Shown here: positions 1 through 64,000 of the stretch, piece after piece
Layout of the letters: every line of letters starts with the position of its first letter
Numbering within the stretch: position 1 is the first letter of the stretch
Virus record (IMG/VR): IMGVR_UViG_3300020441_000003
Location: 1 to 64,000 of that record
From: a virus
Taxonomy: Duplodnaviria > Caudoviricetes
Strand: one strand, 5' to 3'
DNA: 64,000 nucleotides
The notes under the pieces: generated by a model
What the model was told of the DNA's origin: nothing
Seen by the model: the letters and a program-made list of their open reading frames with translations, nothing else
Database searches by the model: none
Position numbers and translations under genes: made by a program

Positions 1-157
1 TACCTTTTTTGTGCAGAATATGACAAGATTGAAACAACTCTTTTTCTTTTCTTGATGCCACACCAATACGAGATAAGGTTTCTCTTATCTTTAAGAAGTC
101 GTCTTTTTCTGGAAATGTAATTTCTACTAGGTCTTTAACTTGTTCGTTATCATCCAT
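1..157 (-). CDS. regA: RegA translational repressor (5' part; runs off window)
   Basis: Manual translation MDDNEQVKDLVEITFPEKDDFLKIRETLSRIGVASRKEKELFQSCHILHKKG; follows gp62 as in T4-like phages. Confidence 0.93.
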   Translation of the reverse strand, partial: MDDNEQVKDLVEITFPEKDDFLKIRETLSRIGVASRKEKELFQSCHILHKKG

Positions 158-554
158 TATTCTTACCACCGGTTTTCATACTATTTTTCAACTCACGGTA
201 TTGTTTGTCATTCAATATTTCTAGATATTCTTTGGCCTTTTGTGTGGATACACCAAAGTAATTCTTCACTGTATCTAATTTCTTACTCTCGTAAGGTTTA
301 TGCCATTTCGAAAATCTCTTTCTTTTTCTAATGGTATTTAGAAAAAAGAGATATTGAAGACGATTATCCATACTATGACGGACATTCATCTCGTTAGTTA
401 AGTAAATAGTATCTTGGTGGTAAGATAAAGATTTATTTACAAGGAATGGTTGATATGATTTTTCTGCGACCTCATCAACCATAAGGTCATTCTTGTCATA
501 AGAAACTGACTTTACAAAATCAAATGGATTTATTTTGTTAGAGTGTTTTGCCAC
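150..554 (-). CDS. gp62: Clamp loader small subunit
   Basis: YQPFLVNKSLS and IRKRKRFSKW motifs; synteny gp45-gp44-gp62-regA. Confidence 0.9.
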   Translation of the reverse strand: MAKHSNKINPFDFVKSVSYDKNDLMVDEVAEKSYQPFLVNKSLSYHQDTIYLTNEMNVRHSMDNRLQYLFFLNTIRKRKRFSKWHKPYESKKLDTVKNYFGVSTQKAKEYLEILNDKQYRELKNSMKTGGKNNG

Positions 555-825
555 TATCTGTCAATGATGCCTCAACTTTATGAACAAGATCATCACCTGA
601 AGCACCCTCAACTAAAACAATTTTAGTGCCATCATGAAGTGTTCTTTCTATTTTACCAGACAGATAATTTATATCGGTTACAGAATGATTTTCTGTATCT
701 TGTGGTCTATTATCATACCACATTGAACTCATACTATGAACTTGAATGCCCATAATATTATCAGCCATTTCTTCTGCCTTTAATAATCTTCTTTGTTGTT
801 CTACTCTATCTTTGTATTGTGTCAT
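538..825 (-). CDS. Hypothetical protein between gp44 and gp62
   Basis: 95-aa ORF overlapping both neighbours; no motif recognised. Confidence 0.6.
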   Translation of the reverse strand: MTQYKDRVEQQRRLLKAEEMADNIMGIQVHSMSSMWYDNRPQDTENHSVTDINYLSGKIERTLHDGTKIVLVEGASGDDLVHKVEASLTDSGKTL

Positions 826-1772
826 TTTGTCTCCTTAAATTTACACTCAGACATAATCTCTGTCAAACATGCAACAAAGTTTATCTCAGCGTCCATAGCA
901 AATGCAGATTTGTATTGATAGTCTGCAATAAACAATACACATGCAGGTATAGATGCTGGTTGTAATCTCTTTTCAAGAGCATTAAACAGTTTTCTATATA
1001 GTGTATTGAAATCGTTATCGGAGTTTTGACCAACCCATTTTCTCATGCCAGACCAGTTTTTTTCTGCAATCATATCAATCAGAGGTGTAAGTTTTTCTTC
1101 CGATAGTGTTGCTAATAAACCACTATCAATTACACCTGAAGCACCATATCTTTGCACTTCATTGATACATCTTCTGAAATCTGGAAAGAACTTCATGATA
1201 AGTTCTACTAGAACTTTTGTATCATACTTAATACCCTCATCATCACAAATCATCATGAGTCTTGCAAGAAATACAGATGCAAGTCTCTCTTTTTCGTTGT
1301 TGGGTATACTAAAATCTATAACAGTGCATCGACTATGTAATGGTGCGATGATTCTGTTTTTGTAATTACAAGTAAATATGAATCTACAGTTTGAAGAGAA
1401 CTCTTCTATAAAGTTTCTTAATGCAGGTTGAACTGACTCAGCAGAAATATAATCTGCCTCATCTAAGATCACCACTTTAGGACCACCTGAAAGTGATACT
1501 GTAGATGCAAAGTTCTTGATTTTTGTTCTGAGTGTATCAATCAATCTTCCTTCATCAGACCCATTGATAACAATGTAGTCTGCACCTAACTCATTACAAA
1601 GTGCTTTTGCTACTGTTGTTTTACCTGTGCCTTGCGAACCACAAAGTAAAAGATTTGGTATCTCTTGATTGTCTACAAATTCTTGAAAAGACTTTTTGAC
1701 ACCAGAAGGAAGTATCGTGTCCTCAATTTTTTGAGGACGATACTTTTCTACGAATAAAAATTCATTACTCAT
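822..1772 (-). CDS. gp44: Clamp loader large subunit (RFC-like AAA+)
   Basis: FVEKYRP, Walker A GSQGTGKT, Walker B ILDEAD, SRC motif; ATG at 1772 preferred over TTG at 1781. Confidence 0.96.
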   Translation of the reverse strand: MSNEFLFVEKYRPQKIEDTILPSGVKKSFQEFVDNQEIPNLLLCGSQGTGKTTVAKALCNELGADYIVINGSDEGRLIDTLRTKIKNFASTVSLSGGPKVVILDEADYISAESVQPALRNFIEEFSSNCRFIFTCNYKNRIIAPLHSRCTVIDFSIPNNEKERLASVFLARLMMICDDEGIKYDTKVLVELIMKFFPDFRRCINEVQRYGASGVIDSGLLATLSEEKLTPLIDMIAEKNWSGMRKWVGQNSDNDFNTLYRKLFNALEKRLQPASIPACVLFIADYQYKSAFAMDAEINFVACLTEIMSECKFKETK

Positions 1773-1883
1773 GATGAACAAACCCCACCGAGTGTTCGTG
1801 TATTAGACCAATGATGAGTTTCTAATACTCCCATGATTGAAGCGGAGACTGGCGCTTTCATCACACTATATCCAGTATATATG
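1773..1883 (-). promoter_or_regulatory. Structured GC-rich intergenic leader of gp44
   Basis: Stems at about 1833-1864, 1800-1828 (8-bp GTATTAGA/TCTAATAC) and 1776-1797 (encloses the GGTGGGG RBS). Confidence 0.5.
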
Positions 1884-2549
1884 TTATACATTATATTTTG
1901 AATCAGGTTCTAGTGCAATAAAATACTCTAAGTCTATATCCTTATTCTTGAAATTAGATATGCCTTTTGAAGATACAAATACTTCATAGTTGCCATCTAA
2001 TATCTTTAAATTCTCAATCTTGAAATTCATGGTGAAACTTACACCATTTCCTTCGCCTACTATTCTAGAGAATGTATTTGAAGTTGTATTCTTTTTATCA
2101 GTGACTACAAGTTTGATATTGGTGCCATCTGATTCTAATATAAGATCATTTACACCCAATACACTGGCAGCTTTCTGTAATTCATTCAATAGAGTTGAAG
2201 ATAAATCAATCTTAATCTCTGCATCAGGCATTGTAATCATCTTATCTGGTGATGTGACCATGCCCTCACTTGCATAGAAGTAAGTCATTGATGTATCTGT
2301 ATCTGATATTGATAATGAACTATCGTTGAAGTTGAAATCTGGATTATCTAACAGTGATACTGCACCCAAGAATTCAACTAAGTTGTATATACTAAACTCT
2401 TGGCCAAATGTTTCTGGAACATTTGCAGTCGCCAAGATATTTTTCATATTCGAGATTGTCTGCAACTGATTGCCAGCGCCGACTTTGATACCCGAATTAA
2501 TCGTTGCGAAGTTTTTTAAAATACTTCTTGTTTCTTCACTAATTTTCAT
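1884..2549 (-). CDS. gp45: Sliding clamp
   Basis: MKISEETRSILKNFATIN N-terminus, YFIALEPDS C-terminus; synteny. Confidence 0.95.
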   Translation of the reverse strand: MKISEETRSILKNFATINSGIKVGAGNQLQTISNMKNILATANVPETFGQEFSIYNLVEFLGAVSLLDNPDFNFNDSSLSISDTDTSMTYFYASEGMVTSPDKMITMPDAEIKIDLSSTLLNELQKAASVLGVNDLILESDGTNIKLVVTDKKNTTSNTFSRIVGEGNGVSFTMNFKIENLKILDGNYEVFVSSKGISNFKNKDIDLEYFIALEPDSKYNV

Positions 2550-2833
2550 AAGTCTCCTTTGTTGTCGTGAACATATAACATAAACAAGGCATAGTGCAAA
2601 ACTTTTAACAAGTCTGCTCTATTCTTGCCACCTTTCTTTCCGTATCGTTGTGCATATTTCATAATATTGCCGATACAAAATCCTTCTCCATGACCAGAGT
2701 CAATAATAAACTCTGTCGATTGGTATTTGTTGAGTGAATAATGTTGATCGTAAGTGTTATCAATATACGAAGAAAACTCCTTGAGGAGTTTATCTTCTTC
2801 GTATTTGTAATCAATTTTACTCATCGGATTCAT
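2546..2833 (-). CDS. DUF3310-like conserved phage protein
   Basis: HY...GFCIGNIMKYAQRYGKK...DLLKVLHY pattern. Confidence 0.65.
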   Translation of the reverse strand: MNPMSKIDYKYEEDKLLKEFSSYIDNTYDQHYSLNKYQSTEFIIDSGHGEGFCIGNIMKYAQRYGKKGGKNRADLLKVLHYALFMLYVHDNKGDL

Positions 2834-4055
2834 TATACTCTGAATTCTCTGATTCGTCTAGTGGATTTTCATCTGCATTGAGATCAACACCCTCATCGAC
2901 TTTGGTGTAAAGGTCAAGAACTGCATTTCTTGTTTCTTCATCGAATCTTGAAATACACATTGTTATTGACTTTAGTTTGTCACCAAACATTCTAAATGCA
3001 TTCACAATGTGAACAAGTCTTCTTGTTGTTATTACATCATCGATTGCACCCTCGTAATAAGTTTTTCTGATTATGTCTGCCCAATCAACTAACTTTGTGC
3101 AGAACTCTTCATCAACAGGACCTGTCAACGCCATTTCTTTTTTCAGAATACTTCTTTCAGTAGTCACTGGCGGATATTCTTGTTGCATTGTAATCGCAAA
3201 TCTTTCTAACATCGCTTCGTTCATGATTTGAGTCCCTATGAACTTACCATCTTCTGAACCTTGACCTTTTGTATTTGCAGTTGCAAGAATTGTAAAACCA
3301 TCAGCAGGTTTGACCCACTCACCAGTTTTCTTAATTAAATAACCTTTGCCTTCAAGAACTGATTGCAAACACATAAGTTTGTTAGAACCTAAATCAACTT
3401 CATCTAAAAGAAGAACAGCACCTTTTCTCATCGCTTTGATAACAGGACCCTCTCTAAAGATAATGTTGCCATTTTGTAAAGTATGACCACCCATTAGATC
3501 ATCTTCATCAGTCTCAATTGTAATATTAACTCTATAAAGTTCTCTCTTCAATTGAGCACACACTTGTTCAATCATTAATGTTTTACCATTACCTGATAAA
3601 CCTGTCACAAAAACAGGAAAGAATATCTTAGACTTGATAATACCTTTGACATCTTTGAAATGACCGAAAGGAACATAGTTAGACATTTTCTCAGGAACAA
3701 TCTTGATATTATCATCAATCAAATTCACTGCCTGTGTTTGAGCCGCAACTGGCATATTTGAAACAGCAGGTGCAGGTGCAACAGGAACAGGCACAGGTTG
3801 TGGCACTGTCTTTGTATTGTCAACTGCTAATAACGGTTGAAGATTGAAGATCGAACCTTGTTTAAAGTTGTATCTTGTAGATTTCAACCAGTATGGAAAA
3901 TACCCTGTTTCGTCAATCATCTCTTTTGTAAAAGATGTCTCGTTAGGATATTTCTTCGTAAGAGCAGACAAAAACTCTTGTCTGTCTGGCGTCAGGTGGA
4001 ATTTTTTGCCGTCCACATTGACAGAATCGGCAGGATTATAGCTCCATTTACTCAT
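2817..4055 (-). CDS. MoxR/CobS-like AAA+ ATPase
   Basis: Walker A GLSGNGKT, Walker B LLLDEVD, ATANTKG, ERF and TRRL motifs. Confidence 0.88.
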   Translation of the reverse strand: MSKWSYNPADSVNVDGKKFHLTPDRQEFLSALTKKYPNETSFTKEMIDETGYFPYWLKSTRYNFKQGSIFNLQPLLAVDNTKTVPQPVPVPVAPAPAVSNMPVAAQTQAVNLIDDNIKIVPEKMSNYVPFGHFKDVKGIIKSKIFFPVFVTGLSGNGKTLMIEQVCAQLKRELYRVNITIETDEDDLMGGHTLQNGNIIFREGPVIKAMRKGAVLLLDEVDLGSNKLMCLQSVLEGKGYLIKKTGEWVKPADGFTILATANTKGQGSEDGKFIGTQIMNEAMLERFAITMQQEYPPVTTERSILKKEMALTGPVDEEFCTKLVDWADIIRKTYYEGAIDDVITTRRLVHIVNAFRMFGDKLKSITMCISRFDEETRNAVLDLYTKVDEGVDLNADENPLDESENSEYNESDE

Positions 4056-4095
4056 ATAGTCTCCTTGTTTAATAGTAAATTTCTCATCAGTTAGT

Positions 4096-4125
4096 ATGGT
4101 AACAAAAAGTGCTAGTCATTGTCAA
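4096..4125 (-). promoter_or_regulatory. Sigma70-type early promoter
   Basis: TTGACA-N18-TACCAT with CACTTTTT in the spacer. Confidence 0.75.
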
Positions 4126-4130
4126 CCATC

Positions 4131-4364
4131 TTATTCAATATCTTTCAATAATCTTTGCATGTCAACTTGTATAGAAGTCTTCTTGCCTTTTCTTTTAGTC
4201 CAATAACTATCATTATTGACCCAATATCTAAATGCCTTGCATTCAACTTTTTCTTCAGCGCAAACCGATTGTCTGTCGCAGTCGAACTTCACACAAGGTC
4301 CTTTACCAATGACAACCATAGCGTCATTGAATTTTTCTACATTAATCGAATCTATTATTTCCAT
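4131..4364 (-). CDS. Hypothetical Cys-containing protein
   Basis: 77-aa ORF coupled to the upstream VWA gene; four Cys. Confidence 0.6.
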   Translation of the reverse strand: MEIIDSINVEKFNDAMVVIGKGPCVKFDCDRQSVCAEEKVECKAFRYWVNNDSYWTKRKGKKTSIQVDMQRLLKDIE

Positions 4365-6691
4365 TATGCAATCTCCTTTATAAATTCATTTGTTAAGAAT
4401 CTAGATGTTAATTTACCTTTCTGATTTCTTTTGAAAGCGGCCATCACTCTAGATTTTTTTGCACCCACAAGATCATCATCTAATTCATCATCACCTGAGG
4501 CACCTAGGTTTGAAGCAGTTGTCAAGAATAGTCTGTTATAACCTTTGACATCAATTACACAACCTGTCTTCTTCATATCTTTCCACATTTGGTCTCTCTC
4601 CATCCAGTCTGAGTCTGGCAAAATATCTGCCATTGCTGATGTGTATTCTTGTTTCTTACTGAATACAAAATAACCTGTCACTGTGACATTACAAGTATCT
4701 GATAACCACTCTAAAAGATTTTGTGTCAACTCAAAGTCATTGTATGAATATCTACTAGCTTTTGTATCATAAGGATAAACTTTGTTTGAATATGGGTCAA
4801 GAATATATCTGTTGACTATCTCTCTCCAAGAATCATCTGTTTGTGATCTTCTATCTTCATTCTCTTCTTCTGTCTCTCTGAGATAATCTGAACCGTGAGA
4901 ATAACCATCTGTAATCACTGTCAAGATTGATTTTTCTATATTATATTTTTTGTTGAACTCTGGTAAAAACTTTCTTAAACCTACTAATGTATGATTAAGT
5001 GGTGTGCCACCCAATCTGTAAGTATGTGGTCTATGAGGACCTCTGAAACCCTCTTCATATCTTAGATTCCATGAGTTCTCATCTGTAATCTCAATGTCGA
5101 ATATTCTCAAATAGTCTTGTCTTCTTTGTTCTTGTTTTCTTGCATAAGAATAATATACATCATCGTGTAATCTAGCCAACATCATCAGTGCCATATTGTT
5201 TAACATCTCTGTATATTGTCTACTGTTCATTTCACTTGATAAGAACTCAACGAGTCTGCCATCTCTAGAAGAATAATCATATGCATCTTTTGTCTCAATT
5301 TGGTCTGAGAATGCATACACTCTGAATGGTATTTGAACAAGTCTACAGAACTCTGCAAGAATTATTGATTGTTCTATTAAGTCTTCTAATTCATAAGCAA
5401 TAGAACCAGACCAGTCAAGTAAGACATTCACACCGTGATTCTTACCATCAGGAATATAAGTGACTCTCTTAAATATATCATCTACTATCTGATACTTTGC
5501 AAGTCTATTCATGTCAAGATCACCAGACTTACCTGTATATGCCTTTAAACTTCTCATTGCAGTTTGTCTCATCTCAAACTCTTTAGCCATGTGAGATACA
5601 ATCTTTTTGTTTTTCTTCTGAATATATTTTCTATAAGTCTCACCTTTTCTCATTAAAGTTTGACAAGTATCTGCATCTGCTCTAAATTCTCTCCAGTCTT
5701 TTAATACTTTGTCATAACTATAAAGAATATTATCAACAGGATGTTTTGCAAATTTCTTTTTTAAATCAATAAATGTTTTGATAACTGCATTCTCATCAAC
5801 AAACATATCTTCGTTGTTGTGTGCATAGTGTTCTGTTAGTGCCTCTCTAGCACCATCTTCATCATCGTGAAAAACCTCTTGTTCACAATCATTACCACCT
5901 TTTTTACCTGTTTCTCTAATTTCAGTTTCTTCTTCTTTTTCTTCTTCATCTGATTCATCAGAACTACTATCAGAACCTACTTCTTCTTCATCCTCATCAT
6001 CTTCATCAGAATCTTGTCCAGAATTGTAAGAGTTTGATTCTTGTTCTTCTTCTTCAAAGTCTTCATCTTCATCAGTCTCGAAATCAGATATTTGTTGTGT
6101 GACAACTTCTTCGTCTTCTTTATCTCTTGATTCATTATCTTTACTCCAGTTGTATATTGCTTCTGATACTTCAACAACATCTTCCCATGTTTTGCAATTT
6201 TCTGCTTTCTTTAACCACTCTGCCTCTTCTTCATTTAAGTCTATAGAAACTAAAGAACCACATTTAGTGATTAAATTAATTTTATCAATCAGTGCAAGTG
6301 ATTGTAAATCTCTGTCTTTTAAATTAAAGAAATCTCTTTCCATCAATTCGCCATATGCTTTGAAGAAAGATTTTCTTAGACCTGCATATTTGTTTCTGAT
6401 ACCTTTTTCTATTCTAACATCTTCAATAACATTAAGATATCCTTTAAGTGTTTTGTTTTTCTTTAGTGTTGAGTGTAAACCCTCATAAGGTGTATACAAT
6501 GCATGACCAACTTCGTGACCCATGAATAGATCGTAAAGTTCATTTGACATCTCATCTTTGAATGTAGGACATGCTAAGATTCTATTCTTAACATCAAAGT
6601 ATGCAGTTGGTATTTTCTTATGAACAACAGTAATATTCTCTGTCGCCATAAGTTTTGCTAAGTTAGATTTTTGTTGTTTAATATTTGTCAT
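4364..6691 (-). CDS. Metallopeptidase-like/VWA (CobT-like) protein, probable MoxR partner
   Basis: HEVGH (HExxH), acidic linker, MIDAS-like DWSGS and TDG. Confidence 0.8.
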   Translation of the reverse strand: MTNIKQQKSNLAKLMATENITVVHKKIPTAYFDVKNRILACPTFKDEMSNELYDLFMGHEVGHALYTPYEGLHSTLKKNKTLKGYLNVIEDVRIEKGIRNKYAGLRKSFFKAYGELMERDFFNLKDRDLQSLALIDKINLITKCGSLVSIDLNEEEAEWLKKAENCKTWEDVVEVSEAIYNWSKDNESRDKEDEEVVTQQISDFETDEDEDFEEEEQESNSYNSGQDSDEDDEDEEEVGSDSSSDESDEEEKEEETEIRETGKKGGNDCEQEVFHDDEDGAREALTEHYAHNNEDMFVDENAVIKTFIDLKKKFAKHPVDNILYSYDKVLKDWREFRADADTCQTLMRKGETYRKYIQKKNKKIVSHMAKEFEMRQTAMRSLKAYTGKSGDLDMNRLAKYQIVDDIFKRVTYIPDGKNHGVNVLLDWSGSIAYELEDLIEQSIILAEFCRLVQIPFRVYAFSDQIETKDAYDYSSRDGRLVEFLSSEMNSRQYTEMLNNMALMMLARLHDDVYYSYARKQEQRRQDYLRIFDIEITDENSWNLRYEEGFRGPHRPHTYRLGGTPLNHTLVGLRKFLPEFNKKYNIEKSILTVITDGYSHGSDYLRETEEENEDRRSQTDDSWREIVNRYILDPYSNKVYPYDTKASRYSYNDFELTQNLLEWLSDTCNVTVTGYFVFSKKQEYTSAMADILPDSDWMERDQMWKDMKKTGCVIDVKGYNRLFLTTASNLGASGDDELDDDLVGAKKSRVMAAFKRNQKGKLTSRFLTNEFIKEIA

Positions 6692-6697
6692 GTGTAT

Positions 6698-6727
6698 ATC
6701 CTACTAAAAAGTGTTGGTCATTGTCAA
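6698..6727 (-). promoter_or_regulatory. Sigma70-type early promoter, likely leaderless transcript
   Basis: TTGACA-N18-TAGGAT, CACTTTTT in spacer, ATG 6 nt downstream of the -10 box. Confidence 0.72.
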
Positions 6728-6729
6728 GC

Positions 6730-6927
6730 TCACTGACAAAGAGCTTCAAACCTTAATTCGATAAGTGCATCTATCTGTTCATCATCGTCTTTACTATAAG
6801 GCACTTTATCATTACCAAATTCTTCTGCTATTGCATCGATAACTCCCCATACACCTTTGTCATTGTATAGTTCACATACATCATCTGCAATGTTTTCTAT
6901 AATTACATCGTTTACTAAATTACTCAT
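6730..6927 (-). CDS. Hypothetical acidic protein
   Basis: 65-aa ORF, GGAG RBS, overlaps the upstream stop. Confidence 0.65.
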   Translation of the reverse strand: MSNLVNDVIIENIADDVCELYNDKGVWGVIDAIAEEFGNDKVPYSKDDDEQIDALIELRFEALCQ

Positions 6928-7229
6928 TTTTTCTCCTTAATTTCTTTGATTGCTTCTTTTATCCAGTCTATTAGTTGACCTTTCATACTAAAACAGTTAA
7001 AACCACCTGGCGCTTCTAATGAAAGACCAAATTTATCTACACATACTTTGTAGTATTTTGGACCATCTATTAGATCGAAACCGTCTTTACCTTGAATCCA
7101 GTAAAACCATGGTTTGCCTCTAACTGGTACTAGTTTAAGACCAACATTGTTCTTTAAAAATTTTATTACTTTATCCTCGTCTAGAGGTTTTTTGTTTTCG
7201 TTTGAAAGTTGTATTATCTCGTAATTCAT
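6924..7229 (-). CDS. Hypothetical protein
   Basis: 101-aa ORF with AGGAG RBS downstream of an early promoter. Confidence 0.7.
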   Translation of the reverse strand: MNYEIIQLSNENKKPLDEDKVIKFLKNNVGLKLVPVRGKPWFYWIQGKDGFDLIDGPKYYKVCVDKFGLSLEAPGGFNCFSMKGQLIDWIKEAIKEIKEKK

Positions 7230-7255
7230 TTAGTCTCCTTTTTTATTACAAGTGT

Positions 7256-7285
7256 ATGGTAACAAAAAGTGAGACCTACTGTCAA
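7256..7285 (-). promoter_or_regulatory. Sigma70-type early promoter
   Basis: TTGACA-N18-TACCAT with CACTTTTT in the spacer. Confidence 0.75.
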
Positions 7286-7289
7286 GCTT

Positions 7290-7925
7290 TTAGAGTGATA
7301 ATCTCCAAGAATCTTCGTCTAAAGATAGGTCTGGAACAGGATTGATAGGCATACACCTCTCAATATCTGTTGTAAACCAATAGGAAATGGTGTGTCGTGG
7401 ATGTCTTCTGACTTTTTCTACACCATGTGGTATGTAAATACCTTGAAATAATAGTCCTGAACCTGTTTCTGGTTCGTAAACTTCGCCGTCTGGCACATAT
7501 GTTCTGCCACCTTTGTAGTTATCGTTGAGATATAATATACAAGTCCACTCTCTTGATGGTTTATCAGGACTTGTTTCATGTTTCATTTCTTGATTTGAAT
7601 ATGTATCTAGATGTGGGTGTTGAATACCGCCGATAGGCCATTCATTTATTGCAATCATTTCTGGATAAACGATTTGATCTGATGTTTTTCTAATTTCGCC
7701 TACGAGATTGACTATTGTTTCAGCGATATACATTCTCAACCAAACAGATTGTATATGCATAAAACGAATACCAGTGTAATCGGAACCGTCTCCTACGCCA
7801 GTTAGGTGTCTATGTGTCTTGTGAAACCGAATTATCTCCTGACACCTCTCCTGTGTCATTAGATTTTTCAGCATCTTTGGCTTGTAGGGACTGGAAATGT
7901 CTTGCGAGTGCAACTCTTTGTTCAT
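7290..7925 (-). CDS. 2OG-Fe(II) oxygenase, prolyl-hydroxylase-like
   Basis: HLD (HxD), LYLNDNYKGG, HGV...R; start uncertain (7925, 7874 or 7859), overlapping def in every case. Confidence 0.85.
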   Translation of the reverse strand: MNKELHSQDISSPYKPKMLKNLMTQERCQEIIRFHKTHRHLTGVGDGSDYTGIRFMHIQSVWLRMYIAETIVNLVGEIRKTSDQIVYPEMIAINEWPIGGIQHPHLDTYSNQEMKHETSPDKPSREWTCILYLNDNYKGGRTYVPDGEVYEPETGSGLLFQGIYIPHGVEKVRRHPRHTISYWFTTDIERCMPINPVPDLSLDEDSWRLSL

Positions 7926-8442
7926 AATCTAGTCTTTTCTTTCTCTCTTTTTTTCTTGCTTTTAAAGCTCTTTCAATTTTAAGTCTTGATGCTCTTTGTA
8001 AGAATATTATACCATTCAAATGATCTATTTCATGTTGAACACATCTAGCGCCTAGACCCTCTAACATGATTTGATGTTCTTTACCATCTGCATCTTGATA
8101 TTTAAGTTCAACAGTTTTTGACCTTTGAATTGATAGATACATATCAGGAAAAGACAAACAACCCTCTTTCATTAAATCAGTTTCTTGTGACACTCTAGTT
8201 AATTCAGGATTAAAGTATGGTTCTACTGTTGCCTCTTCATCACCCTCTCTCATTGTTCTCATAACAAACATTCTATAAGGTAAACCACATTGATTTGCAG
8301 ATAGACCTAGACCACCAAACTTTTCCATAGTCTCTGCCATTTTACTAGCAATTTCTTTTGGGTCTTCTGGTGGATTATCAAAGTCAAATGCTGGAGGTGG
8401 TTCTCTTAATACTTTACTTGCTTCTTCTACTAAACTATACAT
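7810..8442 (-). CDS. def: Peptide deformylase
   Basis: GLGLSANQCG, EGCLS, QHEIDHLNG. Confidence 0.95.
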   Translation of the reverse strand: MYSLVEEASKVLREPPPAFDFDNPPEDPKEIASKMAETMEKFGGLGLSANQCGLPYRMFVMRTMREGDEEATVEPYFNPELTRVSQETDLMKEGCLSFPDMYLSIQRSKTVELKYQDADGKEHQIMLEGLGARCVQHEIDHLNGIIFLQRASRLKIERALKARKKERKKRLDYEQRVALARHFQSLQAKDAEKSNDTGEVSGDNSVSQDT

Positions 8443-8447
8443 ATTTT

Positions 8448-8455
8448 TATTTATG
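8448..8455 (-). promoter_or_regulatory. T4-type late promoter (def)
   Basis: CATAAATA-N5-ATG. Confidence 0.65.
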
Positions 8456-10169
8456 CCGTTGCTATTCTACTAAAGTTCTTATATTTCTCAAATCTGATTA
8501 CTTCTTCAAACTTATCATATAGTTGGTCGCCCTTATGTGATATGATAAATGCATTTGTTTTTTCATTTAATGTATTTAACAGTTTTAAGAAATCATCTGT
8601 CCCTTGTGAATCTAAAGAACTATCAAACACTTCATCAAGTATAAGTATATTAGTATTAACTGAGTTCTTTAATCTTGCGACTGATCTCCATGTAAATAGT
8701 AATGCAAGGTCAATTCTCATTTTCTCACCTTGTGAAAAGTTATCATACTTAAATACATCTCTAAATCTAGACTTGATTGTTTCTTCAAATGCCTCATTCA
8801 ATTCAAACCCAACATAGAATTCTAAATTAGCAAGATACTTATTAATCATTTTATTCATGATAGGCACATACTGTTTTATAATTCTTTGTCTTACTCCTTG
8901 ATCTCGTAATAACATTGTTGCGAGTTCAAAGTAATGTTGTCTTTCAGTTTGTGTTTCTTGTTTCTTTTCTAGAATATCTAAATCAGTTTCAGAAGTGGTT
9001 AATCTATCATGCACATCACTGTCGCCTACTATTTCATTCTGTAAGTCTTCTATCTCACCTTGTAGTTTTTTAATATACTTTTGATTAGATACTATTTCTG
9101 TTTGTGCAAGACCTATTTCTCTTTGTATTTCATCTATTTCAGATTGAATAACATTTATTCTTTGTATTTCATCATGACATTCATTGATTGTTTTATCTAT
9201 ATCACTAAGAGCCTGAGTGATCTCATCTGCTTTATCTTCTCGTTCTTTAATACATTTTTCTTTATGGTCATGGTCTAAACCTTGTTTACAGACTGGACAA
9301 TCATCATTCTCTTCATAAAATTTAACATCTGCAATTGCTTTCTTTCTAGCATTTTCTAATTGTTTTTCTAAGTCTGTGGCTTGTTTAAGTCTACTCTCTG
9401 TAGTGTCTCTACTCTTAATAGATTGTTTTCTTTTATCAACATCTTGCGTTTTTTCATCAACTTGTCCTAATATTTTATTAATATTATCTTGTGTTTCATT
9501 TACAGTTGATTCATACTTTTTAATTTTCGCCTCACGATTTTTTTGTAATGCATCTACTTGGTCATTTAAACCACTAATTCTTTCATGCAACAAATCTATT
9601 TCATGAGATGTTTCTTTTACTTCTAGATTGTGTTGTGATACTTTCTTCTTTAACATATCTTGCATTGTAGAAAATATAGATATGTCTAATAAATCTTCTA
9701 CTAACTTTCTTCTATCTACAGCTCTTAGTTGCATAAAAGGTGTAAAGTTTGCGGAACCTAAGATTGCAACCTGAGTAAAAGAACGATAACTCATTTTAAG
9801 TATATTCTTTTCTAGATGTTCTTGATAGTCTTTCATAGTCGCATCTTGATTTACCATTTTGCCACCTGAATAGAGTTCAAACTTATTTGGTCTGGCGCCA
9901 CGAACAACCTTGTATTCTCTTTTGCCAATAGAAAACTCTACTTCGACTACTAATTCTTTTTGATTGATTGAGTTTATCAACAGGTCTTTTTTAAGATTTC
10001 GAAAACCTTTACCATACAAACCAAAACAAAGTGCATCAAGTAATGTTGATTTACCTGCACCATTATCACCAACTATTAGTGTTGTGTTTGATCTATCTAA
10101 TTCAAATGTGGTAAAACGATTACCACTAGACAATAGGTTCTTATAACGAACCTTTTTAAAGTGTATCAT
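8451..10169 (-). CDS. gp46: Recombination endonuclease ATPase subunit (SbcC/Rad50-like)
   Basis: GDNGAGKST, CPVC zinc hook, FSQGE signature, ILDEVFD. Confidence 0.96.
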   Translation of the reverse strand: MIHFKKVRYKNLLSSGNRFTTFELDRSNTTLIVGDNGAGKSTLLDALCFGLYGKGFRNLKKDLLINSINQKELVVEVEFSIGKREYKVVRGARPNKFELYSGGKMVNQDATMKDYQEHLEKNILKMSYRSFTQVAILGSANFTPFMQLRAVDRRKLVEDLLDISIFSTMQDMLKKKVSQHNLEVKETSHEIDLLHERISGLNDQVDALQKNREAKIKKYESTVNETQDNINKILGQVDEKTQDVDKRKQSIKSRDTTESRLKQATDLEKQLENARKKAIADVKFYEENDDCPVCKQGLDHDHKEKCIKEREDKADEITQALSDIDKTINECHDEIQRINVIQSEIDEIQREIGLAQTEIVSNQKYIKKLQGEIEDLQNEIVGDSDVHDRLTTSETDLDILEKKQETQTERQHYFELATMLLRDQGVRQRIIKQYVPIMNKMINKYLANLEFYVGFELNEAFEETIKSRFRDVFKYDNFSQGEKMRIDLALLFTWRSVARLKNSVNTNILILDEVFDSSLDSQGTDDFLKLLNTLNEKTNAFIISHKGDQLYDKFEEVIRFEKYKNFSRIATA

Positions 10170-11233
10170 ATATAATTGTGTTCATCTAATGCTTCATTAT
10201 ATAACGAAGTCATTAAATCTAAAAGTGGTTTTTTCTGACCCTGTATTTCTAAACCGTCTATGTATTTTTCTAATATGGTAAGCGTGTCTTCTACACCCTC
10301 TATATCACTATCGTCCATTAGGTCCATATGTTTATGGTCATCAACGACTGATACATGAAGTGGACTTGCCTCGTGTAATTTGTCTAACATACTATCAAAC
10401 CAGTATGGATTATCTTTGTTGACTACTATAACCTTTGTAAACTTACCTCTATATTTTTCATAGTTCATATTTGATATTGTTTCAAATGATTCTTTAGTAT
10501 CATCATAAAATAATTTTTCAAACATAGTAATAGGATTATGAATAGGTTTCATCTCTCTAGTATCTGTATCAAAGATATGAAAATACTTTTCATCGCCATA
10601 ATCTGACCATGTAAATTGCATTTGAGAACCTAGATATTTTATATTTGCAAACTCTGATTTTTGATGAAAATGACCACTATATACTTTATCAAACCTTTTC
10701 ACATAACTATGGTCTAAACCGTGTTGACATGTCATACCTGGCATCATCAATGCGCCCTCAAATTCAAAGTGACCCATACATGTATCTGCACTCGCAGTGG
10801 TTAAAAACTCTACTGAATCTGCATAGTTTTCAGGATTAATCCAAGGCACAAGTGCAATATTAACACCGTCAAATTCTTTTACAATAGGTTCTTGAATGAT
10901 GTTTATATTATCACTTTCGAATAATAATAACTCAGGTGCATTAACATCATTTGTGTTCTTATAATAGACATCATGATTACCAATAATCAAGTCCATTGTA
11001 ATACCTCTTTCTAATAAAGGTTCTATAAAGTGTTGTTTATCTGCCTTTAATGTAGAAAAGTTTATATACTTTCTTCTATCAAAGTAATCACCTAAGTGTA
11101 AGATATGTTTTATATTATGTTCATCTAGATATGGGAAGAAGACTTCTTCATAGAAACGACCTGCATACTTGGACATTTCTAACATATCGCCACGAACACC
11201 AGCGTGTGTGTCGTTAAGAATTGCTATTTTCAT
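10166..11233 (-). CDS. gp47: Recombination endonuclease nuclease subunit (SbcD/Mre11-like)
   Basis: DTH, GDYFD, GNHD, GHFH phosphoesterase motifs. Confidence 0.96.
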   Translation of the reverse strand: MKIAILNDTHAGVRGDMLEMSKYAGRFYEEVFFPYLDEHNIKHILHLGDYFDRRKYINFSTLKADKQHFIEPLLERGITMDLIIGNHDVYYKNTNDVNAPELLLFESDNINIIQEPIVKEFDGVNIALVPWINPENYADSVEFLTTASADTCMGHFEFEGALMMPGMTCQHGLDHSYVKRFDKVYSGHFHQKSEFANIKYLGSQMQFTWSDYGDEKYFHIFDTDTREMKPIHNPITMFEKLFYDDTKESFETISNMNYEKYRGKFTKVIVVNKDNPYWFDSMLDKLHEASPLHVSVVDDHKHMDLMDDSDIEGVEDTLTILEKYIDGLEIQGQKKPLLDLMTSLYNEALDEHNYI

Positions 11234-11772
11234 TTAGTAAATTTGTCTAAACCTTTCTCTTTAGTTGTTTTTGTTCTTTTTGATTTTCTTGGATTATATT
11301 CTACACGATTCATATTATCTTGATGCCATTCGACATTTGAATTAATTAAACCACTTGTATCACCATCGATAGTATCAAATGTATCTTGTGTGACATCAGC
11401 TGTCATTTCTTGTTTAATGAAAACTTGTTTCTTTTCTTTTTGTATTCTTCTAAGAAAAGCGTAATAACAAATCTGTGTGATATATGCAAAGGCGTTGTTT
11501 GATTTTTCTCTATTAAAGTTGCCTATGTATTGAATACAGTTTTCGATTGCATCACATATCATTTCATCTCTATATGTGTAATTAATGAAATTTGGTCGAG
11601 TAGATAGACGAGTTGCGATCTTATAGATACATTCGCCAATATAGTCTGACATTTGTGGTGGCTGTTTGTTTTTTGATTCGGCGAGTTTAACTGCTTCGTT
11701 ATGCTCGGCGACTGCTTGAGTGAACTCTTTGTTGTTTACATAGTGTTCGTTTTGTTTTGCGTTTTTTGCCAT
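11230..11772 (-). CDS. gp55: Late-transcription sigma factor
   Basis: HYVNNKEF, RPNFINYTYRDEMICDAIENC, AFAYITQI, AFLRRIQKEKKQ. Confidence 0.95.
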   Translation of the reverse strand: MAKNAKQNEHYVNNKEFTQAVAEHNEAVKLAESKNKQPPQMSDYIGECIYKIATRLSTRPNFINYTYRDEMICDAIENCIQYIGNFNREKSNNAFAYITQICYYAFLRRIQKEKKQVFIKQEMTADVTQDTFDTIDGDTSGLINSNVEWHQDNMNRVEYNPRKSKRTKTTKEKGLDKFTK

Positions 11773-11781
11773 GATGTAGTT

Positions 11782-11811
11782 ATTATACTAGGTTCCTTTT
11801 ATGATTGTAAG
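11782..11811 (-). promoter_or_regulatory. Sigma70-type promoter upstream of gp55
   Basis: CTTACA-N18-TATAAT. Confidence 0.55.
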
Positions 11812-11886
11812 TGGTTTTTTAGTATTTATTTTTTGAAATTTTTTTTAAAAACCCCTTTTAGAATTGAAGATCGTATGATATCATAA

Positions 11887-12033
11887 CTATGTTGCCAGGG
11901 TCAGGATCAATAATAGGATACTCCCAAAGAATAAAACTCCTAATGATATTGCAATCTTTAGTATATTAAACGGCGTGATTTCGAATGTTTCTTTCTTCCC
12001 TAATCCGAACAGAAGTTTAAAAATTATTCGCAT
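11887..12033 (-). CDS. Small membrane protein (48 aa)
   Basis: Manual translation MRIIFKLLFGLGKKETFEITPFNILKIAISLGVLFFGSILLLILTLAT. Confidence 0.6.
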   Translation of the reverse strand: MRIIFKLLFGLGKKETFEITPFNILKIAISLGVLFFGSILLLILTLAT

Positions 12034-12229
12034 TAAAGGCAAAGATTAAGAACATGAGTCCTAACATAGTTAATTGTATTATTGTAGGGACTACAACAAA
12101 TAGTTTCATAGCGTCAAATTTACCAGTCATAAAAAAATCACCACCATTCTGCCATTGTTTGACTTCATCTGGTGTTGCTTCTCTTGTTTTATTTAGATTC
12201 AATTCCAATTGTTGTTCATAACTCATCAT
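12017..12229 (-). CDS. Small membrane protein (70 aa)
   Basis: C-terminal hydrophobic helix LFVVVPTIIQLTMLGLMFLIFAF. Confidence 0.65.
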   Translation of the reverse strand: MMSYEQQLELNLNKTREATPDEVKQWQNGGDFFMTGKFDAMKLFVVVPTIIQLTMLGLMFLIFAFNANNF

Positions 12230-12344
12230 TAGTTCTCTTCTTTTCTTCTTCTATTAAAAATAATATTTCATGCATAGGGTTTTTAGTCAAATGCAGATAT
12301 GAAACGAATGTTGCGAAAAGTCCTATTATTATATATTGTATCAT
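12216..12344 (-). CDS. Small membrane protein (42 aa)
   Basis: Manual translation MIQYIIIGLFATFVSYLHLTKNPMHEILFLIEEEKKRTNDEL; ATGA overlap with upstream stop. Confidence 0.6.
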   Translation of the reverse strand: MIQYIIIGLFATFVSYLHLTKNPMHEILFLIEEEKKRTNDEL

Positions 12345-12463
12345 TTGTCGTGTTGAATTTGTTGTTGTTTTTCTAACTCTTTGATAGCTCGAAGAGCTCC
12401 ATTAGGATTACTATCCCATACTACGCCTGCCATCAACATATAATATAAAAAATATCTGATCAT
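12341..12463 (-). CDS. Small hydrophobic protein (40 aa)
   Basis: MIRYFLYYMLMAGVVWDSNPNGALRAIKELEKQQQIQHDK; ATGA overlap supports a start at 12463. Confidence 0.6.
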   Translation of the reverse strand: MIRYFLYYMLMAGVVWDSNPNGALRAIKELEKQQQIQHDK

Positions 12464-12537
12464 GATAACATACCTGCTAAGAGAAATAATCCTATTTCCC
12501 ACGGTATGATTATTAATCCTGGTATGATATATTTCAT
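12460..12537 (-). CDS. Micro membrane peptide (25 aa)
   Basis: MKYIIPGLIIIPWEIGLFLLAGMLS; ATGA overlaps at both ends. Confidence 0.55.
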   Translation of the reverse strand: MKYIIPGLIIIPWEIGLFLLAGMLS

Positions 12538-12635
12538 ATTGAAGGACTAACTCCGAGTATTGACAAGCAGAAAATCCCAACTAGACAAGCTAGTTCAAGA
12601 TTATCTCTTAATTGTTCTTTCTGTTTCTGTGACAT
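12534..12635 (-). CDS. Micro membrane peptide (33 aa)
   Basis: MSQKQKEQLRDNLELACLVGIFCLSILGVSPSI; AGGA RBS. Confidence 0.6.
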   Translation of the reverse strand: MSQKQKEQLRDNLELACLVGIFCLSILGVSPSI

Positions 12636-12665
12636 AATTTCCTTTTATGACACATACAATCTCTA

Positions 12666-12830
12666 TCAGATTGATGATAGATACATTACTAGAAATGGTA
12701 ATATGAATGGAAGAGTCAAGTAAGTTATGAACTCTAGGCCTTCTATAAGACTTGATGCAATCGCTGTTTCTATTAGGGTTTCGAATCTCGCCAACATGCT
12801 CCTCGCAACACCTAAAATTGCAGTGGTCAT
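12666..12830 (-). CDS. Small membrane protein (54 aa)
   Basis: MTTAILGVARSMLARFETLIETAIASSLIEGLEFITYLTLPFILPFLVMYLSSI; AGGA RBS. Confidence 0.65.
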   Translation of the reverse strand: MTTAILGVARSMLARFETLIETAIASSLIEGLEFITYLTLPFILPFLVMYLSSI

Positions 12831-12874
12831 GGGTTCCTGTTATATTAAATAATTATATTGTATTATTACTATAA

Positions 12875-12903
12875 ATTATACACTCTTATTTAGTAATTGT
12901 AAA
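12875..12903 (-). promoter_or_regulatory. Sigma70-type promoter for the small-membrane-protein cluster
   Basis: TTTACA-N17-TATAAT with TG extension. Confidence 0.65.
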
Positions 12904-12918
12904 GGCTGAAAACGCCTT

Positions 12919-13431
12919 TTAATGTAATTTATTTTTATCTTTTGGCGGAGATGCCAATTTGAATTCATCATCTTCGTATTCAAACAATTCTTCTTCTATA
13001 ATATCATCGACCATATCTTGATCTAATGGTGTAATATCAGGATTTCTAATGAGTCTATTCAGTGTTCTCTTCATAACATCTGAGTATCTTCTATCGTCAT
13101 CTGTTGCAAGAGGTATAGATTTATTCTCTATCATATCAAACCACCTAGAAGATGCATCGTCATAGTGTTGAACAAACTGTTCATTCATATTATTTCTGTG
13201 CATGATATTATTATTTGGTATTTCAACTTTCATATCACTACTCAATGCAGAATAAGGGTGGAAAGTCGCCTGAGTTCTAGGGGTGCCAGGAATCAAACTG
13301 AGTTGACATATCATTGGCAGTGTAATCTCTACTCTATCACCTAAGTCTCTTGTCATACCTACTATTTCAGTACCAGAATTTAGTTTTATAACTTCGTATT
13401 TTGTTGGTATGATATCTTTTGGTGTTGTCAT
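12919..13431 (-). CDS. Conserved hypothetical protein downstream of uvsW
   Basis: 170-aa ORF with VIKLNSGTEIVG N-terminal pattern; overlaps the uvsW stop. Confidence 0.7.
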   Translation of the reverse strand: MTTPKDIIPTKYEVIKLNSGTEIVGMTRDLGDRVEITLPMICQLSLIPGTPRTQATFHPYSALSSDMKVEIPNNNIMHRNNMNEQFVQHYDDASSRWFDMIENKSIPLATDDDRRYSDVMKRTLNRLIRNPDITPLDQDMVDDIIEEELFEYEDDEFKLASPPKDKNKLH

Positions 13432-14846
13432 TTTAAATCAAATTGTTTAATATTATAAGGAAAATTTTCCTCGTTATAGATATTTATCCTTTCTTTCAAG
13501 TGATTAAGAGTATAGTTTTCACATTGTAAATCATCTGCAATATCAAATAATCTCATGTTATCTTTGCCCTCTGTCTTACGAAGACCACGACCTATAGACT
13601 GTAAGTTTCTTATTCTAGACTTTGAAGGACTTGCAAATACAATGTTATCAATCTTTTTAATATTAACACCAGTTGAAAAGGTTCCGTATGATGCAAGTAT
13701 AGTATCTTCTTTTGCTTGTTCTACAATTTCTCTAACTGATTCTCTGTCTTCTGTATCTGTGCCACCATATACATAATGTAAGTTTCCACCCATATCTGTA
13801 TGTGACATCATACTATGAAGTATAACACCATGTTTTTCTACATACTGAAACAACACTAGTGTATTACCTTTTAAACTCTTAACTAGATTCACAATAAACA
13901 GATTTCTGGCATCATTCATTACCAAATAATCCATTTCTTCTTGATATGTCATTTTCTTTTGTTTATCGTGTTTTAATACTATACAATCTATATCTATATT
14001 TGCAATTGTTCCTTTATCCATTAGTTCTTTCGAAGATACTACTTTCTTTACAGGACCAAATAATCCTTCTAGTTGTAATCTATGACATTCTGAACCATCT
14101 AAAGTTCCTGTGGTTCCTATTCTAATCGCAGTATCTTTCATTTTCTCTAAGATACCTTTTAGTGTTGTCGCTTTAAATAAATGTGCTTCGTCACCAACAA
14201 CCACATCGAATGATTGCATAACATCTTTAGGCGCCTTACTAAAACTTTGCCAAGTTGTAATTGTAATATCTGCATCAAATACAGGTTGACCAGAATATAT
14301 TTTACATACATCTTTATCATAACCATAATCTGCAAAATCTTTTGCCATTTGTTCTACAAGAGATGTAGTAGGAACTATTACTATTGATTTCTTATTATAC
14401 CATCTTAATAACAGATATATTATCAAAGACTTTCCTGATGCTGTTGGTGACAGTAATAACTGTCGACCGTATTTTAAAGTAGACTCAACTGCCTCTAATT
14501 GATAGTCTCTAGGTTCAAAAGGCAGATTGTATTCTTTCATGAAATACTTTTTTAAATCAAATCTAATATCTGTCTTTTCGCCTATGACCTCTTCTATGCC
14601 TTCAAAATCATAACCTCTTTCTCTACAAAAAGTATCTACATAAGGCAAAAGACCAATGTATATTTTATTTGTTTTTATAGAAAATAATCTTACTTTACCA
14701 TCCCAATATCTATTTTTAACAGACGGCATAAACTTTGCATTTGGGACTGTAAATGAAAAGAAGTCGTATAAATCTCTTGCAAGACCATCGTCACAATGAA
14801 CTTGCATGAATACTTCGTTTACTTTACTAACTCTTACACTAGACAT
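13428..14846 (-). CDS. uvsW: UvsW SF2 helicase
   Basis: PRDYQ, SPTASGKS, DEAH, QSIGRGLR. Confidence 0.96.
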   Translation of the reverse strand: MSSVRVSKVNEVFMQVHCDDGLARDLYDFFSFTVPNAKFMPSVKNRYWDGKVRLFSIKTNKIYIGLLPYVDTFCRERGYDFEGIEEVIGEKTDIRFDLKKYFMKEYNLPFEPRDYQLEAVESTLKYGRQLLLSPTASGKSLIIYLLLRWYNKKSIVIVPTTSLVEQMAKDFADYGYDKDVCKIYSGQPVFDADITITTWQSFSKAPKDVMQSFDVVVGDEAHLFKATTLKGILEKMKDTAIRIGTTGTLDGSECHRLQLEGLFGPVKKVVSSKELMDKGTIANIDIDCIVLKHDKQKKMTYQEEMDYLVMNDARNLFIVNLVKSLKGNTLVLFQYVEKHGVILHSMMSHTDMGGNLHYVYGGTDTEDRESVREIVEQAKEDTILASYGTFSTGVNIKKIDNIVFASPSKSRIRNLQSIGRGLRKTEGKDNMRLFDIADDLQCENYTLNHLKERINIYNEENFPYNIKQFDLK

Positions 14847-15516
14847 AAGGATAACCGTGATACCAACTTACTAACGATGTTCTTGTTCCTTTCGTCACTG
14901 GTGCAACTTGGTGATGCACAAAAGAAGGAAAGATAATAAAAGAACCTTTCTCTTTTGCACTAAACGGTGCTGTTTGAATGTATTGATCTACATCTATTGT
15001 TTGTGTGCCTGTTGATTTGAGTTTATCAAATATACCAACAGGTTCTATCCATTGAAAATGACCTCCTTCGTAGTCATCTGGATTTGATAGTTGAATTGTT
15101 GAACTTAACTTTCTCATTCTGCCATTTGGTTGAACTCTATCTGATGCATCTGTATGCCATGTATAGAAATCTCCTGTCACTTCTGCATCTGGTCTATGAT
15201 GATAGATTGTATATTGATGATTCTCAATAAAGTCCCATTGATGATGCCAATTAGCATCTATACATGCCTGTTTAATGCCCTCTGATATCTTATGTTGTAT
15301 ATCATCAGGCATAATTTCATGTTCTATCCATCTTACATCTGATTGTCTTATGAAGTTATCATTCACACCATCTTGTTCTTCTGCATCAAGGTCTTCTTTA
15401 TTATTACCAACTCGACCATCTATCAGTTCTCTTGTTTCTGCAACTTTGTGAATTATATCACATTCATGTTCTGTAAAAAACTTATTATATATTACGCAAT
15501 ATTGAGATAATATCAT
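14839..15516 (-). CDS. 2OG-Fe(II) oxygenase (PKHD-like)
   Basis: WHTD, RKLSSTIQLS, YEGG, FPSFVHHQVAPVTKGTRTSLVSW. Confidence 0.92.
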   Translation of the reverse strand: MILSQYCVIYNKFFTEHECDIIHKVAETRELIDGRVGNNKEDLDAEEQDGVNDNFIRQSDVRWIEHEIMPDDIQHKISEGIKQACIDANWHHQWDFIENHQYTIYHHRPDAEVTGDFYTWHTDASDRVQPNGRMRKLSSTIQLSNPDDYEGGHFQWIEPVGIFDKLKSTGTQTIDVDQYIQTAPFSAKEKGSFIIFPSFVHHQVAPVTKGTRTSLVSWYHGYPYV

Positions 15517-15959
15517 TATTGACCCGCCATAAATTTACGCCATTCTATTGTGTTTTTGATTGTTTGATGTCTCCATGTAATATTGTCCATACATCTTTTG
15601 ACATACTCTACTGTCTCTTGTAAATAATCTATTTGTGCTTTGAGTTTTGTTAAATCTTGGTCTGAGTTATAGAAAACTTCCATATCATTTTTTAATATCT
15701 TTAAACCATCAAATGGGTCATCAGACCAACCTAGTTCTTTAACTCTTGATTCATCCATCTTACCATTAAACCACAACCATTTATCTTTTCTCATCATTTG
15801 ATATTTCATCTGAACACCTTTTAGTTTCAGAATGTTATCAGTTAATAAGTCTGAATATTTTGCGTGTAGTTTTGGAACATCTAGACTAGATTTGTCTAGT
15901 TCTATATCATCTATTTCGCAGTCTTTAGACCACATCGCCTTTATTTCATCCAATGTCAT
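15516..15959 (-). CDS. uvsY: UvsY recombination mediator
   Basis: DCEIDDIELD, PKLHAKY, IKNTIEWRKFMAG. Confidence 0.92.
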   Translation of the reverse strand: MTLDEIKAMWSKDCEIDDIELDKSSLDVPKLHAKYSDLLTDNILKLKGVQMKYQMMRKDKWLWFNGKMDESRVKELGWSDDPFDGLKILKNDMEVFYNSDQDLTKLKAQIDYLQETVEYVKRCMDNITWRHQTIKNTIEWRKFMAGQ

Positions 15960-15984
15960 ACTATAATTATACTATACTTTGTAG

Positions 15985-15992
15985 TATTTATG
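15985..15992 (-). promoter_or_regulatory. T4-type late promoter (uvsY)
   Basis: CATAAATA. Confidence 0.5.
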
Positions 15993-16533
15993 AAGTAGTT
16001 TTTATCTCATAAAATGTAAATCTAAATGATACTGTGCATATCGCTGGTTCTGCATCTGCACCAGATTCTAATTCGATACTGCCTAAAGATATAGGGAATG
16101 CATCATGAAATCTTATGAATCTATTAGGTATATTTTTATTTGTGTTGATTACTAGAGTTATATCTGAATATTGGTTTTGGTCATTGTCTACAGATGCAAG
16201 AATATTTGTTTTACTTTTTGCTGTTTCTGTGTATGTTTCAAAGTTTTTAGAATTACTTATAGGCACTATAGAATCTATCCAATCATATATCTCTTGAAAG
16301 TTTGTTAAATCTTCATCTACAATAAAAGATACTTCTAGTGTATCAAACGATGCCTTATCGCCTGGAAAAAATGCATCAATACCTATACCAGCCGCCTGTT
16401 GTGCCTCAGAAAACTGAACACCAGGTATATTACATGTTCTTACATAATACTCAACAGTAGGCACTTTATCTATTAAAAGTTTAAAGTTATTTCTGTTTAG
16501 TATCGATTTGTTGATGTCTGATTTATATGCCAT
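15988..16533 (-). CDS. gp3: Tail completion / tube terminator
   Basis: Tube-like fold motifs NIPG, PGDK, FIVDEDL, FPISLG; position between uvsY and gp23. Confidence 0.85.
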   Translation of the reverse strand: MAYKSDINKSILNRNNFKLLIDKVPTVEYYVRTCNIPGVQFSEAQQAAGIGIDAFFPGDKASFDTLEVSFIVDEDLTNFQEIYDWIDSIVPISNSKNFETYTETAKSKTNILASVDNDQNQYSDITLVINTNKNIPNRFIRFHDAFPISLGSIELESGADAEPAICTVSFRFTFYEIKTTS

Positions 16534-16538
16534 AATAC

Positions 16539-16546
16539 TATTTATG
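16539..16546 (-). promoter_or_regulatory. T4-type late promoter (gp3)
   Basis: CATAAATA-N5-ATG. Confidence 0.7.
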
Positions 16547-16549
16547 TAA

Positions 16550-16569
16550 ATGGGGTCTTATGACCCCAT
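16550..16569 (-). terminator. Stem-loop after the 16573 gene
   Basis: ATGGGGTC/GACCCCAT 8-bp stem with a short T tract. Confidence 0.6.
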
Positions 16570-16572
16570 AGA

Positions 16573-16791
16573 TTACTTCTCGTTTACAAACTCATTGAGT
16601 TGTCTTGCAACTGAAATAACTTCTTCTGTTGACACGAATTGATCACCATAAGGTTTTCTATCGTTTGGGAAGTTGTTATTGTGTTCTACAATCGCCTCAT
16701 TGTTTCTGTAGATGTTTCCTTCTAACAGACCTTGTGCTTGATTGAGTAAGTCGGCTCGTATTTCAAAGCCTGATTTGGATGTGTTTGACAT
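16573..16791 (-). CDS. Conserved hypothetical protein after gp23
   Basis: MSNTSKSGFEIRADLL...; GGAGG RBS supports a start at 16791. Confidence 0.75.
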   Translation of the reverse strand: MSNTSKSGFEIRADLLNQAQGLLEGNIYRNNEAIVEHNNNFPNDRKPYGDQFVSTEEVISVARQLNEFVNEK

Positions 16792-16838
16792 AATTCCTCC
16801 TGTGTGTATGTGTGTTAATGTCATAGGTATATAGGCAT

Positions 16839-16865
16839 AAAAAAAGGGGTCTTAAAAGACCCCTT
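16839..16865 (-). terminator. Rho-independent terminator after gp23
   Basis: AAGGGGTCTT/AAGACCCCTT stem followed by a T run. Confidence 0.88.
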
Positions 16866-16886
16866 AGAAATTCAATTAACTGAATT

Positions 16887-18191
16887 TTACAGAATGTTGG
16901 ATACTACCATTTTTCTGTAGTATTGGTTACTTCCGTCAGAAGCAAGACCGTTAGCAGGTGTAGCACCTACGAATGGGTTTGAAACCATTCCGTATCTTGT
17001 TTTGAAACCAATTTTTGGTTGGAAAGTATTTTCACCAACTGCACGAACCATTTGTAATGGAACATATGGGCAGTAGAACATACCAGCGTCATAAGGGTTT
17101 GAACCTCTATAACCAACTGTCATGTAATCAGCACCAGCATATGGGTCAACATAAACTTTAATTCTTCCGTTAAGAACACCAGCAAATGTATTGCCTGTGT
17201 CATCAACATTTAAGTTTGTGTTTAATGCAGGTGTGTAGTCTAATACTCCAGCCATTGATAATGCAGAAGCAACATCAGAAGAACATAAGATAAAGTTACC
17301 TTTTCCTCTTCTTGTTTCTTTTGCGATTACATTGGAGTCTCTTTCTATTTGGAATAATAACCCTTTGAATTTTTCAACAGACCATCTTCCGTTTGCATCA
17401 ACATCTAAGTTGAAAGTACCTGCTGAAGCAGTTGCCTGAGCACCTGTTTTAGCTTGGTTGTTTACTTCCCTTACAACTTCTCTGTTAATCTCTGCAAGGA
17501 TTTCAGATGATAAAATGTTTGCTAATTCTGATTCAGCGTCTAGACCGTGGATTGCTTTAAGGTCTTGTGCTAATTCAAGAGTGTATTCTGCTTTTAATGC
17601 TCTGGATACAGCAGTCACAGTTGATTTCTCAATAGTGAATGACATTTGTGCGAAACTATTTGAAGTCGCATCGCCTAATGCCTCAGCTGTTGCTGTGCTC
17701 ATTCCGCTTGAAGTTGCGTTTTCATACGCACTTGAACCTGCGAAAGGATTTCCTTCTGGATCTGAATCAACACCAGCATTATCAGTATCAGCAGCTGCTG
17801 AGAACGCAGTTCTCGGCTCGTTGATACCCATAGCTTCTGATTGTGCTAATCTGTTTCCTGATGGATAATCTTGATATCTTGCTTTCATAGCAAAGATAAG
17901 TCCTGTTGGACCAGTCATTGGTTGAACACCGCAAATGTCGTAAGCAACGAGATTTGGCATAGCTCTTCGAACTAGTGATATTAGGATTGGGTCCCAATTA
18001 CTAATTCCAGTGCCAGTAGCATTTAAAGGTGCGGCCTCTTCAAGAGCTACTCGCTCTTCAGCAAGTGCTTTCTCTTGGTTTTCAAGGATAACCGCTGTGA
18101 CTGCCTTCTTGTAGTTGTCTTCGATCTTAGGAAGATCGGAGTGCTCTAGAATAGGCTCCCACTTGTCGATATAATTTTCTGATAAAAACAT
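16887..18191 (-). CDS. gp23: Major capsid protein
   Basis: LVRRAMPNL, GVQPMTGPTGLIFAMKARY, ELANILSSEILAEINREV, FQPKIGFKTRYG. Confidence 0.98.
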   Translation of the reverse strand: MFLSENYIDKWEPILEHSDLPKIEDNYKKAVTAVILENQEKALAEERVALEEAAPLNATGTGISNWDPILISLVRRAMPNLVAYDICGVQPMTGPTGLIFAMKARYQDYPSGNRLAQSEAMGINEPRTAFSAAADTDNAGVDSDPEGNPFAGSSAYENATSSGMSTATAEALGDATSNSFAQMSFTIEKSTVTAVSRALKAEYTLELAQDLKAIHGLDAESELANILSSEILAEINREVVREVNNQAKTGAQATASAGTFNLDVDANGRWSVEKFKGLLFQIERDSNVIAKETRRGKGNFILCSSDVASALSMAGVLDYTPALNTNLNVDDTGNTFAGVLNGRIKVYVDPYAGADYMTVGYRGSNPYDAGMFYCPYVPLQMVRAVGENTFQPKIGFKTRYGMVSNPFVGATPANGLASDGSNQYYRKMVVSNIL

Positions 18192-18212
18192 TGTTTTTCC
18201 TTTAAATATTAA

Positions 18213-19586
18213 TTAACCTAATGGTTTTAGTTTACTTATTGCCTCAGAATATCTTGCAATATCAGATGATAGAACATTCTCTTCCTCGTTAGAGAACTCT
18301 CCTGTTCCTTCTTCTACTACAGTTTCTTCTGAGATAGTTTCACCATCAGTATTTGGGAAGTAAGCTTCTTTGAGTTCAGAGACCTTGTCTGCAAAGTCTT
18401 CTTCATTCATGAAGTCTACACCCTCTGATAATGATACCATTTTTTCCTGTTGTGATTCAGACAAGGTTGAACATGCCTCTCTCACTACATTTTGTCTGAT
18501 TAATGAATTATTCTGTTCAACTATTTCCATATTTTTATGAACTTCGTTGTCAAGTTTTTCTTCCATTTCATCAAGACGATTTGCGAGTTCATCAACAACA
18601 TTATACTTGTCTTCTGGAACATCAACATAATGTTCTACGAACAATGTTTTCAGTCCTTCAATGAAGTTTTCTGTCATTTCTGATCTCAAACCTCTTTCGA
18701 TTGCAAGTTCGTTTTCTTTCGTCCACTCTTCTGCACAATATGTAAGATATTTGTCAACTGCTTCCGCAAGGTCGCCTTTGACTTGACTTACTGAGGTTTT
18801 TAAATTTTCTTCGAAATCTTTTTCGAGTTGTTCTTTAAGTTCTGATACCTTTGAAGATACAGCTGCTTTAAAGATAGTTCTTGCTTTCTCTTGATTTTCT
18901 TCTGAAAGTTCTAGAGCCTCTGAGATTTTTTCTAGGTCGTCTTCTACTTCCATCTCTACAAGATCAGATTCAACTTCTGCTGACTCATCGACTTTTTCTT
19001 CATCGTCTTCGTCATCTTCTTCGTCTTCTGAATCTTCTTCTTCTTTAAGCTTCTTGTCTTCCATATCTTTCATGGATTTCATCTGCTCTTCTACTTCATC
19101 GTCTTCCTTCTTTTTCATAAGTTCTACGATGTTTCTTGCGATTTCAGCCTTGGTCAAGGATTCGTCAATCTCGTCATCCTTATGGCTCATTTCTTTATAC
19201 ATTGCCATAAGTTTTTCTTTGTCCATCCCTTTCATATTGTTGACCATAGCTTTGATCATTTCCATTTTTGAAGGCTTTTCATCTTCTGAATCTTCTTCTT
19301 CTGAAACTTTTTTCAATTTTGGTTGCGGTTCAGGTTTACTTTCACCTTTCTGTTGTGCATCACCAGAAACTTCTTTAGTTCCTTTTTCAGCACTTTTAAC
19401 AGATGCAACTGCTTTGTCAACAGGATTTTCTTCAGGTTTGACGACCTCACCTTTACCACTTTCAATTGAAGCGGCATCAGATGATCCTTGTTTTGGCTGA
19501 GATTTTGAATCCCCTTTATCAGCTTTAGAATCAGGTTGCATTGCCTCTTCTATTGCTTGTTCTAGGTTTTTTTCTAAGTCTGCCAT
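18213..19586 (-). CDS. gp22: Prohead core scaffold protein
   Basis: Acidic coiled coil; KARTIFKAAV, ELAIERGLRSEMTENF. Confidence 0.92.
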   Translation of the reverse strand: MADLEKNLEQAIEEAMQPDSKADKGDSKSQPKQGSSDAASIESGKGEVVKPEENPVDKAVASVKSAEKGTKEVSGDAQQKGESKPEPQPKLKKVSEEEDSEDEKPSKMEMIKAMVNNMKGMDKEKLMAMYKEMSHKDDEIDESLTKAEIARNIVELMKKKEDDEVEEQMKSMKDMEDKKLKEEEDSEDEEDDEDDEEKVDESAEVESDLVEMEVEDDLEKISEALELSEENQEKARTIFKAAVSSKVSELKEQLEKDFEENLKTSVSQVKGDLAEAVDKYLTYCAEEWTKENELAIERGLRSEMTENFIEGLKTLFVEHYVDVPEDKYNVVDELANRLDEMEEKLDNEVHKNMEIVEQNNSLIRQNVVREACSTLSESQQEKMVSLSEGVDFMNEEDFADKVSELKEAYFPNTDGETISEETVVEEGTGEFSNEEENVLSSDIARYSEAISKLKPLG

Positions 19587-19620
19587 TTTTTTCTCCTGTT
19601 AAGTTTTAAGCTAACTCTTT

Positions 19621-19628
19621 TATTTATA
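19621..19628 (-). promoter_or_regulatory. T4-type late promoter (gp22/gp23)
   Basis: TATAAATA. Confidence 0.75.
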
Positions 19629-19630
19629 TG

Positions 19631-20284
19631 TTATAAGTTCTCAACAAACTTTTTCCATACATTTAATTTAACTTCCTCTAGTTTGTTTAGTTTTGCCGTG
19701 CGTAATTCATTACGCATTTTTTCAACTTCTACTGCTTTGAGGATATTATTTTCATATACCCATTCGACTCCTTCCATGATTCCTTCTACGAAGGCCTCTG
19801 GAGCACTAGGGTCTGCAACTATATCAGCGGCTGTTGCCAACTGAAAGTCGCCTTTAACATATTGAGCACCATTCTTTTGTTCTAGTGAACCTAGACCACG
19901 AGAAGATACTCCTAGTTTAGCACCATCATTAATAAGATTTTTTACAATCTCTCCGTTTGGTGTTGATAAAATTTTTGCTCTCCCCATAAAATTATTACCA
20001 TCTTGTTCTAATTTGGTAATCATGTGAGATACTTTGTCTAAATTGATTGTTGGACCCTCTGGATGTCCTAATTCTCCGAAAGCACGATCTTTTTCTACAA
20101 ACTCTTTGACATATCGATTTACTTCTTTTTTCATTATTTCTTTCGGATATACACGACCGTTTCTGTTTTTAATCTCGGCCTGCATGAAAGGTCCTTCGAT
20201 GAAGTATTCTTTTACGCCTTTATCGTTTTGTTCAACAATAACAGGTTCTACTGCATAGTCTACAAATTCAGATATTAATTTCAT
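19631..20284 (-). CDS. gp21: Prohead protease
   Basis: NRNGRVYP, GELGHP, GVSSRGLGS, DIVADPSAPEAFV. Confidence 0.96.
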   Translation of the reverse strand: MKLISEFVDYAVEPVIVEQNDKGVKEYFIEGPFMQAEIKNRNGRVYPKEIMKKEVNRYVKEFVEKDRAFGELGHPEGPTINLDKVSHMITKLEQDGNNFMGRAKILSTPNGEIVKNLINDGAKLGVSSRGLGSLEQKNGAQYVKGDFQLATAADIVADPSAPEAFVEGIMEGVEWVYENNILKAVEVEKMRNELRTAKLNKLEEVKLNVWKKFVENL

Positions 20285-20576
20285 TTATTACTCCTAATAT
20301 TTCTTCCTTTGAGATGTTCTCTTCACCCATTTGTTTGATTACATTCTTTATATTCTTCATCTCTTTTTCTGCTTTCTTCATGTTAATGTATGGGTCACCC
20401 ATACTTAAACCATCGATATACACATGAATTTTGCCTCGTTTATCTTCACCGAAGCGTATATCAACTGTTCGACCACCTACTTTTTCAGTGGTCTTTTTGA
20501 CTTCTTTCTGATCACGAGGAAGTTTAAACTTTGCCTCATTAAGAGTCTTCGTTATTTCTTTCCAAGTTTTCTTCAT
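20268..20576 (-). CDS. Small prohead-associated protein (gp68 position)
   Basis: Between gp20 and gp21; overlaps neighbours. Confidence 0.6.
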   Translation of the reverse strand: MKKTWKEITKTLNEAKFKLPRDQKEVKKTTEKVGGRTVDIRFGEDKRGKIHVYIDGLSMGDPYINMKKAEKEMKNIKNVIKQMGEENISKEEILGVINEINI

Positions 20577-20721
20577 TCGCCCAATCTACTGACATTTCAA
20601 CTCTTTTCATGTCTACTATTTCAGCAGCCTTTTGTTTTATGCCTTGATTTATACTATCTTTGGCATCTTGTAGTTTACCAGATTCAATCTGGTCTACTAT
20701 GTCTTTACTTATATCTGACAT
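20539..20721 (-). CDS. Small prohead core protein (gp67 position)
   Basis: 60-aa helical ORF coupled to the gp20 stop. Confidence 0.6.
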   Translation of the reverse strand: MSDISKDIVDQIESGKLQDAKDSINQGIKQKAAEIVDMKRVEMSVDWANEENLERNNEDS

Positions 20722-22250
20722 TAGAATTCATCTCCTTCATCTTCTTCTCCACCGCCCTCGTTTTCGATTTGTGCCATTATATTATTGATTTCATCATCAC
20801 TCATATGTAGCACATTTCTGAAAACATATTCTTTAGAGAAGTATGTTCCAACATAAGACTCCGCTTGTGAGAGTAGGTCAAACCTTTCTCTGATAATCTC
20901 TCCTTCTTTTAATTCGCTGAAGTGATTATCTGTCGCAAAATCATAATGTATAAAGTCCTTAAATGCATCAAACTCTTCACCAGAGACGATGTTTTTAAGA
21001 ACTAATTGTGTTCTTAAAATATCTGTAAATACCTTAGAGAACTTTGTTTGAAGTCTCTTGATAAACTTATTAAATTTAAGTTCATCTCTAGATATTTCAG
21101 ATGCCCTACCCATATTAAAACCATTATCTGCTTCTAATCTTGAACTAGGCACATTGAGAGAACGATATAGTTTCTTCTTAAAGTATTCTATATCTTCTAT
21201 CTCTGCAAGATTCTGACCACCTGGAAGAGTTGTAATCTCTGTTCCTCGACCACCCTCTCTTCGTGGTAACCAAAAATCTTCTAACATAGACATATGGCGT
21301 CTATCATCTTTGATTTCGCCTGTGTCTGCGTTATAAACAAGTTTATTTCTATACTTGTTCATGACATCGGCAAGATATTGTTCTGCCTTTGCCTTTGGTA
21401 AGTTACCTACATCAATATAGAAGATTCTTCTTTCTGGTGCTCTAGATATTCTGTAGATCACCAGTGCATCTTCCATCATTGATAACTGATTTGCAGTCTT
21501 CAATGCTTTATGCAAATAACCTATGACTACATTTTTTGTGTAGTCTAACATACCAGAAGTAGTATAACTAATAGCTTCTGGCGCTATCTTGGCAGATTGT
21601 CCTTCATTGGCACTGCCTTTTAAGAAACCTTTATCATTGAAGACATAAAATTCTTCAATTTTCTTTATTATGTCAATATTTGTTTTCTTGTCTTTATCCT
21701 TTTCAACATTTCTGACCTTTTTAATTTTCATAGGGTCAATGTTTCTAAGGTCGACTAAACCTTGTTGTGGTCTACTGCTGTCTACGATTTTATGGAAGTA
21801 GATTCTTCCGTCTACATACCATTTTCTGAATAGTTCATGTGCGTTTTGATGAAACTTCATCAAAGAAAGGATAGTTTTGAATTCGTCATGCATCTTCTCT
21901 TTGATGCTGTCTGACAATTCGATGTCTGCTAAATCAAGTGAGACAATCCTATCCTTAGTATCTGAAACTATACACTCATTTACTATATCATCGATAGCAA
22001 TATCACACTCAGGTACTAAAGATGTTTCACGGTATCTTTGAATAAGTTGAACCTCATTCTTGATACCGCCTTCCATATCAACATAGGAACCATATGCTCC
22101 ACCTGATATGAATCCGCCTGGCGATTGTTGAATAATGGGAGTTCCATCATCCTCTACAGGCGCTACAAAAGAAGTCGCTGACTTCTTCTGCACATCTTTT
22201 ACTCGTAATTCTTCTTTTTTACGAGTTATTTCAAACCCAAAAATTTCCAT
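20721..22250 (-). CDS. gp20: Portal protein
   Basis: WYVDGRIYFHK, RAPERRIFYIDVGNLPK, EDFWLPRREGGRGTEITTLPGG. Confidence 0.98.
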   Translation of the reverse strand: MEIFGFEITRKKEELRVKDVQKKSATSFVAPVEDDGTPIIQQSPGGFISGGAYGSYVDMEGGIKNEVQLIQRYRETSLVPECDIAIDDIVNECIVSDTKDRIVSLDLADIELSDSIKEKMHDEFKTILSLMKFHQNAHELFRKWYVDGRIYFHKIVDSSRPQQGLVDLRNIDPMKIKKVRNVEKDKDKKTNIDIIKKIEEFYVFNDKGFLKGSANEGQSAKIAPEAISYTTSGMLDYTKNVVIGYLHKALKTANQLSMMEDALVIYRISRAPERRIFYIDVGNLPKAKAEQYLADVMNKYRNKLVYNADTGEIKDDRRHMSMLEDFWLPRREGGRGTEITTLPGGQNLAEIEDIEYFKKKLYRSLNVPSSRLEADNGFNMGRASEISRDELKFNKFIKRLQTKFSKVFTDILRTQLVLKNIVSGEEFDAFKDFIHYDFATDNHFSELKEGEIIRERFDLLSQAESYVGTYFSKEYVFRNVLHMSDDEINNIMAQIENEGGGEEDEGDEF

Positions 22251-22255
22251 AATAA

Positions 22256-22263
22256 TATTTATA
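22256..22263 (-). promoter_or_regulatory. T4-type late promoter (gp20)
   Basis: TATAAATA-N5-ATG. Confidence 0.75.
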
Positions 22264-22292
22264 ACACCCTAAATGGGGTGCTATTCACTTTT

Positions 22293-22790
22293 TTAAACGA
22301 CTCTGTTCCAGTGTGAGTATTGGAATTCAACATCAAATGTCTCCAATGCATCGACTGTCTCGTAAGATAAGTCAATCGCACCAATACTGGTCGGAAACAT
22401 GTTAAAGAATTCGTATCTCGCAAGAACGGTATCGTCTTTGTTTAATTGTTCGACAAATGCTCTGTCTACTAAGTAGTCTAATGATGTGATACCCTCTCCA
22501 GAATCTAGTTCTTGAATATCTGTTTGCCATGCTTCTAAAGCACTTCTGCTTGAGAATTCTACATCATTAATGATTGTCACTGTCCAAGGTTCAAAGGTTC
22601 TGTCTCCTGCTAATTTAAGAGTATGTCCTCTGAACTGTTGTTCTACAACACCTACGGTAGCAGCTGGTATTTGCGCTGACTGACATAAGAATTCAATCTT
22701 GTTGCCAGACCTTGGTATAAAAACTCTGAAACGGTTTGCTCTTGGGCCACCGCCGAGTAATTGTGCTTTAAATTGGTCTATACTTGCCAT
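22293..22790 (-). CDS. gp19: Tail tube protein
   Basis: GGPRANRFRV, AGDRTFEPWTVTIIND, FPTSIGAIDLSY. Confidence 0.95.
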   Translation of the reverse strand: MASIDQFKAQLLGGGPRANRFRVFIPRSGNKIEFLCQSAQIPAATVGVVEQQFRGHTLKLAGDRTFEPWTVTIINDVEFSSRSALEAWQTDIQELDSGEGITSLDYLVDRAFVEQLNKDDTVLARYEFFNMFPTSIGAIDLSYETVDALETFDVEFQYSHWNRVV

Positions 22791-22803
22791 TGTGCTTTAC
22801 TCC

Positions 22804-24798
22804 TTAAACTGCTCCGTATATTTCGTCAAACTCTACGCCACTTCTAGTTGCGACAAAGTTCAGTGTTATAAAGTTAATTGATCTTGCAGGTTTCACAAAG
22901 ATAGAACATACAAATTCGTTTCTATCTATGACTGAATCAGTGTTGTTTGTTTCGTCACAAACTACTGAGAAATCTATAAGACCTCTTCTATTTTTTACAT
23001 CTCTTAGGAAAGGTTCTACAGCAGCTCTAAATTGTGCTCTTGTGAATGCATCGTTGTATTCAAAGAGTTGTGCTTTAGCGGCTGTTGATATTGCTTTCTC
23101 TAAGACAATGAATAATCTTCTTACATTTATTCTATCAAATGCACTTGGTGAAGTCAATCCAGTTTTGTCACCGAATAAGACGGTGCCTTGACCTGGGAAA
23201 GTCACTATTGGATTGATTCTTGCACGATATAAATCATCTCTAGATGCTTTCTTAGGGTTGAAAGCTAACTTAGTTATTCCTAGATATTGACCTCTACTGA
23301 AACCAGCAGGTGAGAACCATGGGTCTTGAAGTAAATCACTTCTCGCCATGATACCAGCTGTATGTGCGTTTCCTGGAATATAACAATATTTGTCATTGTA
23401 TTTTTCGTATTGATATGTCCAACCACTGTCAATCACTAAGTATGAACTTGATGTGACTGAAGCAAAGTCGGATATAACATTACTTGATTGTGTTGATTCA
23501 GATGATACACCTACTACTGATGCTCTTCTAGGTGATGCAACTACTAACATATCTTTTCTTGCCTCTGCAATAACTACTGCGTTATTGACTAGACTATTGT
23601 GATCTGCGAGTAAGTCTTGTTCTGTTCCTGAACCATTGTCTGTTCTTGTTGAACCTACTATCAAGAAGGAAGCATTAAACAATTCGTTATCTTGAAAATG
23701 TTTTTGCCAAGCAGCTATTTTTTGTGATGCTGTTGGTTGTCTTCCGTTTTGTCCGCCTGATAGGGAACTGTTCTCTGGTAATGATGGTCTACTAAATGCT
23801 GAACTTACTGCTTGTGCAAGTGTTCTGTTTTCTGTTGCACTTGACAACATAGTTGTAGCGTGACCTGACCAGTATATATAATTTGATTCTCTTTCGATTA
23901 CATCTTTATAGTAATTACTATTACCAACGCTGTCTTTAGCATCTGAAGCTAATGATACGAAACCGAATGTTTCTAGAACCTCATTTTTTGTTCCTGTTAT
24001 AAGTCCATCTTCGTCTTGAACAACAATATGTATTTCATCATTTGATGCGCCAGCTGCTGTAGCAACTGCTGAAGTTCCTGGTGCCTTATCAAATAATTGG
24101 AAATGTTCCCAATTTCTATCTACTTGTTCGTTATCAACAACTGCTGTTGTCAAACCAGTTCCTGCTGGTTCTCCGAGTGCCTCGATTGATAATGTGTTAG
24201 TAGATATATTTGTCACTCTGTATAGAGTGCTATGGTTTTGGAACTTAATGATGTCTCTAACTAAGTAAGCGTTACCAGCGTCAACTGTCACAGTTGTTGA
24301 ACCAACTGCGTGACCTGAACCGTTATTAATTAGATTTACATTGTCATTGAAGTATGCGTTTGAAGATGCACAAACAGAAACTTTAAGTGAGTTTCCTAAT
24401 GCGCCGGCATATCTTGATACAAACTTACCAACTGTGCCTGCTTGAGCACCGCCTTTGTATGTATTGACATAATCATCTGCGTTTTTTAGTAAAGAGGATG
24501 AGTTACCGCCTGCGTTTGCACTGAATAAGTTAGTTGTAGCTATTCTAACAACACTTAAACTAGAGCCATATCTCAAAAAAGATTCTGCTGAATAGAAGTC
24601 TTCTGCACCAGCGTCTGAATTAGCTGGTTGGTAAAACTCATCAACTAGCCCTTGACCGTCTGAAACTGTTTTTACTTCATCAACAGGTCCCCATTGAAAT
24701 ACACCAGCAAATGCGCCTCGTGTAGAGGAAACTGCTGGAACAACATTCGATAAGTCAATCTCCTTGACCTGAACGCCTGGTGAAACTTGAAATGCCAT
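22804..24798 (-). CDS. gp18: Tail sheath protein
   Basis: SPGVQVKEIDL, PWFSPAG, FDRINVRRLF, IFVKPARSINFITLNF. Confidence 0.97.
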   Translation of the reverse strand: MAFQVSPGVQVKEIDLSNVVPAVSSTRGAFAGVFQWGPVDEVKTVSDGQGLVDEFYQPANSDAGAEDFYSAESFLRYGSSLSVVRIATTNLFSANAGGNSSSLLKNADDYVNTYKGGAQAGTVGKFVSRYAGALGNSLKVSVCASSNAYFNDNVNLINNGSGHAVGSTTVTVDAGNAYLVRDIIKFQNHSTLYRVTNISTNTLSIEALGEPAGTGLTTAVVDNEQVDRNWEHFQLFDKAPGTSAVATAAGASNDEIHIVVQDEDGLITGTKNEVLETFGFVSLASDAKDSVGNSNYYKDVIERESNYIYWSGHATTMLSSATENRTLAQAVSSAFSRPSLPENSSLSGGQNGRQPTASQKIAAWQKHFQDNELFNASFLIVGSTRTDNGSGTEQDLLADHNSLVNNAVVIAEARKDMLVVASPRRASVVGVSSESTQSSNVISDFASVTSSSYLVIDSGWTYQYEKYNDKYCYIPGNAHTAGIMARSDLLQDPWFSPAGFSRGQYLGITKLAFNPKKASRDDLYRARINPIVTFPGQGTVLFGDKTGLTSPSAFDRINVRRLFIVLEKAISTAAKAQLFEYNDAFTRAQFRAAVEPFLRDVKNRRGLIDFSVVCDETNNTDSVIDRNEFVCSIFVKPARSINFITLNFVATRSGVEFDEIYGAV

Positions 24799-24834
24799 GT
24801 TTTTCTCCTGTTAATGTAAAATTGTTTACACTTT

Positions 24835-24842
24835 TATTTATA
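24835..24842 (-). promoter_or_regulatory. T4-type late promoter (gp18)
   Basis: TATAAATA upstream of an AGGAG RBS. Confidence 0.75.
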
Positions 24843-24849
24843 TTATTAT

Positions 24850-26439
24850 TTAGTCTAACAGTGATTTAGAGAACCATCTATCTCCGTCTTTATCGACAAA
24901 AGATTCATTCCCCTCTTGTTGACCAAATATACCTGCTGGTAACATATCGTCTTCGATCATCTTTTGTTGTTCTGCATACAACAAATCTTTAACAGCAGTA
25001 TCCGTTAAGTTTGTAAAGTAGTCTGTTGTGACAAACCATGAAAAAAGAACACAATTCATTACCATGTCATCATGATAACCTCTATCTGCCTCAAATGAAT
25101 TACCTTTATTTACAAAAGTCATCATCTCAGTAATAGTCGGTCTATCTATAACAGCTAATCTGTTTTCTTCCATTAGTTCTTTTAAAGTCGAACAACCTAC
25201 TCTTTTTATTTTTCTACTCATAGTTATACCGATATCTGTTGATTTCGTCATACCTTGCACGAAAACATTTGGATATTCGATATCATAATGTAATTGTGTT
25301 GCAACCATAGAACCCTCTGCATTGTTTTCTATTATGACTAATGATTCATTATATGGTTTACAATACTTATTTATTAAATCTGGAAAGAGCATAGGCGATA
25401 TCATGTTATCTCTGAATGTGCAAACCTGTTTAAAGGGTTTAGAAGTCACATCGAAGATACTAAAAGTAGAATAGTCTATACCTCTTCCTTGTGATACATC
25501 GACTGTGGTGATGTATGTGTGACCTGTTATAGGTCTTTCATATACATTTACATTATCTTTTCGCCAATCGGGGTCTATCGCCCTTAAACCTAATAATGTA
25601 TCTGCATTGATAAGAGTATTACCAGTTCCTAAGAAACTATTACCATACTCTTGTTCAAACTGTGCATCTGATGTATTTGCAATGGTCATCTTCTTCCATT
25701 CTTCATCTCGACCTGGCACATCAAACCAGTTGATTAGAAAACTTTTATACTCTGAGTTACCATGCACTGCGCTTTCATATATCTTATGAAACATATTACC
25801 CACACCATTTGCAGTAGATGTTATAATAACTTTAGAATCTTTACCTGATGTGATTACAGGATATGTTGCAGTATAAAATGTTTCTGCATCTTCTACGAAT
25901 GCAAACTCATCAAGATATAACATGTTGATTGACATACCACGAATCGAACTTGATGATGTAGCGGCCGCCACAAGTTTACTATCATTACCAAACTCTATAT
26001 TACCTTTATTCAGTATCTTTACGCCTGGTTGTAAGAAGAATGGAACGGTTTCCAACATGGTTACAATACGAGATACCATCTCTCTAGCAATCGCACCTTT
26101 GTTCGCCAGAATCGCAACGGTGACTTCTGGTGTGAATAGGAGATACCATAGTAGATATGCACAAGATGTTATTGATTTACCAGACTGGCGAGCAGCTAAT
26201 ACTACACTAAATCTATTATCGTTAAAATGATTGATTAATTTCTCTTGATATCCTCGAAGATTAAAAGGCACAAGTCCTTCATCTAGAGATATAATCTGAG
26301 TATATTTTTCTATAAAATGTGTAGGGTCACTAGAACACTTTTGATATTCTGCAATCTGTTCTTCGGTGTATTGTGTTTCTACACCTGCTCTTTTGATTAG
26401 ATTATTACCTAGATAACCCTCATTTTTTGGTTGAACCAT
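24850..26439 (-). CDS. gp17: Terminase large subunit
   Basis: ARQSGKS, LYLDEFAF, STANG, RNase H-like DVSQGRGIDYS, HDDMVM. Confidence 0.97.
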   Translation of the reverse strand: MVQPKNEGYLGNNLIKRAGVETQYTEEQIAEYQKCSSDPTHFIEKYTQIISLDEGLVPFNLRGYQEKLINHFNDNRFSVVLAARQSGKSITSCAYLLWYLLFTPEVTVAILANKGAIAREMVSRIVTMLETVPFFLQPGVKILNKGNIEFGNDSKLVAAATSSSSIRGMSINMLYLDEFAFVEDAETFYTATYPVITSGKDSKVIITSTANGVGNMFHKIYESAVHGNSEYKSFLINWFDVPGRDEEWKKMTIANTSDAQFEQEYGNSFLGTGNTLINADTLLGLRAIDPDWRKDNVNVYERPITGHTYITTVDVSQGRGIDYSTFSIFDVTSKPFKQVCTFRDNMISPMLFPDLINKYCKPYNESLVIIENNAEGSMVATQLHYDIEYPNVFVQGMTKSTDIGITMSRKIKRVGCSTLKELMEENRLAVIDRPTITEMMTFVNKGNSFEADRGYHDDMVMNCVLFSWFVTTDYFTNLTDTAVKDLLYAEQQKMIEDDMLPAGIFGQQEGNESFVDKDGDRWFSKSLLD

Positions 26440-26441
26440 AT

Positions 26442-26837
26442 TTAATCTTTATTCTTTTTGAGAAACTTCTGCAACTCTGATGTTGAACCCACATATAAGT
26501 GGTTATGTTGTGTGCCTACTTTTTGTTCTTCATCTTCTAGTTTTTTTAATTTACTTTGTAAGTCAATAAGTTTCTCTGCTGTTTCTCCTACAGTTTTAAT
26601 TAATTGACCTGCAACTTCGTAAGCTCTAGGGTGTTCTGTTTCTTTTGATAACTGTAAAATACCATCGATTGCATCTTGACCTCTTTCTACTAAACCATAG
26701 AGATTTTCTCTTGCATATCTATAATCAGTTTCAATATTTTCTGATCTTTCAGGAACTTTTACTATTTCTGTTTTTTTCTTAATATCAGATTCGATATTTA
26801 GTATATCATCTAATTGTTGATCTATTTCTTTTGCCAT
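26442..26837 (-). CDS. gp16: Terminase small subunit
   Basis: DYRYARENLY, HPRAYEVAGQLIK, VGSTSELQK. Confidence 0.92.
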   Translation of the reverse strand: MAKEIDQQLDDILNIESDIKKKTEIVKVPERSENIETDYRYARENLYGLVERGQDAIDGILQLSKETEHPRAYEVAGQLIKTVGETAEKLIDLQSKLKKLEDEEQKVGTQHNHLYVGSTSELQKFLKKNKD

Positions 26838-26839
26838 AA

Positions 26840-27895
26840 TTAACTTGCATCTTCGGTCTGATTCTCACTAAATGTATCTTCAGCACCATCATCGTAAAAT
26901 TTCACATTCTCTGCAACTACAAATGTATCTGTTGGGTCAACAGAACCTACAAACTTCAATGTAGTATTTGCAGGTATTGTTATTGCACTACTTACTACAA
27001 TAGACAATTTATTACTAGCTATACTAGAGATAGTCGGATTCGTTGTTAAGTTTGTTCCGAACACTTCGTTGCCTACTGCTATCTTAGTATTTATTGCAGT
27101 ATCAAAAGTAACCGTGGTCGAACTAGATACTGCATTTGCAACTTCACCAAATGCAGGTTCGTAATGTTTTACTTCTTTAATTAGACCTGAACTATTGATT
27201 TGTGTTGTCGTAAATCCTGGGTCTGTTGTAAATTCTCCACTTGGTATGTAAGTTCTTTCGATAACATTCTTAATCATTCTGCCAGTGTAAATAGGTCCGA
27301 AGAAGTATGTTTTCATTTGAAAATCAAGAGTATATTCTATAATTCTTCTATCTTCAAAACTGCCCTCATATTCATCTGAGAAAGATACACCATTTAAAAC
27401 TATAGGCACATCTCTGTTATCGGGTATGCCATCAACCATTTTCATTGTGACTGTATATTCTGGTTGAAAATATGGTATAATTTGTTCTACTATTTGCAAT
27501 GCTTCATTCATATTTTTTGCAAGAATAGAAAGTGTAAAGTTTAAATTATATGGCGCAGGTGCGTATTGAAACCCTCTTTTACCATCTGATTCATATTGAT
27601 TCTTGACTGATCTGATTAATTTATTTTGTTGTCTCTGTGCATCGTATTCAAAACCTGTAAGTTCAAATGCCATACGAGGCAGTGTAATCGCACTTCTATT
27701 TCTATCTGATAGATTAGGTTCTTCTGCAAGTCTATCTAAAAACTTTTGTTTAGGGCCATAGGATATAGGAACTCTAAATTGAGACAATACGGTGCCATCA
27801 GATTTAACTTTTTTTACATCCACATTATTAAACATTGTGCCAAAAACAGACACACATCGTTTAATAGTTTCATTATAGAAATATGTTCCAAACAT
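26840..27895 (-). CDS. gp15: Tail sheath stabiliser / terminator
   Basis: VPISYGPKQKFL, LPRMAFE, EQIIPYFQP, YEGSFEDRR. Confidence 0.93.
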   Translation of the reverse strand: MFGTYFYNETIKRCVSVFGTMFNNVDVKKVKSDGTVLSQFRVPISYGPKQKFLDRLAEEPNLSDRNRSAITLPRMAFELTGFEYDAQRQQNKLIRSVKNQYESDGKRGFQYAPAPYNLNFTLSILAKNMNEALQIVEQIIPYFQPEYTVTMKMVDGIPDNRDVPIVLNGVSFSDEYEGSFEDRRIIEYTLDFQMKTYFFGPIYTGRMIKNVIERTYIPSGEFTTDPGFTTTQINSSGLIKEVKHYEPAFGEVANAVSSSTTVTFDTAINTKIAVGNEVFGTNLTTNPTISSIASNKLSIVVSSAITIPANTTLKFVGSVDPTDTFVVAENVKFYDDGAEDTFSENQTEDAS

Positions 27896-28110
27896 TATGC
27901 GTTCTCTTCGATATACTCTTTTATTTTGCCAACTGTATCTAGACTCTCTGCATCTTCATCTGGTATTTGTATATCAAATTGATTTTCAAATTCCATTATT
28001 AATTCTACAGTATGCAAAGAATCTGCACCTAAGTCATCTATAATATGTTTATCATCTGTCACTTCTGACAAATCAAGACCTAAATGGTCTGCAATTATTT
28101 TCTCTATCAT
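27895..28110 (-). CDS. acpP: Acyl carrier protein
   Basis: DDLGADSL phosphopantetheine site, FDIQIPDEDAE, acidic 71 aa. Confidence 0.92.
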   Translation of the reverse strand: MIEKIIADHLGLDLSEVTDDKHIIDDLGADSLHTVELIMEFENQFDIQIPDEDAESLDTVGKIKEYIEENA

Positions 28111-28964
28111 TATGGTTCTCCAAATGGATTTACTTCACTCAGATCAAGATAATTAGAATCTTGGTCTTCAAAGTCTTTGTTTTGAGCAGATGCATCATTA
28201 CTAAACACCATTCTATCATCAATAGAGTTTATAGTATATTGTGCTGTTGATGTGGCACCCACTAACACATCAGTTGTTGCAAGTGTCGTAGTGACATCTT
28301 TAATTGTAAGTTTACTTGTAATATTATTCCACGCAACAACTTCACCAACAACAGTTCCACTCTTAGTTATATTTTCATTCACAACATAATTTTGACCGTT
28401 ACCACTAGCCATTGTCATAACAGTTGTATATGCTTGTTCATCTTCGATAAGATCGATATCACCGATACCTGTATCAAAGTCTTCTTGACTGTATTCAAAC
28501 AATTCACATTGTAATTTAAACACAAATAGTTTACCCACTTGATAAAATGGGTCTTCATGTTCTACGAATTTGATTTCAAACATAGAACCTGATAATGGGA
28601 AGTAAATTAAATCTCCTTCATTAGGTCTGAATGATGTTGCAAGATTATCATCTAAAGATATGAATCTTTCCCATGTTCTTAATGATATGATAAATGTCGC
28701 TTGGTCTCTGATTTGAACACCAAACTTAGACATGAGATCACCCTCACCCTCGAAACCATCGGTGTTCTCAATATACATTTCAACTTGATAAGAATCACCA
28801 AATTTAGATTGCACATCTTCATTTAAGATTGAATCTTCTTCGATTACTTCTCTAGGCAGATAAAAGACATTATGCCCATACATGCGTAGGGCTTCAACAA
28901 CTAAATCTTCGTATAGATGTTGTTCTGTCTGGACTGCATGATTAAAAAATACATTTGTTGGCAT
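28110..28964 (-). CDS. gp14: Neck protein
   Basis: YLPRE, RPNEGDLIYFP, CELFEYSQE, EVNPFGEP. Confidence 0.93.
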   Translation of the reverse strand: MPTNVFFNHAVQTEQHLYEDLVVEALRMYGHNVFYLPREVIEEDSILNEDVQSKFGDSYQVEMYIENTDGFEGEGDLMSKFGVQIRDQATFIISLRTWERFISLDDNLATSFRPNEGDLIYFPLSGSMFEIKFVEHEDPFYQVGKLFVFKLQCELFEYSQEDFDTGIGDIDLIEDEQAYTTVMTMASGNGQNYVVNENITKSGTVVGEVVAWNNITSKLTIKDVTTTLATTDVLVGATSTAQYTINSIDDRMVFSNDASAQNKDFEDQDSNYLDLSEVNPFGEP

Positions 28965-28968
28965 ATCA

Positions 28969-29784
28969 CTATCCTATCATGTCCATAGGTAACATGTCAT
29001 GATTAAGTCTCGCTTCCTCTTCTAGTCTTGTTATTTCTTCCTGTGCTTCTGTTTTTAATTGTTGTCCATCAAGTGTCACACCACCAGGTAATGCGATACC
29101 TTGAAACTTAGATAGGTTTTCACCCCATTGATATTTGACTTTTGCAGTTGCATATTTTTTCAACCACATATCATTATAGATATCTGTAAAGTCTGTAGGG
29201 TCAAGTTTTCTATAACACTCTATAATTATAAACTCGTTGTTGTTTATCATGTCTACATCCATATCTAAGTATAATCTATTTTGGTGTTGATTAAATCTGA
29301 TAGGTTGTCGACCAACTAGAATGTTATCTAGTAATCTTATGTGTTGTTGCACCATTTCGTAATATAATACATTTGTTGCAGTTAAATCATATAAGTCATT
29401 GAGTCTTAATTGATATCTTAAATCAAACATATTTAAGTTATGTTTATCATTAAAAGGAAAGATATTCATAACTGCCATTACAAAATCAGGCAATACTACA
29501 TAATTTTGTTGTTGTTTAAATTGTTCGTCTGTATATGCATGTGTTCCAGCGGCTGTCTCTGTAAATGATTCATCAGTCTTCATTGTTGTAATTTTTGAAT
29601 CAGTAATCTGATGTTTGAGATACATCTTCATAGAACCCTCATAATGATACTGGTGAAAGTATTGTAGCGCTTCGTCTATTCTATCATCAAACTGGTCATC
29701 ATCGACATTGATTTCTAGAACAGGTGCACCAAGAGCTCTCTTGATGTATGCTTTTAATGTTGCTTTGCTATTTGGTGATGCCAT
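28969..29784 (-). CDS. gp13: Neck protein / head-tail adaptor
   Basis: LGAPVLEINVDDDQ, WLKKYATA, QWGENLSKF, LPGGVTLDG. Confidence 0.94.
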   Translation of the reverse strand: MASPNSKATLKAYIKRALGAPVLEINVDDDQFDDRIDEALQYFHQYHYEGSMKMYLKHQITDSKITTMKTDESFTETAAGTHAYTDEQFKQQQNYVVLPDFVMAVMNIFPFNDKHNLNMFDLRYQLRLNDLYDLTATNVLYYEMVQQHIRLLDNILVGRQPIRFNQHQNRLYLDMDVDMINNNEFIIIECYRKLDPTDFTDIYNDMWLKKYATAKVKYQWGENLSKFQGIALPGGVTLDGQQLKTEAQEEITRLEEEARLNHDMLPMDMIG

Positions 29785-29816
29785 AGTAATATTCCTGTCT
29801 AATATTACTATTTATG
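29785..29816 (-). promoter_or_regulatory. Late promoter overlapping an RBS-occluding hairpin (gp13)
   Basis: CATAAATA followed by AGTAATATT-ACAGG-containing loop-AATATTACT then ATG. Confidence 0.65.
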
Positions 29817-29822
29817 TGAAAT

Positions 29823-30083
29823 CTATTCTTGAAAATAAGTTCTTTGTTGAAGTCTATCTATTTTTTCATCTATCTTATCTATAGAGTCCATGAGTCTTTC
29901 GAAAGTCGCTTCCATACTTTCTCTGGTTACATAATCTTTGGCTATCTCTTCTCTTGTTTTATTGATAAGAATATCAAGTCTTTTTTGTTCACCAAGTATT
30001 GATCTCATCAAAAAACCTAATGGCAAAATGACTATTGTTAGAACAATGTTCCAAAGAACTTCGGGATTTACTGCTATTTCCAT
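29823..30083 (-). CDS. Membrane-anchored coiled-coil protein (possibly holin-like)
   Basis: N-terminal hydrophobic helix then heptad pattern; late promoter directly upstream. Confidence 0.6.
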   Translation of the reverse strand: MEIAVNPEVLWNIVLTIVILPLGFLMRSILGEQKRLDILINKTREEIAKDYVTRESMEATFERLMDSIDKIDEKIDRLQQRTYFQE

Positions 30084-30088
30084 ACAAC

Positions 30089-30096
30089 TATTTAGT
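30089..30096 (-). promoter_or_regulatory. T4-type late promoter
   Basis: ACTAAATA-N5-ATG. Confidence 0.6.
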
Positions 30097-30766
30097 AAAT
30101 AAAGTCGCCGTTTTCATCTACTTCCCACTCTAAATCATGATTTTTTATGTTCTGTCTTTCTCGTCCACCAGTCACATCCCAATTAAAAGAAATACTGTAT
30201 CTATCTTTTTGAGTTAGATTAGGTTCGACCATATGCATGAGACCACTAGGAAAAAGATATAGATCACCAGTCTTTGGTCTAACTCCCCATGACTCCCATA
30301 TTCTTGCCTGTGAAGAAGGAAAGTTTGAAACTATTTTATGGTCTGTATCAACCATTCTAAGATCACCCTCATCTCCTTCTGCTTGAATAAAGAATACACC
30401 TGAATAAAAACAACCATTATGTAAGTGTGGGGCGTTCCAAGCGCCTGGATAGTTAATGTTTGCCCATGAGTTATGCAACTCTATCTTTGCTGAATCTTTT
30501 TCGATTCCGAGAAAAGGAACAAGTTCATCTCTAAATTCTCTTTTAATTTGTCTTAATGCACGAATAAAAACAGGATTTTTATCTATACCATCTATTGATT
30601 GCCAACCATTTCTATTAGATATATTTCTACCTTTGGGGTCACGCTTTCTCATTGCATCAATTTCTTCTTTCAATGCAACCATATATTCTGGTGTAATCTC
30701 AGAACATTTATCTCTATCAAGATATTGTTTAGTTAAAACGAATGTTGGAAATAATAATTTAATCAT
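30092..30766 (-). CDS. Putative 2OG-Fe(II) oxygenase (TIGR02466-like)
   Basis: GWQS, WANIN, HLH...SGVFFI, FPSGLMHMV, RYSISFN; start MIKLLFP overlaps the upstream stop. Confidence 0.88.
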   Translation of the reverse strand: MIKLLFPTFVLTKQYLDRDKCSEITPEYMVALKEEIDAMRKRDPKGRNISNRNGWQSIDGIDKNPVFIRALRQIKREFRDELVPFLGIEKDSAKIELHNSWANINYPGAWNAPHLHNGCFYSGVFFIQAEGDEGDLRMVDTDHKIVSNFPSSQARIWESWGVRPKTGDLYLFPSGLMHMVEPNLTQKDRYSISFNWDVTGGRERQNIKNHDLEWEVDENGDFIY

Positions 30767-31598
30767 CTTTTTCACTCTTATGAAAAGGACACTCAGGTGG
30801 TGGTTCATCTTCTTTATAGAACTGACCTTTCTCTTGCCAATATCCTTCTAGACGATAAGGACCCATTTTACCGTCTTTCTTCATGTCATCATATTTAGTT
30901 CGACCCATTTCATCCATTGTTGGCATATCATCATGTGCAGTATACTTACTTCTATTATCGTGCCAAGTTTGTGAATCTTTCAATTGATATGTTGCAACCC
31001 ATTCTTCCCTTTTGTAAGGTATTATTTGAACTAATGGTGTGCCTTTCTTAATTACAAATGAATGGTCTACTTTTGGATAAAAAATTATTTGTGAGTTATC
31101 ATAATTAGTATTAAACTTATCTGTATCAATTATTCCATGCCATGTAGAAAAGAATTTGTTTTGATGTAAAAATGGGTCAACATAAAAACAAGAATATCCT
31201 GGCGGTGTTTTAATATTCCAGGCACTTCTCATTTTAAATGCATCTCTAACTGGATTATCACCACCTAGATATTCAAATGTATGGTCTACTTGATCTGCTG
31301 GGTGTGATGGCGAATTGTAATTGCCTTTCTCATCTTTAGTTATATAACTAGAACTGTTTTCTGAAAATCTATCAGCGCCTACTAAAACTTGCATATCTCT
31401 ATTTGCAGTTATAAACCATCCTGATTTTGTCCAGTCATGCATAGCTGGACATGCACGAATAGTCTGAGTAAACTTACCTCTAATAGATTGATTTACTTTC
31501 ATTTTTTTCCACCAATCAGGTAATAAACTCTTTGCAAGAACTGGTTTAAAGTCTCTTAAACTATCTTCATTGAATGTTATAAAGTCTATTGTAGGCAT
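30759..31598 (-). CDS. Hypothetical protein, dUTPase-like beta fold (DUF6065-like)
   Basis: TIRACPAM, WNIKTPPGYS, GIIDTD, IKKGTPLVQIIP. Confidence 0.6.
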   Translation of the reverse strand: MPTIDFITFNEDSLRDFKPVLAKSLLPDWWKKMKVNQSIRGKFTQTIRACPAMHDWTKSGWFITANRDMQVLVGADRFSENSSSYITKDEKGNYNSPSHPADQVDHTFEYLGGDNPVRDAFKMRSAWNIKTPPGYSCFYVDPFLHQNKFFSTWHGIIDTDKFNTNYDNSQIIFYPKVDHSFVIKKGTPLVQIIPYKREEWVATYQLKDSQTWHDNRSKYTAHDDMPTMDEMGRTKYDDMKKDGKMGPYRLEGYWQEKGQFYKEDEPPPECPFHKSEKDD

Positions 31599-32269
31599 GT
31601 TAATTCTACCTCGTCCCCTCTCAATACGATTGATCTTCTATCTGCATATCTAGCTCTTTCGTTAGGCGCATCTGCACCGTGTGGTATTCTTCCGTCAAAC
31701 ATAAGTAATCTATTTGGTTTAAAATCAACTTCTGCTATTTGATGATTTTCTATATGTTCATTTCTGCCTTCTAAACCTTGTTGATGTTCATTATAAAATC
31801 TCAATGTTCCGCCCCAATCATCATTCCAAAAAGTATTGTAATAGTATAGAAAAGATAAATTATAATCATCATCTTTGTCACAATCTGAATGTGTAGTTCC
31901 GTGTTGACCATATGTTTGTGAATTAGTTCCCATATATTGAAATCTTATCCAATCAAATCCAAAATCAGTTTTTATTTTATCATTCAAATATTTTGCCATA
32001 TATGTATATTGTTTTGGAATATCTTCAATCATTTGACCATTTTTTGCAGTAAAGAAACTTGAACCCCAAAATTGATGGTGAGGCAAACCTGTTTTACTTT
32101 GACCTCTAACAGAATTTGTTTTAGACCATGTTGGCATATTTGTTATCTGTTGATTTAAAAAATGATGCAATGATTGTTCTAGATAATTGTCTATTACATA
32201 TACTTTATCTAAAGGCAATTTATCAATATGAAAAGGTTTATCAACCTTAACTATTTCTAAAGAGTTCAT
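31586..32269 (-). CDS. 2OG-Fe(II) oxygenase, prolyl-hydroxylase-like
   Basis: HSD, WNDDWGGTLRF, FKPNRLLMFDGRIPHGA...R. Confidence 0.9.
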   Translation of the reverse strand: MNSLEIVKVDKPFHIDKLPLDKVYVIDNYLEQSLHHFLNQQITNMPTWSKTNSVRGQSKTGLPHHQFWGSSFFTAKNGQMIEDIPKQYTYMAKYLNDKIKTDFGFDWIRFQYMGTNSQTYGQHGTTHSDCDKDDDYNLSFLYYYNTFWNDDWGGTLRFYNEHQQGLEGRNEHIENHQIAEVDFKPNRLLMFDGRIPHGADAPNERARYADRRSIVLRGDEVELTCLQ

Positions 32270-32820
32270 TAGTCTATGAAAGCTTTTTGTGGTGGCGGTA
32301 TTAGATTTGCATAATCTTCAAATGGTTTTAAAACATCTTCTCTAGTTGACTGTATTTCATTAGCAACATTGATGTATACATTCCAGACGGCATCATAATA
32401 CTCTAATACTCTTCTTGCATCTGATCTTAAAGGGTGATTTGAACCCTCTCTGCCAGCCGCTATAACATCTATAGAATCTGTGAATCCATATGATTCAGAT
32501 TGTTGATACACATAATCTTTACACATTTCATTTAGATTTTCTGAATATTGATTGTTTAGATTTACATTTTCTGGTGGTGCAGAATTTTCAATGTAAGTTT
32601 CTATTGCATCTATTTCAGTATCGTTTAGATTTACTTTCACTTGTTCATCAAAACAGACATTATCTTTCCATTCTAGTATTTTAACTTCTATGTCGTCATA
32701 GACTACAACATCGTATTCAAATCCTAATTCAGGTTTATCTGTATTTTCAAAGTTGTATTGTAATCCATTCGGTTTTCTAACAGTTAGAGTTCCGTTTTCA
32801 TCGTATATAAACATATTCAT
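32269..32820 (-). CDS. Hypothetical protein (possible fibre assembly chaperone)
   Basis: Acidic 183 aa next to fibre genes; function inferred from position only. Confidence 0.55.
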   Translation of the reverse strand: MNMFIYDENGTLTVRKPNGLQYNFENTDKPELGFEYDVVVYDDIEVKILEWKDNVCFDEQVKVNLNDTEIDAIETYIENSAPPENVNLNNQYSENLNEMCKDYVYQQSESYGFTDSIDVIAAGREGSNHPLRSDARRVLEYYDAVWNVYINVANEIQSTREDVLKPFEDYANLIPPPQKAFID

Positions 32821-32837
32821 AATAACTCCATTATATC

Positions 32838-34376
32838 TTAATTGTTATGTTTTGCCAATAGTTTTTCGTAAATATTTAGGTGTTGTATCTCAGATGTATC
32901 CATACCCTCAATCCAAGGTCCGCCTCTTGTGTAATGAACTGCAAGTGGTCTCCATACTTTATCTGTATATGCATGTCCTTCTGTAATTACAAACCATTCT
33001 GGTATTTCTGATATTGCATCAGTCCATTCAAATTGATGTAAGTATTTTCCTGTTTCTGTATTCACTACTTCTGGTGTTAGTTTTTTACAGTCTTCATGAC
33101 CATTATTAAATATCATAAGCGAGGACCAAAGTTTCTTCGGATATGATACATTCTTTTCACCTGTAAATTTAGTTTCAGGATACTTATCAAAGTCGTATTG
33201 TATACATGCAACTGCATCATCAGGATTCATAAAGTAAAACATAGGTAAAATACTTCCGTCAAATAGAATATCATCATCTAAAAAGATACTAAATCCTTCA
33301 TAGTTTTCTAAATGTGGTATTAAAAATCTACTATATGTAAATTCAGTAGATTGATTTGCATAGTCTCTAGTATACTCAGGTATCTTTGAAATGTCAAGAA
33401 ACTTTATTTCTGGTCGCCATTTAGACATCGAACCATTGATATCACCTCCACCAAAACCATGATTTATACCTTTCTCTAAACATTTTTTACATAAGTCTGC
33501 AAGGTCTGTATGTCTTGAATCATAACCAACATATATGTTTAGTGGTTTACCTTTACATAACTTAGATACTTTTCTATTGAACTCATATACATTTTGTCTG
33601 AAAGATGTTTGAACTGATGCTTCGCAAGATATCTCTATGTAACCATTAGAATAATTAAACGATATATTCTTATGACCTTTTTTTGTAAATTCATTTTCTT
33701 TTACATCTTCTATCAGTTCTTCAATAGTATATTCTGGTGAATCTATAACATCAAACTCGTCCCAAATCCACATTGGCAATGTAGGGTCATCAAGTATTTC
33801 GAAGACACCTGATCTTACAGAACCTGGGTGTATTGCGAGTCTATATTTATCATTGTGTCCTTCATTTACTTTACCTTGAATAGGATTCCAAAGTCCTTCT
33901 TTTCTAATACTGTCAATCAACCAATGTGCCTTTGCAGAATGATAATAAGAAGAATTTAATGCATCTCTCTTTCTACCCTCATACTCATAGTCTACATTAG
34001 TAAAGTCACAATGATTACCTATTTCTTCATATTCATCATTAACATTTTTAAAGTCCATGCCAGATTTGCCTGGTTCTGGAAGTTCAGGTTTTTCAGTATA
34101 CCCATAAGGCAAAAAATATTGATAAGTAAATGATTGTGATTGTAATTGATTCCAACCCCACATCTTACCGTCTTTAATAAGTTGTGCGATTTCACCCCAT
34201 GTAGTTTTTTTGAGTTTAATACCTAAATGATCTTTCAACCACTTAAATGTTTTGTATGCATTTTCATCTTCGTATGGTTGATCTACTTCAAAACCACCTA
34301 AATGGTAATGAAAAAATTTATCCTTAGGTTCAGAAAATGTTTCTTTAACTTGTTCTAGAGTTTTTGATTTCATCAT
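32838..34376 (-). CDS. Fusion: ParB/Srx-like segment plus GT-A glycosyltransferase
   Basis: LIDSIRKEGLWNPI...HPGSVR; IYVGYDSR, STEFTYSRFLIP, FLDDDILF, WSSLMIFN. Confidence 0.8.
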   Translation of the reverse strand: MMKSKTLEQVKETFSEPKDKFFHYHLGGFEVDQPYEDENAYKTFKWLKDHLGIKLKKTTWGEIAQLIKDGKMWGWNQLQSQSFTYQYFLPYGYTEKPELPEPGKSGMDFKNVNDEYEEIGNHCDFTNVDYEYEGRKRDALNSSYYHSAKAHWLIDSIRKEGLWNPIQGKVNEGHNDKYRLAIHPGSVRSGVFEILDDPTLPMWIWDEFDVIDSPEYTIEELIEDVKENEFTKKGHKNISFNYSNGYIEISCEASVQTSFRQNVYEFNRKVSKLCKGKPLNIYVGYDSRHTDLADLCKKCLEKGINHGFGGGDINGSMSKWRPEIKFLDISKIPEYTRDYANQSTEFTYSRFLIPHLENYEGFSIFLDDDILFDGSILPMFYFMNPDDAVACIQYDFDKYPETKFTGEKNVSYPKKLWSSLMIFNNGHEDCKKLTPEVVNTETGKYLHQFEWTDAISEIPEWFVITEGHAYTDKVWRPLAVHYTRGGPWIEGMDTSEIQHLNIYEKLLAKHNN

Positions 34377-34391
34377 ATAGTTTCATAATAT

Positions 34392-35600
34392 TTATCCAGT
34401 TATAGGACTGCCTGGCCACGAACCTGCTGGGTCACCGTCCCACCTAATTACAGGCGTTCTGCCTTGTCTTGCATATGTAGACGGACTTCTGTGATTGTAT
34501 GTAAAAGGTGTTCGACCTTGTCTTGCATAAGTCGATGGTGATCTATGGTTATAAGTCAACGGACTTCTATGTTGATATGTCAAAGGACTTCTATGTTGAT
34601 ATGTGCCAGGTTGTCTTGAATCTCTAATATTAGGTTCTTGTGCATTTGAAGCCACTTGATAGATTGCAGGTTGTCTTGCATCTCTAATATTAGGTTCTTG
34701 TTGGTTTCTAATAAACGGATTCTGTGCATTAACAATAGAAGGCTGTTGTTGGTCACGAATATTAGGTTCTTGTGCATTTGAAGCCACTTGATAAATCAAT
34801 GGTTGTCTTGCATCTCTAATGTTCGGTTCTTGTCCAGCCCTTATAAAAGGATTTTGTGCATTGGCAATAGAAGGCTGTTGTTGGTCACGAATATTTGGTT
34901 GTTGTGCGTTTGAGGCAACTTGATATATAAGAGGTTGTCTCGCATCTCTAATATTAGGTTCCTGTTGGTCTCTAATAACAGGTTGTTGATTAGCTCTTAT
35001 ATTTGGTTCTTGTCCTGACCTGATATTTGGTTCCTGTGCATTTGAGGCCACTTGATAAATTAGTGGTTGTCTTGCATCTCTAATGTTTGGTTCTTGTTGC
35101 GATCTTATATTTGGTTCTTGTTGGTCTCTTATATTAGGTTGTTGTGCTGAACGAATATTTGGTTGTTGTGCATTGGAAGCCACTTGATAAATTAGTGGTT
35201 GTCTTGCATCTCTAATGTTTGGTTCTTGTGCATTTCTGATACTTGGTTCTTGAGCCGACCTGATATTTGGTTGTTGAGAAGACCTAATATTTGGTTCTTG
35301 TGCTGATACAGGATTTCTATATGTGAAAGGCGACCTGTGATTATATGTAAAAGGCAACTGATAACCAACAGGGTTTCTGTAACCGAATGGTGATCTATGA
35401 TTATATGTAAACGGATTTCTGTATGTAAAGGGCGACTGAAATGTAAATGGTTGTTGTCCTGCTACAGGGTTTCTATATGTAAATGGATTTCTATATGAAT
35501 ATGTTTGTTGACCAGACACAGGTGACCTATAAGTGAAAGGGTTTCTTCCACTGTTTGGTTGTCTTGCGTTTGCTATTGTTGGTTGCTGTGCTGACGGCAT
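34392..35600 (-). CDS. Pro-punctuated repeat fibre protein B (mirror partner of 35604-37436)
   Basis: 48 x-x-P units; QEPNIR-rich middle, YQHRSP-rich C-terminus. Confidence 0.85.
   Translation of the reverse strand: MPSAQQPTIANARQPNSGRNPFTYRSPVSGQQTYSYRNPFTYRNPVAGQQPFTFQSPFTYRNPFTYNHRSPFGYRNPVGYQLPFTYNHRSPFTYRNPVSAQEPNIRSSQQPNIRSAQEPSIRNAQEPNIRDARQPLIYQVASNAQQPNIRSAQQPNIRDQQEPNIRSQQEPNIRDARQPLIYQVASNAQEPNIRSGQEPNIRANQQPVIRDQQEPNIRDARQPLIYQVASNAQQPNIRDQQQPSIANAQNPFIRAGQEPNIRDARQPLIYQVASNAQEPNIRDQQQPSIVNAQNPFIRNQQEPNIRDARQPAIYQVASNAQEPNIRDSRQPGTYQHRSPLTYQHRSPLTYNHRSPSTYARQGRTPFTYNHRSPSTYARQGRTPVIRWDGDPAGSWPGSPITG
34452..35588 (-). repeat. Coding tandem repeats of 18/24/30/36 nt with a 132-nt super-period
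   Basis: Five DARQPxIYQVASNAQ blocks 44 aa apart. Confidence 0.9.
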
Positions 35601-35603
35601 AAA

Positions 35604-37436
35604 CTATTTCGGTAAACCGCCCCCTGGATTCATATTTTCCATGTTATGCACTAACATACCATTAGCAAAGAAATTATGATTTTCATTTACTCCCGATAAG
35701 TTATATACTTGCATGTCTGTGTTTTCGTTTATAGAAATTATTTCTAATCCTACATCGTCTGTTCTGTCAAACATAATCGCATCTGTCATTGAGAATAAAC
35801 TATCACCAACTTTAAGTTCATGAGAGTTTACGCCCTCCATCCAATCATGTTGTCTCTGACATTTTTCAACATCAAATGCTCCCCATTCTCCGTTAGTCAT
35901 CATTAGTGGATGACTATCTGTGACTTGTAATATTCTTCCGTCTGATAACTCTACATCATATATAGAGTCTATTCTTGGTACCATCACATGATATATTGAT
36001 TTTGGTTCTATTATCTTTGTGCTTTCGTTCCAAGTCATTATGTATTGTCCATTCACACAATGCTCGATAGGCGCATGACTGCCATCTCCTAACCAAATCA
36101 TTGTGCCAGGTGCGAAACAACCGCCACCAAATGGTATCTGAATCGGATTTCTATGTTGATATGTAAACGGCGATTGAGATGTAAATGGTTGTTGTCCGTT
36201 TACAGGATTTCTATATGTAAATGGTGTTCTTCCTATAACTGGTTGTTGTCCATTTACAGGGTTTCTGTATGTAAATGGATTTCTTGCACTATTCGGTTGT
36301 CTTGCATTACTTGGTGATTGTGCTGACCTAATATTTGGTTCTTGTGCGTTTACAGGATTTCTATATCCTCTCGGCGTTCTTGCATTTCTGATATTAGGTT
36401 GTTGACCAGATACAGGTGATCTATAAGTGAAAGGCGATCTATGCTGATATGTAAACGGTGACCTATGGCCATAAGTAAGAGGCGATCTAAAGTTATAAGT
36501 AGACGGACTTCTATGTTGATATGTAAACGGCGCTTGATAACTTCTAGGGTCTTGATATATAGAAGGCGATCTATGTTGATATTCAAACGGACTTCTATGT
36601 TGATAAGTTGTAGGCGATCTATGTTGATAAGTTGCAGGTGACCTATGTTGATATGTAAACGGCGCTTGATAACTTCTAGGGTCTTGGTATATAGAAGGCG
36701 ATCTATGTTGATATGTAAACGGTGACCTGTGTTGATAATTAGACGGACTTCTATGTTGATAAGTTGTAGGCGATCTATGTTGATATGTAAATGGCGCTTG
36801 ATAACTTCTAGGGTCTTGATATATTGACGGACTTCTGTGTTGATATATTACAGGCGTTCTTAAATTATATGTAGACGGACTTCTATGCTGATATGTAAAC
36901 GGACTTCTGTGTTGATATGTAAAAGGCGTTTGATAACTTCTAGGGTCTTGGTATATTGAAGGCGATCTATGTTGATAAATTATCGGTGTTCTTAAATTAT
37001 ATGTAGATGGACTTCTGTGTTGATAAGTTGCAGGCGACCTGTGATTATATGTGAAAGGTACCTGATAACTTCTCGGGTCTTGATATATTGACGGACTTCT
37101 GTGTTGATATGTAAAAGGCGTCTGATTACTTCTTATATTAGGTTCTTGTTGTGACCTTATATTGGGTTCTTGTTGGTCTCTAATTACAGGTTCTTGTGCA
37201 TTCGCAATATAAGGATATGGTTGTTGGCCATTTCTAATAAAAGGATTTTGAGCGTTCGCAATATAAGGATAAGGCTGTTGAACGCTCTCCTGTCCTGATG
37301 CATTGTTCCAACCAGAAGGCGTTTTGATATAGATTTGATCTACATCTTTCCATGTGCCTGAAGCTGTTTTTACCCAAGCACCTCGGGTTGCTGACCAACC
37401 TGAAGGAGTTTTTACCTTTTGTGAACCTGTTGCCAT
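35604..37436 (-). CDS. Pro-punctuated repeat fibre protein A with C-terminal Hint domain
   Basis: N-terminal VKTxSGxW hairpins, 48 x-x-P units, Hint motifs. Confidence 0.88.
   Translation of the reverse strand: MATGSQKVKTPSGWSATRGAWVKTASGTWKDVDQIYIKTPSGWNNASGQESVQQPYPYIANAQNPFIRNGQQPYPYIANAQEPVIRDQQEPNIRSQQEPNIRSNQTPFTYQHRSPSIYQDPRSYQVPFTYNHRSPATYQHRSPSTYNLRTPIIYQHRSPSIYQDPRSYQTPFTYQHRSPFTYQHRSPSTYNLRTPVIYQHRSPSIYQDPRSYQAPFTYQHRSPTTYQHRSPSNYQHRSPFTYQHRSPSIYQDPRSYQAPFTYQHRSPATYQHRSPTTYQHRSPFEYQHRSPSIYQDPRSYQAPFTYQHRSPSTYNFRSPLTYGHRSPFTYQHRSPFTYRSPVSGQQPNIRNARTPRGYRNPVNAQEPNIRSAQSPSNARQPNSARNPFTYRNPVNGQQPVIGRTPFTYRNPVNGQQPFTSQSPFTYQHRNPIQIPFGGGCFAPGTMIWLGDGSHAPIEHCVNGQYIMTWNESTKIIEPKSIYHVMVPRIDSIYDVELSDGRILQVTDSHPLMMTNGEWGAFDVEKCQRQHDWMEGVNSHELKVGDSLFSMTDAIMFDRTDDVGLEIISINENTDMQVYNLSGVNENHNFFANGMLVHNMENMNPGGGLPK
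35643..36119 (-). other. Hint (intein-like) domain, 159 aa, no endonuclease
   Basis: Starts CFAPGT, block B TDSHP, ends VYNL...HNFFANGMLVHN; +1 residue is Met. Confidence 0.9.
36144..37280 (-). repeat. Coding tandem repeats with a 132-nt super-period
   Basis: Five RSPSIYQDPRSYQ blocks 44 aa apart. Confidence 0.9.
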
Positions 37437-37454
37437 GTTATATCCTAATTACTC

Positions 37455-39929
37455 TTATGAGTATAGTATCCATAAATCTCCAACTGCACCATCTGAACTA
37501 CCAGGCGCTGAAGTTGATTGATATATGTTTCTCGCTACACCACCACTATTATTTGCGTATGATGTTGTAATTTGTGAGGCTCTAAAGTTTGCCTCTGAAA
37601 ATGTTAAGTTACCAGTTGATGCACCAGTAAATGAACCAGTTCCTACTGTCACTCTATCTGCACTTTCATCCCAACCAATAAATACATTGTCTGAACTTCC
37701 TCTTTCAAAAACAAGACCCATATCGTTGCCTGGTGTGCCTGTTGTTCCAGTTCCTAATTCTATTAATCTATCTTCGATAGTTGTGTTTGTTGATGATGCA
37801 GTTGTTGTTGCACCATTAACAGTTAAATTACCTGTGACTGTTAAATCGTTTGTGACTGCTAAATCATTTCCTATTGTCACATCATCTGGTAATGAAATTG
37901 TGACACCTGCTGTTTCTGAACCAGAACCTGATACTGTAATTTCATTTGAGGTACCTGCTACAGTTGCAACATAGTTTCCTGTTGTATCTGTGCCTAGTGC
38001 AACTGAGTTAGCGGCGATAGTAGTTGATATTGATACATTGCCTTTTGCAGTCTGAGTTGCGGTACCTGTGACATCACCTGTCAATGCAAAGTCTGAGTTT
38101 GCAACTACGAAATCTAAATTACCATCTGTATCATCGTATGATACTGAGATACCTGTTTCGGTACCATCTAACATACCACCAACAAAGTCTTCTACATTTT
38201 CTTGTGTAAGTTGAGTATTGTTTGTTGATATTGAACCACCAAGTGATACTGCTGTGCCATCGATTGTTATTGAACTATTTGATAGTAATGAGTTACCAAT
38301 AGAACCTGCAAGTTTGCCAGCGGCTATCGAACCTGCCAACATGGCATTTGTGACACCACCTGCTTTAACTTGTAATTGATCTGAACTTGTTTCTATTGAA
38401 CTATCATCTACACCAACTGCAAGAGATACGGAACTTCCAAGTGATACTGAACCACCACCTGATAAACCGTCACCTGCTGTGACTGTGACTGCACTATTAG
38501 CGAGTTTGCCATTTGCGATTGAACCTGCTAACATAGCGTTTGTGACACCTGATGCCTTGATTCTTAATGCATCACTGTTTGTTTCTATAGAACTGTCATC
38601 TACGCCTACTGCAAGAACACCACTTGTTGCAGATAAACCATCACCTGCAATTGCAGTCACTACATCTGCGACTGCCTCTTTCTTAGAACTGTTATCGCCT
38701 GCATCTATAATAGCAATACTATCATTTGCAACATCTACGGCGGCCGCTGTTAGTTCGTTTAAATCTAATGCAAGTGATACTGCACCTGATGTGCCACCAC
38801 CTGAGAGTCCGTTTCCTGCTGTGACTCCTGTAATATCGGCACTATTTGAGTTTGTTATTGTTAATGAATTAGCGGCGTCATCATATGATAATGATATACC
38901 AGTTCCTGCTGTTAGTAGTGCATTTACTCTGTCATCTACTCTTTCGTTTGTGTGATATAAATTAGATGAACCCTCTCCAACACTATCTGTATTGAGAGTT
39001 AAAGAACCACCTAATGAAACTGAACTACTGTTTAATGTTATTGCAGAGTTGGCTAATTCTGCGTTTGCAACACCACCGTCTTTGATTGTGACTGCGCCAC
39101 TTGATACTGCAAAATTATCTGAACTAAATGATGCAACACCTTTGTTAGATGTAGTTGCATCTTCGGCTGAATATGTGACTGTGCCTGAACTTTCTGCAAC
39201 ATCGATTCCTTCTCCAGCACTGAATGTTATTGTTCCACCTAATGATGTTGCAGTCGAATTACTGCCATCGGTAACTGTGATTGATGAGTTTGCAAGTTTA
39301 GAGTTCGCAATCGAACCACCTAACATTGCATTTGTGACACCTGATGCTTTTACTTGAAGTGTATCAGAAGAAATCTCTATTGAACTATCATCTACTTGAA
39401 CATTAAGTGTGACATCTCCTGATGTGCCACCACCTGTCAAACCACTTCCTGCAACGACAGATGATATATCTCCTGTTTCTGATATACTTAATACACCACT
39501 AGATGCATTTAATCCTGAACCTGCCATGGCAGATACTAAATCTGCAATCGTTTCTTTTTTACTTGCGTTTGAATCGTTAGCATCTATTAATACGACACTA
39601 TCGTTTGCGACATCAACTGTAGCCGCTGTTAATTCGTTCAGATCAAGAGCAAGTGATAATGCACCTGATGTGCCACCACCTGATAATCCATTTCCTGCTG
39701 TGACACCTGTAATGTCACCTACTTGTCCGTTAATTGTTAGGGTTCCAGCGGCGTCATCATATGATAACGATATACCTGTTCCCGCTGTTAAGAGAGTATT
39801 TACTTGGTCATCAATAACTTCTAGAGCTGCTGTGGAAAAAGCAGCTGCTGTCAAGTCACCTGAACTGTCGATGACTTCCGTAGAACCAATACTAAGTCCG
39901 TTTTTGATTCTAAAATTTTGAGCTGCCAT
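37455..39929 (-). CDS. Long tail fibre-like structural protein with internal repeats
   Basis: Gly/Ser/Thr/Ala-rich; repeated ITGVTAGNGLSGGGTSG and VDDSSIE...GVTNAMLAGSIAN; ends GAVGDLWILYS. Confidence 0.8.
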   Translation of the reverse strand: MAAQNFRIKNGLSIGSTEVIDSSGDLTAAAFSTAALEVIDDQVNTLLTAGTGISLSYDDAAGTLTINGQVGDITGVTAGNGLSGGGTSGALSLALDLNELTAATVDVANDSVVLIDANDSNASKKETIADLVSAMAGSGLNASSGVLSISETGDISSVVAGSGLTGGGTSGDVTLNVQVDDSSIEISSDTLQVKASGVTNAMLGGSIANSKLANSSITVTDGSNSTATSLGGTITFSAGEGIDVAESSGTVTYSAEDATTSNKGVASFSSDNFAVSSGAVTIKDGGVANAELANSAITLNSSSVSLGGSLTLNTDSVGEGSSNLYHTNERVDDRVNALLTAGTGISLSYDDAANSLTITNSNSADITGVTAGNGLSGGGTSGAVSLALDLNELTAAAVDVANDSIAIIDAGDNSSKKEAVADVVTAIAGDGLSATSGVLAVGVDDSSIETNSDALRIKASGVTNAMLAGSIANGKLANSAVTVTAGDGLSGGGSVSLGSSVSLAVGVDDSSIETSSDQLQVKAGGVTNAMLAGSIAAGKLAGSIGNSLLSNSSITIDGTAVSLGGSISTNNTQLTQENVEDFVGGMLDGTETGISVSYDDTDGNLDFVVANSDFALTGDVTGTATQTAKGNVSISTTIAANSVALGTDTTGNYVATVAGTSNEITVSGSGSETAGVTISLPDDVTIGNDLAVTNDLTVTGNLTVNGATTTASSTNTTIEDRLIELGTGTTGTPGNDMGLVFERGSSDNVFIGWDESADRVTVGTGSFTGASTGNLTFSEANFRASQITTSYANNSGGVARNIYQSTSAPGSSDGAVGDLWILYS

Positions 39930-40135
39930 TAAAAGGTTCCTCCATCTATAGTCGAGCTGTCTAATCTAGTATCAAATCTAGAATTTGTAAAATAGAGATT
40001 TGATGAGCCTTCTGAGAGATTATCTGTATCTAAATTAGACACTGCGTTAGAAACCACTTTACCATTATTATCAATGACATCTGTTGTTCCGACAGAAACT
40101 CCATACTCTACTCTAAATTTTTTAGTGTCAGCCAT
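39929..40135 (-). CDS. Small fibre connector protein
   Basis: N-terminus paralogous to that of 37455-39929; EGSSNLYFT; ends IDGGTF. Confidence 0.7.
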   Translation of the reverse strand: MADTKKFRVEYGVSVGTTDVIDNNGKVVSNAVSNLDTDNLSEGSSNLYFTNSRFDTRLDSSTIDGGTF

Positions 40136-40169
40136 ATTGTCCTTATATAAGTTTGTGTTATAACACCTT

Positions 40170-40177
40170 TATTTATG
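40170..40177 (-). promoter_or_regulatory. T4-type late promoter
   Basis: CATAAATA upstream of an AAGGA RBS. Confidence 0.65.
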
Positions 40178-40194
40178 AATGTTTTATGTTTAAA

Positions 40195-40227
40195 AAAAGA
40201 AAAAGGGGGAGAACTCCCCCTTTTTTT
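40195..40227. terminator. Rho-independent terminator, T tracts on both strands
   Basis: AAAAGGGGGA-GAAC-TCCCCCTTTT. Confidence 0.88.
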
Positions 40228-40636
40228 AAGCGTCTATTAAAGTTCTATCGAATTTGATTACTGTTGAATCTGAACTCGCTGGAGTGCATCGTAATCTAAC
40301 ATCTGAACCACTAATGTCTGCATCAAATGTAGCTAATGTTGCATCTAGTAATGTGCCGTATTGTGTAATATCAACACTGGTACCATCATGCACCATCATA
40401 ATTTCAGTCGAATGGAAATTAGTTCCTTTAGACATTGCAACGATATATCTAGCTGCTCTAAAATCTGCTTTCGCAAAAGTATCTAAATTGAATTGAGTTG
40501 TAGCAGTTTTAGTCACTGCATCTCGTTTCTTATCTTTAGTACCCACTGATTTTGTAGTAGATATGATATCATTCGTTGAATCATATTCAATATGACGGAT
40601 AAGTTCAGCCAATTTAAAAGATTTAGTTATTGCCAT
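40226..40636 (-). CDS. Virion structural protein
   Basis: Paralogous to the C-terminal domain of 40647-41474 (Y-I/V...E...V-H/N-DG...QYG...ADI.G...RL..TPA). Confidence 0.7.
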   Translation of the reverse strand: MAITKSFKLAELIRHIEYDSTNDIISTTKSVGTKDKKRDAVTKTATTQFNLDTFAKADFRAARYIVAMSKGTNFHSTEIMMVHDGTSVDITQYGTLLDATLATFDADISGSDVRLRCTPASSDSTVIKFDRTLIDA

Positions 40637-40646
40637 TTCTTACCCC

Positions 40647-41474
40647 CTATGTATGTCTAATTTGAAATGTATCAATTGTTGTATTCGTATTTGCAGGTGT
40701 GACAAGTAATCTCATATTACCTGAATTTATATCTGCACTTAAAGAAAATAACGATGAGTTTGAAAAAACATCACCGTATTGAACAAAGAATGCATTTGAA
40801 CCGTCATTAACTAACAATACTTCAGCGGCGTGTGTGCCAGCTGAGGCATGTGTAGCACTAATGACATATTTTACTGTTTTATTTGCTACTGCATTTGACG
40901 ACAATACTTGGTTTGCTGTTGTTGCTGAAAATGATGTTGCTGTGTAAGCGCCTTGAACTAAATCTGTAGCGTTTACGGCAACTACTTCTAAAACATCACC
41001 ATTAATTGCGTTCTGAGCCAAAGTGATAGTTGATGTATTTGTGGCAGTATAATCTGTTCCACCATCAACAAGTTTGACACCATTTAAGTATACTTGTTCT
41101 GTCCCTATATTGTATGCTAATGAATTACTATCATCATCATTACCTGTAAAAACAGTTGTATTACTTGATACAGTGTATTTAAAAACTGTTGTTGCACCAC
41201 CTGATGTGGCACTTCCAAAAGTTAAACTTCCAGAACCATCTGTTTTTAAAACTTGACCATCTGAGCCATCACTTGTTGGAAAAGAGTAAGCGCCATTAAT
41301 AGTTAAAGTAGTAGGAATAGTTCCGACTTCAACAATAGCTGCTGAGCCGTCATTTTTCTCAGTATATAAACGACCATGATAGGTGTTTACTGCGAGTTCC
41401 CCTAAACTTAAATCAGAAGTTGTAGGGACATCGTTCTGAGTAGAACTCCTTTTTAACTGTATGACTGTTGCCAT
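40647..41474 (-). CDS. Fibre/structural protein with Mtd_N-like N-terminus
   Basis: MATVIQLKRS...P...L..GELAVN; central VYLNGVKL...DYTA module. Confidence 0.75.
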   Translation of the reverse strand: MATVIQLKRSSTQNDVPTTSDLSLGELAVNTYHGRLYTEKNDGSAAIVEVGTIPTTLTINGAYSFPTSDGSDGQVLKTDGSGSLTFGSATSGGATTVFKYTVSSNTTVFTGNDDDSNSLAYNIGTEQVYLNGVKLVDGGTDYTATNTSTITLAQNAINGDVLEVVAVNATDLVQGAYTATSFSATTANQVLSSNAVANKTVKYVISATHASAGTHAAEVLLVNDGSNAFFVQYGDVFSNSSLFSLSADINSGNMRLLVTPANTNTTIDTFQIRHT

Positions 41475-41501
41475 CTTTCCCTCCTATTGGTTAAGCGTTA
41501 A

Positions 41502-42959
41502 TTAAAATGTTCCGCCGTCAATAGCAGTGATTGATACTGCACCAGATGATACTGTAAAGTTTGCAGATGCGAATGAAGCAATACCTTTATTAGTAGTAGT
41601 TGCATCTTCACCAGCGATAGTTATGCTACCAGCGCCGTTAGTCACATCGATACCCTCACCAGCAGAGATTGTTCCTAATTGCATGTCACCATTTGAAGAA
41701 TGACCCATTAGAATCTGACCATTTGTTGGTGCAGAACCATCAATACTTGTGATTGAACCTGAGAGTGCAAGACCTGATGCTTCTAATCCACCAAATACTG
41801 CGCCAAGGGCGGTACCTGAGAATGTTGAAGAAGAATCTGTCGCACTTCCCAATGCTATGAATTTACCTGTTGAATCATCGAAACCGAAGAAACCAACTTT
41901 TGCACCTGATGAGTTATACTTAAATTTAATACCTCTGTCTAGGTTGTCATCTGAACTGTCATCGCCAATTTCAAAAACAGGGTCAGCGATTGACACTGTA
42001 GTTGAATTAACAGTAGTAGTTGTTCCACTTACTGTCAAGTTACCAGCGATTGTGACATTATCAGGTAACCCGATTGTGACGGTGTTTCCTGAACCTGCTG
42101 TTGTTATCTCGTTTGCTGTTCCAGCGAATGTTAATGTTTCACTGTCTAGATCAATTGCTAATGCGCCACCTGAATCTGCTTGAAAGTCCAAGTCTTGTGC
42201 TGTAATTAAAGACTGAATTTTGTCTTGAACGGCCGCTGATGTCATGATAGATACATCATCGTCACTAAAAGATTCACCTGATGTTTGAACCATTGCACCT
42301 GCCAATGAACCAAATACAACTGCACTAGCAGCTAATTGGTCTGCGCCTACGGCGTCATCGGCTATCATTGCTTGTTCTACAGCATCGTTAGCGATTGTTA
42401 ATGCTCCGTTTGCAGCTAAAGTTGCATCTCCTGATACTGAAACATTATCAAATGAATTTGAACCATCATGAACAAGTATTTGTCCTGATGATGCAGATGA
42501 TATGTCTGTATCTGATGCGCCTGCAATCGAACTTGTAGTAGATACGAATGATAATACTCCTGAACCGTTAGTACCTAAAACCTGACCGTTTGAACCATCT
42601 GAACTAGGTAATGTTAATGTTATATTACTACCTATTGTGTCTGGTGCTTTAAGACCTACGAAGTTTGTTCCGTTATCGGAATCTTCCATAATTTTTAAAG
42701 TACCGCCAGATGATGACCCATTACCAACTAAGAAGTCGGCAGGTGTAGCACTTGAACCATCTATGATATCGGTGTAATATTTACCACCAACTTCATGAAT
42801 AACTGCTGAACCACCTGAGTCTACAGATTCTATGTATAACTTAGCAGAAGCACCACTATTCGATCTATCTTGCACATACGCTAATTCGCCCTCAGCAAGA
42901 TCACTTACTGCTGGCGCACTCGCTCCTGTGCTTCTTTTGATTTGAATTACTGTTGCCAT
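41502..42959 (-). CDS. Tail fibre-like protein with Mtd_N-like N-terminus
   Basis: MATVIQIKRS...GELAY; G/S/A-rich; ends IDGGTF. Confidence 0.8.
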   Translation of the reverse strand: MATVIQIKRSTGASAPAVSDLAEGELAYVQDRSNSGASAKLYIESVDSGGSAVIHEVGGKYYTDIIDGSSATPADFLVGNGSSSGGTLKIMEDSDNGTNFVGLKAPDTIGSNITLTLPSSDGSNGQVLGTNGSGVLSFVSTTSSIAGASDTDISSASSGQILVHDGSNSFDNVSVSGDATLAANGALTIANDAVEQAMIADDAVGADQLAASAVVFGSLAGAMVQTSGESFSDDDVSIMTSAAVQDKIQSLITAQDLDFQADSGGALAIDLDSETLTFAGTANEITTAGSGNTVTIGLPDNVTIAGNLTVSGTTTTVNSTTVSIADPVFEIGDDSSDDNLDRGIKFKYNSSGAKVGFFGFDDSTGKFIALGSATDSSSTFSGTALGAVFGGLEASGLALSGSITSIDGSAPTNGQILMGHSSNGDMQLGTISAGEGIDVTNGAGSITIAGEDATTTNKGIASFASANFTVSSGAVSITAIDGGTF

Positions 42960-43000
42960 TTCTTTCTCCTAAGAAAATAGTTTTTTTAAAATTTTAAAAT

Positions 43001-43070
43001 TTCTCTTCACTATCGAGAACATTATATACCAATCCACTCACTATGTGGGTCGTGTCTCAATGAATGACAC
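43001..43070 (-). promoter_or_regulatory. Candidate structured 5' leader (three hairpins)
   Basis: Stems at 43052-43070, 43034-43048 and 43001-43019; two loops contain ATAGTGA. Confidence 0.5.
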
Positions 43071-43087
43071 CTTGATTGTTGTTTAAT

Positions 43088-43095
43088 TATTTATA
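43088..43095 (-). promoter_or_regulatory. T4-type late promoter
   Basis: TATAAATA about 130 nt upstream of the 42959 start. Confidence 0.7.
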
Positions 43096-43098
43096 CGA

Positions 43099-43308
43099 CT
43101 AGAATGTTCCACCATCAATAACAGTGGTTGTTTTCCACTTGTCTGATGCTTGGTCGTATTGAAGAAGGCCTTTATTTGTTTCGGCTGCCTCTACATCTGA
43201 AAGTTCTTGAATTGATTTTGTTGCGAGATTTACAGAAGATGCACCAATAGAAACTTGTTTCGCTCTAACATTTGGGTTTGCGACTATTCTTGCCTTTACT
43301 GTTGCCAT
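43099..43308 (-). CDS. Small fibre connector protein
   Basis: 69 aa; LSDV...GLLQYD...KW; ends IDGGTF. Confidence 0.7.
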   Translation of the reverse strand: MATVKARIVANPNVRAKQVSIGASSVNLATKSIQELSDVEAAETNKGLLQYDQASDKWKTTTVIDGGTF

Positions 43309-43640
43309 TATCGGGTTACTCCTGGTGTGACTATTGCTTGTCCTTCGACAACTCTTGTTTTATCTCCTGCACCGCTTGTAATATTTAGATCATAAACATA
43401 CCTGCCAGCATCTAGAGCTGCTGTGACTGAATCTGTCAACTGCATAACTACTTGACCATTTGCACCATTATGAGATGTTGAAAATGTTGCAGATGCGTTT
43501 GTAGAACCGTAAGTCTTTCTCATTTGAGCGGCTATCGTATAACCTGTTAAATCTAATGCATTACCTAATGCATTTTGAACATCAACAGTCAATGAGAAAT
43601 CACTTCCTTGGTCTATGAATATATTACTTATGATTGCCAT
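43308..43640 (-). CDS. Baseplate/fibre adaptor (BppU-like Ig fold)
   Basis: IDQGSDF...DLTGYT..AQMRK...GRYVYD...RVVEG...VTPGVT. Confidence 0.75.
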   Translation of the reverse strand: MAIISNIFIDQGSDFSLTVDVQNALGNALDLTGYTIAAQMRKTYGSTNASATFSTSHNGANGQVVMQLTDSVTAALDAGRYVYDLNITSGAGDKTRVVEGQAIVTPGVTR

Positions 43641-43645
43641 ATAAC

Positions 43646-43653
43646 TATTTATA
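43646..43653 (-). promoter_or_regulatory. T4-type late promoter
   Basis: TATAAATA-N5-ATG. Confidence 0.75.
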
Positions 43654-43657
43654 TATT

Positions 43658-44431
43658 TTAATCGCTAAATTGTGCAGTAGGTACCGATTGATGTATTTTT
43701 TCTACTGTCGAACTATCTTTTTTCACAAATACTTGACTTACTTTCGATACACCTTGTGCTTGTTTCTTAAATACACCTTTAACTTTTGCTACTTGTTGTA
43801 TAGGTCTAGTTGTAATATATGGTTGTTGATATATAAACGGACTTCTATACCCATATGGTAATGTATATGGTTGTTGAGTATTAGCAGATGTTTGTGCGTT
43901 TCTTATAAAAGGACTTTGTGCATTCGAAGGATTCCTATAAGTTGACGGCGATCTATGTTGATACTGTATAGGACTTCTATGATTATAAAAAGTCGGTGAT
44001 CTATGTTGATAGATTACTGGTTGTCTAGAATCTCTGATATTAGGTTCTTGTTGGTCTCTTATATTTGGTTCTTGTGCATTTCTAATATGTGGATTTTGTC
44101 TTTCAGCAGGTTGTCTTCCGATATATGGACTTTGTGCATTTTTAATTACAGGTTCTTGATACGCAACAGGATTTCTGTAGAATGCAGGTTGTTGTTGAGC
44201 TCTCTCGTTAGGTTGTTGAGCATCTGCGATATACGGATATGGTTGTTGTTGACTTCTAATAAAAGGATTTGCTTTATTTCTAATAAAAGGATTCTGCACA
44301 CTGTAAGTTGACGGTGATCTATGTTGATACGAAGATGGTTGTCTTGCATTTCTGATATGTGGATTTTGCACATCATAAGATGCAGGTTGTCTTGCAATTA
44401 TCGGAGTTGTAAACTGATATGCTACGCCCAT
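43658..44431 (-). CDS. Pro-punctuated repeat fibre protein D (mirror partner of 44435-46012)
   Basis: x-x-P units over residues 8-210; C-terminal VKGVFKK...VSQVFVKK. Confidence 0.82.
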   Translation of the reverse strand: MGVAYQFTTPIIARQPASYDVQNPHIRNARQPSSYQHRSPSTYSVQNPFIRNKANPFIRSQQQPYPYIADAQQPNERAQQQPAFYRNPVAYQEPVIKNAQSPYIGRQPAERQNPHIRNAQEPNIRDQQEPNIRDSRQPVIYQHRSPTFYNHRSPIQYQHRSPSTYRNPSNAQSPFIRNAQTSANTQQPYTLPYGYRSPFIYQQPYITTRPIQQVAKVKGVFKKQAQGVSKVSQVFVKKDSSTVEKIHQSVPTAQFSD

Positions 44432-44434
44432 TGC

Positions 44435-46012
44435 TTATTCTCCCTCTTCCTCGTCATCATTATTAGATTCAGCACTGGCACCAACTGCAAAAACAATTAG
44501 TAAATCACATTTATGTTCTACATTTGTGTCTAAATCTTTTATCATAAATTCTAAAATAGTTGATGAACCCCTATTATCAGCTGCGGAACCCTCACTTCCG
44601 TTAGTATCAACAGTAGTGCTATAACCTATTTCAAGTCCGTGGGTGCCTAGATTTTGATATGAAGTTGTTATTCCAGTCACACCAGTCGGAACTCCTAAAG
44701 CATGTTTTCTAGTAGTGGTCTCATCTGGATTACCATCATTGGTAGTTACCGAAGTCACACCAGTGGTTGTTCGTGGCCATTGCTCTGGTGTGCCTAAGCA
44801 TCCCATATCACTTGCTAGTTCAGCATAATTAGATGCATCTGGAGTATATCCCTTACTGGCAAGTTGACCATTCCATTGTGAGACATTTAAACTGTAAGGA
44901 GATGCTGTCGGGTTTGCATAATTAACTTTTACTTGAGCTCTTGAAGCTCCTATATTTGTAAGTTTAAATATTTGAGAAAAAGAAGAAGTTCCTATATCAC
45001 TGGTTGTATAACTAAATGAACTAGATGCTGATGATGACATATTACCTATTCTAGAATGATGTGGTGTCGTATTTGATAAAGTATCAACTGAACTAGCCTC
45101 TCTTACAAGAATTTCAACATCATTAGTATTTGTATATTGAACTTTAAATTCAAATCCAGCACCTGCTACGGCAGTTGAACCAGAGGCACTTGTATCTAAA
45201 TCAAATCCACCATCAATACCAATAATACTTGAAGCTCCTTGTTGTCTTATTGAATTGCCAGTGTTCGTATCATTTGGTATACCAGCACCTGTGCCAAATC
45301 CTGTTATAAGTTCTGATGCTCTTGCAATATATTCAACTTGACCTACTGTTAAAAATCCTGATGCAGGTTGTTGATGACTGTAAGTTGTTTGATATGAACC
45401 TATTGACGGACTTCTAAAGACATATGTAAATGGTGTTTGTGCGTTTCTTATAAACGGATTTTGTGCATTTGCAATCGATGGTGATCTATGACTATATGTG
45501 CTTGGACTTTGATGCTGATAGATAACTGGATTTCGACCTGTCGCCTGATATGAAGACGGACTTCTATGTTGATATATTATAGGGTGTCTGTATGCAACTG
45601 GACTTCGATAAGTTCCTGGTGATCTATGTTGATATGTTGAAGGCTGTCTTGCTTGATAACTTACCTGATAAATCGATGGTGATCTATGTGAATATTCAAA
45701 TGGACTTCTATGGTTATAAGTCAACGGACTTCTATGTTGATATGTAAACGGAATCTGTTGCGCTCTAATATTAGGTTCTTGTTGTGACCTTATATTAGGT
45801 TCTTGTTGGTTTCTAATAAAAGGATTCTGTGTTGCTACAGGATTCTGATATGTTGACGGTGATCTATGAGCGTAAGTAGAAGGAACCTGATAGATTGCAG
45901 GAGTTCTTGCATCTCTCTGAGCAATTACTGGTTCTTGTGCGTTCTTTGATGCCCTAGCTATATAAGGTTGTTGAAAGGCCGCTGGGTGTTTGATAAAAAT
46001 ATCATCTGACAT
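44435..46012 (-). CDS. Pro-punctuated repeat fibre protein C with C-terminal globular domain
   Basis: x-x-P units over residues 14-216, then about 300 aa of non-repetitive beta-rich sequence. Confidence 0.82.
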   Translation of the reverse strand: MSDDIFIKHPAAFQQPYIARASKNAQEPVIAQRDARTPAIYQVPSTYAHRSPSTYQNPVATQNPFIRNQQEPNIRSQQEPNIRAQQIPFTYQHRSPLTYNHRSPFEYSHRSPSIYQVSYQARQPSTYQHRSPGTYRSPVAYRHPIIYQHRSPSSYQATGRNPVIYQHQSPSTYSHRSPSIANAQNPFIRNAQTPFTYVFRSPSIGSYQTTYSHQQPASGFLTVGQVEYIARASELITGFGTGAGIPNDTNTGNSIRQQGASSIIGIDGGFDLDTSASGSTAVAGAGFEFKVQYTNTNDVEILVREASSVDTLSNTTPHHSRIGNMSSSASSSFSYTTSDIGTSSFSQIFKLTNIGASRAQVKVNYANPTASPYSLNVSQWNGQLASKGYTPDASNYAELASDMGCLGTPEQWPRTTTGVTSVTTNDGNPDETTTRKHALGVPTGVTGITTSYQNLGTHGLEIGYSTTVDTNGSEGSAADNRGSSTILEFMIKDLDTNVEHKCDLLIVFAVGASAESNNDDEEEGE

Positions 46013-46016
46013 ATCA

Positions 46017-47933
46017 TTATATTAAGAAGAATAAATGACCAACATCTTTTCCTGAGCCACTTGGTAATCCGCCTGAGAGATCACTATCAGTAATTACACT
46101 ATAATCAAGTTCGACATTATCACTATTAATCTTTACTCCGTTTTGTGTATTAACACTCAATGTTGTTCTGCCGTCTAGAGTTGTATCATCGCCTCCATCG
46201 GGATTGTCAACATATGCTTTAGCAAGTCCATTACCTGCAACGATAACATCATTTACTCTATCGTCTGTAAAGTATTTATTAGTTCCTTCAGAAGTAGAAT
46301 CAGTGGTTGTAGAGTTGTTAGCAACTTGCAAATTACCAGAACCATCAAATGCTAAAATTTGTCCTGCACTAGGACTTCCTAATGAACCTACATCTGATAG
46401 TGCGGCTATACTAGCAGCTGCTATTCTGGCATCTGCTCTTGCATTTGTAAAGTAGAGATTACTTGAACCCTCTGTTATTGAATCTGTATTTGATATTGCA
46501 AAGTCTACTGTGCCATCACCATCATTATATGTGACTGTAATACCTGTTTCTGTATTACCAGTAAACATACCACCAACGGCATCTTGAGCTCTTTCATTTG
46601 TAAAATATAGATTAGATGAACCCTCTGATAAACTATCTGTGTTTGGCAATACTGCACTTACTCTTGCATCTGCTCTTGCGTTTGTAAAGTAGAGATTTGT
46701 ATTTTCTGTTAAATTTGCAGTTGTATGATTTGATATACTTGAAACTGTTCCTGTTAAGGCGCCTGTTGCAACATCTAATACTGTTGTTGAACCATCCGCA
46801 GGAGATTTTATAGTTGATAATCTTACACTTGCATCTGTTCCGTTTGTGCCACTATCTAATATCGATTGACCACCACTTGATAAAACATCACCAGTTAAAT
46901 TACCTGTTGCATTACCAACTAGATTACCAGTGAAAGTTGTTGAGTGAACATTTGACCATTTAAGTGTTGAAAGACCTAAAGTGTATGCATTGTTTGTATC
47001 TGGTCTTAGATTAGATGCGGCTTTACCTGTGAATGTAATTGTATCTGATGCGTTATCACCTAATGTTGTATTACCATTTACATTTAAGTTTGCTGTTAAT
47101 GTAGTATTACCTGTGACTGCTAAATCGCCACCTATTGATGCATCATCGCTAACTGCTAAATCATCTGTTGATACTAAATGTTCTGCTTGAACTTGTCCTG
47201 AGAATGTTCCGTTTACTGCACTTGTTAATGAACCACTTGATAGTGATGCAACACTATCTGATATGATTGGTGCCTGAAACTTTTTACCTGCAACTGTAGT
47301 TATGATATCATCTTCTGCAAAAGTTTTACCTGCAAGTTGTAATGTAAATCCTGATTCTAATGTTGTGGTTGCAGACGAGTTATCACCGTTTAAGATAACA
47401 CCATTTGCATTTATATTTTGTATTGTATTCTCAGCAGTTTTCTGGAAGAAAGATGATACATCACCTGTGATATTTGTTCCTATGAATGCACCTGTGAAAG
47501 AATAGATTGTTAGTTGATCACCAGCCGCCATCTGTTTTGATTGACCAGATGCATAGTCACCAATTAGTGTAATACCTGTATGTGAAGAACCTGACGGTAA
47601 TGCGACCTGATAGTCGACATTCTCTCTTAAATGTTCTTCATTTTTAAATACTTGAACTTTCTCGTCTTTGTAGATAAGTGTATTATTAAATGCATCAGCA
47701 CCACTAAAACTTGCATCACCAGCTGATACACCATTTTGACCTACTGCAAATACAAACTCTTGAAAGAAGAATTGTTTATCTTCTAATACATTAATTGCAT
47801 CTACTAGTGTATCATTATTACCAGCTTTTAATGCATCACGAAGACCAGATACATCACCTACATCGAATGCAAGTTCGTTATAGGTCTTTCTAAAATCTTC
47901 TATTGTGCTGAAGTTGTCTACTGTTTTAGCCAT
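46017..47933 (-). CDS. Tail fibre-like structural protein
   Basis: Repeated EGSSNLYFTNARA; ends GKDVGHLFFLI. Confidence 0.78.
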   Translation of the reverse strand: MAKTVDNFSTIEDFRKTYNELAFDVGDVSGLRDALKAGNNDTLVDAINVLEDKQFFFQEFVFAVGQNGVSAGDASFSGADAFNNTLIYKDEKVQVFKNEEHLRENVDYQVALPSGSSHTGITLIGDYASGQSKQMAAGDQLTIYSFTGAFIGTNITGDVSSFFQKTAENTIQNINANGVILNGDNSSATTTLESGFTLQLAGKTFAEDDIITTVAGKKFQAPIISDSVASLSSGSLTSAVNGTFSGQVQAEHLVSTDDLAVSDDASIGGDLAVTGNTTLTANLNVNGNTTLGDNASDTITFTGKAASNLRPDTNNAYTLGLSTLKWSNVHSTTFTGNLVGNATGNLTGDVLSSGGQSILDSGTNGTDASVRLSTIKSPADGSTTVLDVATGALTGTVSSISNHTTANLTENTNLYFTNARADARVSAVLPNTDSLSEGSSNLYFTNERAQDAVGGMFTGNTETGITVTYNDGDGTVDFAISNTDSITEGSSNLYFTNARADARIAAASIAALSDVGSLGSPSAGQILAFDGSGNLQVANNSTTTDSTSEGTNKYFTDDRVNDVIVAGNGLAKAYVDNPDGGDDTTLDGRTTLSVNTQNGVKINSDNVELDYSVITDSDLSGGLPSGSGKDVGHLFFLI

Positions 47934-48138
47934 GTAATTTCTCTATAATATCTTTCAATAAATCTTTTATTTCTGTTACCTCTTGTTTAAGAGTATTTAT
48001 TTCAGAACGCTGAGCTTTCATAACTTCTCTGCGTTTCATCACTAATCTATAATGTTCAGTATTAGTATTTATTATAGCACTTGAAGTTTCATCTCTTATC
48101 AAGTCTATATGTCCTTCTACTTTACTATACTTACTCAT
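47926..48138 (-). CDS. Small coiled-coil protein after the VrlC-like gene
   Basis: MSKYSKVEGHIDLIRD...EINTLKQEVTEIKDLL; start overlaps the upstream TAA. Confidence 0.75.
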   Translation of the reverse strand: MSKYSKVEGHIDLIRDETSSAIINTNTEHYRLVMKRREVMKAQRSEINTLKQEVTEIKDLLKDIIEKLHG

Positions 48139-51100
48139 TATGCTAATGCCATACATCTAAGTGCTGATACTAATGGCACGATAGATGTATTCTGTGCTTG
48201 TCCTACTATCTTAATCTGGAATGCTGTGAACTCTGCAAGACCATCTGCTGTATATTCATATTCTTTAAAGTTTCTAGCATCTTGTTCAAGTGCGATATCT
48301 GGTGAACCATCTGTGTTAAAGAATTCAAATCCTAAATCATCGATAGGTGTTGTTTCATCGTTCTTCAATATCTTGAACATGAATTTTAAATCTGTGTCTG
48401 GCGGTCTAAAGTTATCTGCAATAACTTTTATTGATGATGCAGGATTTTTCAATGCAACTTTTCTTGTTATATAAACAAACTCATTATTATCACCGTCTGG
48501 TTCTGTAGATGGTGTGTAAGCTCTTCCTGTTGATACATCGCCTGATACATCAATATCATTAATTCTATTCATGATACCTAATGCACCTATTGTGCCTGTA
48601 TCTATGATTGGTGATATATTTGGATTTGCAGTTATTAATTGCAATCTACATTCTAATGATTTTGTTGTAGGTCCACCTGAAACTTCATTGACTTCATTAA
48701 CAGATGATGCAATAACACTTGGTCTTTCAAAGAAGTTATTATCATTTAATGTTATAAAGTCATTTGTTGATCTCATGAGATATGCAGTGTCTAAACTTGA
48801 TGATTCTGGAGAATTCATACCTGTTCTTCTTACACTCGGTATTAAATCACAATCTTTAAATGTTAATGATGGTATCATTGTATGTAATACATCGTAATAT
48901 AAATTATTTGTCACAAATACACTGCTACCACCACCTATTGTAGATTGTATAGCGTTAGTATATGATAAATGGAAACTTGATAAATCAGGTGTCACGCAGA
49001 ATGAATCTATATCGTAATGGTTTATACTATTGAATACTTGATTCAATGCTGATACAGGTAAACCACCTAGTGTATCACCTACACTTGCAATTGTCAATGA
49101 GACTGCTGTGCCTGAACCATTTACATCTGCAACTGTTATTGTTTCGTTAGCTGCATATCCTTGACCTGGATTACTAATAGTTGCACTTGTAGCATTACCA
49201 GATGCATCTGTTGTTATTGTTTGTATTACACAACCACCATTTGGATTACCACTTGAATTTGAATGTGTTTGAGTTTTAGCACTTACATTAAATGTTGTGC
49301 TGTTTGAACCTAATGCAGTAGAAGGAACACTAACTGTTAATACACCATTAGTTTTATCACCTGCTACTCCTGATATTACAACATTTGAATTTGTTGAATA
49401 ATTACCGTGTGAGTATGAATAGAATCTAGCAAATGATTGATTACTGTATACTTCTACACTGTTCTCTTTTATTAGATTTGCAGGTAAATGTTCGTTTTCA
49501 AATATGACATTTCCTGCAACATTTGTTGTAAACTTGGCTATCTTCATATGGAACTTTAAGTCGTCCATTTGTTCTGCACTCCAAGTAGATGCGTTTTGTG
49601 AAGTAAATAATGAACCTGCGTATGGTTGTCCTGATATTACTTGACCTGTTATTAAGTCTACTTCTCCCATTCTTGAAATGAAACACTCGTAATTGTTTGA
49701 ATTTGAGTAAACAACAAAACACATTTCTTTGCCTTCTTCAAGATATACAGGTGATTCAAAACTAAATGTAGTTGCAACTGAACCATCTTCTGATATGTTT
49801 ACATCTCCTGGATTCTTTGTGACTATTGAGAATGGTAATGTCACTTTACCAGGATATCCGTTTACTACATCTCTAATTTCTACTGAAACTGGTAATGATG
49901 CATCTTTTGATTTAAAGAATAGATCAATAGAAGTCAACATCATACCGCCATCTGCTTCTACTAAGAAAGTTTCTGCTAATGGGTCCATCCATCCTTCGTT
50001 TGTTCTCTCTGCTCTAAACACTCTTTCATCATCTGGCGCCACAAATCTATCGAATGGTGGAACTGGAGGTTGAACAGGCAACGGCACAGGCGTTGGTGCA
50101 GGTGTCGGTGCTGGCGTAGGCGCTGGTGTCGGCGCTGGAGGCGGAGGCGGAGGTGGATTAGGTGTCAACGCCGGAGTTGGAGGCGGAGGCGGTGGCGGAG
50201 GAGGTGGCGGTGGTGCTGGAGGCGGTGGAGGTGGAGTTGGTGGTAATGAACCATCACTCTCAATATTTAATCTTTCACCTCTTCTCATTATCTGCCTTTC
50301 GCCAGACAATCTCTCCATAATTACACGGCCATTTCTTGTAGATACTATCTCTGTTTGAGATGTATTTAATAATCCTTGTGCCTGATAATTAGAACTTGCT
50401 CTTGAATCAGGATTGTTTAAATTAGTTGCACTAGATGTGACTAATACTTGTCTTTGACCTGTAGGGAATCTCTGATTATCGTCATTTGGTATGTTAAAAT
50501 GACATATAACTCTTCCGTTACCATCTGTTTTTACACCAGATGTCACTGTCGTGCCTGAGTCTTGTGAATAGTTTGCATTGTCAGGTCTTACAAATTGGTC
50601 TACTCTAATACCATCAAAGTATATAAAGTGATTTGTGTTTGGTTTTAAATTTGTTGCATCAATCTTAATCTCTCTTGATCTGATGAAAGGTATAACTGAT
50701 ACACTAACAACTCTGTCATTTCTTGTTTCTACAAAGTCTTCAACTACTGATGTTCTTACACCTGTTCTTGATTGTATCTCAGGCGTATCTGTAATTTCTC
50801 TAGTTATTGTTGTGCCTTGTGTCCATTCACCGCCTTGAGCTGGGTCGCCAGACCAAGAACCTGGTACTGCAGCTACTGATTCTGTCTCTACGACTTGTGG
50901 TTCACCGACCCATGTTGTTTGCCATTCATTCCAGACTGTTCCTAGAGAGTTTTCGTTTTCTGCTAATACTGCATCAAAGTTTCCTTCTCTGTTAATCCTG
51001 ACATCAGGAAGTTGTTCGTGGTCATTCCATATATCTGTTTCTGGTGTAAGTTTAACATTACCAATAAATGCAAAGACATGATATGGGTTTACATTGATAT

Positions 51101-54100
51101 GTCTTGATGCTTTATTTTGATTTACATAAGATATTTCTGAAAATGGTAATGTAATAAGATCACCAGTCTTTTGATAACCTGATGATTGTGCAGTGTTTAA
51201 TGAAATATCAAAGAATTGTGTATAATTTTTAGGTCTTAAATGACCTAATTTTGTATCTATTGCAACATTGTAATCTGGATGTGTGACATCTCCTACTTTG
51301 TGACCTCTAAAATTATCTACTAAAAATCCTGATTTGAATCTATCTAAACCATCTGCATCTAAAACTTGTAATGTTTGTGTGTCTTTTTCTAATAAAGATA
51401 ATGCTGTGACTCTTTCTAAGTTTGTGACTCTTTGATTAATTTTACCAATATCTGACATGGTAAATCTTCTATAATCTCTTGACCTTGAACGAATCTCATT
51501 TGCATTTTTAGTAAATGGTGGCACAAACAATTCGAACATTTCAATCGCATCATCTATGGCGGCTGGTTTTCTAGGCGTAATCGAAGGAACACCTTGTGCT
51601 AATTGAAAACTTCCACTTTTGTGTAAGAAAATCTTATCTATTCTAGGCACATAAAAAGATATATTACCTTTTGTCATAGAAGTTGGTAATGGACATCTAG
51701 AGAACGATGCTCTAGTTGTTGTAATACTTGGAGATGATAACGATGCCTCAAAACTTCTTGACTCATATGCAAATGGTGATACTAAATGACCTGCACTTGA
51801 ATGATCTGATAAGTTTATTGTATTCTGTATATCAAAGTCGGTACTAGATTGACCAAATGTAGAACTTCCAAATATTTGACCAACAGATGGTCTATAGTCT
51901 ACTGTATCTGCTAATTCAAATGTTCCGTCTGGTTCAAAACCACCTGCATCTACTTTATTTGGCGAGAATATTGGTATTTCATCATAATCAACACCAGAAT
52001 AAGAAGATACATCATAATAATCACCAGAACCACCAACAAAGTAATCAAACAATATTGTTATCGGGTTATTAGGTGTTGGTTCACCTGTCTTTAATATTAA
52101 TTTACCAAGATCGTAATAACCATCTCTTTGACCGTTATCTAAGAAATATCTATTTTTAATATCTGGTGAACTTGTGCCAATAGATGTTAGTGTTGCAACT
52201 GCACCTGATGTTTCGTCTACTACAGTTTCGCCTGCTGTAAATTTAGCATTACCAAGATAGTAGAAAAATGCAGTAGTATCATCTACAACTGTATCAATAA
52301 GTTTTGCACGAACACCTGTTGTTTGTCCTTTTACAATATTACCTGCACCAAATGTTCCTGACGATACATTAAATACTGCGTTTGGTGGTGTTGCGACTTC
52401 TACACTTTCTGAACTATCTGTTGTTGTAGTTCCTGGAACTGCTTCGAATATACCTCTAATTTTAAATATATCTGATACACCTAAACTGATTTCTTTGTGG
52501 TCATATGCAGTTCCATAAAAGTTTGTTTGTGCATCACTCTTCATTACTCTTAATGCACGATACTCTCTTAAATCTTTACTCTTTGCAGTTGGGCTATTTA
52601 CACTTACTGTATATGATGCTCTTACAATAGCATTTTCATCAGCAGATGTTCCTATTGTGACTGCTCTGTTATTACCTGAGGCAGCTGCAAATGTCACATC
52701 GTCAGCATGAAATACTGCACCATCGATTCTCCCACTTGATGGACTTGCAGTTGCATTCATAATTGCAAATTGATAATTATCGTTATTAACTGGTTCAAAA
52801 CTTTCGTTTGATTGTTTTGTTAATGTAATGGTACCACTTGCACTAACTTGAAATTCTTTTTGTATTTTGACTGTAGTTTCTGTGCCTGTATGTGTTTTGA
52901 CATAATCTCTTGGCCATGCAAAGATAGATGCTGACTGATCTTGATTATAAAGTTTTGCTCTCTTTCTAATAAGACCTGCACCTGGATTTGCAATTACACC
53001 ATTTGAACCAGGTGATGCAACTGTTTGTGCATTTGAATTATCTGTGACTGTATTAATTACTTGTTCAGCACCATTACCATCTACAATTATATCGCCTGGT
53101 CTTAATTCGTTTAAGAATGCTGTTCCTGTTCCTGTTAATGCACCACTTGATGACAATACTGTTGCACCCGATATAATTTTAACACTATCTGTTGGTATAG
53201 TTGCAGTGAAGTTTTTGTCTGCACTTGAAGCAGTTGATGGTTCTTGACCAACACCTCTTGCATCTTCTATATTATAAGTTCTGATAGCAGTTGGATTTAC
53301 TGTTGTGCTACTATAATCACCAACACCTTTTACTTCTAATGCATCTGCTGTAGTAAATGTGCCGACTACATCATGCAACATTACAAAGTTATTTGAATGG
53401 TCTGAATATGCAACTATACCTGTTGCACCTGAACCACCAGCACTTGTGCCAGTATCTACAATACCTGTGACTTTATCACCTGGTTTAAATTCGTTTGCAT
53501 CACCAATTGTAATACTAATTTTTGTAAACATCTTGATATCAAATAGATATAGATTGCTTAATGTAGATGATTGTTCATCTATGCATCTTACTCTTGCAAA
53601 ACCGATATGTGTGTTAGGTATTGTATTTCTTGTTGATGCATCTGATTGATCAATAACAGTATCTAAAAGTTTGATAGGTTTATATGATGTCATTGTTGTA
53701 GAATCACCAAACTCTGGAAGACCATGCACATTTTGTAATCTTAATTTATTACCTAATCTCGCAGGTGTATTTGCGTTTGATAATGATTCTGTTGTTCTTG
53801 CTTTATTGATGTTTAGATTTGTTGTGCCGTCTTTTGTGACATCAAAACCTTTGACATATGCTTTACCTGGTGATATTTGCATGACGACTTTACTTTCGTC
53901 ACCACCTTGGAATGATTCGTAAAAACCTCTATTGAAACCATCTATTAAATGTTCTCTGAACGAACTTGTAAATTGTCTTACTACAAAGTCACCGTTTGCA
54001 TCAAAGGTTCTTCTTGCTAATGCTTGTTCTATGTGACCATATATTGGTCTATTGATTTCTAATTCTATAACACCTGCATTTACTCTTCCAAGTTCTACAA

Positions 54101-54944
54101 AGTTTGTATCTGTTGTGTCTGTTAAACTAAATTTAGAAAGTGTTAATGTGAATTTAAGTCTGTCTGCACCTGGAGCGTTTTCGTTTGTTGTTCCTTGTGA
54201 GTTATCTAATAGTGATGTATCTGATGCTGATGTTTCTATACTCTCTACAACATTTATACCAATTCTAAATGATGGTTTACCACTATATTTTTCTAATACT
54301 AATGTTTGTGCATCTACTTTTACAAAAAACCCTCTGATGAATACAACACCCTCATTAATATTTGCAACAGATGAACGACCAACAAAATTTGTATCTGTTG
54401 ATTCACTAACAACTTTAAATTCGTTGTTGTTTGATGCGACTGATATTCCGCCAGATGAACTTACTGTGACTTCTCTAAGTTCTTCAGCAGCTTTAAATCT
54501 TACAGATGCTTGAACTGTAGAAGAACCATCTGAACCCTCTTGTAAATATTTAACTATAAGTGTATCGGGGTCTGTAGATGTCTGTGCTACTGTTGTTATG
54601 ACCTCTGCGACTGCACCAGAACTCTCTCCTTGAATAATTTTACCTTTGAAGTCTGCAATGTATGATGATACATCTGCTGTTCCTGCGCCATTTGGGTTTG
54701 TTGCCTCTAGTTTAACAAACTCGACATCCATATCGATGTCTGTTTCGGCTCCATTTACGATAGAACCCTCTTTAAACATGTGATCACCGAATCTTTGAAC
54801 TTGATTCTGTAGTAATGATTGAGATTGTGTTAATTCTCTTGCTTGAACTGGACGACCTGCTCTAAAGAGAACTTTATGGAAGTTTTTACTCTCTGAAAAG
54901 TCATCGTAATATGGTGATATGTTTAAATCTGTTTTCTGCGACAT
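48138..54944 (-). CDS. Large VrlC/DUF4815-like baseplate-associated structural protein
   Basis: LNISPYYDDF, RPVQARELTQ, APGADR, RFKSGFLVDNF, DPLAETF; 2268 aa. Confidence 0.85.
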   Translation of the reverse strand: MSQKTDLNISPYYDDFSESKNFHKVLFRAGRPVQARELTQSQSLLQNQVQRFGDHMFKEGSIVNGAETDIDMDVEFVKLEATNPNGAGTADVSSYIADFKGKIIQGESSGAVAEVITTVAQTSTDPDTLIVKYLQEGSDGSSTVQASVRFKAAEELREVTVSSSGGISVASNNNEFKVVSESTDTNFVGRSSVANINEGVVFIRGFFVKVDAQTLVLEKYSGKPSFRIGINVVESIETSASDTSLLDNSQGTTNENAPGADRLKFTLTLSKFSLTDTTDTNFVELGRVNAGVIELEINRPIYGHIEQALARRTFDANGDFVVRQFTSSFREHLIDGFNRGFYESFQGGDESKVVMQISPGKAYVKGFDVTKDGTTNLNINKARTTESLSNANTPARLGNKLRLQNVHGLPEFGDSTTMTSYKPIKLLDTVIDQSDASTRNTIPNTHIGFARVRCIDEQSSTLSNLYLFDIKMFTKISITIGDANEFKPGDKVTGIVDTGTSAGGSGATGIVAYSDHSNNFVMLHDVVGTFTTADALEVKGVGDYSSTTVNPTAIRTYNIEDARGVGQEPSTASSADKNFTATIPTDSVKIISGATVLSSSGALTGTGTAFLNELRPGDIIVDGNGAEQVINTVTDNSNAQTVASPGSNGVIANPGAGLIRKRAKLYNQDQSASIFAWPRDYVKTHTGTETTVKIQKEFQVSASGTITLTKQSNESFEPVNNDNYQFAIMNATASPSSGRIDGAVFHADDVTFAAASGNNRAVTIGTSADENAIVRASYTVSVNSPTAKSKDLREYRALRVMKSDAQTNFYGTAYDHKEISLGVSDIFKIRGIFEAVPGTTTTDSSESVEVATPPNAVFNVSSGTFGAGNIVKGQTTGVRAKLIDTVVDDTTAFFYYLGNAKFTAGETVVDETSGAVATLTSIGTSSPDIKNRYFLDNGQRDGYYDLGKLILKTGEPTPNNPITILFDYFVGGSGDYYDVSSYSGVDYDEIPIFSPNKVDAGGFEPDGTFELADTVDYRPSVGQIFGSSTFGQSSTDFDIQNTINLSDHSSAGHLVSPFAYESRSFEASLSSPSITTTRASFSRCPLPTSMTKGNISFYVPRIDKIFLHKSGSFQLAQGVPSITPRKPAAIDDAIEMFELFVPPFTKNANEIRSRSRDYRRFTMSDIGKINQRVTNLERVTALSLLEKDTQTLQVLDADGLDRFKSGFLVDNFRGHKVGDVTHPDYNVAIDTKLGHLRPKNYTQFFDISLNTAQSSGYQKTGDLITLPFSEISYVNQNKASRHINVNPYHVFAFIGNVKLTPETDIWNDHEQLPDVRINREGNFDAVLAENENSLGTVWNEWQTTWVGEPQVVETESVAAVPGSWSGDPAQGGEWTQGTTITREITDTPEIQSRTGVRTSVVEDFVETRNDRVVSVSVIPFIRSREIKIDATNLKPNTNHFIYFDGIRVDQFVRPDNANYSQDSGTTVTSGVKTDGNGRVICHFNIPNDDNQRFPTGQRQVLVTSSATNLNNPDSRASSNYQAQGLLNTSQTEIVSTRNGRVIMERLSGERQIMRRGERLNIESDGSLPPTPPPPPPAPPPPPPPPPPPPTPALTPNPPPPPPPAPTPAPTPAPTPAPTPVPLPVQPPVPPFDRFVAPDDERVFRAERTNEGWMDPLAETFLVEADGGMMLTSIDLFFKSKDASLPVSVEIRDVVNGYPGKVTLPFSIVTKNPGDVNISEDGSVATTFSFESPVYLEEGKEMCFVVYSNSNNYECFISRMGEVDLITGQVISGQPYAGSLFTSQNASTWSAEQMDDLKFHMKIAKFTTNVAGNVIFENEHLPANLIKENSVEVYSNQSFARFYSYSHGNYSTNSNVVISGVAGDKTNGVLTVSVPSTALGSNSTTFNVSAKTQTHSNSSGNPNGGCVIQTITTDASGNATSATISNPGQGYAANETITVADVNGSGTAVSLTIASVGDTLGGLPVSALNQVFNSINHYDIDSFCVTPDLSSFHLSYTNAIQSTIGGGSSVFVTNNLYYDVLHTMIPSLTFKDCDLIPSVRRTGMNSPESSSLDTAYLMRSTNDFITLNDNNFFERPSVIASSVNEVNEVSGGPTTKSLECRLQLITANPNISPIIDTGTIGALGIMNRINDIDVSGDVSTGRAYTPSTEPDGDNNEFVYITRKVALKNPASSIKVIADNFRPPDTDLKFMFKILKNDETTPIDDLGFEFFNTDGSPDIALEQDARNFKEYEYTADGLAEFTAFQIKIVGQAQNTSIVPLVSALRCMALA
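50057..50243 (-). repeat. GC-rich poly-Pro / (PAPT)n coding insert
   Basis: PPTPPPPPPAPPPPPPPPPPPTP...PAPTPAPTPAPTPAPTP. Confidence 0.9.
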
Positions 54945-54962
54945 ATTTTAATCTTTTAGTTG

Positions 54963-54978
54963 TGGGTCCGAAGACCCA
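54963..54978 (-). terminator. C(UUCG)G tetraloop hairpin after gp8
   Basis: TGGGTC-TTCG-GACCCA with no U tract, so possibly an mRNA stabiliser. Confidence 0.6.
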
Positions 54979-54982
54979 TTAA

Positions 54983-56473
54983 TTACATTTCAATAATCAG
55001 TTTGATGTCTTCAATCTGATCAGCGGCTCTTGATACTGCACCTCTATTCTCAACATAGAGAATTTGTCCAGTAAATCTAGTCATCTCTGGATGTGCAGAT
55101 GATACACCTGATGAACTCACATCAACACTTGTATCTGAACCATCTTTAAATATACTATTCGAGTTTGCAAAATTGACATACTCACCACCTGAGTTTACAA
55201 CTGGTAATAGTTTTAAAACATTGCCTGTTTTAGATACTATTCTTGCTTTTGCAGTTGTAGCTGACTCTGAAGCTGCGTTTGTAATTACATCATCTACAGT
55301 TAAACTTGTTGCATTGTCAACTGTGACTTGATTAGTTGCAGTCAACGAAGCTTCTGTAGATATTGTTGAATCAGATGATTGAACTGGATTCTTAATTAAT
55401 CCTATTCTTCTAAAATCATTATCTGTTGGGAAATCACCTGAACCCTCACCAAACTCTAATCTAGAGTTTACTATTACATAATTACCGCCTAATTCTTCAA
55501 GCGGGTTTGCACCATGTCCGTTGATTGGTGATATAATAGGTTTAAATGTTGCACCTGTTCCAGCAGTTAAACCTGATAATGCAGATGCTAATGTTGGATG
55601 AGATGCTCTTTTATAACCTGAACCGAATGAACTTGTATCTTTTCTCTGAACTCTTTTCAGAGCACCACTTTCAAATGATAATGTTGCAACAGCACCCGAA
55701 CCGTCTCCTTCAATATTGACATCAAAGTCAAAAGTTCCAGATGAACCATTATTATATCCTGAACCGGCAGCTGTCACGACATAATGATAGATTGCACCAT
55801 CAACGGAGCCATTTTCTACATCCCACTGAGCAGAACTATCGTCTGTTGCAGTTGAACCAAATTGTCCGTTTGTACCTGAACCTGCAACTCCTGATTTTGC
55901 ACCTATTGTTTTTACTGGTATAAAATCATTTGTCACAAATTTAATAACATCTGATGCGCCTATTGAATACATAAATTTCCACATATAACCATGAGTTGCA
56001 CCTGTATCTGATGTAATTTGTGGTATTGTTGATGAAGTAGTATCAGGCTTTACAGTTGAATTTACAGCAACACCACTAGAATTTACTCCTGTTCTTAAAC
56101 ACTTGTATACTCTAAAGTCTTCTGTAATTACATAACCTCTTGCATCAAAAAAGTTTGATGCGCCTGTCACATTTGATGTATTAGTTGATGAGTAATCATC
56201 TCTATATTCATCATACTTTGTGCTGTGTGTTGAATCCCAATTGTATCTTACTAGACCATGTGAAACATCTGTTGATGCCACTTTTTTAAGTGCAATCATA
56301 TCTTCGTATGCACTTATCTCTTCGCTCTCTGAATTAGCAGGAGCAGGTGGGTTATTATCGTCTGTCCACGAATGTGGTCTGCCAATGAAGACATATTGCG
56401 ACTCTTCGGTAAAGTCTTCTATGAACTGCCTTGCATTGTGCGTTCTAAATTTTTCTGTTATTATAGCTGCCAT
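54983..56473 (-). CDS. gp8: Baseplate wedge protein
   Basis: YVFIGRPHSW, VYKCL, GYMWKFMY, NDFRRIGLIKNP, GQILYVENR. Confidence 0.9.
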   Translation of the reverse strand: MAAIITEKFRTHNARQFIEDFTEESQYVFIGRPHSWTDDNNPPAPANSESEEISAYEDMIALKKVASTDVSHGLVRYNWDSTHSTKYDEYRDDYSSTNTSNVTGASNFFDARGYVITEDFRVYKCLRTGVNSSGVAVNSTVKPDTTSSTIPQITSDTGATHGYMWKFMYSIGASDVIKFVTNDFIPVKTIGAKSGVAGSGTNGQFGSTATDDSSAQWDVENGSVDGAIYHYVVTAAGSGYNNGSSGTFDFDVNIEGDGSGAVATLSFESGALKRVQRKDTSSFGSGYKRASHPTLASALSGLTAGTGATFKPIISPINGHGANPLEELGGNYVIVNSRLEFGEGSGDFPTDNDFRRIGLIKNPVQSSDSTISTEASLTATNQVTVDNATSLTVDDVITNAASESATTAKARIVSKTGNVLKLLPVVNSGGEYVNFANSNSIFKDGSDTSVDVSSSGVSSAHPEMTRFTGQILYVENRGAVSRAADQIEDIKLIIEM

Positions 56474-56503
56474 TTTTTTAACTCTCCAGTTATCTTATTA
56501 AAC

Positions 56504-56511
56504 TATTTATA
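56504..56511 (-). promoter_or_regulatory. T4-type late promoter (gp8)
   Basis: TATAAATA overlapping the upstream stop. Confidence 0.7.
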
Positions 56512-59500
56512 AGGATTGTAGAGTAGAATTGGTAACATTTGATGAATTAACATACGAACTAAACCCTATGTTTGTTCTTTTTCTTGTTAAATCATCTAAA
56601 TCGTTGACATAGGTATTTCCTAGCAACGAATCCAATTGACTAATATTCAATCCGTCTTCTTTTGATTCTTCTGATAATATCGCACTGATACCATCTTCCA
56701 TTAAAATCTTATCTTCGTCATTTGTATCAGATGTCTCATCTAAAAGATAGTAAGAAATCTTATAACAATTTTGGAATGCGATCTTATTTAGTGTTCTAAA
56801 AGTAGGTCCTATTGGCACAAATGTATGCACACTTTCACCTGCATCTTCTTTTAATACTGCATCACCATCTTCCATGACGACTCTATCTCCGTCTTCATGA
56901 TATACAAATGGATTTGATAATTCTATTGTTCTTTCTGTGACAAAATACTCTCTCTCTTCTGGAACTGTGTCATCTTCTAATAGTGTAGTGCCACTGCCAT
57001 CTTCTAGAAGTATTTTATGTCCGTGTAAATCTCTATCGAATGGTTCTTGTCTTAAAAAGTTTAATGGTTCTTCGTTTAGTATTTTAAAACCGTCTTCAAA
57101 TATTAATAATTCTTCTTCGGGATTGTATAATTGAAATACTAATCCTGAATCTGATGGTCTTACTGCAACTGCACCTCTATCTACACCACCAGTCAAGTCT
57201 GGAATATAGTAATCATTTTCTTTGTCGACAATATTTGATACACTCAATGCACCATCTCTTCTAGGAGATTTTTGTATGACCGCATTGAATGTTGCTGTTG
57301 TAGGAAAATTATTGCCTGATACTCTTGTTGATATAATAGATTGTGAATCACTATCAATAAATTTTCTAACAGATAAAACATTGACATGGTGTGCATCTTT
57401 TATTGTTTCGCCACCAATTTTTGTATTTGTTATAGCATGTTTCAAGTCGTTTATAAGTTTTAAACCACCATCTACTTCTGTTTTTGTTGTTAAAATTAAG
57501 AATACTCTTTCTCTATTTGTTATTGCAACATTGTCTCTTGATTCTTCATTTTCTAGGAGATCACCAGTTTCTAATAATACTCTGACTGGCGCATCTCTTG
57601 TTGATTCTTCAAACAACATATTGTTTGTTGGGAAAGATGGTATAACAATAGTAGGCACAAAATTTGTAGATATGATACCTAACTGGTTATCTGAGTCAAC
57701 TTCAAATCGACCACCTAAACTAGAACTTAATATTTGTGATTTAACTGCAACTTCACCAAAGAATACATGACCTGCTGGGTGAACTAACTCTTTTAGTATA
57801 CCTCTATATTTGTTTATTGATTGACCAACTTTAACTACATAACTGTGACTCTGATAAAACTTACTATCTTGTATGTGTGCATTCTCTCCTGATACGAAAC
57901 CTTGGTCGCTTAAGAAATTATCATTTAATAATCCTTCACCTGCAACTTTACCTCTTGCAGTGTAATTATCATTCTTTAAAATTTTAAATGTATCTGAACT
58001 ATTATATGTGACTGTTTCATTATCTCTAAATTGACCATTTAGACTTGTATATTTTAGTATTTGTCTTTGACTGTCATATGACTGAACTAAAGCAGTAGTT
58101 CCTGATTTAGAACCAGTAATTGTCAAACCTTTTGTAGGTGTTGCAGATGGTCCTGTTATTAACATATTATGAAATGATGTATTACCAATAATCGCATCGC
58201 CGTCAAAATTATATCCTTGATCTGAGATTGTTAGTTTTTCAACTGCACCAATTTGTGATGACCATGCAAATATCTTGGCACCTGTTCCGCTTGAAACTTT
58301 TGCAAGCGTGTTTGTTCTTACAGTTGTTGATACTGAACCTGTAATAGATTCAGCTGTTTGAAAAACACCTGTGTTTGCATTCGTTCTTCTAATCACAAGT
58401 CTATTAGATTCTATTCTTAATATTATACCAGTTGCGTTTGAAGTTCCACCTGTGACTGTCTCACCAACTTGATATCCTGATGTATCGCTAAAATAAAGAT
58501 AACCACCTGGAAATGCAGTTGGTAATTTTTCATAACCTACACCAGGGTTTGTAATCTGAACATTTCTAATTCTTTGGTCTGTAGAAACTGTTGAATTATC
58601 TTTGTTAATATATGAACTTAATAAGATAGGTTCATCGTCTTCGTATATTAATCTACTCTTGTCTGAAAATATTTCTACTCTATCACCATTTGATAAATTT
58701 GGGTTTGTAGTAAATGTTATGCCGTCTAATGCAAATGAAAATGTATTCTCTGCTTGTGCAACACCATTGATATGAACTTCTACATTACCTGCTGGTGATA
58801 GTGCAACTGGTTTACCATGTAAATCTCTATTTGCTTGACCATCTGTGATACCACCAAATACTGTTTGATTTGCTGTTGCAGAAAACTCATATTGTTCTGT
58901 AGCAAGTGCATCTTCTAATATTAATTCGTCACCAGTTGAACCAATGACTGCCTCTGCACCATTACCACCTGTTGCACTGTCATCAAATACAACTATATCA
59001 CCTGCATCATAATTTTGACCTGCACTTTCAATGTAAACTTTTTCTATACCACCTCTTGATAGTCCAGTGACATTTGAACTTGCTGTAATTGCATCTGTAT
59101 CTGTTTTACCACCTGAAAAAGTTATTAAGTCTTGTATATCATACATCGAACCGAAAGATGTTTTCTCTAATAATAAACCATTTCCGTCTTCGTCTAATAT
59201 ATCGCCACTATCATCTTCTTGTGATAGATATACAGAACCGTTAGAGTTATCGACTGTTGATACGATACCTAAAACTGTTGCAGTATTTTCTGATACACCA
59301 TCTCTATCTACGAATGTGACTAATCTGTTAAATTCAAATTCACCTCTATGTAAATAAGATATTGAAATTGAATATATGTCATTTGATTGATCTATAATTG
59401 TGACACTTTCTACTACTGCTTCTGCTGAAACTAATGTAGGTGTTGATACATCAAATTGTTTTATTTTATCTGTTGCAACAGGCAATTTATCAGCGACAGT

Positions 59501-60283
59501 CATCTTAACTGTCATTCTTCTTTCTTCGCTAAATTTTGAATCAGATAATACTACTGTTTCATCTACAGGATATTTTATCTCTGCATCTTCACCATACAGA
59601 AGTCTCATTAAAAATTTAACTGAGTCTGCGGTACCTTTTTGTTTGTATAGTGAACCTATATTTTTTAATGTTAATCTAGGATTTTGTGTTGTTCTTAAAT
59701 CTAGAGACGGTATGAAATCTTTTTGAAAGTAAGATAAAAATGTCTCTAGTGTTTGGTCTATATCTGAATAATCTAATAGTCTATTGTTTGCGACAACACT
59801 ATTCTCTTTGTATGTCTTAATTACACCAGTTTGATTTCCATCTCTTCCTACTATTGATTCGCCTGATGCAAATCCTGTGCCAGATATAGAGTCTACTATA
59901 AGTGTATTGCCGTTTATGACTTTAATTTTTGCAAGTGAACCGTTTGTCTGTCCGAAAACATATTCACCTATTTGGAATGGTTCTAATTCTTGACCGCTAT
60001 TATTTTGTTGTGCGACTAAAAGTTTAGAACTATCTTTATCTGGTGAGGCGGGATTGGTACCTGCTTCTAATAACAAACTAGCTGCTATTTCAGAGGTACC
60101 ATCCTCTAACCTTATGCCCTCTAATTCTGATTTAGATTCGAGAACAATAATTTCTGATTCTAGGAACTCGAAATACGCTTGTAAAAATGATTCAAATATC
60201 GGAGCCTCATCTTGTATCCATTCTGGAAGAAGACTAGGTAATCTTGTCGATAGTCGATCTACAATGTGTTTTTCGTGTGCCAT
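56507..60283 (-). CDS. Baseplate wedge initiator-like protein (gp7-like)
   Basis: LYKQKGT..SVKFLMRLLYG, QDSKFYQSHSYVVK, VHPAG; position between gp6 and gp8. Confidence 0.78.
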   Translation of the reverse strand: MAHEKHIVDRLSTRLPSLLPEWIQDEAPIFESFLQAYFEFLESEIIVLESKSELEGIRLEDGTSEIAASLLLEAGTNPASPDKDSSKLLVAQQNNSGQELEPFQIGEYVFGQTNGSLAKIKVINGNTLIVDSISGTGFASGESIVGRDGNQTGVIKTYKENSVVANNRLLDYSDIDQTLETFLSYFQKDFIPSLDLRTTQNPRLTLKNIGSLYKQKGTADSVKFLMRLLYGEDAEIKYPVDETVVLSDSKFSEERRMTVKMTVADKLPVATDKIKQFDVSTPTLVSAEAVVESVTIIDQSNDIYSISISYLHRGEFEFNRLVTFVDRDGVSENTATVLGIVSTVDNSNGSVYLSQEDDSGDILDEDGNGLLLEKTSFGSMYDIQDLITFSGGKTDTDAITASSNVTGLSRGGIEKVYIESAGQNYDAGDIVVFDDSATGGNGAEAVIGSTGDELILEDALATEQYEFSATANQTVFGGITDGQANRDLHGKPVALSPAGNVEVHINGVAQAENTFSFALDGITFTTNPNLSNGDRVEIFSDKSRLIYEDDEPILLSSYINKDNSTVSTDQRIRNVQITNPGVGYEKLPTAFPGGYLYFSDTSGYQVGETVTGGTSNATGIILRIESNRLVIRRTNANTGVFQTAESITGSVSTTVRTNTLAKVSSGTGAKIFAWSSQIGAVEKLTISDQGYNFDGDAIIGNTSFHNMLITGPSATPTKGLTITGSKSGTTALVQSYDSQRQILKYTSLNGQFRDNETVTYNSSDTFKILKNDNYTARGKVAGEGLLNDNFLSDQGFVSGENAHIQDSKFYQSHSYVVKVGQSINKYRGILKELVHPAGHVFFGEVAVKSQILSSSLGGRFEVDSDNQLGIISTNFVPTIVIPSFPTNNMLFEESTRDAPVRVLLETGDLLENEESRDNVAITNRERVFLILTTKTEVDGGLKLINDLKHAITNTKIGGETIKDAHHVNVLSVRKFIDSDSQSIISTRVSGNNFPTTATFNAVIQKSPRRDGALSVSNIVDKENDYYIPDLTGGVDRGAVAVRPSDSGLVFQLYNPEEELLIFEDGFKILNEEPLNFLRQEPFDRDLHGHKILLEDGSGTTLLEDDTVPEEREYFVTERTIELSNPFVYHEDGDRVVMEDGDAVLKEDAGESVHTFVPIGPTFRTLNKIAFQNCYKISYYLLDETSDTNDEDKILMEDGISAILSEESKEDGLNISQLDSLLGNTYVNDLDDLTRKRTNIGFSSYVNSSNVTNSTLQSL

Positions 60284-60297
60284 ATTTTAATCAGTTA

Positions 60298-60789
60298 TTA
60301 TACACCTGATACTGATGAACCTGTACCTAATATACTAATTGGGTACCAAACTAATGAACCCTCAGCACCTAGAGCGATACAGACTACTGCACCACCTGTT
60401 TCTAGAACGATGTCATTACTAGATGAACCATCTGTCCATGAGGTTACATTAATTATCAAGTCATCAGAATCATTATCGTCTTTTCTTACGATGATTTTTA
60501 ACTGACCAACAGATGATGCATTCGCCAATGTCATAGTGACATTACCAGATGTGCCTGTTAAATCAATTAATGATACTGCTTTTGTTGCACTGACAGCTGA
60601 TGCAGTCTCATCTAAAGACTCAACATCATCCAATGCTACATAAGTTGGTATATTGTTAAACAATCTACTCAAACTCATTTTCTTATTGACTGGAGAGCCT
60701 GATGGATTGTCAACGATGTGTAGTAAATCTACTGCATTAACATCACCAGCTGCTATCTCAGACAACGCTGTTATTTTCTTATCTGCCAT
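60298..60789 (-). CDS. Structural protein with MADKKITAL N-terminus
   Basis: GGAGG RBS; beta-rich 163 aa. Confidence 0.7.
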   Translation of the reverse strand: MADKKITALSEIAAGDVNAVDLLHIVDNPSGSPVNKKMSLSRLFNNIPTYVALDDVESLDETASAVSATKAVSLIDLTGTSGNVTMTLANASSVGQLKIIVRKDDNDSDDLIINVTSWTDGSSSNDIVLETGGAVVCIALGAEGSLVWYPISILGTGSSVSGV

Positions 60790-60860
60790 TCTATTTTCCT
60801 CCTGTAATCCAATTGAATGGGAAACTACTCATGGTAAATGCCATGACCACTTTACTCATA

Positions 60861-62732
60861 TTAATAACTAGAACTAGATGTAGATGTATAACCTACACCA
60901 GCGCTACTCTCACCACTTGTAATGGTGTCTATTTCACCTGATGTCTTTATGTCATCGATGCTGATGTCAATCAAAGAACCTCTGATTGCAACTACATCGT
61001 CACTTGAAGGTATCACGGTGTAATCGATTGATGTATCATTGTTTACAGTTGAAGTAAACTTAATGGCATTAATCGAAACTTTACCACTGGTATAATCTAT
61101 GGTACCAGCAGATTGATCTGCGATGACTCTTGTAGTTCCTGATAGTGAGTATCTTCTCACATTACCTGAACCATCGTCATCAAAAAAGTATGTGTTGACT
61201 GTATCGCCGTCAACTTTAAAACCTGTTGTTGAAAGAATACCACCTGAGTCTTTGTTATGACCATCGTGTGGGTGGAAGAAACCATTACCGAAGTTAATTA
61301 CTAATCCTTCTGATTTATTTAATGTAATAGTTTTTTTCTTTTTCAATCTTATATTTGTTATGTTAGATATGATAGATGTATCAGTATCGTCAATTGACTT
61401 GACAAGATTTGAATGTCTGAATATACTATCAAAGTTGTTTAAATTTGTATTATCAAAATTTACAATTGTGTTCTTTACCAATGCTTCTAGTTCGCCTTTT
61501 GATAATGTTGTTTCGTTTTCGTTGTATTTGAATATTGATGTAATTAAAATCTTTACTATCTCTGCATCTACTATCTCAGGTCTTACAGTCAACATGTTTA
61601 ACTGATTTAGTTTACCTTGCACCTCTGATTTTTCTATTTCAGAAAGATAATCTGAGTTTTGTGGTTTGAGAGAGATGAATACTTTACCGTATTGTGGTGG
61701 GTCATTGTCTTCACCGCCCCACACTGCAACTGCATCTGCGTTAGGATAGTATTCACTTACTTTTGCCTTATAGTCATTGAGTGTGACTAATCTGTTTTGT
61801 GATGTATAGAATTTTGTTGCTTTAAATTTAATTGAGTCTATACTTTCTTTTTCTGCACCACCATTTGCAGGCGTAGATGTTGTTATCAAGACATTTGTAA
61901 ATCCGTTGATTGCATCTGCCATTGTAAATGACTTTGCACCATCAGCATGTATATCATCTACAATGATATATGTCACACTAATTTGGTCGCCGTCTAAAAG
62001 ACCTTGACCTAAAACACCATCACCAAAATATATCTCTATGAATCCTTCTTCGTTTTCTTGCGTATAAAATACTTTAGTTGAACTTGTTATTGTTGATACA
62101 TCTGTAGACAATGTATACTTACTAGTAGAACCATCTGAATTTACAGATACTTCTAAAGTTGATTTATCAACTCTTGCGTTTGACAAAACAAATTTAGCGT
62201 TTTTAATTTGATTGTCAAATATGTATTGATCTGTTGAATATTGACCTTGTGAAATATTTACATTTGAATATGTAAAATCCATGTTATCTCTAATTGGTGT
62301 GACACTATCAACACAAACAAAATTATATGACACACCATCATATACAGTTGTGAAGTTATGACCTCTTGGCAAAATCATGTCATTTTCAGTAGGTATTGTC
62401 TGATCTGCATTTCTTATATTTGATGCTTTAATATCTACGACTGCACTCGAAGTTTTTTCAGATGCAGGAACAAAACCTAAATCTTTTGCACGAGATACTA
62501 CATTCTTTCTGATCTGAGCAGAATCTAAGAACATCTCTGAAGCAGCTATATTGGTGTTTAAAGCACCTATATGTGATGCATATGCCATCATATCTACTAA
62601 GACATTGATATTTGAACCCTCAAAATCATAGTCTTTAAAAATAGTCTGACCTTTTAAATATGATTTTAGATTTTCTGCTATATCATTAAAATCTAAATCT
62701 GTTGTGTTTATTAGTGAACTTTTTGTTGACAT
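60861..62732 (-). CDS. gp6: Baseplate wedge protein
   Basis: DLDFNDI..NLK, DYDFEGS, FLDSAQIR, QNRLVTLNDY, WGGED. Confidence 0.94.
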   Translation of the reverse strand: MSTKSSLINTTDLDFNDIAENLKSYLKGQTIFKDYDFEGSNINVLVDMMAYASHIGALNTNIAASEMFLDSAQIRKNVVSRAKDLGFVPASEKTSSAVVDIKASNIRNADQTIPTENDMILPRGHNFTTVYDGVSYNFVCVDSVTPIRDNMDFTYSNVNISQGQYSTDQYIFDNQIKNAKFVLSNARVDKSTLEVSVNSDGSTSKYTLSTDVSTITSSTKVFYTQENEEGFIEIYFGDGVLGQGLLDGDQISVTYIIVDDIHADGAKSFTMADAINGFTNVLITTSTPANGGAEKESIDSIKFKATKFYTSQNRLVTLNDYKAKVSEYYPNADAVAVWGGEDNDPPQYGKVFISLKPQNSDYLSEIEKSEVQGKLNQLNMLTVRPEIVDAEIVKILITSIFKYNENETTLSKGELEALVKNTIVNFDNTNLNNFDSIFRHSNLVKSIDDTDTSIISNITNIRLKKKKTITLNKSEGLVINFGNGFFHPHDGHNKDSGGILSTTGFKVDGDTVNTYFFDDDGSGNVRRYSLSGTTRVIADQSAGTIDYTSGKVSINAIKFTSTVNNDTSIDYTVIPSSDDVVAIRGSLIDISIDDIKTSGEIDTITSGESSAGVGYTSTSSSSY

Positions 62733-63163
62733 TACCTTACCCTACTTACTTTGAAACTTATATCTTGTGCCTCTGAGACATTTTGCATTGTGAAAAAGAT
62801 TGTGACATCTAATGCATTTCTTAAAATAGCATCATCACTAATTCTTAGTTCTAGACTTTCTATTCTAGGTTCGAGTCGCATAATAGACTGAGTTATTAAT
62901 TGAGAAGTTCTATCACCTAACTCACCGTCTCTGAGTTCAAATAATCTGGTTCTTAAATTAGAACCGAAATTTGGTTTAAAAGGTCTTTCGTAATGATTAG
63001 TTAAAACTATATTTTTTAAAGACCTTTTTACAGCATCTACATCTCTTTTTACAGTTATATCTTCCGTTATTGGATGTCTCTCGAAAGATATATCTATATC
63101 TGTATAGATGTCCTTTGTTGCAACATTTTTAGCGTTTGGTTTTATATAATCTCTGGATGCCAT
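62732..63163 (-). CDS. gp25: Baseplate wedge subunit
   Basis: YTDIDISF..HP, AVKRSLKNIV.T...ERPF.P.FG, EPRI. Confidence 0.93.
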   Translation of the reverse strand: MASRDYIKPNAKNVATKDIYTDIDISFERHPITEDITVKRDVDAVKRSLKNIVLTNHYERPFKPNFGSNLRTRLFELRDGELGDRTSQLITQSIMRLEPRIESLELRISDDAILRNALDVTIFFTMQNVSEAQDISFKVSRVR

Positions 63164-63168
63164 TTAAC

Positions 63169-63176
63169 TATTTATA
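63169..63176 (-). promoter_or_regulatory. T4-type late promoter (gp25)
   Basis: TATAAATA-N5-ATG. Confidence 0.75.
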
Positions 63177-63187
63177 CACCTTTTACA

Positions 63188-64000
63188 TTAAATTTTTAGT
63201 ATTGATACACTTTGAGTAGATAAAAGTGCTGAACTAAGAACAACATTGCCACTTGCAATGGTGTAATCTGTTCCTAATGATAATTCTGAACCGTCTCTAA
63301 ACACTTTTAATGTGCCTGATGCACTTGGTATACTAAACGAAGTAGTAGTTCCGTCTCCGTTTTTAAAGTTTACTTCATCATCTACAAATTTCTGTTGTTC
63401 TGATGTATCTAAGAGACGAGATGATGTAGATTTGTTTTCGTTCTTTACAGACATAACACCTGCAACACCAGCAATAGCAGGTATTGTGAATGGCATGCCT
63501 ATTAGTTTTAAGAAGTCACACCATGTTAAACTTAACAAATCAAATATTGCACCTAATCCTATTGCATTGAAAAACTTTTTAACTATATTGACCCACTCCA
63601 TCATAATTTTCTTATGCCAATTTAGTTTGAAGTCTTGAAACTCTAATGAAATTTCTGCAATCTTTTCTTCTATAGATTCAGTAAACGATTCAATCTTACC
63701 ACCTATAATTGCAGTTATATCAAAACCAAAAATTTGTATTTCTTCAATTAAACTTAAAACTCCTTCGTTAAATTCTCTAACTTCTTTTAGAAGATCATCT
63801 TCTAATGCTTTTTTCTCTGCATTTTTCTTTTCTAATTCTTCCAATAACTTTGTTCTTTCTTCTTCACTTAAATTTTCGTTTTCTAATTTTTTGTTAATCT
63901 CTTCTATCTCTTTTTTAACGGTATTAATTTGTTTGATTTTACCTAACTTTGTTTGTTTAAACTTTTCTTTTAGACTATCTATCTTTGCTCTTATCAATGC
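63188..64000 (-). CDS. 3' part of a coiled-coil protein that starts beyond the window
   Basis: Open frame to the window edge; E/K-rich heptads; C-terminal GDGTTTSF...VFRDG...DYTI module. Confidence 0.7.
   Translation of the reverse strand, partial: ALIRAKIDSLKEKFKQTKLGKIKQINTVKKEIEEINKKLENENLSEEERTKLLEELEKKNAEKKALEDDLLKEVREFNEGVLSLIEEIQIFGFDITAIIGGKIESFTESIEEKIAEISLEFQDFKLNWHKKIMMEWVNIVKKFFNAIGLGAIFDLLSLTWCDFLKLIGMPFTIPAIAGVAGVMSVKNENKSTSSRLLDTSEQQKFVDDEVNFKNGDGTTTSFSIPSASGTLKVFRDGSELSLGTDYTIASGNVVLSSALLSTQSVSILKI

What the first reader, a model, noticed from the sequence alone, without database searches (positions are those of the whole stretch)
34392..37436. Two adjacent genes encode mirror-complementary proteins: a candidate sequence-coded antiparallel protein zipper
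Seen: I cut both proteins at each x-x-P anchor. Protein A (35604-37436, residues 53-431) gives spacings 10,8,10,8,8,8,8,(12,8,8,8,8)x4,12,8,8,8,8,6,6,8,6,6,8,6,6,6,6,6,6,6,6,8. Protein B (34392-35600, residues 5-383) read C to N gives the identical series: 47 segments, 376 aa, all even numbers. Opposed segments are complementary rather than identical: YPYIANA/STYARQG (twice), xIR[DSN]x/xTY[QN]H, STYNL/SI[AV]NA (twice), SIYQDPRSY/xIYQVASNA (five times), FTY opposite VSG, VNG, VAG or SNA. The genes are not DNA inverted repeats, so the complementarity is at the protein level. Inference: A and B zip in register into a long antiparallel beta-ribbon heterodimer, about 120-130 nm if fully extended at about 0.33 nm per residue, forming a virion whisker. 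I know of no described fibre family built this way.
Basis: partly seen in the sequence, partly recalled or inferred. Interest (0 to 1): 0.97.

Follow-up and report, generated by a model that had tools for sequence, protein, structure and literature searches.

The report
Mirror-coded two-protein phage fibre
Two neighbouring genes of an uncultured marine T4-like phage encode proline-punctuated repeat proteins whose units match in length and are of opposite type when one chain is read backwards. About fifty related phages keep this rule, which points to a long two-chain antiparallel fibre held in register by a sequence code that I could not find described anywhere.

Summary
Protein A (35604-37436, minus strand) read N to C and protein B (34392-35600, minus strand) read C to N place their prolines at the same positions over 376 residues. 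There are 47 coincidences, against 17.4 +/- 2.6 after shuffling unit order and 32 for the parallel reading. The DNA is not an inverted repeat.

The rule generalises:
- 57 distinct A-B pairs from viral metagenomes keep it, with very different, aperiodic unit series.
- Array lengths co-vary (r = 0.987, slope 1.02).
- The cognate B is the best barcode match for 45 of 49 A proteins.
- A second pair in this window, C/D (43658-46012), obeys the rule and does not cross-match A/B.
- Facing units are heterotypic, aromatic xTY-type against small xIR/xIA-type, in 1068 of 1100 eight-residue units, whichever chain carries which.
- Pro-Pro spacings are about 98% even.
- Residue coupling is confined to one face.

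Best reading: an antiparallel, in-register A-B duplex, probably a two-stranded beta-ribbon. It would form a virion fibre encoded in the host-recognition cluster, with a self-cleaving Hint domain at its tip. The fold, the stoichiometry and presence in virions are inferred; structure prediction gave nothing usable. The repeat arrays have no Pfam or PDB relative, only unnamed metagenomic homologues, and no match in sequenced phage records. This scan noted the same kind of pair earlier on other genomes.

The parts
35604..37436 (-). Gene A, 610 aa: N-terminal Trp-rich domain, Pro-anchored repeat array, Gly hinge, Hint domain, 12-aa tail
   Evidence: ORF. 401+ metagenomic homologues. 197 related viral loci found, 80 kept.
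37281..37436 (-). A residues 1-52: conserved N-terminal domain with many invariant columns. It lies opposite B's C-terminal tail in the mirror register and is the presumed virion-proximal anchor.
   Evidence: Invariant columns in alignments A1/A2. 45 representative clusters carry it. None found in the sequenced phage records.
36144..37274 (-). A repeat array, P55-P431 (376 aa; units of 6, 8, 10 and 12 residues)
   Evidence: Pro parse, matched units, no K/C/M/W.
36431..37115 (-). 132-bp (44-aa) super-repeat in A, 5.2 copies, 79% matches
   Evidence: Tandem Repeats Finder.
35643..36119 (-). A residues 440-598: Hint / intein-splicing domain. Cys1 follows a Gly run; T-x-x-H and terminal His-Asn are present; the +1 residue is Met.
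   Evidence: PF14890 E = 1e-9, 38.9 bits against a cut-off of 35.8. C440, H509, H597 and N598 are invariant. The +1 residue is never C/S/T in 17 relatives.
35601..35606 (-). A stop codon TAG plus one codon (TTT), then the ATG of B in the same frame
   Evidence: Sequence. The stop is TAA in a 92%-identical relative, and the spacing is not in frame in many loci.
34392..35600 (-). Gene B, 402 aa: almost entirely the counter-array, plus a conserved C-terminal Trp-rich tail
   Evidence: ORF. No Pfam, PHROG or PDB hit. Always directly downstream of A.
34452..35582 (-). B repeat array, P7-P383 (376 aa): the mirror image of A's series
34626..35303 (-). 132-bp super-repeat in B, 5.1 copies, 78% matches
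34395..34451 (-). B residues 384-402: conserved tail (R-W-D-G ... W-P-G/A-x-P) that faces A's N-terminal domain
   Evidence: Invariant R207, W208, D209, W216, P217 and P220 of alignment A3. Present in all loci.
44435..46012 (-). Gene C, 525 aa: second pair. Array at residues ~10-216, then a 309-aa beta-sandwich domain.
   Evidence: AF2 pLDDT 84.5.
43658..44431 (-). Gene D, 257 aa: mirror partner of C. Array at residues ~8-210, then a Lys-rich C-terminal domain.
   Evidence: 24 coincident Pro with C, against 15 with A. Homologous C/D pairs also mirror.
37455..39929 (-). 824-aa fibre-like structural protein directly upstream, conserved beside A
   Evidence: phrog_697 structural protein. Upstream of A in 76 of 76 scorable loci.
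30092..34376 (-). Conserved downstream cassette: GT8-domain fusion, 183-aa protein, 2OG-Fe(II) oxygenase (PF13640), 279-aa protein, second 2OG oxygenase (PF13759). These are possible modifiers of the fibre.
   Evidence: Pfam/PHROG. Downstream of B in 50-75 of 76 scorable loci, depending on the gene.

Best explanation
A and B are the two chains of one heteromeric fibre. They are made from adjacent genes. The chains lie antiparallel and in register over about 376 residues each.

Each chain is a string of short extended units bounded by Pro. All unit lengths are even, so the two-residue side-chain alternation runs unbroken through the whole array. Every Pro of B faces a Pro of A.

The most likely geometry is a two-stranded beta-ribbon. 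The imino groups would sit at the outward, non-hydrogen-bonded positions, and the Pro kinks would be matched level by level (inferred).

Two things would set register and partner choice:
- the aperiodic unit-length barcode;
- a unit-type code on one face, in which an aromatic xTY-type unit always faces a small xIR, xIA or V-S/N-A/G-type unit. Bulk is compensated residue by residue: Tyr3 faces Ala/Gly, Phe1 pairs with Ala/Gly5, and His5 faces Arg3 whereas Ala/Asn5 faces Ala3.

A's conserved N-terminal domain and B's conserved C-terminal tail meet at one end and probably dock on the virion. At the other end, A's Gly hinge and B's N-terminus form the tip.

In this phage the tip carries a Hint domain. 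It probably cuts itself off at Gly439|Cys440, as a disposable C-terminal module, leaving an A chain like that of the many Hint-less relatives.

The duplex, alone or bundled, would be a long thin appendage: up to about 125 nm if fully extended. It is encoded in the host-recognition cluster of a pelagimyophage-like T4-type virus. The C/D pair would be a second, orthogonal fibre in the same virion, carrying a globular distal domain.

Shown: the mirror rule, its conservation, the covariation and the Hint motifs. Inferred: physical pairing, beta-ribbon geometry, stoichiometry, cleavage and virion location.
For: 1. The mirror in the window is exact: 47 coincident Pro, against 17.4 +/- 2.6 shuffled and 32 parallel. 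The in-register position is a unique maximum.
2. 57 distinct homologous pairs keep 80-95% of B's Pro mirrored, although their series differ widely and are aperiodic. Array length of A against B: r = 0.987, slope 1.02, n = 51, range 268-604 aa.
3. The cognate B is the top barcode match for 45 of 49 A proteins. Within this genome A-B scores 47 and C-D 24, while the cross pairs score only 15.
4. Unit types are heterotypic in 1068 of 1100 eight-residue units and 682 of 778 six-residue units, with either chain carrying the aromatic type about equally often. Copy-specific variants inside the super-repeats are matched at the mirrored copy.
5. Mutual information on 410 unique unit pairs is confined to odd positions whose indices sum to 6, 8 or 10. 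These are same-face direct and diagonal neighbours of an antiparallel pair. The equally variable position 4 is uncoupled.
6. About 98% of Pro-Pro spacings are even. This is needed in a continuous strand but not in a solenoid.
7. DNA complementarity is near the level set by the protein sequences (35.5% against 32.9 +/- 1.0%). The mirror is therefore kept at the protein level.
8. Both super-repeats have about 5 copies here and 5.4/5.4 in another lineage, with only 77-85% identity between copies.
9. Context: the order is gp6, gp7, gp8, VrlC-like giant protein, fibre genes, A-B, gp13, gp14. This is the 'host recognition cluster' of PMC7029224. The neighbourhood is conserved in about 75 of 76 loci.
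10. The Hint catalytic motifs are invariant and the +1 nucleophile is absent. Hint-less A proteins end just after the same Gly run.
Against: No structure supports it. AF2 on B 180-402 with a 45-row alignment gives pLDDT 38 and no secondary structure. The ESM Atlas's own low-confidence model of B (pLDDT 0.55) looks like a beta-helix rather than a ribbon.

Both arrays are basic (about +32 and +20 at pH 7), so a bare duplex would carry a high like charge.

A few loci have unmatched super-repeat numbers: L018, L027, L039 and the 92%-identical L081. These may be assembly collapse, or they may be real mismatched variants.

There is no proteomic or imaging evidence that the proteins are in virions. 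No cultured phage carries them.

Phage fibres are usually trimers, and a two-chain ribbon has no precedent.
Confidence: 0.72

Rival explanations
1. A and B do co-assemble antiparallel, but not as a flat two-stranded ribbon. Instead they form an interdigitated two-chain (or six-chain) beta-solenoid or beta-helix, or a bundle. Each Pro-bounded unit is one short strand, and A and B layers stack alternately. Facing layers must then have equal perimeter, which gives the mirror, and complementary core residues, which gives aromatic against small.
For: Six- and eight-residue repeats are typical of beta-helices; T4 gp5C, for example, has octapeptide repeats (from my own knowledge). The ESM Atlas model of B aligns to right-handed beta-helix clusters at TM 0.5-0.64 by query. 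Phage fibres are normally oligomeric beta-helical rods.
Against: The unit series are aperiodic. They run 10,8 then 12,8,8,8,8 then 6,6,8, and differ in every lineage. No constant coil perimeter therefore exists, yet a stacked layer would have to match two neighbours. The even-only spacing has no reason in a solenoid, where the turns reset side-chain alternation. The Atlas model has pLDDT 0.55, and AF2 gives pLDDT 38.
Confidence: 0.14
2. The mirror is a historical relic. B arose from an inverted duplication of A read on the antisense strand, so unit lengths are mirrored by descent and the proteins need not touch.
For: The in-frame antisense register (A i + B j = 436) is the best of all DNA diagonals, at 35% against 25 +/- 2.5%. 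It has the highest share of antisense-compatible residue pairs, 28.6%. An Arg-x-Pro anchor can be self-complementary at the codon level (inference).
Against: Most of the excess follows from the protein sequences themselves: the codon-resampled null is 32.9 +/- 1.0% against 35.5% observed. The TY/IR opposition is not in the antisense register. Descent cannot explain why independent expansions and deletions in dozens of lineages stay mirrored, why lengths co-vary with slope 1, or why facing residues co-vary.
Confidence: 0.03
3. A and B pair as proposed but are not a virion fibre. They could be, for example, an intracellular scaffold or ruler used during assembly, or a secreted or host-surface-directed complex.
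For: There are no proteomic data. The arrays are highly basic and free of Lys and Cys. A modifying-enzyme cassette is adjacent. A length-matched duplex could serve as a ruler.
Against: The genes sit inside the late structural block, among fibre-like genes and directly before gp13. The paralogous chain C ends in a confident beta-sandwich domain, like a distal fibre domain. Lengths vary 2.5-fold among close relatives whose core virion genes are conserved, which is unlike a ruler for a conserved part.
Confidence: 0.08

Closest known systems
Streptococcal antigen I/II (SpaP/SspB) stalk (from my own knowledge)
   Same: Two different, complementary repeat regions of equal repeat number run antiparallel and wrap into one long thin stalk, with a functional domain at the tip.
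   Different: There the two regions are in one polypeptide and pair as an alpha-helix with a polyproline-II helix. Here they are two separate gene products with beta-type, even-period units, an aperiodic length barcode and a unit-type code. There is no sequence relationship.
Triple-stranded beta-helix and beta-spiral fibres of phages and viruses (T4 gp5C/gp12 octapeptide repeats, adenovirus fibre shaft; from my own knowledge)
   Same: Short repeats punctuated by Pro or Gly, encoded in the tail or fibre module of a T4-like phage, building a long rod.
   Different: Those are parallel homotrimers of one gene with near-constant repeat length. Here there are two genes, an antiparallel mirror, variable even unit lengths and heterotypic units. 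No Pfam, PHROG or PDB match was found.
Self-cleaving C-terminal intramolecular chaperone domains of phage fibres and tailspikes (endosialidase / T5 pb1 type; from my own knowledge)
   Same: A C-terminal module at the distal end of a fibre protein that is expected to remove itself after assembly.
   Different: Those are Ser-Lys peptidase S74 domains acting in homotrimers. Here the module is a Hint domain with Cys1, T-x-x-H and His-Asn.
Bacterial intein-like (BIL) and Hedgehog-type Hint domains
   Same: A Gly-Cys-Phe junction, block B T-x-x-H, terminal His-Asn and no +1 nucleophile. The expected outcome is therefore cleavage, or non-canonical ligation, rather than standard splicing (BIL chemistry from my own knowledge).
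   Different: It sits at the end of a phage repeat protein, exactly at the predicted hairpin-like tip next to the partner's N-terminus. It is optional within the family: present in 20 of the 57 distinct pairs examined.
Heterodimeric coiled coils and collagen heterotrimers (register set by sequence code)
   Same: Partner choice and register are encoded by periodic complementary residues along two or three extended chains.
   Different: Pro every 6-12 residues excludes a coiled coil. Gly is 2.8% of the arrays, not every third residue. The periodicity is 2, not 3.5 or 3.

Membership tests
Hint / intein splicing domain (PF14890), A residues 440-598 | Profile match above the curated threshold | tested here: met
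   38.9 bits against a cut-off of 35.8, E = 1e-9, profile positions 3-155 of 155.
Hint / intein splicing domain (PF14890), A residues 440-598 | N-terminal nucleophile (Cys1), block B T-x-x-H, C-terminal His-Asn | tested here: met
   C440, H509, H597 and N598 are invariant and T506 is nearly invariant in 15 family members.
Canonical (class 1) intein | Cys/Ser/Thr at +1 of the C-extein, needed for splicing | tested here: not met
   The +1 residue is Met here and F, G, M, L, K or A in the 17 other Hint-bearing relatives listed.
Hint / intein splicing domain | Autocatalytic cleavage actually occurs | not testable with these tools
   Needs expression and mass spectrometry.
Triple-stranded beta-helix / beta-solenoid fibre repeats | Near-constant repeat length giving a constant coil | tested here: not met
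   Unit series are aperiodic mixtures of 6, 8, 10, 12, 14 and 16 residues and differ between lineages.
Triple-stranded beta-helix / beta-solenoid fibre repeats | Sequence or structural similarity to known members | tested here: inconclusive
   No Pfam, PHROG or PDB sequence hit for the arrays. The low-confidence Atlas model is beta-helix-like. AF2 gave no fold.
Collagen-like fibre | Gly at every third residue | tested here: not met
   Gly is 2.8% of array residues, and the period is 2.
T4 fibritin (wac)-type whisker | Heptad coiled coil with a C-terminal foldon | tested here: not met
   Pro every 6-12 residues through the whole array. Only the genomic position resembles wac: after the fibre genes and before gp13.
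Mirror-coded A/B pair family (defined here) | Adjacent co-oriented genes; Pro positions of A N-to-C coincide with those of B C-to-N; conserved A N-terminal domain and B R-W-D-G...W-P tail | tested here: met
Mirror-coded A/B pair family (defined here) | Facing units of opposite type (aromatic against small) | tested here: met
   All 46 matched units of the window follow it apart from a few GY/GY-type pairs. Family-wide it holds in 1068 of 1100 eight-residue units.

The most novel reading that the evidence does not exclude
These proteins are a natural 'protein duplex'. Two separate polypeptides recognise each other over hundreds of residues through a digital code: an even unit-length barcode plus aromatic/small unit complementarity on one face. 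This works much as complementary nucleic-acid strands do. One virion would use at least two mutually orthogonal duplexes (A/B and C/D). Their lengths would be tuned by matched expansion of super-repeats in both genes. The tip chemistry (Hint thioester) might even join the two chains covalently into a hairpin.
Probability: 0.5. Interest if true: 0.95.

Novelty: categorically new. Interest (0 to 1): 0.9.

Why it matters
If the pairing is real, it is a new principle of fibre construction. A heteromeric, antiparallel beta-type duplex would have its partner choice, register and length written in a simple, readable code.

That would matter in four ways:
- It would explain a widespread, unannotated gene pair in the host-recognition cluster of abundant marine myoviruses.
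- It would show how fibre length can evolve in steps, by matched super-repeat gain in two genes.
- It would provide a natural, orthogonal, length-programmable protein-protein zipper for protein engineering.
- It poses a clear evolutionary question: how two genes keep mirrored indels. That question can be tested in metagenomes.

Tried and rejected
- **Complex prediction.** A 1-258 with B 180-402, each with about 44-row alignments, gave 'no answer' (score 0.00, partner pLDDT under 50). This is neither support nor evidence against.
- **AF2 of B 180-402.** It gave pLDDT 38, so no fold search was possible.
- **Fused A-B forms.** A 'longer' search with B found none at E <= 1e-10. The tool states this is weak evidence.
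- **Sequenced phage records.** tblastn of A, of its N-terminal domain and of C's C-terminal domain found only distant Hint hits in Vibrio phage helicase inteins. Megablast of 12 kb found nothing.
- **Literature.** Searches for motif strings, for Hint plus cyanophage or pelagimyophage, for antiparallel heterodimer fibres and for octa/hexapeptide repeats in marine myoviruses found no description.
- **Stop-codon read-through.** The TAG + 1 codon + ATG arrangement is in frame, but I rejected read-through. The stop is TAA in a 92%-identical relative, and the spacer is out of frame in many loci.
- **Antisense origin.** Tested and found insufficient.
- **Sequencing runs.** Laying Logan contigs of three DNA runs and one RNA run could not confirm super-repeat copy numbers, because the unitigs break inside the repeats. 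The many 'joints' have short sides and are probably repeat or other-strain artefacts.
- **Fold of C's C-terminal domain.** No match stood out: Foldseek found no E <= 0.001 and the best VIA Z was 3.8.
- **N-terminal domain look-alikes.** Pfam on multi-repeat look-alikes of the N-terminal domain was uninformative.
- **L081.** This was fetched as a test of a recent matched deletion. B is cut by the contig end and already has more super-repeats than A, which is probably a k-mer assembly collapse.
Full report
**What is there.** The window is the first 64 kb of an 89.5-kb IMG/VR viral contig. It is a T4-like marine myovirus. Its major capsid protein is 64-66% identical to those of Pelagibacter phages HTVC008M and Mosig and of Methylophilales phage Melnitz. 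All genes discussed are on the minus strand. In transcription order they run:
- baseplate wedge gp6, a gp7-like protein, gp8;
- a 2268-aa VrlC-like giant protein and a 638-aa structural protein;
- C and D;
- fibre-like genes, then an 824-aa fibre-like protein;
- A and B;
- a GT8-domain fusion, a 183-aa protein, a 2OG-Fe(II) oxygenase, a 279-aa protein and a second oxygenase;
- gp13, gp14, gp15, terminase, sheath, portal, scaffold and capsid.

A and B therefore lie in what PMC7029224 calls the host recognition cluster of pelagimyophages and cyanomyophages. This is roughly where T4 has gp12 and wac.

A (35604-37436, 610 aa) and B (34392-35600, 402 aa) are real ORFs. Cutting at Pro gives A, from P55 to P431, the series 10,8,10,8,8,8,8,(12,8,8,8,8)x5,6,6,8,6,6,8,6x8,8. 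B read backwards from P383 to P7 gives exactly the same series. In position terms, every Pro of B between 7 and 383 has a Pro of A at 438 minus its position. That is 47 coincidences, against 17.4 +/- 2.6 (maximum 26) when B's unit order is shuffled and 32 for the best parallel register. A slip by one super-repeat gives 33-34. A against itself gives 39 of 58, and B against itself 31 of 51. A's series is not palindromic, so the mirror is not trivial. The only caveats are that A has extra internal Pro in its 10- and 12-residue units, and that one B 12-mer lacks a Pro that A has.

**It is not a DNA inverted repeat.** rc(B) against A reaches only 35% identity on the mirror diagonal, against a background of 25 +/- 2.5%. 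That diagonal is the in-frame antisense register (sum 436). It has the largest share of antisense-compatible residue pairs, 28.6%. However, resampling synonymous codons while keeping both proteins already gives 32.9 +/- 1.0% against 35.5% observed. The TY/IR opposition is not in that register. An antisense origin is at most a faint relic and cannot maintain the pattern.

**The rule is a family property.** A has more than 400 metagenomic homologues. A scan of IMG/VR found 197 related loci, of which 80 were fetched. In nearly all of the fetched loci (74 of 80) a B-like gene follows A on the same strand within a few dozen bases; in five the gap is about 280 nt and in three no B was found or A is cut. 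It ends in the same Trp-rich tail. Among 57 distinct pairs the mirrored register captures about 80-95% of B's Pro in about 50 of them, always far above shuffles and above the parallel reading. The unit series themselves differ greatly and are aperiodic. The length of A's array tracks B's length with r = 0.987 and slope 1.02 over 268-604 residues (n = 51). Using Pro positions alone, the cognate B is the best partner for 45 of 49 A proteins. The exceptions are L018, L027 and L039, which differ by exactly one or two 44-aa super-repeats in one gene, L077 by 18 aa, and L050 and L059, which are partly shifted. The 92%-identical L081 has two super-repeats in A but at least three in B before the contig ends. 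These may be short-read collapse of repeats or real mismatched variants; I could not tell. In the window the copy number is credible, because the five copies are only 78-79% identical at the DNA level. Another lineage (L014) also has 5.4 copies in each gene.

**A second, orthogonal pair.** They share 24 mirrored Pro. A-D and C-B reach only 15. Three homologous C/D pairs from other contigs also mirror, including one in which both arrays are expanded to about 330-360 residues. These two are the only such pairs in the contig. In C/D the terminal domains are arranged differently. C carries a 309-aa C-terminal domain that AF2 models with confidence (pLDDT 84.5, pTM 0.87) as beta-sandwiches. No convincing structural relative was found. 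D ends in a Lys-rich domain.

**A pairing code.**
- Facing units are of opposite type. An aromatic unit (Pro, x, Thr/Ile, Tyr ...) faces a small or polar unit (Pro, x, Ile, Arg ...; Pro, Tyr/Ser, Ile, Ala ...; or Pro, Val, Ser/Asn, Ala/Gly ...).
- Over all loci this holds for 1068 of 1100 matched eight-residue units and 682 of 778 six-residue units. Either chain carries the aromatic type about equally often.
- In the window the type switches chains several times along the array, and the partner always switches with it.
- Residue tables show volume compensation. Tyr3 faces Ala or Gly. Phe1 goes with Ala/Gly5, while Ser, Leu or Thr at position 1 goes with Asn, Gln, Arg or Lys. His5 faces Arg3, while Ala/Asn5 faces Ala3. 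Arg6 faces Ile2.
- On 410 unique unit pairs, mutual information is concentrated in odd-odd position pairs whose indices sum to 6, 8 or 10. These are the direct and diagonal same-face neighbours expected in an antiparallel pair. Position 4 is just as variable but is uncoupled.
- About 98% of all Pro-Pro spacings in the family are even.
- The arrays contain no Lys, Cys, Met or Trp, and both are basic.

**How it most likely works.** Mirrored indels, a slope of 1, cognate-specific barcodes and same-face residue coupling are what direct side-by-side contact of two antiparallel chains predicts. I know of no other process that would produce them in two separate genes without DNA complementarity.

The even-only rule means the two-residue alternation of an extended strand is never broken. 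This argues that Pro does not make turns but sits within a continuous strand. In a two-stranded antiparallel ribbon, every second residue has its NH pointing outward, and Pro is tolerated there. Pro facing Pro at even spacing is that geometry, and matched Pro positions would also match local kinks. This last step follows from standard beta-sheet geometry and is inference, not a result.

An interdigitated solenoid remains possible. It fits the aperiodic series and the parity rule less well. Its only support is a low-confidence Atlas model.

A's conserved N-terminal domain and B's conserved tail meet at one end. Because they are the most conserved parts, they probably dock on the virion. The other end is variable. 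It may be a short tail after a Gly run, a Hint domain, or another C-terminal extension, as in L031-L034 and L066.

**The Hint domain.** A residues 440-598 match PF14890 above threshold. Cys1 follows the Gly run. T-x-x-H and the terminal His-Asn are invariant in the family. The +1 residue is never Cys, Ser or Thr. Canonical splicing is therefore not expected. Cleavage at Gly439|Cys440, and possibly at the Asn, is expected, as in bacterial intein-like and Hedgehog-type Hint domains (my own knowledge). Hint-less relatives end a few residues after the same Gly run. The mature A chain would thus be alike in both forms. Whether the thioester is simply hydrolysed or attacked by B's nearby N-terminus is open.

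**What failed.** Complex prediction gave no answer, and AF2 on B alone gave pLDDT 38. No structural statement rests on a model. The stretch occurs nearly unchanged in marine metagenomes from at least eight studies between 2014 and 2025, so the virus is widespread. Unitigs break inside the repeats. One metatranscriptome contig spans the A/B junction (35449-35675). This is only a weak hint of co-transcription.

**Comparison and novelty.** The arrays have no Pfam, PHROG or PDB relative. None of the 50,697 sequenced phage records carries the arrays, A's N-terminal domain or C's distal domain. Five literature searches found nothing. The nearest analogy in principle is the antigen I/II stalk of streptococci, where two complementary repeat regions of one chain pair antiparallel as helix and PPII. 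The nearest relatives in context are the beta-helical and beta-spiral homotrimeric fibres. Neither shares the defining features found here: two genes, a mirror barcode, even period and heterotypic units.

Earlier notes and two follow-up reports of this same scan described the same kind of pair in other genomes and reached a similar reading. They are not independent evidence. All numbers above were derived here.

**Verdict.** Antiparallel in-register pairing is well supported by covariation. The beta-ribbon geometry, the stoichiometry, Hint cleavage and the role as a virion fibre are inferred.

Noticed in passing
43658-46012: Second mirror pair, C/D. It has its own barcode and does not cross-match A/B. 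C ends in a confidently modelled 309-aa beta-sandwich domain (pLDDT 84.5) with no clear structural relative. D ends in a Lys-rich domain.
   Followed up: yes
30092-34376: A cassette of a GT8-domain fusion, a 183-aa protein, a PF13640-type (prolyl-hydroxylase-like) 2OG oxygenase, a 279-aa protein and a PF13759 oxygenase follows B in 50-75 of 76 scorable loci. It could hydroxylate or glycosylate the Pro/Thr/Tyr/Asn-rich arrays. This was not tested.
   Followed up: partly
35598-35606: The A stop (TAG), one codon and the B start are in one frame. Many Hint-less loci also have in-frame spacers of 9-51 nt. The stop type and frame are not conserved, so read-through is unlikely. A past split of one hairpin-encoding gene is conceivable.
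   Followed up: partly
34452-37274: The in-frame antisense register (sum 436) gives the highest DNA identity (35.5%) and the highest share of antisense-compatible residue pairs (28.6%) of all registers. This is slightly above a codon-resampled null (32.9 +/- 1.0%). It may be a faint relic or a by-product of Arg-x-Pro anchors.
   Followed up: partly
L018, L027, L039, L077, L081: Pairs in which one gene has one or two super-repeats (44 or 88 aa), or 18 aa, more than its partner. It is unknown whether these are assembly collapse or natural mismatched intermediates of length evolution.
   Followed up: partly
L031-L034, L066 (A about 719-739 aa): These A variants have a different C-terminal extension of roughly 150 aa in place of Hint, and a 283-nt spacer before B. 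The extension has no Pfam family. The tip of the fibre seems to accept different modules.
   Followed up: partly
37281-37436: A's N-terminal domain contains two K-T-P-x-G-W hairpin-like motifs. Short matches to it recur 4-12 times in unrelated metagenomic proteins. Pfam did not name that repeat.
   Followed up: partly
34452-37274: Both arrays lack Lys, Cys, Met and Trp entirely and are strongly basic (about +32 and +20). The family-wide composition is dominated by P, Q, Y, N, R, A and T.
   Followed up: yes
35449-35675: A 227-nt contig from a marine metatranscriptome run (X15) matches without mismatch and spans the A/B junction. DNA carry-over cannot be excluded.
   Followed up: no
48138-54944: A 2268-aa VrlC-like giant structural protein (phrog_358) lies upstream of the fibre cluster, as described for pelagimyophages.
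   Followed up: no

What the first reader, a model, noticed from the sequence alone, without database searches (positions are those of the whole stretch)
34452..37280. Residue-level pairing code: Q-x-P opposite R-x-P, aromatic opposite small
Seen: of 48 aligned anchors in A/B, 44 are Q opposite R, 4 are R opposite R (always R[NS]P with R[NS]P), and none is Q opposite Q. In C/D, 20 of 25 are Q opposite R. Sub-rules recur: QEP or QNP mostly faces RSP, RTP mostly faces QQP, and Q[TVAI]P faces RQP in both pairs. In 6-residue units Tyr/Phe mostly faces Gly/Ala/Ser/Thr. Established: cross-strand aromatic-over-Gly and polar ladder pairs stabilise antiparallel beta sheets. Inference: this is a small-alphabet complementarity code, analogous to base pairing and potentially programmable for protein design.
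Basis: partly seen in the sequence, partly recalled or inferred. Interest (0 to 1): 0.85.

Follow-up and report, generated by a model that had tools for sequence, protein, structure and literature searches.

The report
Mirror-coded two-protein phage fibre duplex
Two neighbouring genes of an uncultured marine T4-like phage encode repeat proteins that line up without a gap when one is read backwards, and facing residues follow a small set of pairing rules kept in about 50 related gene pairs; this points to a long two-chain antiparallel protein "duplex" that I could not find described.

Summary
In A (610 aa) and B (402 aa), every [QR]xP anchor of B lies on one antiparallel register with an anchor of A: 47 of 47, of which 43 are Q/R, 4 R/R and none Q/Q. 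The best parallel register has 30. C/D behaves the same way (21 anchors, 20 Q/R).

About 50 homologous adjacent pairs in marine viral contigs keep the mirror, with array lengths from 175 to 538 aa.
- Pooled, QEP faces RSP 469 times in 470, and QTP faces RQP 173 times in 193.
- Mutual information between facing residues has one sharp peak (1.51 bits) at one register, with even/odd alternation.
- All 3,654 anchor spacings are even.
- Double substitutions between close relatives are compensatory.
- A pair matrix trained on other loci gives A-B +546 bits in one register. A-D, C-B, self and parallel pairings get nothing comparable.

There is no nucleotide complementarity, so the mirror is a protein-level feature.

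Best reading: two chains of one antiparallel beta-type fibre shaft, with a degenerate pairing code that sets partner and register. Physical binding is not shown: the complex predictor was unavailable and AlphaFold2 left the repeat arms unfolded. Two details of the finding do not hold. Tyr does not mainly face small residues, and Q/Q does occur in relatives (6.8%).

The same scan noted this family earlier on other DNA. I found no publication or annotation of it.

The parts
35604..37436 (-). Gene A, 610 aa: N-terminal domain, [QR]xP repeat array, C-terminal Hint domain
   Evidence: ORF; Pfam Intein_splicing PF14890 E 1e-9, 38.9 bits against a cut-off of 35.8; 76 related loci
37281..37436 (-). 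A residues 1-52: conserved non-repeat N-terminal domain (MATGSQKVKTP...NNASGQ), at the same end of the duplex as the C-tail of B
   Evidence: Always 52 aa before the first paired anchor in relatives; many invariant columns
36120..37280 (-). A residues 53-439: repeat arm. Q-type units 10-8-10-8-8-8-8, then five 44-aa R-type super-repeats, then about 100 aa of mainly 6-residue units ending FGGG
35643..36119 (-). A residues 440-598: Hint / intein-like domain with Cys1, TDSH and terminal HN, followed by Met (no splice nucleophile)
   Evidence: Pfam; invariant C440, H509, H597, N598; AF2 pLDDT 75-87; Z 18, rmsd 2.9 A over 143 residues to BIL2 of Tetrahymena BUBL1 (6y75) and Z 17-18 to mini-inteins
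34452..35600 (-). B residues 1-383: repeat arm, the mirror of A's. About 96 aa of mainly 6-residue units, five 44-aa Q-type super-repeats, then R-type units 8-8-8-8-10-8-10
34392..34451 (-). B residues 384-402 plus stop: conserved C-terminal tail (..VIRWDG....WPGSPITG)
   Evidence: About 22 aa from the last paired anchor in nearly all relatives; invariant W387 D388 G389 W395 P396 P399
45356..45973 (-). C residues about 14-219: repeat arm of the second pair. Gene C = 44435..46012, 525 aa, with a C-terminal non-repeat domain that has no Pfam match
43787..44410 (-). D residues about 8-215: repeat arm that mirrors C. Gene D = 43658..44431, 257 aa

Best explanation
A and B (and likewise C and D) are the two chains of one elongated antiparallel hetero-oligomeric fibre shaft of a marine T4-like myophage.

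The chains lie side by side in opposite directions, residue against residue, over about 380 positions without a gap. They are most likely extended beta strands. Each [QR]-x-P triplet of one chain overlays the P-x-[RQ] of the other. All prolines and Q/R/T/N/I lie on one face, and all Tyr/Phe/Ala/Val/His on the other.

A degenerate set of preferred cross-chain pairs makes only the cognate partner in one register fit: P with Q or R, E with S, H with N, F with A or G, Y with R, A or V, N with T, I with Q or N. The irregular series of 6-, 8-, 10- and 12-residue units adds to this specificity. Mis-pairing with the second pair made in the same cell, or slippage within the repeats, is thereby avoided.

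The conserved N-domain of A and C-tail of B sit together at one end, presumably the virion-proximal end. The Hint domain of A and the N-terminus of B sit at the other end.

Shown: the mirror, the covariation, the cognate specificity in silico and the 2-residue periodicity. Inferred: direct contact, beta geometry, fibre role. Unknown: stoichiometry (AB or A3B3).
For: - One gapless antiparallel register holds 47 of 47 anchors in A/B and nearly all anchors in about 50 homologous pairs. Parallel registers hold about half. 0 of 1000 unit shuffles reach the observed value.
- Array lengths track each other from 175 to 538 aa, within 16 aa in 41 of 48 pairs. A's N-flank is always 52 aa and B's C-flank about 22 aa.
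- Q/R complementarity is 79% at the mirrored unit, 58-68% one unit away and 53% expected.
- Mutual information between the middle residues is 0.91 bits at shift 0 and at most 0.25 elsewhere. QEP faces RSP 469/470.
- Residue-level mutual information has a single peak, 1.51 bits at x+y=S+2, with S, S+2 and S+4 above the odd registers and no second peak within +/-70.
- All 3,654 anchor spacings are even, and the two parities have distinct composition.
- Co-substitution odds ratio is 4.9 at S+2 against 1.26 at S+3.
- Of 151 double substitutions in 8 close comparisons, the old pair is allowed in 81% and the new in 76%, but the hybrids in only 42-43%.
- A matrix trained without the window scores A-B +546 bits (second register 61) and C-D +190. 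A-D, C-B, self and parallel pairings give no positive full-length register. The cognate B ranks first for 38 of 46 A proteins.
- The genes lie in the tail-fibre and baseplate module of a T4-like phage.
Against: - No physical or structural evidence of binding exists.
- Neither AlphaFold2 run gave the repeat arms any structure, so the beta geometry has no model behind it and rests on sequence periodicity alone.
- The ESM Atlas model of B alone looks weakly like a beta-helix (pLDDT 0.55).
- Four pairs have unequal arm lengths (L027, L036, L045, L067). This shows either tolerance of mismatch or assembly collapse.
- Pooled statistics contain related sequences and tandem copies, so the counts are not independent events. 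The shift and register controls share that bias, which is why I rely on them.
- A two-stranded ribbon 380 residues long would need further association to be stable, and nothing here shows that.
Confidence: 0.75

Rival explanations
1. Covalent hairpin. The duplex forms as above, and the Hint domain of A then converts Gly439-Cys440 into a thioester that the N-terminal amine of B attacks. This joins A and B into one out-and-back chain and releases the Hint domain.
For: B's Met1 lies opposite an A residue 4-16 residues (median 10) before the Hint Cys1 in all 18 Hint-bearing pairs, and the linker is Gly/Pro-rich. Catalytic Cys1, TxxH and HN are invariant, and no Cys/Ser/Thr follows HN in any of 15 homologues, so ordinary splicing is excluded. 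The best fold match is a BIL domain of a Tetrahymena BUBL locus (Z 18). From my own knowledge, BIL domains in that context are proposed to conjugate their flank to other proteins.
Against: Many pairs have no Hint domain and keep the mirror code: A ends GGG plus 5-8 residues, or carries another 160-aa domain. Simple self-cleavage, like the C-terminal chaperone domains of other fibres, explains the same facts. There is no chemical evidence.
Confidence: 0.12
2. Two separate homo-oligomeric fibres or solenoids, possibly joined end to end (A's C-end to B's N-end). On this reading the mirror pattern is a by-product of shared repeat ancestry.
For: Most known phage fibres are parallel homotrimers (PMC12143355). 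A and B repeats are clearly paralogous, sharing the [QR]xPxxxxx frame. The ESM Atlas model of B alone resembles a beta-helix at low confidence. The 6-mer-rich ends of A and B would abut in a head-to-tail arrangement.
Against: Common ancestry gives parallel, not mirrored, order. Parallel registers hold about half the anchors with chance-level complementarity. This reading does not explain single-register residue covariation, compensatory double changes, equal arm lengths over a threefold range, or cognate specificity. AF2 finds no fold for B alone.
Confidence: 0.05
3. A nucleic-acid-level cause: the two coding regions pair as RNA or DNA, or B arose as the antisense of A, and the protein mirror is a side effect.
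For: Nucleotide complementarity is highest at exactly the mirrored register (35% against a mean of 25% over +/-60 nt). P/R, I/Q and V/Y pairs have complementary middle bases.
Against: Complementarity of 31-37% per codon position is far below any duplex and follows from the amino-acid pairs themselves. The only inverted repeat between the genes is 16 nt at 81%. Q/R, E/S, F/A and H/N are not sense-antisense pairs. The pattern is kept at the protein level across relatives with 50-80% identity.
Confidence: 0.02

Closest known systems
T4 gp37 long-tail-fibre needle (domains D10/D11)
   Same: It is a phage fibre tip in which the chain runs out and back. D10 is made of residues 811-881 and 1010-1026, and a strand Gly (G921) packs against a Phe (F970) of another subunit (PMC6957217). 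It shares antiparallel extended strands, aromatic-over-Gly packing and a T4-like phage context.
   Different: In gp37 both strands belong to one polypeptide, the needle spans about 130 residues, and it is held by seven iron ions bound to His (PMC6957217). Here the out and back strands are separate gene products of up to 540 residues each. They have a proline-punctuated repeat, one His per R-type unit and no HxH motif. A profile of B homologues finds no solved structure at E<=1.
Streptococcal antigen I/II stalk (A-region with P-region)
   Same: It is a long stalk formed by two repeat regions of different type that pair along their length, holding end domains apart (PMC6586375).
   Different: It is a single chain pairing an alpha-helix with a polyproline II helix, and it is a bacterial adhesin. 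No residue-by-residue mirror or even-spacing rule is reported for it. Here there are two chains with a 2-residue (beta-like) periodicity.
Heteromeric fibrous proteins whose partner and register are set by sequence (spectrin alpha/beta antiparallel dimer, type I/II keratin, heterotrimeric collagen, acid-base coiled coils)
   Same: Partner choice and register are written in complementary repeats of two chains. Spectrin is antiparallel with matched repeats (own knowledge; PMC4466138 and PMC2116092 appeared, and I did not read them in detail).
   Different: Those are helical (coiled coil, three-helix repeats, triple helix) with heptad or Gly-X-Y codes. None is a gapless residue-against-residue mirror of two beta-type chains.
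Bacterial intein-like (BIL) / Hint domains
   Same: The C-terminal domain of A has the Hint fold and catalytic residues, and lacks the +1 nucleophile, as BIL domains do.
   Different: It sits at the tip of a repeat fibre, next to the N-terminus of a second protein. Its processing role there is unknown.

Membership tests
Hint / intein superfamily (Pfam PF14890 Intein_splicing) | Profile match above the curated cut-off | tested here: met
   38.9 bits against a cut-off of 35.8, E 1e-9, residues 449-598
Hint / intein superfamily (Pfam PF14890 Intein_splicing) | Hint fold | tested here: met
   AF2 pLDDT 75-87 for the domain. VIA-align Z 17-18, rmsd 2.3-2.9 A over 136-146 residues to BIL2 (6y75) and DnaB/DnaE mini-inteins
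Hint / intein superfamily (Pfam PF14890 Intein_splicing) | Catalytic Cys1, block B TxxH, terminal His-Asn | tested here: met
   C440, H509 (TDSH), H597 and N598 invariant in 15 homologues
Canonical splicing intein | Cys, Ser or Thr at +1 of the C-extein | tested here: not met
   Met in the window; F, G, L, I, Y or R in the homologues
T4 gp37 needle domain | Sequence relationship to gp37 or any solved fibre | tested here: not met
   The profile of B homologues finds no PDB chain at E<=1. No Pfam match for B, C or D
T4 gp37 needle domain | HxH iron-binding motifs | tested here: not met
   R-type units carry a single His (..YQHRSP..); no HxH in the arrays
T4 gp37 needle domain | Out-and-back antiparallel strands in a trimer | not testable with these tools
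   Antiparallel pairing is inferred from covariation. The oligomeric state is unknown and the complex predictor was unavailable
Cementoin / trappin transglutaminase substrate repeat (PF10511) | GQDPVK-type hexapeptides with both Gln donor and Lys acceptor | tested here: not met
   Borderline hit of 27.9 bits against 27 on residues 393-421. The arrays contain Gln but essentially no Lys. I read the hit as compositional resemblance
Single-chain beta-helix / solenoid | A confident solenoid model of one chain alone | tested here: inconclusive
   The ESM Atlas model has pLDDT 0.55 with beta-helix look-alikes, TM 0.5-0.64 by query. AF2 gives pLDDT 39 and no strands. There is no second covariation register such as a two-start solenoid would give

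The most novel reading that the evidence does not exclude
A natural, sequence-addressable antiparallel protein duplex. Two separate polypeptides would zip residue against residue over hundreds of positions, using a small set of cross-strand pairs. Orthogonal pairs would coexist in one virion and lengths would be tunable by matched repeat gain. In Hint-bearing members the tip might be closed covalently by Hint-mediated ligation to the partner's N-terminus. If so, the rules could be copied to design orthogonal beta-type hetero-assemblies of set length and register.
Probability: 0.5. Interest if true: 0.95.

Novelty: categorically new. Interest (0 to 1): 0.86.

Why it matters
Sequence-coded partner and register selection is well understood for helices (coiled coils, collagen) but not for beta structures, where hetero-specific, in-register pairing is a standing design problem. 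This family offers dozens of natural, diverged examples with matched lengths from about 175 to 540 residues. Two pairs that appear orthogonal in silico sit in one genome, and the pair table is explicit. For phage biology it would be a new way to build a fibre: two gene products running in opposite directions, instead of a parallel homotrimer. It occurs in abundant uncultured marine myophages related to SAR11 and OM43 phages. It also raises a clear evolutionary question, namely how repeat gains in two genes stay matched.

Tried and rejected
- Complex prediction on A(1-440) with B (alignments A1, A2) was unreachable seven times and then declared unavailable. There is no verdict on binding.
- AlphaFold2 on B alone gave pLDDT 39 and no secondary structure.
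- As a modelling device only, I folded a read-through piece: A330-610, the TAG stop read as Gly, one codon, then B1-110, with 7 in-frame homologues (A3). Only the Hint domain folded and both arms stayed below pLDDT 30. This says nothing for or against pairing. Natural read-through is not proposed, because homologous pairs lie in different frames or have several stops between the genes.
- No DNA or protein match to the repeats exists in 50,697 phage records. Only inteins of Vibrio phages matched the Hint domain.
- No fused longer form was found (weak evidence).
- No inverted DNA repeat links the genes, and nucleotide complementarity is 31-37%.
- BLASTP finds no similarity between A's N-domain and D's C-tail.
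- Literature searches found no description of such a pair.
- All 328 or more database relatives are unnamed or 'hypothetical'.
Full report
**What is there.** The window is part of an 89.5-kb IMG/VR virus record. Its major capsid protein is 64-66% identical to those of the OM43 phage Melnitz and of Pelagibacter phage HTVC008M. It also carries T4-type sheath, portal, terminase and baseplate wedge genes. In the fibre and baseplate module, all on the minus strand, lie four genes:
- gene A (35604..37436, 610 aa) and gene B (34392..35600, 402 aa);
- about 8 kb further on, genes C (44435..46012, 525 aa) and D (43658..44431, 257 aa).

All four consist largely of proline-punctuated units that begin with [QR]-x-P and are 6, 8, 10 or 12 residues long. 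A also has a 52-aa N-terminal domain and a C-terminal Hint domain (Pfam PF14890 above its cut-off).

**Checking the observation.** With 0-based indices, all 47 [QR]xP anchors of B satisfy x+y=432 with an anchor of A. Of these, 43 are Q against R, 4 are R against R and none is Q against Q.
- The degenerate unit QQTYSY supplies the 48th pair, which reproduces 44/4/0.
- The best parallel register has 30 coincident anchors, 12 of them complementary.
- Shuffling the order of B's units never approached the observed value (0 of 1000).
- C/D gives 21 coincident anchors, 20 of them Q/R.
- The sub-rules hold in the window: QEP and QNP face RSP, RTP faces QQP, and Q[TVAI]P faces RQP.
- The four R/R cases are a self-complementary unit. 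FTY-R[NS]P-VxG pairs with its own kind as F/G, T/S, Y/V, R/P.

Printed out, the alignment is gapless over about 380 residues, and every P-x-[RQ] of reversed B overlays a [QR]-x-P of A.

**Relatives.** A scan of viral contigs with A returned 76 loci.
- In nearly all of them two adjacent repeat genes occur with matching anchor counts between 24 and 72.
- In 48 non-truncated distinct pairs almost all anchors fall on a single antiparallel register.
- Array lengths agree within 16 aa in 41 of 48 pairs, over a range of 175 to 538 aa.
- A's N-flank is always 52 aa and B's C-flank about 22 aa.
- The other end is variable: a Hint domain, a short GGG..EP tail, or another domain of about 160 aa.
- Gene order is inverted in some loci.
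- Four pairs have unequal arms (L027, L036, L045, L067).

**The pairing code across the family.**
- Q/R complementarity is 79% at the mirrored unit, 58-68% one unit away and about 55% further off. The expected value is 53%.
- The middle residues of facing triplets share 0.91 bits at the true unit and at most 0.25 bits at any shift. QEP faces RSP 469 times in 470, QTP faces RQP 173/193 and QAP faces RQP 52/60.
- A residue-by-residue scan gives one peak of mutual information, 1.51 bits at x+y=S+2. This is the register in which the triplets overlay as Q/P, x/x, P/R. Even registers (S, S+2, S+4) stand above odd ones, and there is no second peak within +/-70 residues.
- At that register 28 unordered pair types cover 90% of 14,495 positions. 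P faces Q or R (96%), E faces S (89%), H faces N (75%), F faces A or G (82%), V faces Y (64%). Tyr faces R, A, V or G.
- All 3,654 spacings between successive anchors are even. Pro, Q, R, T, N and I occupy one parity, and Tyr, Phe, Ala, Val and His the other.

A strict 2-residue period, together with cross-chain covariation that alternates with parity, is what antiparallel beta pairing predicts. It excludes a 3-residue (collagen or PPII) period.

**Covariation in the strict sense.**
- Across 267 comparisons of related loci, a change in A coincides with a change at the facing B site with odds ratio 4.9 at S+2 and 4.7 at S+4. The ratio is 1.26 at S+3 and 1.6-2.3 at the other control registers (S+0, S+1 and the far ones).
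- In eight close comparisons there are 151 double substitutions. The old pair belongs to the common set in 81% and the new pair in 76%. The two single-change hybrids belong in only 42-43%.
- Many double changes are chain swaps (TN>NT, YR>RY, SE>ES, QT>TQ) or switches between allowed pairs (QT>ES, ST>GF, HN>AF).

**Specificity.** A log-odds pair matrix trained only on other loci scores the window's A against B at +546 bits in one register (next best 61), and C against D at +190. A-D, C-B, A-A, B-B and all parallel arrangements have no positive full-length register. Across the family the cognate B ranks first for 38 of 46 A proteins. The exceptions are near-identical loci or the two length-mismatched ones. 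The matrix in this second test included the test pairs.

**Excluding a nucleic-acid cause.** The only inverted repeat between the genes is 16 nt. Complementarity at the mirrored register is 31-37% per codon position, which follows from the amino-acid pairs. The mirror is a property of the proteins.

**Structure prediction.**
- The complex predictor was not available.
- AF2 gave no fold for B alone (pLDDT 39).
- A read-through piece was used purely as a modelling device to put both arms and the Hint domain in one chain. Only the Hint domain folded.
- That domain matches BIL and mini-intein structures at Z 17-18.
- The ESM Atlas model of B alone is weakly beta-helix-like (pLDDT 0.55).

The geometry therefore rests on sequence statistics alone.

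**Most likely mechanism.** A and B are the two strands of an antiparallel duplex that forms a fibre shaft, possibly bundled into a higher oligomer. The aromatic and small-residue face is a natural candidate for a buried interface. The pairing rules and the aperiodic series of unit lengths fix partner and register. A's N-domain and B's C-tail form one end. At the other end B's Met1 lies 4-16 residues from the Hint Cys1 in all 18 Hint-bearing pairs. The Hint domain lacks a +1 nucleophile, so it should cleave or transfer rather than splice. Self-cleavage is the simple reading. Ligation to B's N-terminus is a minority hypothesis.

**Comparison with what is known.**
- The nearest functional analogue is the T4 gp37 needle, where one chain runs out and back and a strand Gly packs against Phe (PMC6957217). 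That needle is a single chain, iron-stapled and unrelated in sequence.
- The antigen I/II stalk pairs two repeat regions of one chain as a helix with PPII (PMC6586375).
- A recent atlas of fibre folds describes trimeric fibres and mentions no antiparallel or heteromeric shaft (PMC12143355).
- No isolate phage record carries these repeats.
- All database relatives are unnamed.

**Earlier notes.** Earlier notes of this same scan, on this and on other genomes, describe the same family and reach similar readings. They are not independent evidence. I tested the claims here on this window.

**Verdict.** The interpretation as a complementarity code is supported statistically and evolutionarily, with three corrections:
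- the code is degenerate;
- Q/Q is disfavoured, not forbidden;
- Tyr pairs mostly with Arg, Ala or Val.

Physical pairing and programmability remain to be shown.

Noticed in passing
window 35643-36119 (A residues 440-598): The Hint domain at the tip of the duplex has invariant Cys1, TxxH and HN, and no +1 nucleophile. Its best fold match is a BIL domain of a Tetrahymena BUBL locus (Z 18). The partner's Met1 lies 4-16 residues from Cys1 in 18 pairs, across a Gly/Pro-rich linker.
   Followed up: partly
window 30092-34376 and 37455-39929: The gene order fibre (824 aa), A, B, GT8 glycosyltransferase with an N-terminal extra domain (512 aa), orf183, 2OG-Fe(II) oxygenase (227 aa) is conserved. tblastn finds these neighbours in 71, 75, 75 and 65 of 76 loci. 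This hints at hydroxylation or glycosylation of the Pro-rich fibre.
   Followed up: partly
window 35600-35606 and 44431-44437: In both pairs the first gene's stop is followed by exactly one codon and then the ATG of the second gene, in the same frame. Relatives use other frames or have several stops, so conserved read-through is unlikely.
   Followed up: yes
L027, L036, L045, L067: In these pairs one arm is longer than the other by roughly 30-100 residues (by 44 aa, one super-repeat, in L027), so the single register covers only part of the array. This is either real mismatch tolerance or collapse of tandem repeats in assembly.
   Followed up: no
L074-L080, L087: Gene order is inverted. The B-type gene (ending ..RWDG..WP..PIT) comes first and the A-type gene (MASGNQ.VKTP..) second, and the mirror is kept.
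   Followed up: partly
window 36173-36259 (A residues 393-421): There is a borderline Pfam hit to Cementoin, the trappin transglutaminase-substrate repeat (27.9 bits against 27). The arrays have Gln but almost no Lys, so I read it as compositional resemblance.
   Followed up: partly
L085-L088 (genome contigs): The only hits among 185,579 species genomes are four contigs in MAGs labelled Verrucomicrobiales (two contigs of one MAG), Rhodobacterales and Sphingobacteriales. Two of the contigs are 111-121 kb long. They are most likely phage contigs binned by mistake and give no host clue.
   Followed up: partly
window 44435-45355 (C residues about 220-525): The C-terminal half of C is a non-repeat, Ser/Thr/Gly-rich domain with no Pfam match. 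It sits at the same end of the C/D duplex as the Hint domain does in A/B, so it is a candidate receptor-binding tip.
   Followed up: no

Follow-up and report, generated by a model that had tools for sequence, protein, structure and literature searches.

A candidate self-excising Hint domain at the distal end of a fibre protein in a marine T4-like phage

Hint domains are known from inteins, from Hedgehog processing domains, from secreted bacterial proteins (as BIL domains) and from pretoxin modules, and the question raised by the locus considered here is what such a domain may be doing at the C-terminal end of a phage fibre protein. The window, i.e. the whole stretch of 64,000 nucleotides that was analysed, comes from an uncultured marine T4-like phage whose major capsid protein is 64-66% identical to those of HTVC008M, Mosig and Melnitz, which points to a kinship with phages that infect SAR11 and OM43 bacteria. 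The open reading frame list places the gene in question, termed A, on the minus strand at 35604..37436 (all features given below lie on this strand) and its product has 610 aa. An anchor-like N-terminal region (about aa 1-47) is followed by Pro/Gln/Arg/Tyr repeats (about aa 48-436) with a 6/8/10/12-residue spacing, as established by repeat and composition analysis, and residues 48-436 contain neither lysine nor cysteine. The first 110 residues, i.e. the anchor and the first repeats, were matched by 240 proteins at E <= 1e-3, and amongst the homologues of A the number of repeats varies, giving protein lengths from 338 to 774 aa. A Pfam Cementoin match at residues 393-421 (27.9 bits against a cut-off of 27) is taken to be compositional, arising from Q-x-P repeats. 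The last repeat unit reads ...NPIQIPFGGG, with the run Gly437-Gly439 at 36120..36128, and then comes Cys440-Phe, Gly439 being the -1 residue of the predicted scissile bond between Gly439 and Cys440. The Hint domain occupies 35643..36119 (Cys440 to Asn598) and its C-terminal end, NHNFFANGMLVHN, is followed by a 12-aa tail, MENMNPGGGLPK (35607..35642), and a TAG stop; the tail would represent a short C-extein with Met at +1 and its sole lysine as the last residue.

The initial annotation had recognised after the GGG a 159-aa Hint domain with Cys1, a TDSH block B and a terminal HN, and on this the ORF translation, Pfam, NCBIfam, AlphaFold2 and Foldseek all agree; the residues are Cys440, 506-509 and His597-Asn598. 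Translation of nt 35643-36119 gives exactly 159 aa, from CF... through to ...HN. The Pfam model PF14890 (Intein_splicing) matched the whole of protein A with an E value of 1e-9 and the domain alone with 4e-11, both over the gathering cut-off, whilst the Vint and Hint (PF01079) models scored under theirs. With the NCBIfam models the domain reached 30.6 bits for intein_Nterm (cut-off 24.5) and 18.4 bits for intein_Cterm (cut-off 15.6), thereby passing both. An AlphaFold2 model based on a 32-sequence alignment had a pLDDT of 90 and a pTM of 0.86; the pLDDT was only 53 with 11 close homologues and rose to 90 once divergent family members were added. The model is devoid of an endonuclease insert. 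Foldseek matched it to HINT structures with a probability of 1.00, yielding 60 PDB matches at E <= 0.001, and the matches listed are without exception intein, BIL or Hedgehog structures, headed by 6y75/6tmm (BIL2), 4o1r, 1mi8 and 2lwy, the last of which was found by the fold search and was absent from the profile search at E <= 1. Judged from the predicted model, the nearest solved structure is BIL2 of Tetrahymena BUBL1, with the DnaB mini-inteins next. It is confirmed, far beyond chance, that the domain has the HINT fold with all the class-1 catalytic motifs.

Conservation was assessed with two alignments, one of 11 loci at 66-77% identity and one of 32 sequences with identity down to 25-35%. 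Cys1, TxxH, NH.F..NG and VHN were unchanged across all 11 loci, and the His-Pro and His-Asn pairs were unchanged across the wider alignment even at its lowest identities; the Hint domain starts with CF almost without exception in both. Block B is Thr506-Asp-Ser-His509 (TxxH; 35910..35921) and blocks F/G, ending in His597-Asn598, lie at 35643..35681 and align with the C-terminal motifs of NpuDnaB and BIL2. Ten related loci have a domain of precisely the same length, 159 aa. The median dN/dS of about 0.15, at dS values of 0.8-1.9, indicates from the coding sequences that the Hint domain is under purifying selection. Amongst 103 newly returned relatives the domain was kept in 36 of the 41 proteins with the MA[ST]G anchor, and as a single stop codon could remove a C-terminal domain its retention argues for function rather than decay.

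These data bear directly on the suggestion that the domain does not cleave at all and is either a permanent distal knob on the fibre or a decaying selfish mini-intein with no role. The missing +1 nucleophile would agree with this, as would the invariant Asn (VYNL) that stands here in place of the Asp found in block F of splicing inteins (VFDL in NpuDnaB) and the finding that the nearest tblastn matches of the Hint domain in cultured phages are true inteins, located in genes for helicases and terminases, together with a few partial matches in hypothetical or unannotated regions. (Megablast with the A-B region and tblastn with the product of the downstream gene, B, gave no match in cultured phages.) However, the residues for both cleavage steps are all invariant, a homing endonuclease is missing, the position of the domain does not correspond to a conserved enzyme site, and a domain that any stop codon would delete, if useless, has been kept by lineages that share as little as about 30% Hint identity. 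A non-cleaving Hint is accordingly considered quite improbable.

The residues flanking the domain have patterns of their own. The -1 residue was Gly in 66 of 71 family proteins, usually as part of a run of 2-8 glycines. Amongst 56 distinct tails the +1 residue was Phe in 17, Gly in 12, Met and Ile in 5 each, Leu in 4, Lys and Val in 3 each, Tyr and Arg in 2 each, and Ser, Ala and Asn in 1 each, so that Cys or Thr never occurs at this position, Ser occurs once and the residue is non-nucleophilic in 55/56. The tails are 4-27 residues long and no family member stops directly after the Asn. Lysine is present in 54 of the 56 tails, lying among the last three residues in 49, and both of its codons, AAA and AAG, are in use. 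In the AF2 model the tail has a pLDDT below 50.

It was also stated in the initial annotation that canonical splicing should not take place, Cys, Ser or Thr being missing at +1, and the tails uphold this (Met here; Ser in a single tail). A canonical class-1 intein is ruled out by the +1 residue together with the context, the domain following the final repeat of a fibre protein that is itself variable and not lying inside a conserved enzyme site. Class-1 splicing that joins A to the short C-extein, or to B once the TAG has been read through, might nevertheless be proposed from the presence of Cys1, TxxH and HN and from the fact that B starts 3 nt past the TAG of A, in the same frame, with only TTT between. 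Against this, in 10 related loci B followed in frame after 3 nt in five, out of frame after 8 nt in three and with an out-of-frame ATG/stop overlap in two, and the stop of A was either TAA or TAG. As neither spacing nor frame is conserved, a read-through fusion is not the design, and such an in-frame fusion of A and B was rejected; in addition, after a 14-residue spacer B has no Cys, Ser or Thr placed as +1. Splicing of either kind is thus extremely improbable.

The reading that we favour, and regard as probable though far from assured, is that a BIL-type (type A-like) Hint domain caps the distal end of fibre protein A and excises itself. From the conserved residues, it is envisaged that Cys440, aided by Thr506 and His509, would attack the carbonyl of Gly439 and that the resulting N-S acyl shift would generate a Gly439 thioester, whilst Asn598, aided by His597, would cyclise and so cut the 12-residue tail from the Hint domain. 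With no Cys, Ser or Thr after the Asn there would be no canonical transesterification and the thioester would be left for water or an amine to resolve. The products would be a mature A of 439 residues, its glycine-run end at the tip of an antiparallel A/B zipper, and a free Hint domain of 159 aa. The domain would then likely serve as a transient, removable tip module during the assembly of A and B, being no permanent part of the virion, in a position analogous to that of the intramolecular chaperone domain (S74) found in other fibres. Cleavage of this sort has precedent, as N- and C-cleavage products have been reported as the main outcome for BIL domains (PMC7664689; PMC7765530). The nearest sequence relatives outside the family are tandem Hint arrays with VHN/K junctions and Hint-ubiquitin (BUBL-like) proteins, P0042 and P0125 ranking amongst the latter. 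In Hint-less relatives of the fibre protein the poly-Gly is followed by just two more residues (GGGGPL before the stop, and in three clusters GGGGGCF, GGGCF or GAGCF before the stop), which suggests that a glycine-run C-terminus is a normal finished state for these proteins.

The candidates for the final acceptor of the acyl group are water, the tail lysine, for which BUBL BIL2 provides a precedent, and the N-terminus of B. The initial annotation had envisaged three fates, namely self-removal as an intramolecular chaperone, ligation of A to B, and coupling of the fibre tip to another molecule; the invariant His-Asn and the near-universal tail lysine point to a further one, acyl capture by the tail itself. 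Should an amine be the acceptor, the lysine or the alpha-amine of the tail would be the likeliest, amounting to BIL-type splicing in which the tail is rejoined to Gly439, and plain hydrolysis of the thioester would be about equally likely. Capture by the tail is favoured because His-Asn is invariant, because no protein ends at the Asn, because lysine is found in nearly every tail and with both of its codons, and because it is also found in locus L013, which is without a coupled downstream gene. It has to be asked whether the lysine is a mere by-product of the ribosome-binding site of B, as several loci have a purine-rich ribosome-binding region for gene B into which the 3' end of the tail extends, and the Lys/Arg/Glu bias of the tail could come partly from a constraint at the nucleotide level. 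This explanation is insufficient by itself, since the use of AAA as well as AAG, L013 and L012, where the Shine-Dalgarno sequence lies downstream of the stop, all disagree with it. Two objections apply. If the cap is plainly discarded, this would not account for His-Asn and a tail lysine being so strictly conserved, and if the tail is re-attached no gain over encoding an A-tail fusion directly is apparent.

The third candidate acceptor concerns gene B (34392..35600), which encodes a repeat partner of 402 aa that starts with Met-Pro, contains neither lysine nor cysteine and has a conserved C-terminal motif, RWDG...WPG[ST]PIT[GS]. The mirror spacing of Pro anchors in A and B was re-derived for this pair, and both the Pro-anchor spacing and a covariation in length between the repeat part of A and B (about 220 to 560 residues) were observed in 6 of 7 further loci, L003 deviating. 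The claim that the Hint domain is located where the N-terminus of B should lie has therefore held up. It can be proposed that the alpha-amine of Pro2 of B, once the Met has been removed, attacks the Gly439 thioester and welds A and B into a single hairpin chain with a ...PFGGG-PSAQQP... tip loop. The geometry is suggestive in that the mirror pattern sets the N-terminus of B beside the C-terminus of A and the Gly run would reach about 4 residues beyond the first Pro of B, leaving room for a turn; moreover, B starts -1 to 8 nt after A in all the loci compared. Two three-segment loci, L012 and L021, carry a Hint domain on each segment that precedes another, ending in Gly run, Hint and tail, and none on the last, a pattern which a junction or ligation role would fit at least as well as a cap. 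Ligation by BIL domains is reported to be feasible in the absence of a nucleophilic side chain (Aranko 2013, cited in PMC7664689). On the other hand, in the Hint-less paralogous pairs L016 and L017 the genes are coupled just as tightly and the partners likewise begin Met-Pro (MPIWTSN), which means that neither feature is specific to ligation and that zippers work non-covalently, and these pairs, with their poly-Gly plus two residues, make A-B welding weaker as a general need. Proline, a secondary amine, is a hindered nucleophile. The same Gly-Hint-Lys module is carried without a coupled partner by P0161, in which it follows a globular N-terminal domain and is separated by a 139-nt gap from an unrelated downstream gene, and welding leaves the invariant His-Asn and the tail lysine without explanation. 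It is consequently viewed as unlikely.

A somewhat less likely possibility again is that the thioester, either retained or generated when needed, passes the C-terminal glycine of A to a lysine or hydroxyl of another virion protein or of a component of the host surface, giving a covalent coupling of the fibre tip reminiscent of ubiquitin or of thioester adhesins. BUBL BIL2 does link other proteins, through their lysines, to the C-terminal end of its N-extein (PMC8616854), forming an isopeptide with the Lys epsilon-amine (section 2.4 of the same source), and the poly-Gly ahead of Cys1 recalls the GG end of ubiquitin-type proteins. The Gly-Hint-Lys module occurs on unrelated N-terminal domains as well. 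Lysine is entirely missing from the A repeats and from B, although arginine makes up 11% of both and the genome is AT-rich, which would be compatible with the avoidance of self-reaction, but B homologues in other loci have 0-4 Lys, so that avoidance is not strict. Furthermore, any acceptor is hypothetical, a thioester-competent precursor would have to remain intact in sea water, and the Hint-less relatives function without the module.

The proposed self-excising cap can be set beside several known systems, beginning with the type-A BIL domains (Amitai et al. 2003; Dassa et al. 2004; 2lwy of C. thermocellum). Both are HINT domains of about 140-160 aa without an endonuclease, with an N-terminal Cys, TxxH and a C-terminal His-Asn and no +1 nucleophile (as defined in PMC7765530 and PMC7664689), and both are found in variable, non-enzymatic proteins; N- and C-cleavage with some nucleophile-free ligation would be expected, and 2lwy gave Foldseek TM scores of 0.67/0.83 to the present domain. 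In contrast to type-A BILs the phage domain is always terminal on a fibre-like repeat protein, is preceded by Gly, usually as a run, and followed by 4-27 residues that nearly always include Lys, and its partner protein is encoded directly downstream. BIL2 of BUBL1, from a polyubiquitin-like locus of Tetrahymena thermophila (6y75, 6tmm; Chiarini et al. 2021), superposes with TM scores of 0.75/0.86 and an rmsd of 2.2 A and has a sequence-profile match of E 2e-5 at about 21% identity. Its N-extein likewise ends in glycine, and a lysine of its C-extein or of other proteins takes the acyl group as an isopeptide (PMC8616854), which for the phage protein is conjecture; here a fibre repeat protein rather than a ubiquitin-like domain forms the N-extein, and a peptide of 12 residues takes the place of a folded Ubl as the C-extein. 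The Hog domain of Hedgehog (1at0; TM 0.60/0.70, 9% identity) is also a C-terminal Hint at a Gly/Cys-Phe junction, like GGG/CF here, and transfers its N-terminal part via a Gly thioester, but the phage family keeps the His-Asn that Hog domains are without, and membership of the Hedgehog family with sterol transfer is ruled out as only 12 residues follow Asn598 and there is no sterol-recognition region.

The DnaB mini-inteins of Npu (4o1r) and Ssp (1mi8) were the best PDB sequence-profile matches (E 1e-5 and 2e-4) and the four splicing blocks align, but they reside inside a conserved enzyme site and have Ser, Cys or Thr at +1 and the block-F Asp, whereas the phage domain has a non-nucleophilic +1 residue and Asn. 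As regards the pretoxin-HINT domains of polymorphic toxins, the phage protein has a 12-aa tail and no C-terminal toxin domain, and PF07591 was not amongst the Pfam matches for A. The peptidase S74 domains of K1F endosialidase and T5 pb1 are C-terminal modules on low-complexity fibres that are thought to aid assembly and then cut themselves off (PMC7824862). The resemblance is purely functional, since fold and chemistry are unrelated, with hydrolysis by a Ser-Lys dyad in S74 as against a Cys thioester and Asn cyclisation, and the S74 model PF13884 gave no match to A at E <= 0.1. An S74-bearing protein of 749 aa is encoded two genes upstream of the A/B pair in locus L018.

No paper was found in the literature on Hint or intein-like domains capping phage fibres or in the virions of pelagiphages. 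The domain adjoins the start of a second, mirror-patterned protein, and if it does no more than cut itself off it would represent a second, chemically distinct answer to a problem that is solved elsewhere by S74 chaperone domains. A more far-reaching idea, which we hold to be possible but doubtful, is that it acts as an enzyme-free protein ligase in virion assembly, capture of the Gly439 thioester by an amine leaving the fibre tip covalently joined. This amine might be that of the N-terminal Pro of B, giving a hairpin or, in the three-segment loci, chained segments, or that of a lysine in the tail or in a virion or host protein. This, if true, would put intein chemistry to a new use, the building of a virus particle, and would amount to a natural, ATP-independent form of protein welding; a ligation module as compact as this (159 aa) would also interest biotechnologists. 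Marine metagenomes contain the family in abundance, its carriers being relatives of SAR11 and OM43 phages, and the finding therefore touches the adsorption apparatus of ecologically important viruses.

The repeat fibre protein A (610 aa, 35604-37436, minus strand) terminates as ...FTYQHRNPIQIPFGGG, followed by CFAPGT...TDSH...NHNFFANGMLVHN, then MENMNPGGGLPK and the stop codon, the Hint domain running from Cys440 to Asn598, exactly 159 residues (nt 35643-36119). The Pfam Intein_splicing model exceeded its gathering score on the whole of A and on the isolated domain and the NCBIfam models for the intein N-terminal and C-terminal regions both passed on the domain; the Pfam Vint and Hint models were below threshold on A. 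The description of the domain in the initial annotation was accurate in all details. AlphaFold2 supplied with 11 close homologues gave a poor model (pLDDT 53), and with a 32-sequence alignment, to which divergent family members from the exhaustive profile search had been added, pLDDT was 90 and pTM 0.86, with disorder confined to the tail that follows Asn598. The top Foldseek match in the PDB was BIL2 of the Tetrahymena BUBL1 locus (6y75/6tmm, TM 0.75/0.86, rmsd 2.2 A), followed by the Npu and Ssp DnaB mini-inteins, gp41-1, the BIL (bacterial intein-like) domain of C. thermocellum (2lwy) and, lower down, Hedgehog 1at0; a PDB sequence-profile search returned the same neighbours. The C-terminal domain of A belongs to the HINT superfamily. 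Assignment as a canonical intein was rejected, the +1 nucleophile being absent, as was membership of the Hedgehog class. In every feature testable from sequence the domain agrees with type-A BIL domains, autocleavage itself being predicted.

A word-indexed search with the domain yielded 19 homologues of 50 - 98% identity. Across the ten related loci compared (eight from IMG/VR and two from ENA) the domain is always exactly 159 aa long and always preceded by Gly, mostly as a run of 2 - 8, and Cys1, T-D-[SG]-H, N-H-x-[FY]-F-[AV]-N-G-M-L-V-H-N and many more positions are invariant; the tail is 5 - 13 residues long and variable in sequence. Median pairwise dN/dS across the domain is 0.15, at dS values of 0.8 - 1.9. 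When 1.84 billion representatives were searched exhaustively with a profile, 6682 proteins reached E <= 1e-3 and 30 reached E <= 1e-30, and the best matches outside the immediate family fall into three groups. The first comprises tandem Hint arrays (P0021, P0024, P0025, P0087) of 4 - 8 Hints with linkers of 1 - 4 residues (...LVHN followed by K-G-G-CF...), one array being from a Nanoarchaeota MAG (MBU0757110.1); these are the nearest non-phage relatives of A's Hint and to our knowledge have no known function. The second consists of BUBL-type Hint-ubiquitin proteins, including one foraminiferan protein, and the third of single C-terminal Hints with short tails on other N-terminal parts, either a globular domain of ~160 aa (P0076, P0093, P0130, P0148, P0161) or a 636-aa tail-fibre-like protein (P0088). 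The first 110 residues of A (anchor and first repeats), used as query, matched 240 proteins; a Hint was present on 36 of 103 new ones and on 36 of the 41 carrying the MA[ST]G...KVKTP anchor.

The residues flanking the Hint were examined in all single-Hint proteins with a tail of <=30 residues (76 proteins, 56 distinct tails). Position -1 is Gly in 66 of 71 proteins. Position +1 is F, G, M, I, L, K, V, Y, R, A or N, with Ser once and neither Cys nor Thr among the 56 distinct tails. Lys occurs in 54 of these tails, within the last three residues in 49, the two without Lys being a fragment and, on an unrelated protein, a tail of just two residues; even the shortest in-family tails, of four residues, contain it (MQKR, GEKK, FSEK, ISTK, LEQK, RQQK). 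The repeat part of A (389 aa) and the whole of its repeat partner B (402 aa) have no Lys, no Cys and 11% Arg in a genome of ~35% GC, where Lys codons would normally be favoured; B homologues elsewhere have 0 - 4 Lys. A nucleotide-level alternative, overlap of the 3' end of the tail with the ribosome-binding region of gene B, would explain the Lys bias at only some loci. Residues 393-421 of A (36175-36261) match Pfam Cementoin (PF10511, the trappin transglutaminase-substrate repeat) at 27.9 bits against a cut-off of 27, a match that is probably compositional and due to the Q-x-P repeats; even so, transglutaminases classically act on repeats rich in Gln.

The window makes up the first 64 kb of a viral contig from IMG/VR that totals 89.5 kb (estimated completeness ~49%). 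Its large genes are all encoded on the minus strand, in a T4-type structural module that includes the major head protein (16887-18191), portal (20721-22250), sheath (22804-24798), large terminase (24850-26439), neck proteins (28110-29784) and baseplate wedge proteins (54983-56473 and 60861-62732). The major capsid protein shares 64 - 66% identity with its counterparts in Methylophilales phage Melnitz and the Pelagibacter phages HTVC008M and Mosig, which places the source, an uncultured marine myophage, in that group. Genes A and B (34392-35600) are flanked by fibre-like structural genes and by a conserved cassette reaching gp13. Directly downstream of B, the cassette (30092-34376) encodes a 512-aa protein matching GT8 glycosyltransferases, a 183-aa protein, a 2OG-Fe(II) oxygenase (phrog_81), a 279-aa protein and a second oxygenase-like protein; its synteny is largely kept in four compared loci (L002, L003, L018, L019), with a GT8-sized protein and 2OG-Fe(II) oxygenases, and its content suggests that the fibres, rich in Pro/Tyr/Ser/Thr, are hydroxylated and/or glycosylated. 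Upstream of A (37455-39929 and 39929-40135) lies an 824-aa Gly/Ser/Thr/Ala-rich protein with internally repeated blocks of ~250 residues and recurrent motifs including VTAGNGLSGGGTSG, VDDSSIE and ASGVTNAMLxGSIA. Together with the products of 41502-42959 and 46017-47933 it matches phrog_697 ('structural protein'), and these are probably further fibre components. In L018, two genes upstream of a Hint-capped A gene, 640-2889 encodes a protein of 749 aa that bears a Peptidase_S74 intramolecular-chaperone domain, and therefore both kinds of self-cleaving fibre cap, the Hint by prediction, coexist in one tail module.

The spacing of [QR]-x-P anchors in A, read from N- to C-terminus, equals that in B read from C- to N-terminus if 6+6 is counted as 12. 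The Pro spacing series match again in six of seven further loci, and in those six the lengths of the A repeat part and of B co-vary (221/226, 230/236, 224/232, 345/352, 370/378 and 560/562 residues); the seventh, L003, lies outside the fit (206/246). Such covariation supports antiparallel, in-register pairing, and hence the earlier proposal that the Hint sits at the end of the A/B pair where the N-terminus of B lies. This geometry would also permit a Gly439 thioester to join A to the N-terminus of B, which starts Met-Pro in seven of the ten related loci and otherwise Met-Ala or Met-Val. A joining role fits L021 (2-1904), whose Hint is 95% identical to that of the window, and L012 (2-1444), of a divergent lineage: each has three consecutive genes, the first two ending in Gly-run, Hint and Lys-tail and the second and third starting with the B-like M-[AP]-...QQP repeat, so that every junction has a Hint and the last segment lacks one. 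The middle protein of L021 is the N-terminal part of B fused to the C-terminal part of A through the common SAQEPNIRSAQ repeat; on these short contigs the pairing of segments is not readable. However, Hint-less pairs likewise have the Met-Pro start and tight gene coupling, and the Hint module is also found on proteins with no coupled downstream partner (L013).

The Hint-less pairs of C/D type (window 43658-46012; L016:4001-5865; L017:4001-5937) have a first protein that is repetitive in its N-terminal part, globular in its C-terminal domain and ends in poly-Gly plus two residues (GGGGPL in L017, GGGGGCF in L016), and a partner starting MPIWTSN that overlaps the stop codon of the first gene (TAATG). 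Three Hint-less clusters end G-C-F-stop, C-F being the first two residues of a Hint, which looks like the relic of a lost domain. These endings also show that such a protein can viably finish in a run of glycines.

The reading favoured here is that the Hint is a self-excising cap, in which a thioester would form at Gly439/Cys440, Asn598 would cyclise and the domain would be removed from A. It is favoured because the thioester-forming and Asn-cyclising residues are all conserved under purifying selection, because the +1 nucleophile for transesterification is absent, because cleavage products are reportedly the main outcome for BIL domains, which are the closest class (PMC7664689; PMC7765530), and because the first proteins of the Hint-less C/D-type pairs end in poly-Gly plus two residues. 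Plain self-removal would leave conservation of His-Asn and of the tail Lys without a selective reason. His-Asn has been lost from several terminal Hint copies of the tandem arrays (such as ...NGNIVAS, ...NNILVFE, ...NGVSAED); in A's Hint family it is invariant. According to the account in PMC8616854 (citing Chiarini et al. 2021), BIL2 splicing forms an isopeptide between a Lys epsilon-amine and the C-terminus of the N-extein and thereby conjugates ubl4 to ubl5 or Ras, a precedent by which capture of Gly439 by the tail Lys becomes a concrete possibility. Capture by the alpha-amine of the tail after Asn cyclisation would also be possible, with precedent in Dassa 2004 and Aranko 2013 (as cited in PMC7664689). 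A literature search on Gly-Hint-Lys fibre caps found no publication, and what is new is the context: a Hint at the tip of a phage fibre, with an obligatory Gly run before it, a Lys-bearing mini-extein after it and a mirror-patterned partner.

Follow-up and report, generated by a model that had tools for sequence, protein, structure and literature searches.

Two adjacent genes of a marine T4-like myophage, here termed C and D, were found to encode proline-punctuated repeat arrays that mirror one another in register, an observation that was confirmed and proved to be statistically robust. Together, C and D probably make up a hairpin that is split between two chains and would serve as a tail-fibre shaft, or that of a comparable appendage, in this phage. 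Covariation among related phages and natural fusions of the two proteins lend strong support to the antiparallel pairing predicted from the sequences, whereas the physical contact between the chains, their beta geometry, their stoichiometry, and the presence of the C/D pair in the virion are inferred.

The window, the 64,000-nucleotide stretch of DNA that was analysed, is a portion of an 89.5-kb IMG/VR virus record. Because the DNA of the capsid genes was 70-77% identical to that of Methylophilales phage Melnitz and Pelagibacter phages Mosig and HTVC008M, the source phage was assigned to the marine T4-like myophages. C and D, a second pair of genes with the same design (A and B), and all neighbours discussed here are located on the minus strand. 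The gene order is gp8, a 2268-aa DUF4815/VrlC-like protein, a 76-aa gene, a 638-aa fibre-like protein, C, D, a 110-aa gene, a 69-aa gene, more fibre-like proteins, A, and B, with a cassette that includes a glycosyltransferase and a 2OG-oxygenase after the A/B pair. The C/D neighbourhood is thus marked by gp8, the giant DUF4815 protein, and matches to fibre-like PHROGs on the flanks. A 'host recognition cluster' downstream of VrlC has been described in pelagimyophages (PMC7029224), and the C/D region corresponds to this cluster. The characteristics of a host-recognition or tail-fibre module were all found at this locus, including (i) a location among baseplate and fibre genes; (ii) a conserved attachment end; and (iii) a variable distal domain.

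Gene C (44435..46012, minus strand) is an open reading frame of 525 aa with homologues and a conserved synteny in nine related contigs (L001-L008 and L020), and its product is considered the outgoing chain of the pair. Three parts were distinguished in this protein: an N-terminus of residues 1-15 (MSDDIFIKH..FQQ; 45968..46012, minus strand), which on the basis of its sequence conservation is proposed to be the proximal end; a repeat array of residues 16-216 (45365..45967, minus strand) built of proline-bounded units of 6, 8, 10, 12, and 14 residues; and a beta-sandwich domain of residues 217-525 (44438..45364, minus strand) delineated by AF2 at a pLDDT of ~90, which is the proposed distal tip. 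The start codon (ATG) of gene D lies 3 nt past the TAA stop codon of C. Gene D (43658..44431, minus strand) is an open reading frame encoding the putative return chain of 257 aa, in which register analysis revealed a repeat array of residues 10-210 (43802..44404, minus strand) that is mirror-complementary to residues 16-216 of C, such that the residue numbers of opposed positions sum to 226 (i+j=226). The array of D is followed by a conserved Lys-rich tail of residues 211-257 (..AKVKGVF..VFVKKD..EKIHQSVPTAQF; 43661..43801, minus strand), which is proposed to lie at the proximal end beside the C N-terminus. In the second pair, the outgoing chain is encoded by gene A (610 aa; 35604..37436, minus strand), whose array of residues 55-443 is followed by a Hint domain, and the return chain by gene B (402 aa; 34392..35600, minus strand), with opposed positions at i+j=438. 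The arrays are polar and of low complexity (Q, P, R, S, Y, and N) with no evident hydrophobic core.

The proline spacings of C given in the preliminary description were reproduced exactly from P16 to P216. The claim that D read backwards gives the same register was found to hold cumulatively but not in its individual steps: the spacings of D from P210 back to P10 are 6,6,6,4,14,6,6,8x6,6,6,8,6,6,8,8,2,8x6,6, and agree with those of C if each of 6+6, 6+4, 8+2, and 8+6 is summed and the 14 is divided into 6+8. The run '10,6,8' that had been reported for D conceals a 6+4 and an unsplit 14, while the overall register stands. When positions were opposed at i+j=226, 24 of the 26 prolines of C were found opposite a proline of D; the two without such a partner were P10, which is outside the array, and P44, which is opposite Ser182. 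Conversely, prolines 16, 66, 108, 192, and 204 of D were opposite non-proline residues of C. By comparison, the second-best reverse offset of C/D provided 16 coincidences, the best forward offset 15, and C or D compared with A, B, or themselves at most 16. Shuffling the spacings of D 5,000 times yielded a mean of 13.7 coincidences (sd 1.4) and a maximum of 21, compared with the 24 observed. For A/B, 47 coincidences were detected at i+j=438, compared with 18.2 ± 2.8 in shuffles. All four of the opposed segments previously noted (SSYQATG/YPYIADA, FTYQH/NIRDS, FIRNA/SSYQH, and STY/SNA) were located at i+j=226, and the spacing series of C/D was confirmed to be unlike that of A/B. A hairpin formed by C or by D with itself was ruled out by the self-mirror scores of no more than 16 coincidences.

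The opposed residues were further examined by use of pair log-odds tables. A table trained on the A/B alignment alone, from which every proline-containing column had been dropped, scored C x D at 105 bits at the reverse offset of 226, with the next best offset or orientation at 1.6 bits. A reciprocal table, built on eight further pairs of the C/D type (L001-L008), recovered A x B at 330 bits in reverse and 17 bits forward. Since each table recovers the other pair, and the A/B table was devoid of proline columns, the preferences for opposed residues are common to both pairs and independent of proline.

These preferences were traced to units that are delimited by Pro:Pro pairs. The units counted across ten pairs of proteins comprised 141 with 8 residues, 54 with 6, 19 with 10, and 23 with 12. 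Of 730 proline spacings, 97% were even (712 even and 18 odd). The 8-residue units occur in a Tyr-type form, P-[FSL]-T-Y-[QN]-H-R-S, and an Ile-type form, P-N-I-R-[NSD]-[AQ]-Q-[EQT], with 128 of the 141 8:8 units having one type opposite the other; the residues opposed in these units are T:Q, Y:A/Q, Q:N/S/D, H:R, R:I, S:N, and F:E/Q. Similarly, PFTYRN recurs opposite PV[SN][AG]Q[QE] in the 6:6 units and P.TYARQG.T opposite PYPYIA.AQ in the 10:10 units. When all typed unit pairs were considered, 156 were unlike, 10 were Y:Y, and 13 were I:I, such that ~13% were like-with-like. Partner and register may thus be set by a repeat code of proline-bounded units of 6, 8, 10, and 12 residues, in which each unit length would have two complementary forms and units of equal length and opposite form would face each other.

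Related loci were examined to determine how widely the mirror is distributed. Homologues of C numbered 236 in marine metagenomes, and an exhaustive search of 1.84 billion representatives with D retrieved no more than 125 clusters (at 50% identity), by which the D family was judged to be narrow. The comparison set consisted of the nine contigs with C-like genes and one with an A-like gene (L017), with 11 further pairs of diverged marine myophages analysed; a contig with an A-like gene call that was N-terminally truncated (L018) was left aside as uninformative. The gene next to every fetched C-like or A-like gene was D-like or B-like, respectively, and directly downstream, and at the C/D loci equivalents of the 110-aa gene and of a 70-80-aa gene were found after the D-like gene. 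The mirror was gapless in 10 of the 11 further pairs (z of 6.0-10.2), the exception being L007, which required two gaps. Gapless alignments of 194-381 columns were obtained in 9 of 10 pairs, and the aligned arrays ranged from ~190 to 330 residues (376 in A/B) with the lengths of the partners covarying. When each C-like protein was compared with the reverse of each D-like protein, the cognate partner scored highest in eight of nine rows, with the exception falling among close relatives; the scores of this all-against-all comparison were 103-243 in reverse and 9-15 forward. Among the five closest loci, the units at positions 88, 96, 178, and 194 were found to flip between Y:I and I:Y, and a Y-to-I change in C was paired with an I-to-Y change in D in 10 compensated locus comparisons, as opposed to 3 that were uncompensated. 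These flips are the protein counterpart of the compensatory substitutions seen in RNA helices. The earlier suggestion that the rule is general, and not due to chance, was thus borne out by the further pairs (10 of the 11 gapless and one with two gaps), the ranking of the cognate partner in eight of nine rows, the compensated unit flips, and the natural single-chain hairpins described below.

All of the fetched proteins were scanned for intrachain antiparallel complementarity. This analysis identified 15 protein clusters of 446-541 aa in which the N-terminal motif of C and the tail of D reside in one chain, starting with MADEIYIN.. (MSDDIFIKH.. in C) and ending with a D-like ..AKVKG.F...EKIHQSVP.AQF. 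One of the proteins with this organisation, P0091, matched D at 5e-49 by BLASTP. A strong internal mirror was detected in 10 of the 15 clusters; for example, residues 28-154 of P0203 were opposite residues 300-426 with 17 Pro:Pro pairs (z of 7). At locus L019, a member of the 15 clusters (P0207) is the sole gene between orthologues of the genes that flank C and D in the window, as judged by identities of 44% for the 638-aa fibre gene and 61% for the 110-aa gene. A search for natural fusions at full coverage, using as query the in-frame read-through chain of C, its TAA codon, and D (P0198), returned none above 67% coverage. Either a hairpin was split to give the two-gene form, or both genes were fused to give the hairpin. 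Since the single-chain forms carry both the C N-terminus and the D C-terminus, these two segments are placed at the same end whichever way the split or fusion occurred.

The distribution of conserved sequence was consistent with this placement. Residues M1-H9 of C were invariant in 21 homologues, and the N-terminal motif was also found to start diverged C-like proteins as well as the single-chain forms. The tail of D (approximately the last 45 residues) was likewise strongly conserved, recurring in every D-like protein and closing the single-chain forms at their C-terminus. Conservation was therefore of opposite polarity in the two chains, residing at the N-terminus of C and at the C-terminus of D, and the C-terminal domain of C was variable, being swapped for unrelated domains in L005-L008. 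A conserved attachment end with a variable distal tip is what would be expected of a receptor-binding fibre and fits a single proximal end common to both chains; the inverted polarity of D is sensible only if D is antiparallel to C.

In the architecture that we propose, the array of C (residues 16-216) would extend outward from the virion and end in the variable beta-sandwich tip, and the array of D (residues 10-210) would begin at this tip and head back. As C would run out and D would run back, the C N-terminus and the Lys-rich tail of D would both be located at the proximal end, where attachment would occur. The arrays would run alongside each other in opposite directions, so that residue i of C opposes residue 226-i of D, and the likeliest geometry would be an extended two-stranded antiparallel beta ribbon, either single or in a bundle of several, such as the three hairpins of the T4 gp37 needle. 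In an antiparallel beta ribbon, two residues that directly face each other are either hydrogen bonded to one another or not, and the two kinds of position alternate along the strand; proline, without an amide hydrogen, suits only the non-bonded position. The pattern detected here appears to be what an extended beta ribbon demands, because the even spacing and the Pro:Pro pairs would keep the prolines at non-bonded positions and on one face. Outward-facing prolines would also be expected to hinder edge-to-edge aggregation. The fibre lengths put forward in the preliminary description, of ~65 nm for C/D (200 residues) and ~125 nm for A/B (376-388 residues), would follow only if the chains are fully extended beta strands.

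The C and D proteins were further compared with known families and structures. Neither was matched by a Pfam or PHROG family, nor were they matched in a phage GenBank collection by blastn or tblastn. D had no match among PDB sequences, and a profile of the C homologues matched only a glucanase (E-value 0.57). Fold searches of PDB and viral structures with the tip domain of C detected only weak matches to Ig-like or adhesin-like beta-sandwiches (Z of 4.3 or lower), and thus no fold was assigned to this domain; a pattern scan of viral contigs with the same domain found no relative. The only Pfam family to touch the arrays was that of the cementoin/trappin transglutaminase-substrate repeats (PF10511), which resemble the arrays in being short, Gln/Pro-rich, and hexapeptide-like; C scored 10.7 bits where the cut-off is 27, D had no match, and the resemblance is compositional. 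A literature search based on the array motifs and on antiparallel heterodimeric fibres found nothing relevant. No family, structure, or paper describing C/D was found by these searches.

Several other explanations of the mirror were considered. The prediction of low order is what might be expected if the arrays were intrinsically disordered, flexible, low-complexity linkers with no defined paired structure: they abound in Q, P, R, S, N, and Y; the array of C was modelled by AF2 at a pLDDT of ~30, with only the tip domain folded; the read-through chain (P0198) gave the same result, with both arrays at ~30; and the Atlas model of D had a pLDDT of 0.49. Prediction of a complex between C(1-235) and D with two alignments scored 0.00, the fold of the partner being uncertain, and counts neither for nor against pairing. 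We consider disordered linkers highly unlikely, however, as they leave unexplained the exact mirror registers, the equal lengths of the opposed units, the complementarity of unit types, the compensatory flips, the cognate-best scores, and the strictly even spacing of prolines. Also unlikely in our view is a D protein that would serve as a transient assembly chaperone or template, antiparallel along the C array during folding and absent from the mature fibre. A template role would also produce mirror complementarity, and fibre chaperones are usually encoded immediately after the fibre gene, a place that the small gene D occupies relative to the fibre-like C. This role fits poorly with the single-chain forms, in which both arms and the conserved tail are in one polypeptide, and with the resemblance of the D tail and C N-terminus to a joint attachment module; D also matched no chaperone family in Pfam or PHROG, although the role is compatible with a lack of match.

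Phage fibres are usually parallel homotrimers, and the beta-helix of T4 gp5 has an octapeptide periodicity. This common form and its octapeptide precedent are in keeping with a model in which C and D would each build its own parallel homotrimeric fibre (e.g., a triple beta-helix of 8-residue repeats), with the mirror arising from side-by-side or end-on packing of the separate fibres. Parallel in-register packing, however, predicts a forward or self match, and the forward coincidences were at the level of shuffles; the motif VxGxxxxx was absent; and the residue-level complementarity together with the single-chain hairpins demands an intimate antiparallel contact. Separate homotrimers were thus regarded as very improbable. 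Least credible, to the point of being nearly negligible, is that the mirror arose by chance, or as a side effect of nucleic-acid structure or a mutational process (such as an inverted repeat or antisense origin). Short DNA repeats are common to the C and D genes, but the arrays share direct repeats only, with no inverted repeat, and a proline codon that is reverse-complemented in frame never encodes proline; for these two reasons a nucleic-acid or antisense origin was excluded. In addition, we know of no mutation that reverses a protein sequence. As to chance, none of the 5,000 shuffles reached the observed number of coincidences and the pattern recurs in diverged pairs. The split hairpin, in which C and D would pair as the two arms of one shaft, was retained as the preferred reading.

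It had been suggested that the distinct spacing series could act as barcodes, conferring orthogonal A:B and C:D pairing. Without gaps, the cross pairs scored 22-33 bits compared with 105 for C/D and 449 for A/B; when gaps were allowed, however, C x reversed B reached 115 compared with 151 for C x reversed D. Discrimination between partners by the code alone looks partial, and full orthogonality may be lacking. The end modules, co-translation from adjacent genes, and the register over the full length of the arrays may supplement the code.

Among the closest known systems is the needle at the tip of the T4 long tail fibre protein gp37, an out-and-back chain with antiparallel matched strands and a thin shaft (PDB 2XGF; in part PMC6957217). 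C/D shares with this needle the setting in a T4-like phage, the matched antiparallel strands, the variable tip, and the conserved proximal part, with the matching of the strands seen here at the sequence level and occurring between two chains, or within one in the relatives. In the gp37 needle both arms are within one chain of a homotrimer and iron is bound at HxH motifs, whereas the C/D arms are encoded by two genes, the shaft would be far longer (200-390 residues), and the repeat code has two forms. No similarity of C or D to gp37 or the needle was detected by sequence or profile in Pfam, PHROG, or PDB; the HxH motif and collagen-like G..G..G runs were absent from all four arrays, and the V.G motif was absent from those of C and D. 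The coiled-coil arms of SMC/Rad50 are also comparable in that a break in the periodicity of either arm has its mirror image in the opposite arm, and their antiparallel pairing was first inferred from such mirrored interruptions; they differ in being alpha-helical heptads of a single chain without the complementarity of two unit forms. RNA helices and the charge codes of heterodimeric coiled coils and collagen heterotrimers likewise use complementary positions to specify partner and register, with changes compensated, whereas the 'letters' of C/D are whole units of 6-12 residues that are punctuated by proline in what is probably a beta-type chain. To our knowledge, no protein code with unit letters of this kind has been described, and none was found in the literature searched. 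Long, thin, and mostly polar beta rods without a classical hydrophobic core are known from the G5-E repeats of SasG/Aap and from OspA, the existence of which indicates that coreless polar rods can be stable; these are single chains of folded repeat domains with no sequence relation to C/D, rather than two complementary chains.

Overall, C/D and its relatives may represent a natural, sequence-programmable antiparallel protein zipper, a reading that we judge about as likely as not. In such a zipper, the partner, the register, and the length would all be dictated by two forms of four unit lengths together with the Pro:Pro pairs; a two-chain beta ribbon of up to ~125 nm could be formed; the sequences would evolve by compensatory unit swaps as do RNA helices; and the zipper could operate either within a single hairpin chain or between two separate chains. 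If the pairing is physical, it would constitute a new principle of fibre architecture, that of a heteromeric shaft with a register that can be read from sequence. It would also provide designers with a simple natural code to be tried for orthogonal, length-defined beta-ribbon heterodimers, and an unusually clean protein case of compensatory covariation between repeat units. For abundant ocean phages, the relatives of the SAR11/OM43 myophages, genomes could then predict the length of the fibre and the choice of partner, and the obligate coevolution of two adjacent hypervariable genes would be accounted for.

The stop codon of C, the outgoing chain of the C/D fibre pair, and the start codon of D, its return chain, were found in frame at window positions 44429-44437 (TAA GCA ATG). 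The same in-frame junction was present in two related phage contigs, L005 and L006, but was absent from six other loci; programmed read-through from C into D is therefore disfavoured, and the arrangement looks like chance.

A Hint/intein-like domain (PF14890, 38.9 bits) forms the C-terminus of A, the outgoing chain of the A/B pair (window 35604-36143), and was also identified in the outgoing chains of L007 (10001-12088), where it follows the tip domain of the C-like protein, and of L017 (3001-4314); it is a frequent C-terminal end of such chains. In the antiparallel model this domain would adjoin the N-terminus of the return chain, so that it could conceivably cleave itself or ligate the two chains at the tip. 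In their central parts, the single-chain forms (P0203, P0091, and P0200) carry ..GQLFGL[IV]TVNYPMYQIQTEQEYRYSLQN.., a short and conserved motif at the tip, in place of the large beta-sandwich of C. Directly after its array, C has a ..SGFLTVG.. sequence similar to the start of this motif.

Lys-rich, repeated, strand-like motifs were observed in both the N-terminus of A (residues 1-49, window 37290-37436; repeated ..VKT.SGW..) and the C-terminal tail of D (window 43661-43801; ..KVKGVF..VFVKK..). As the model would place both segments at the proximal end, a common attachment device is suggested, carried on different chains in the A/B and C/D pairs.

Downstream of D or of the fused gene, all loci fetched encode a 110-aa protein (window 43308-43640; phrog_1084, with a weaker match to 'L-shaped tail fiber assembly'; 61% identity in the fused-gene contig L019), which could serve the C/D-type fibre as an assembly factor or an adaptor. 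Three otherwise dissimilar minus-strand proteins of 69, 485, and 68 aa (43099-43308, 41502-42959, and 39929-40135) end in IDGGTF, which may be a docking or processing signal common to proteins of the fibre module. The 2268-aa VrlC-like protein (window 48138-54944) contains in its middle a stretch of about 60 residues that are nearly all Pro with Ala and Thr (PPPPPAPPPP...TPAPTPAP).

At window 31586-34376, immediately downstream of the A/B pair, lie genes for a GT8 glycosyltransferase fusion, for a 183-aa protein, and for a prolyl-hydroxylase-type 2OG-Fe(II) oxygenase (PF13640). Since this gene order recurs at positions 5051-7314 of L017, after its A/B-like pair, the Pro-rich arrays could be substrates for hydroxylation or glycosylation.
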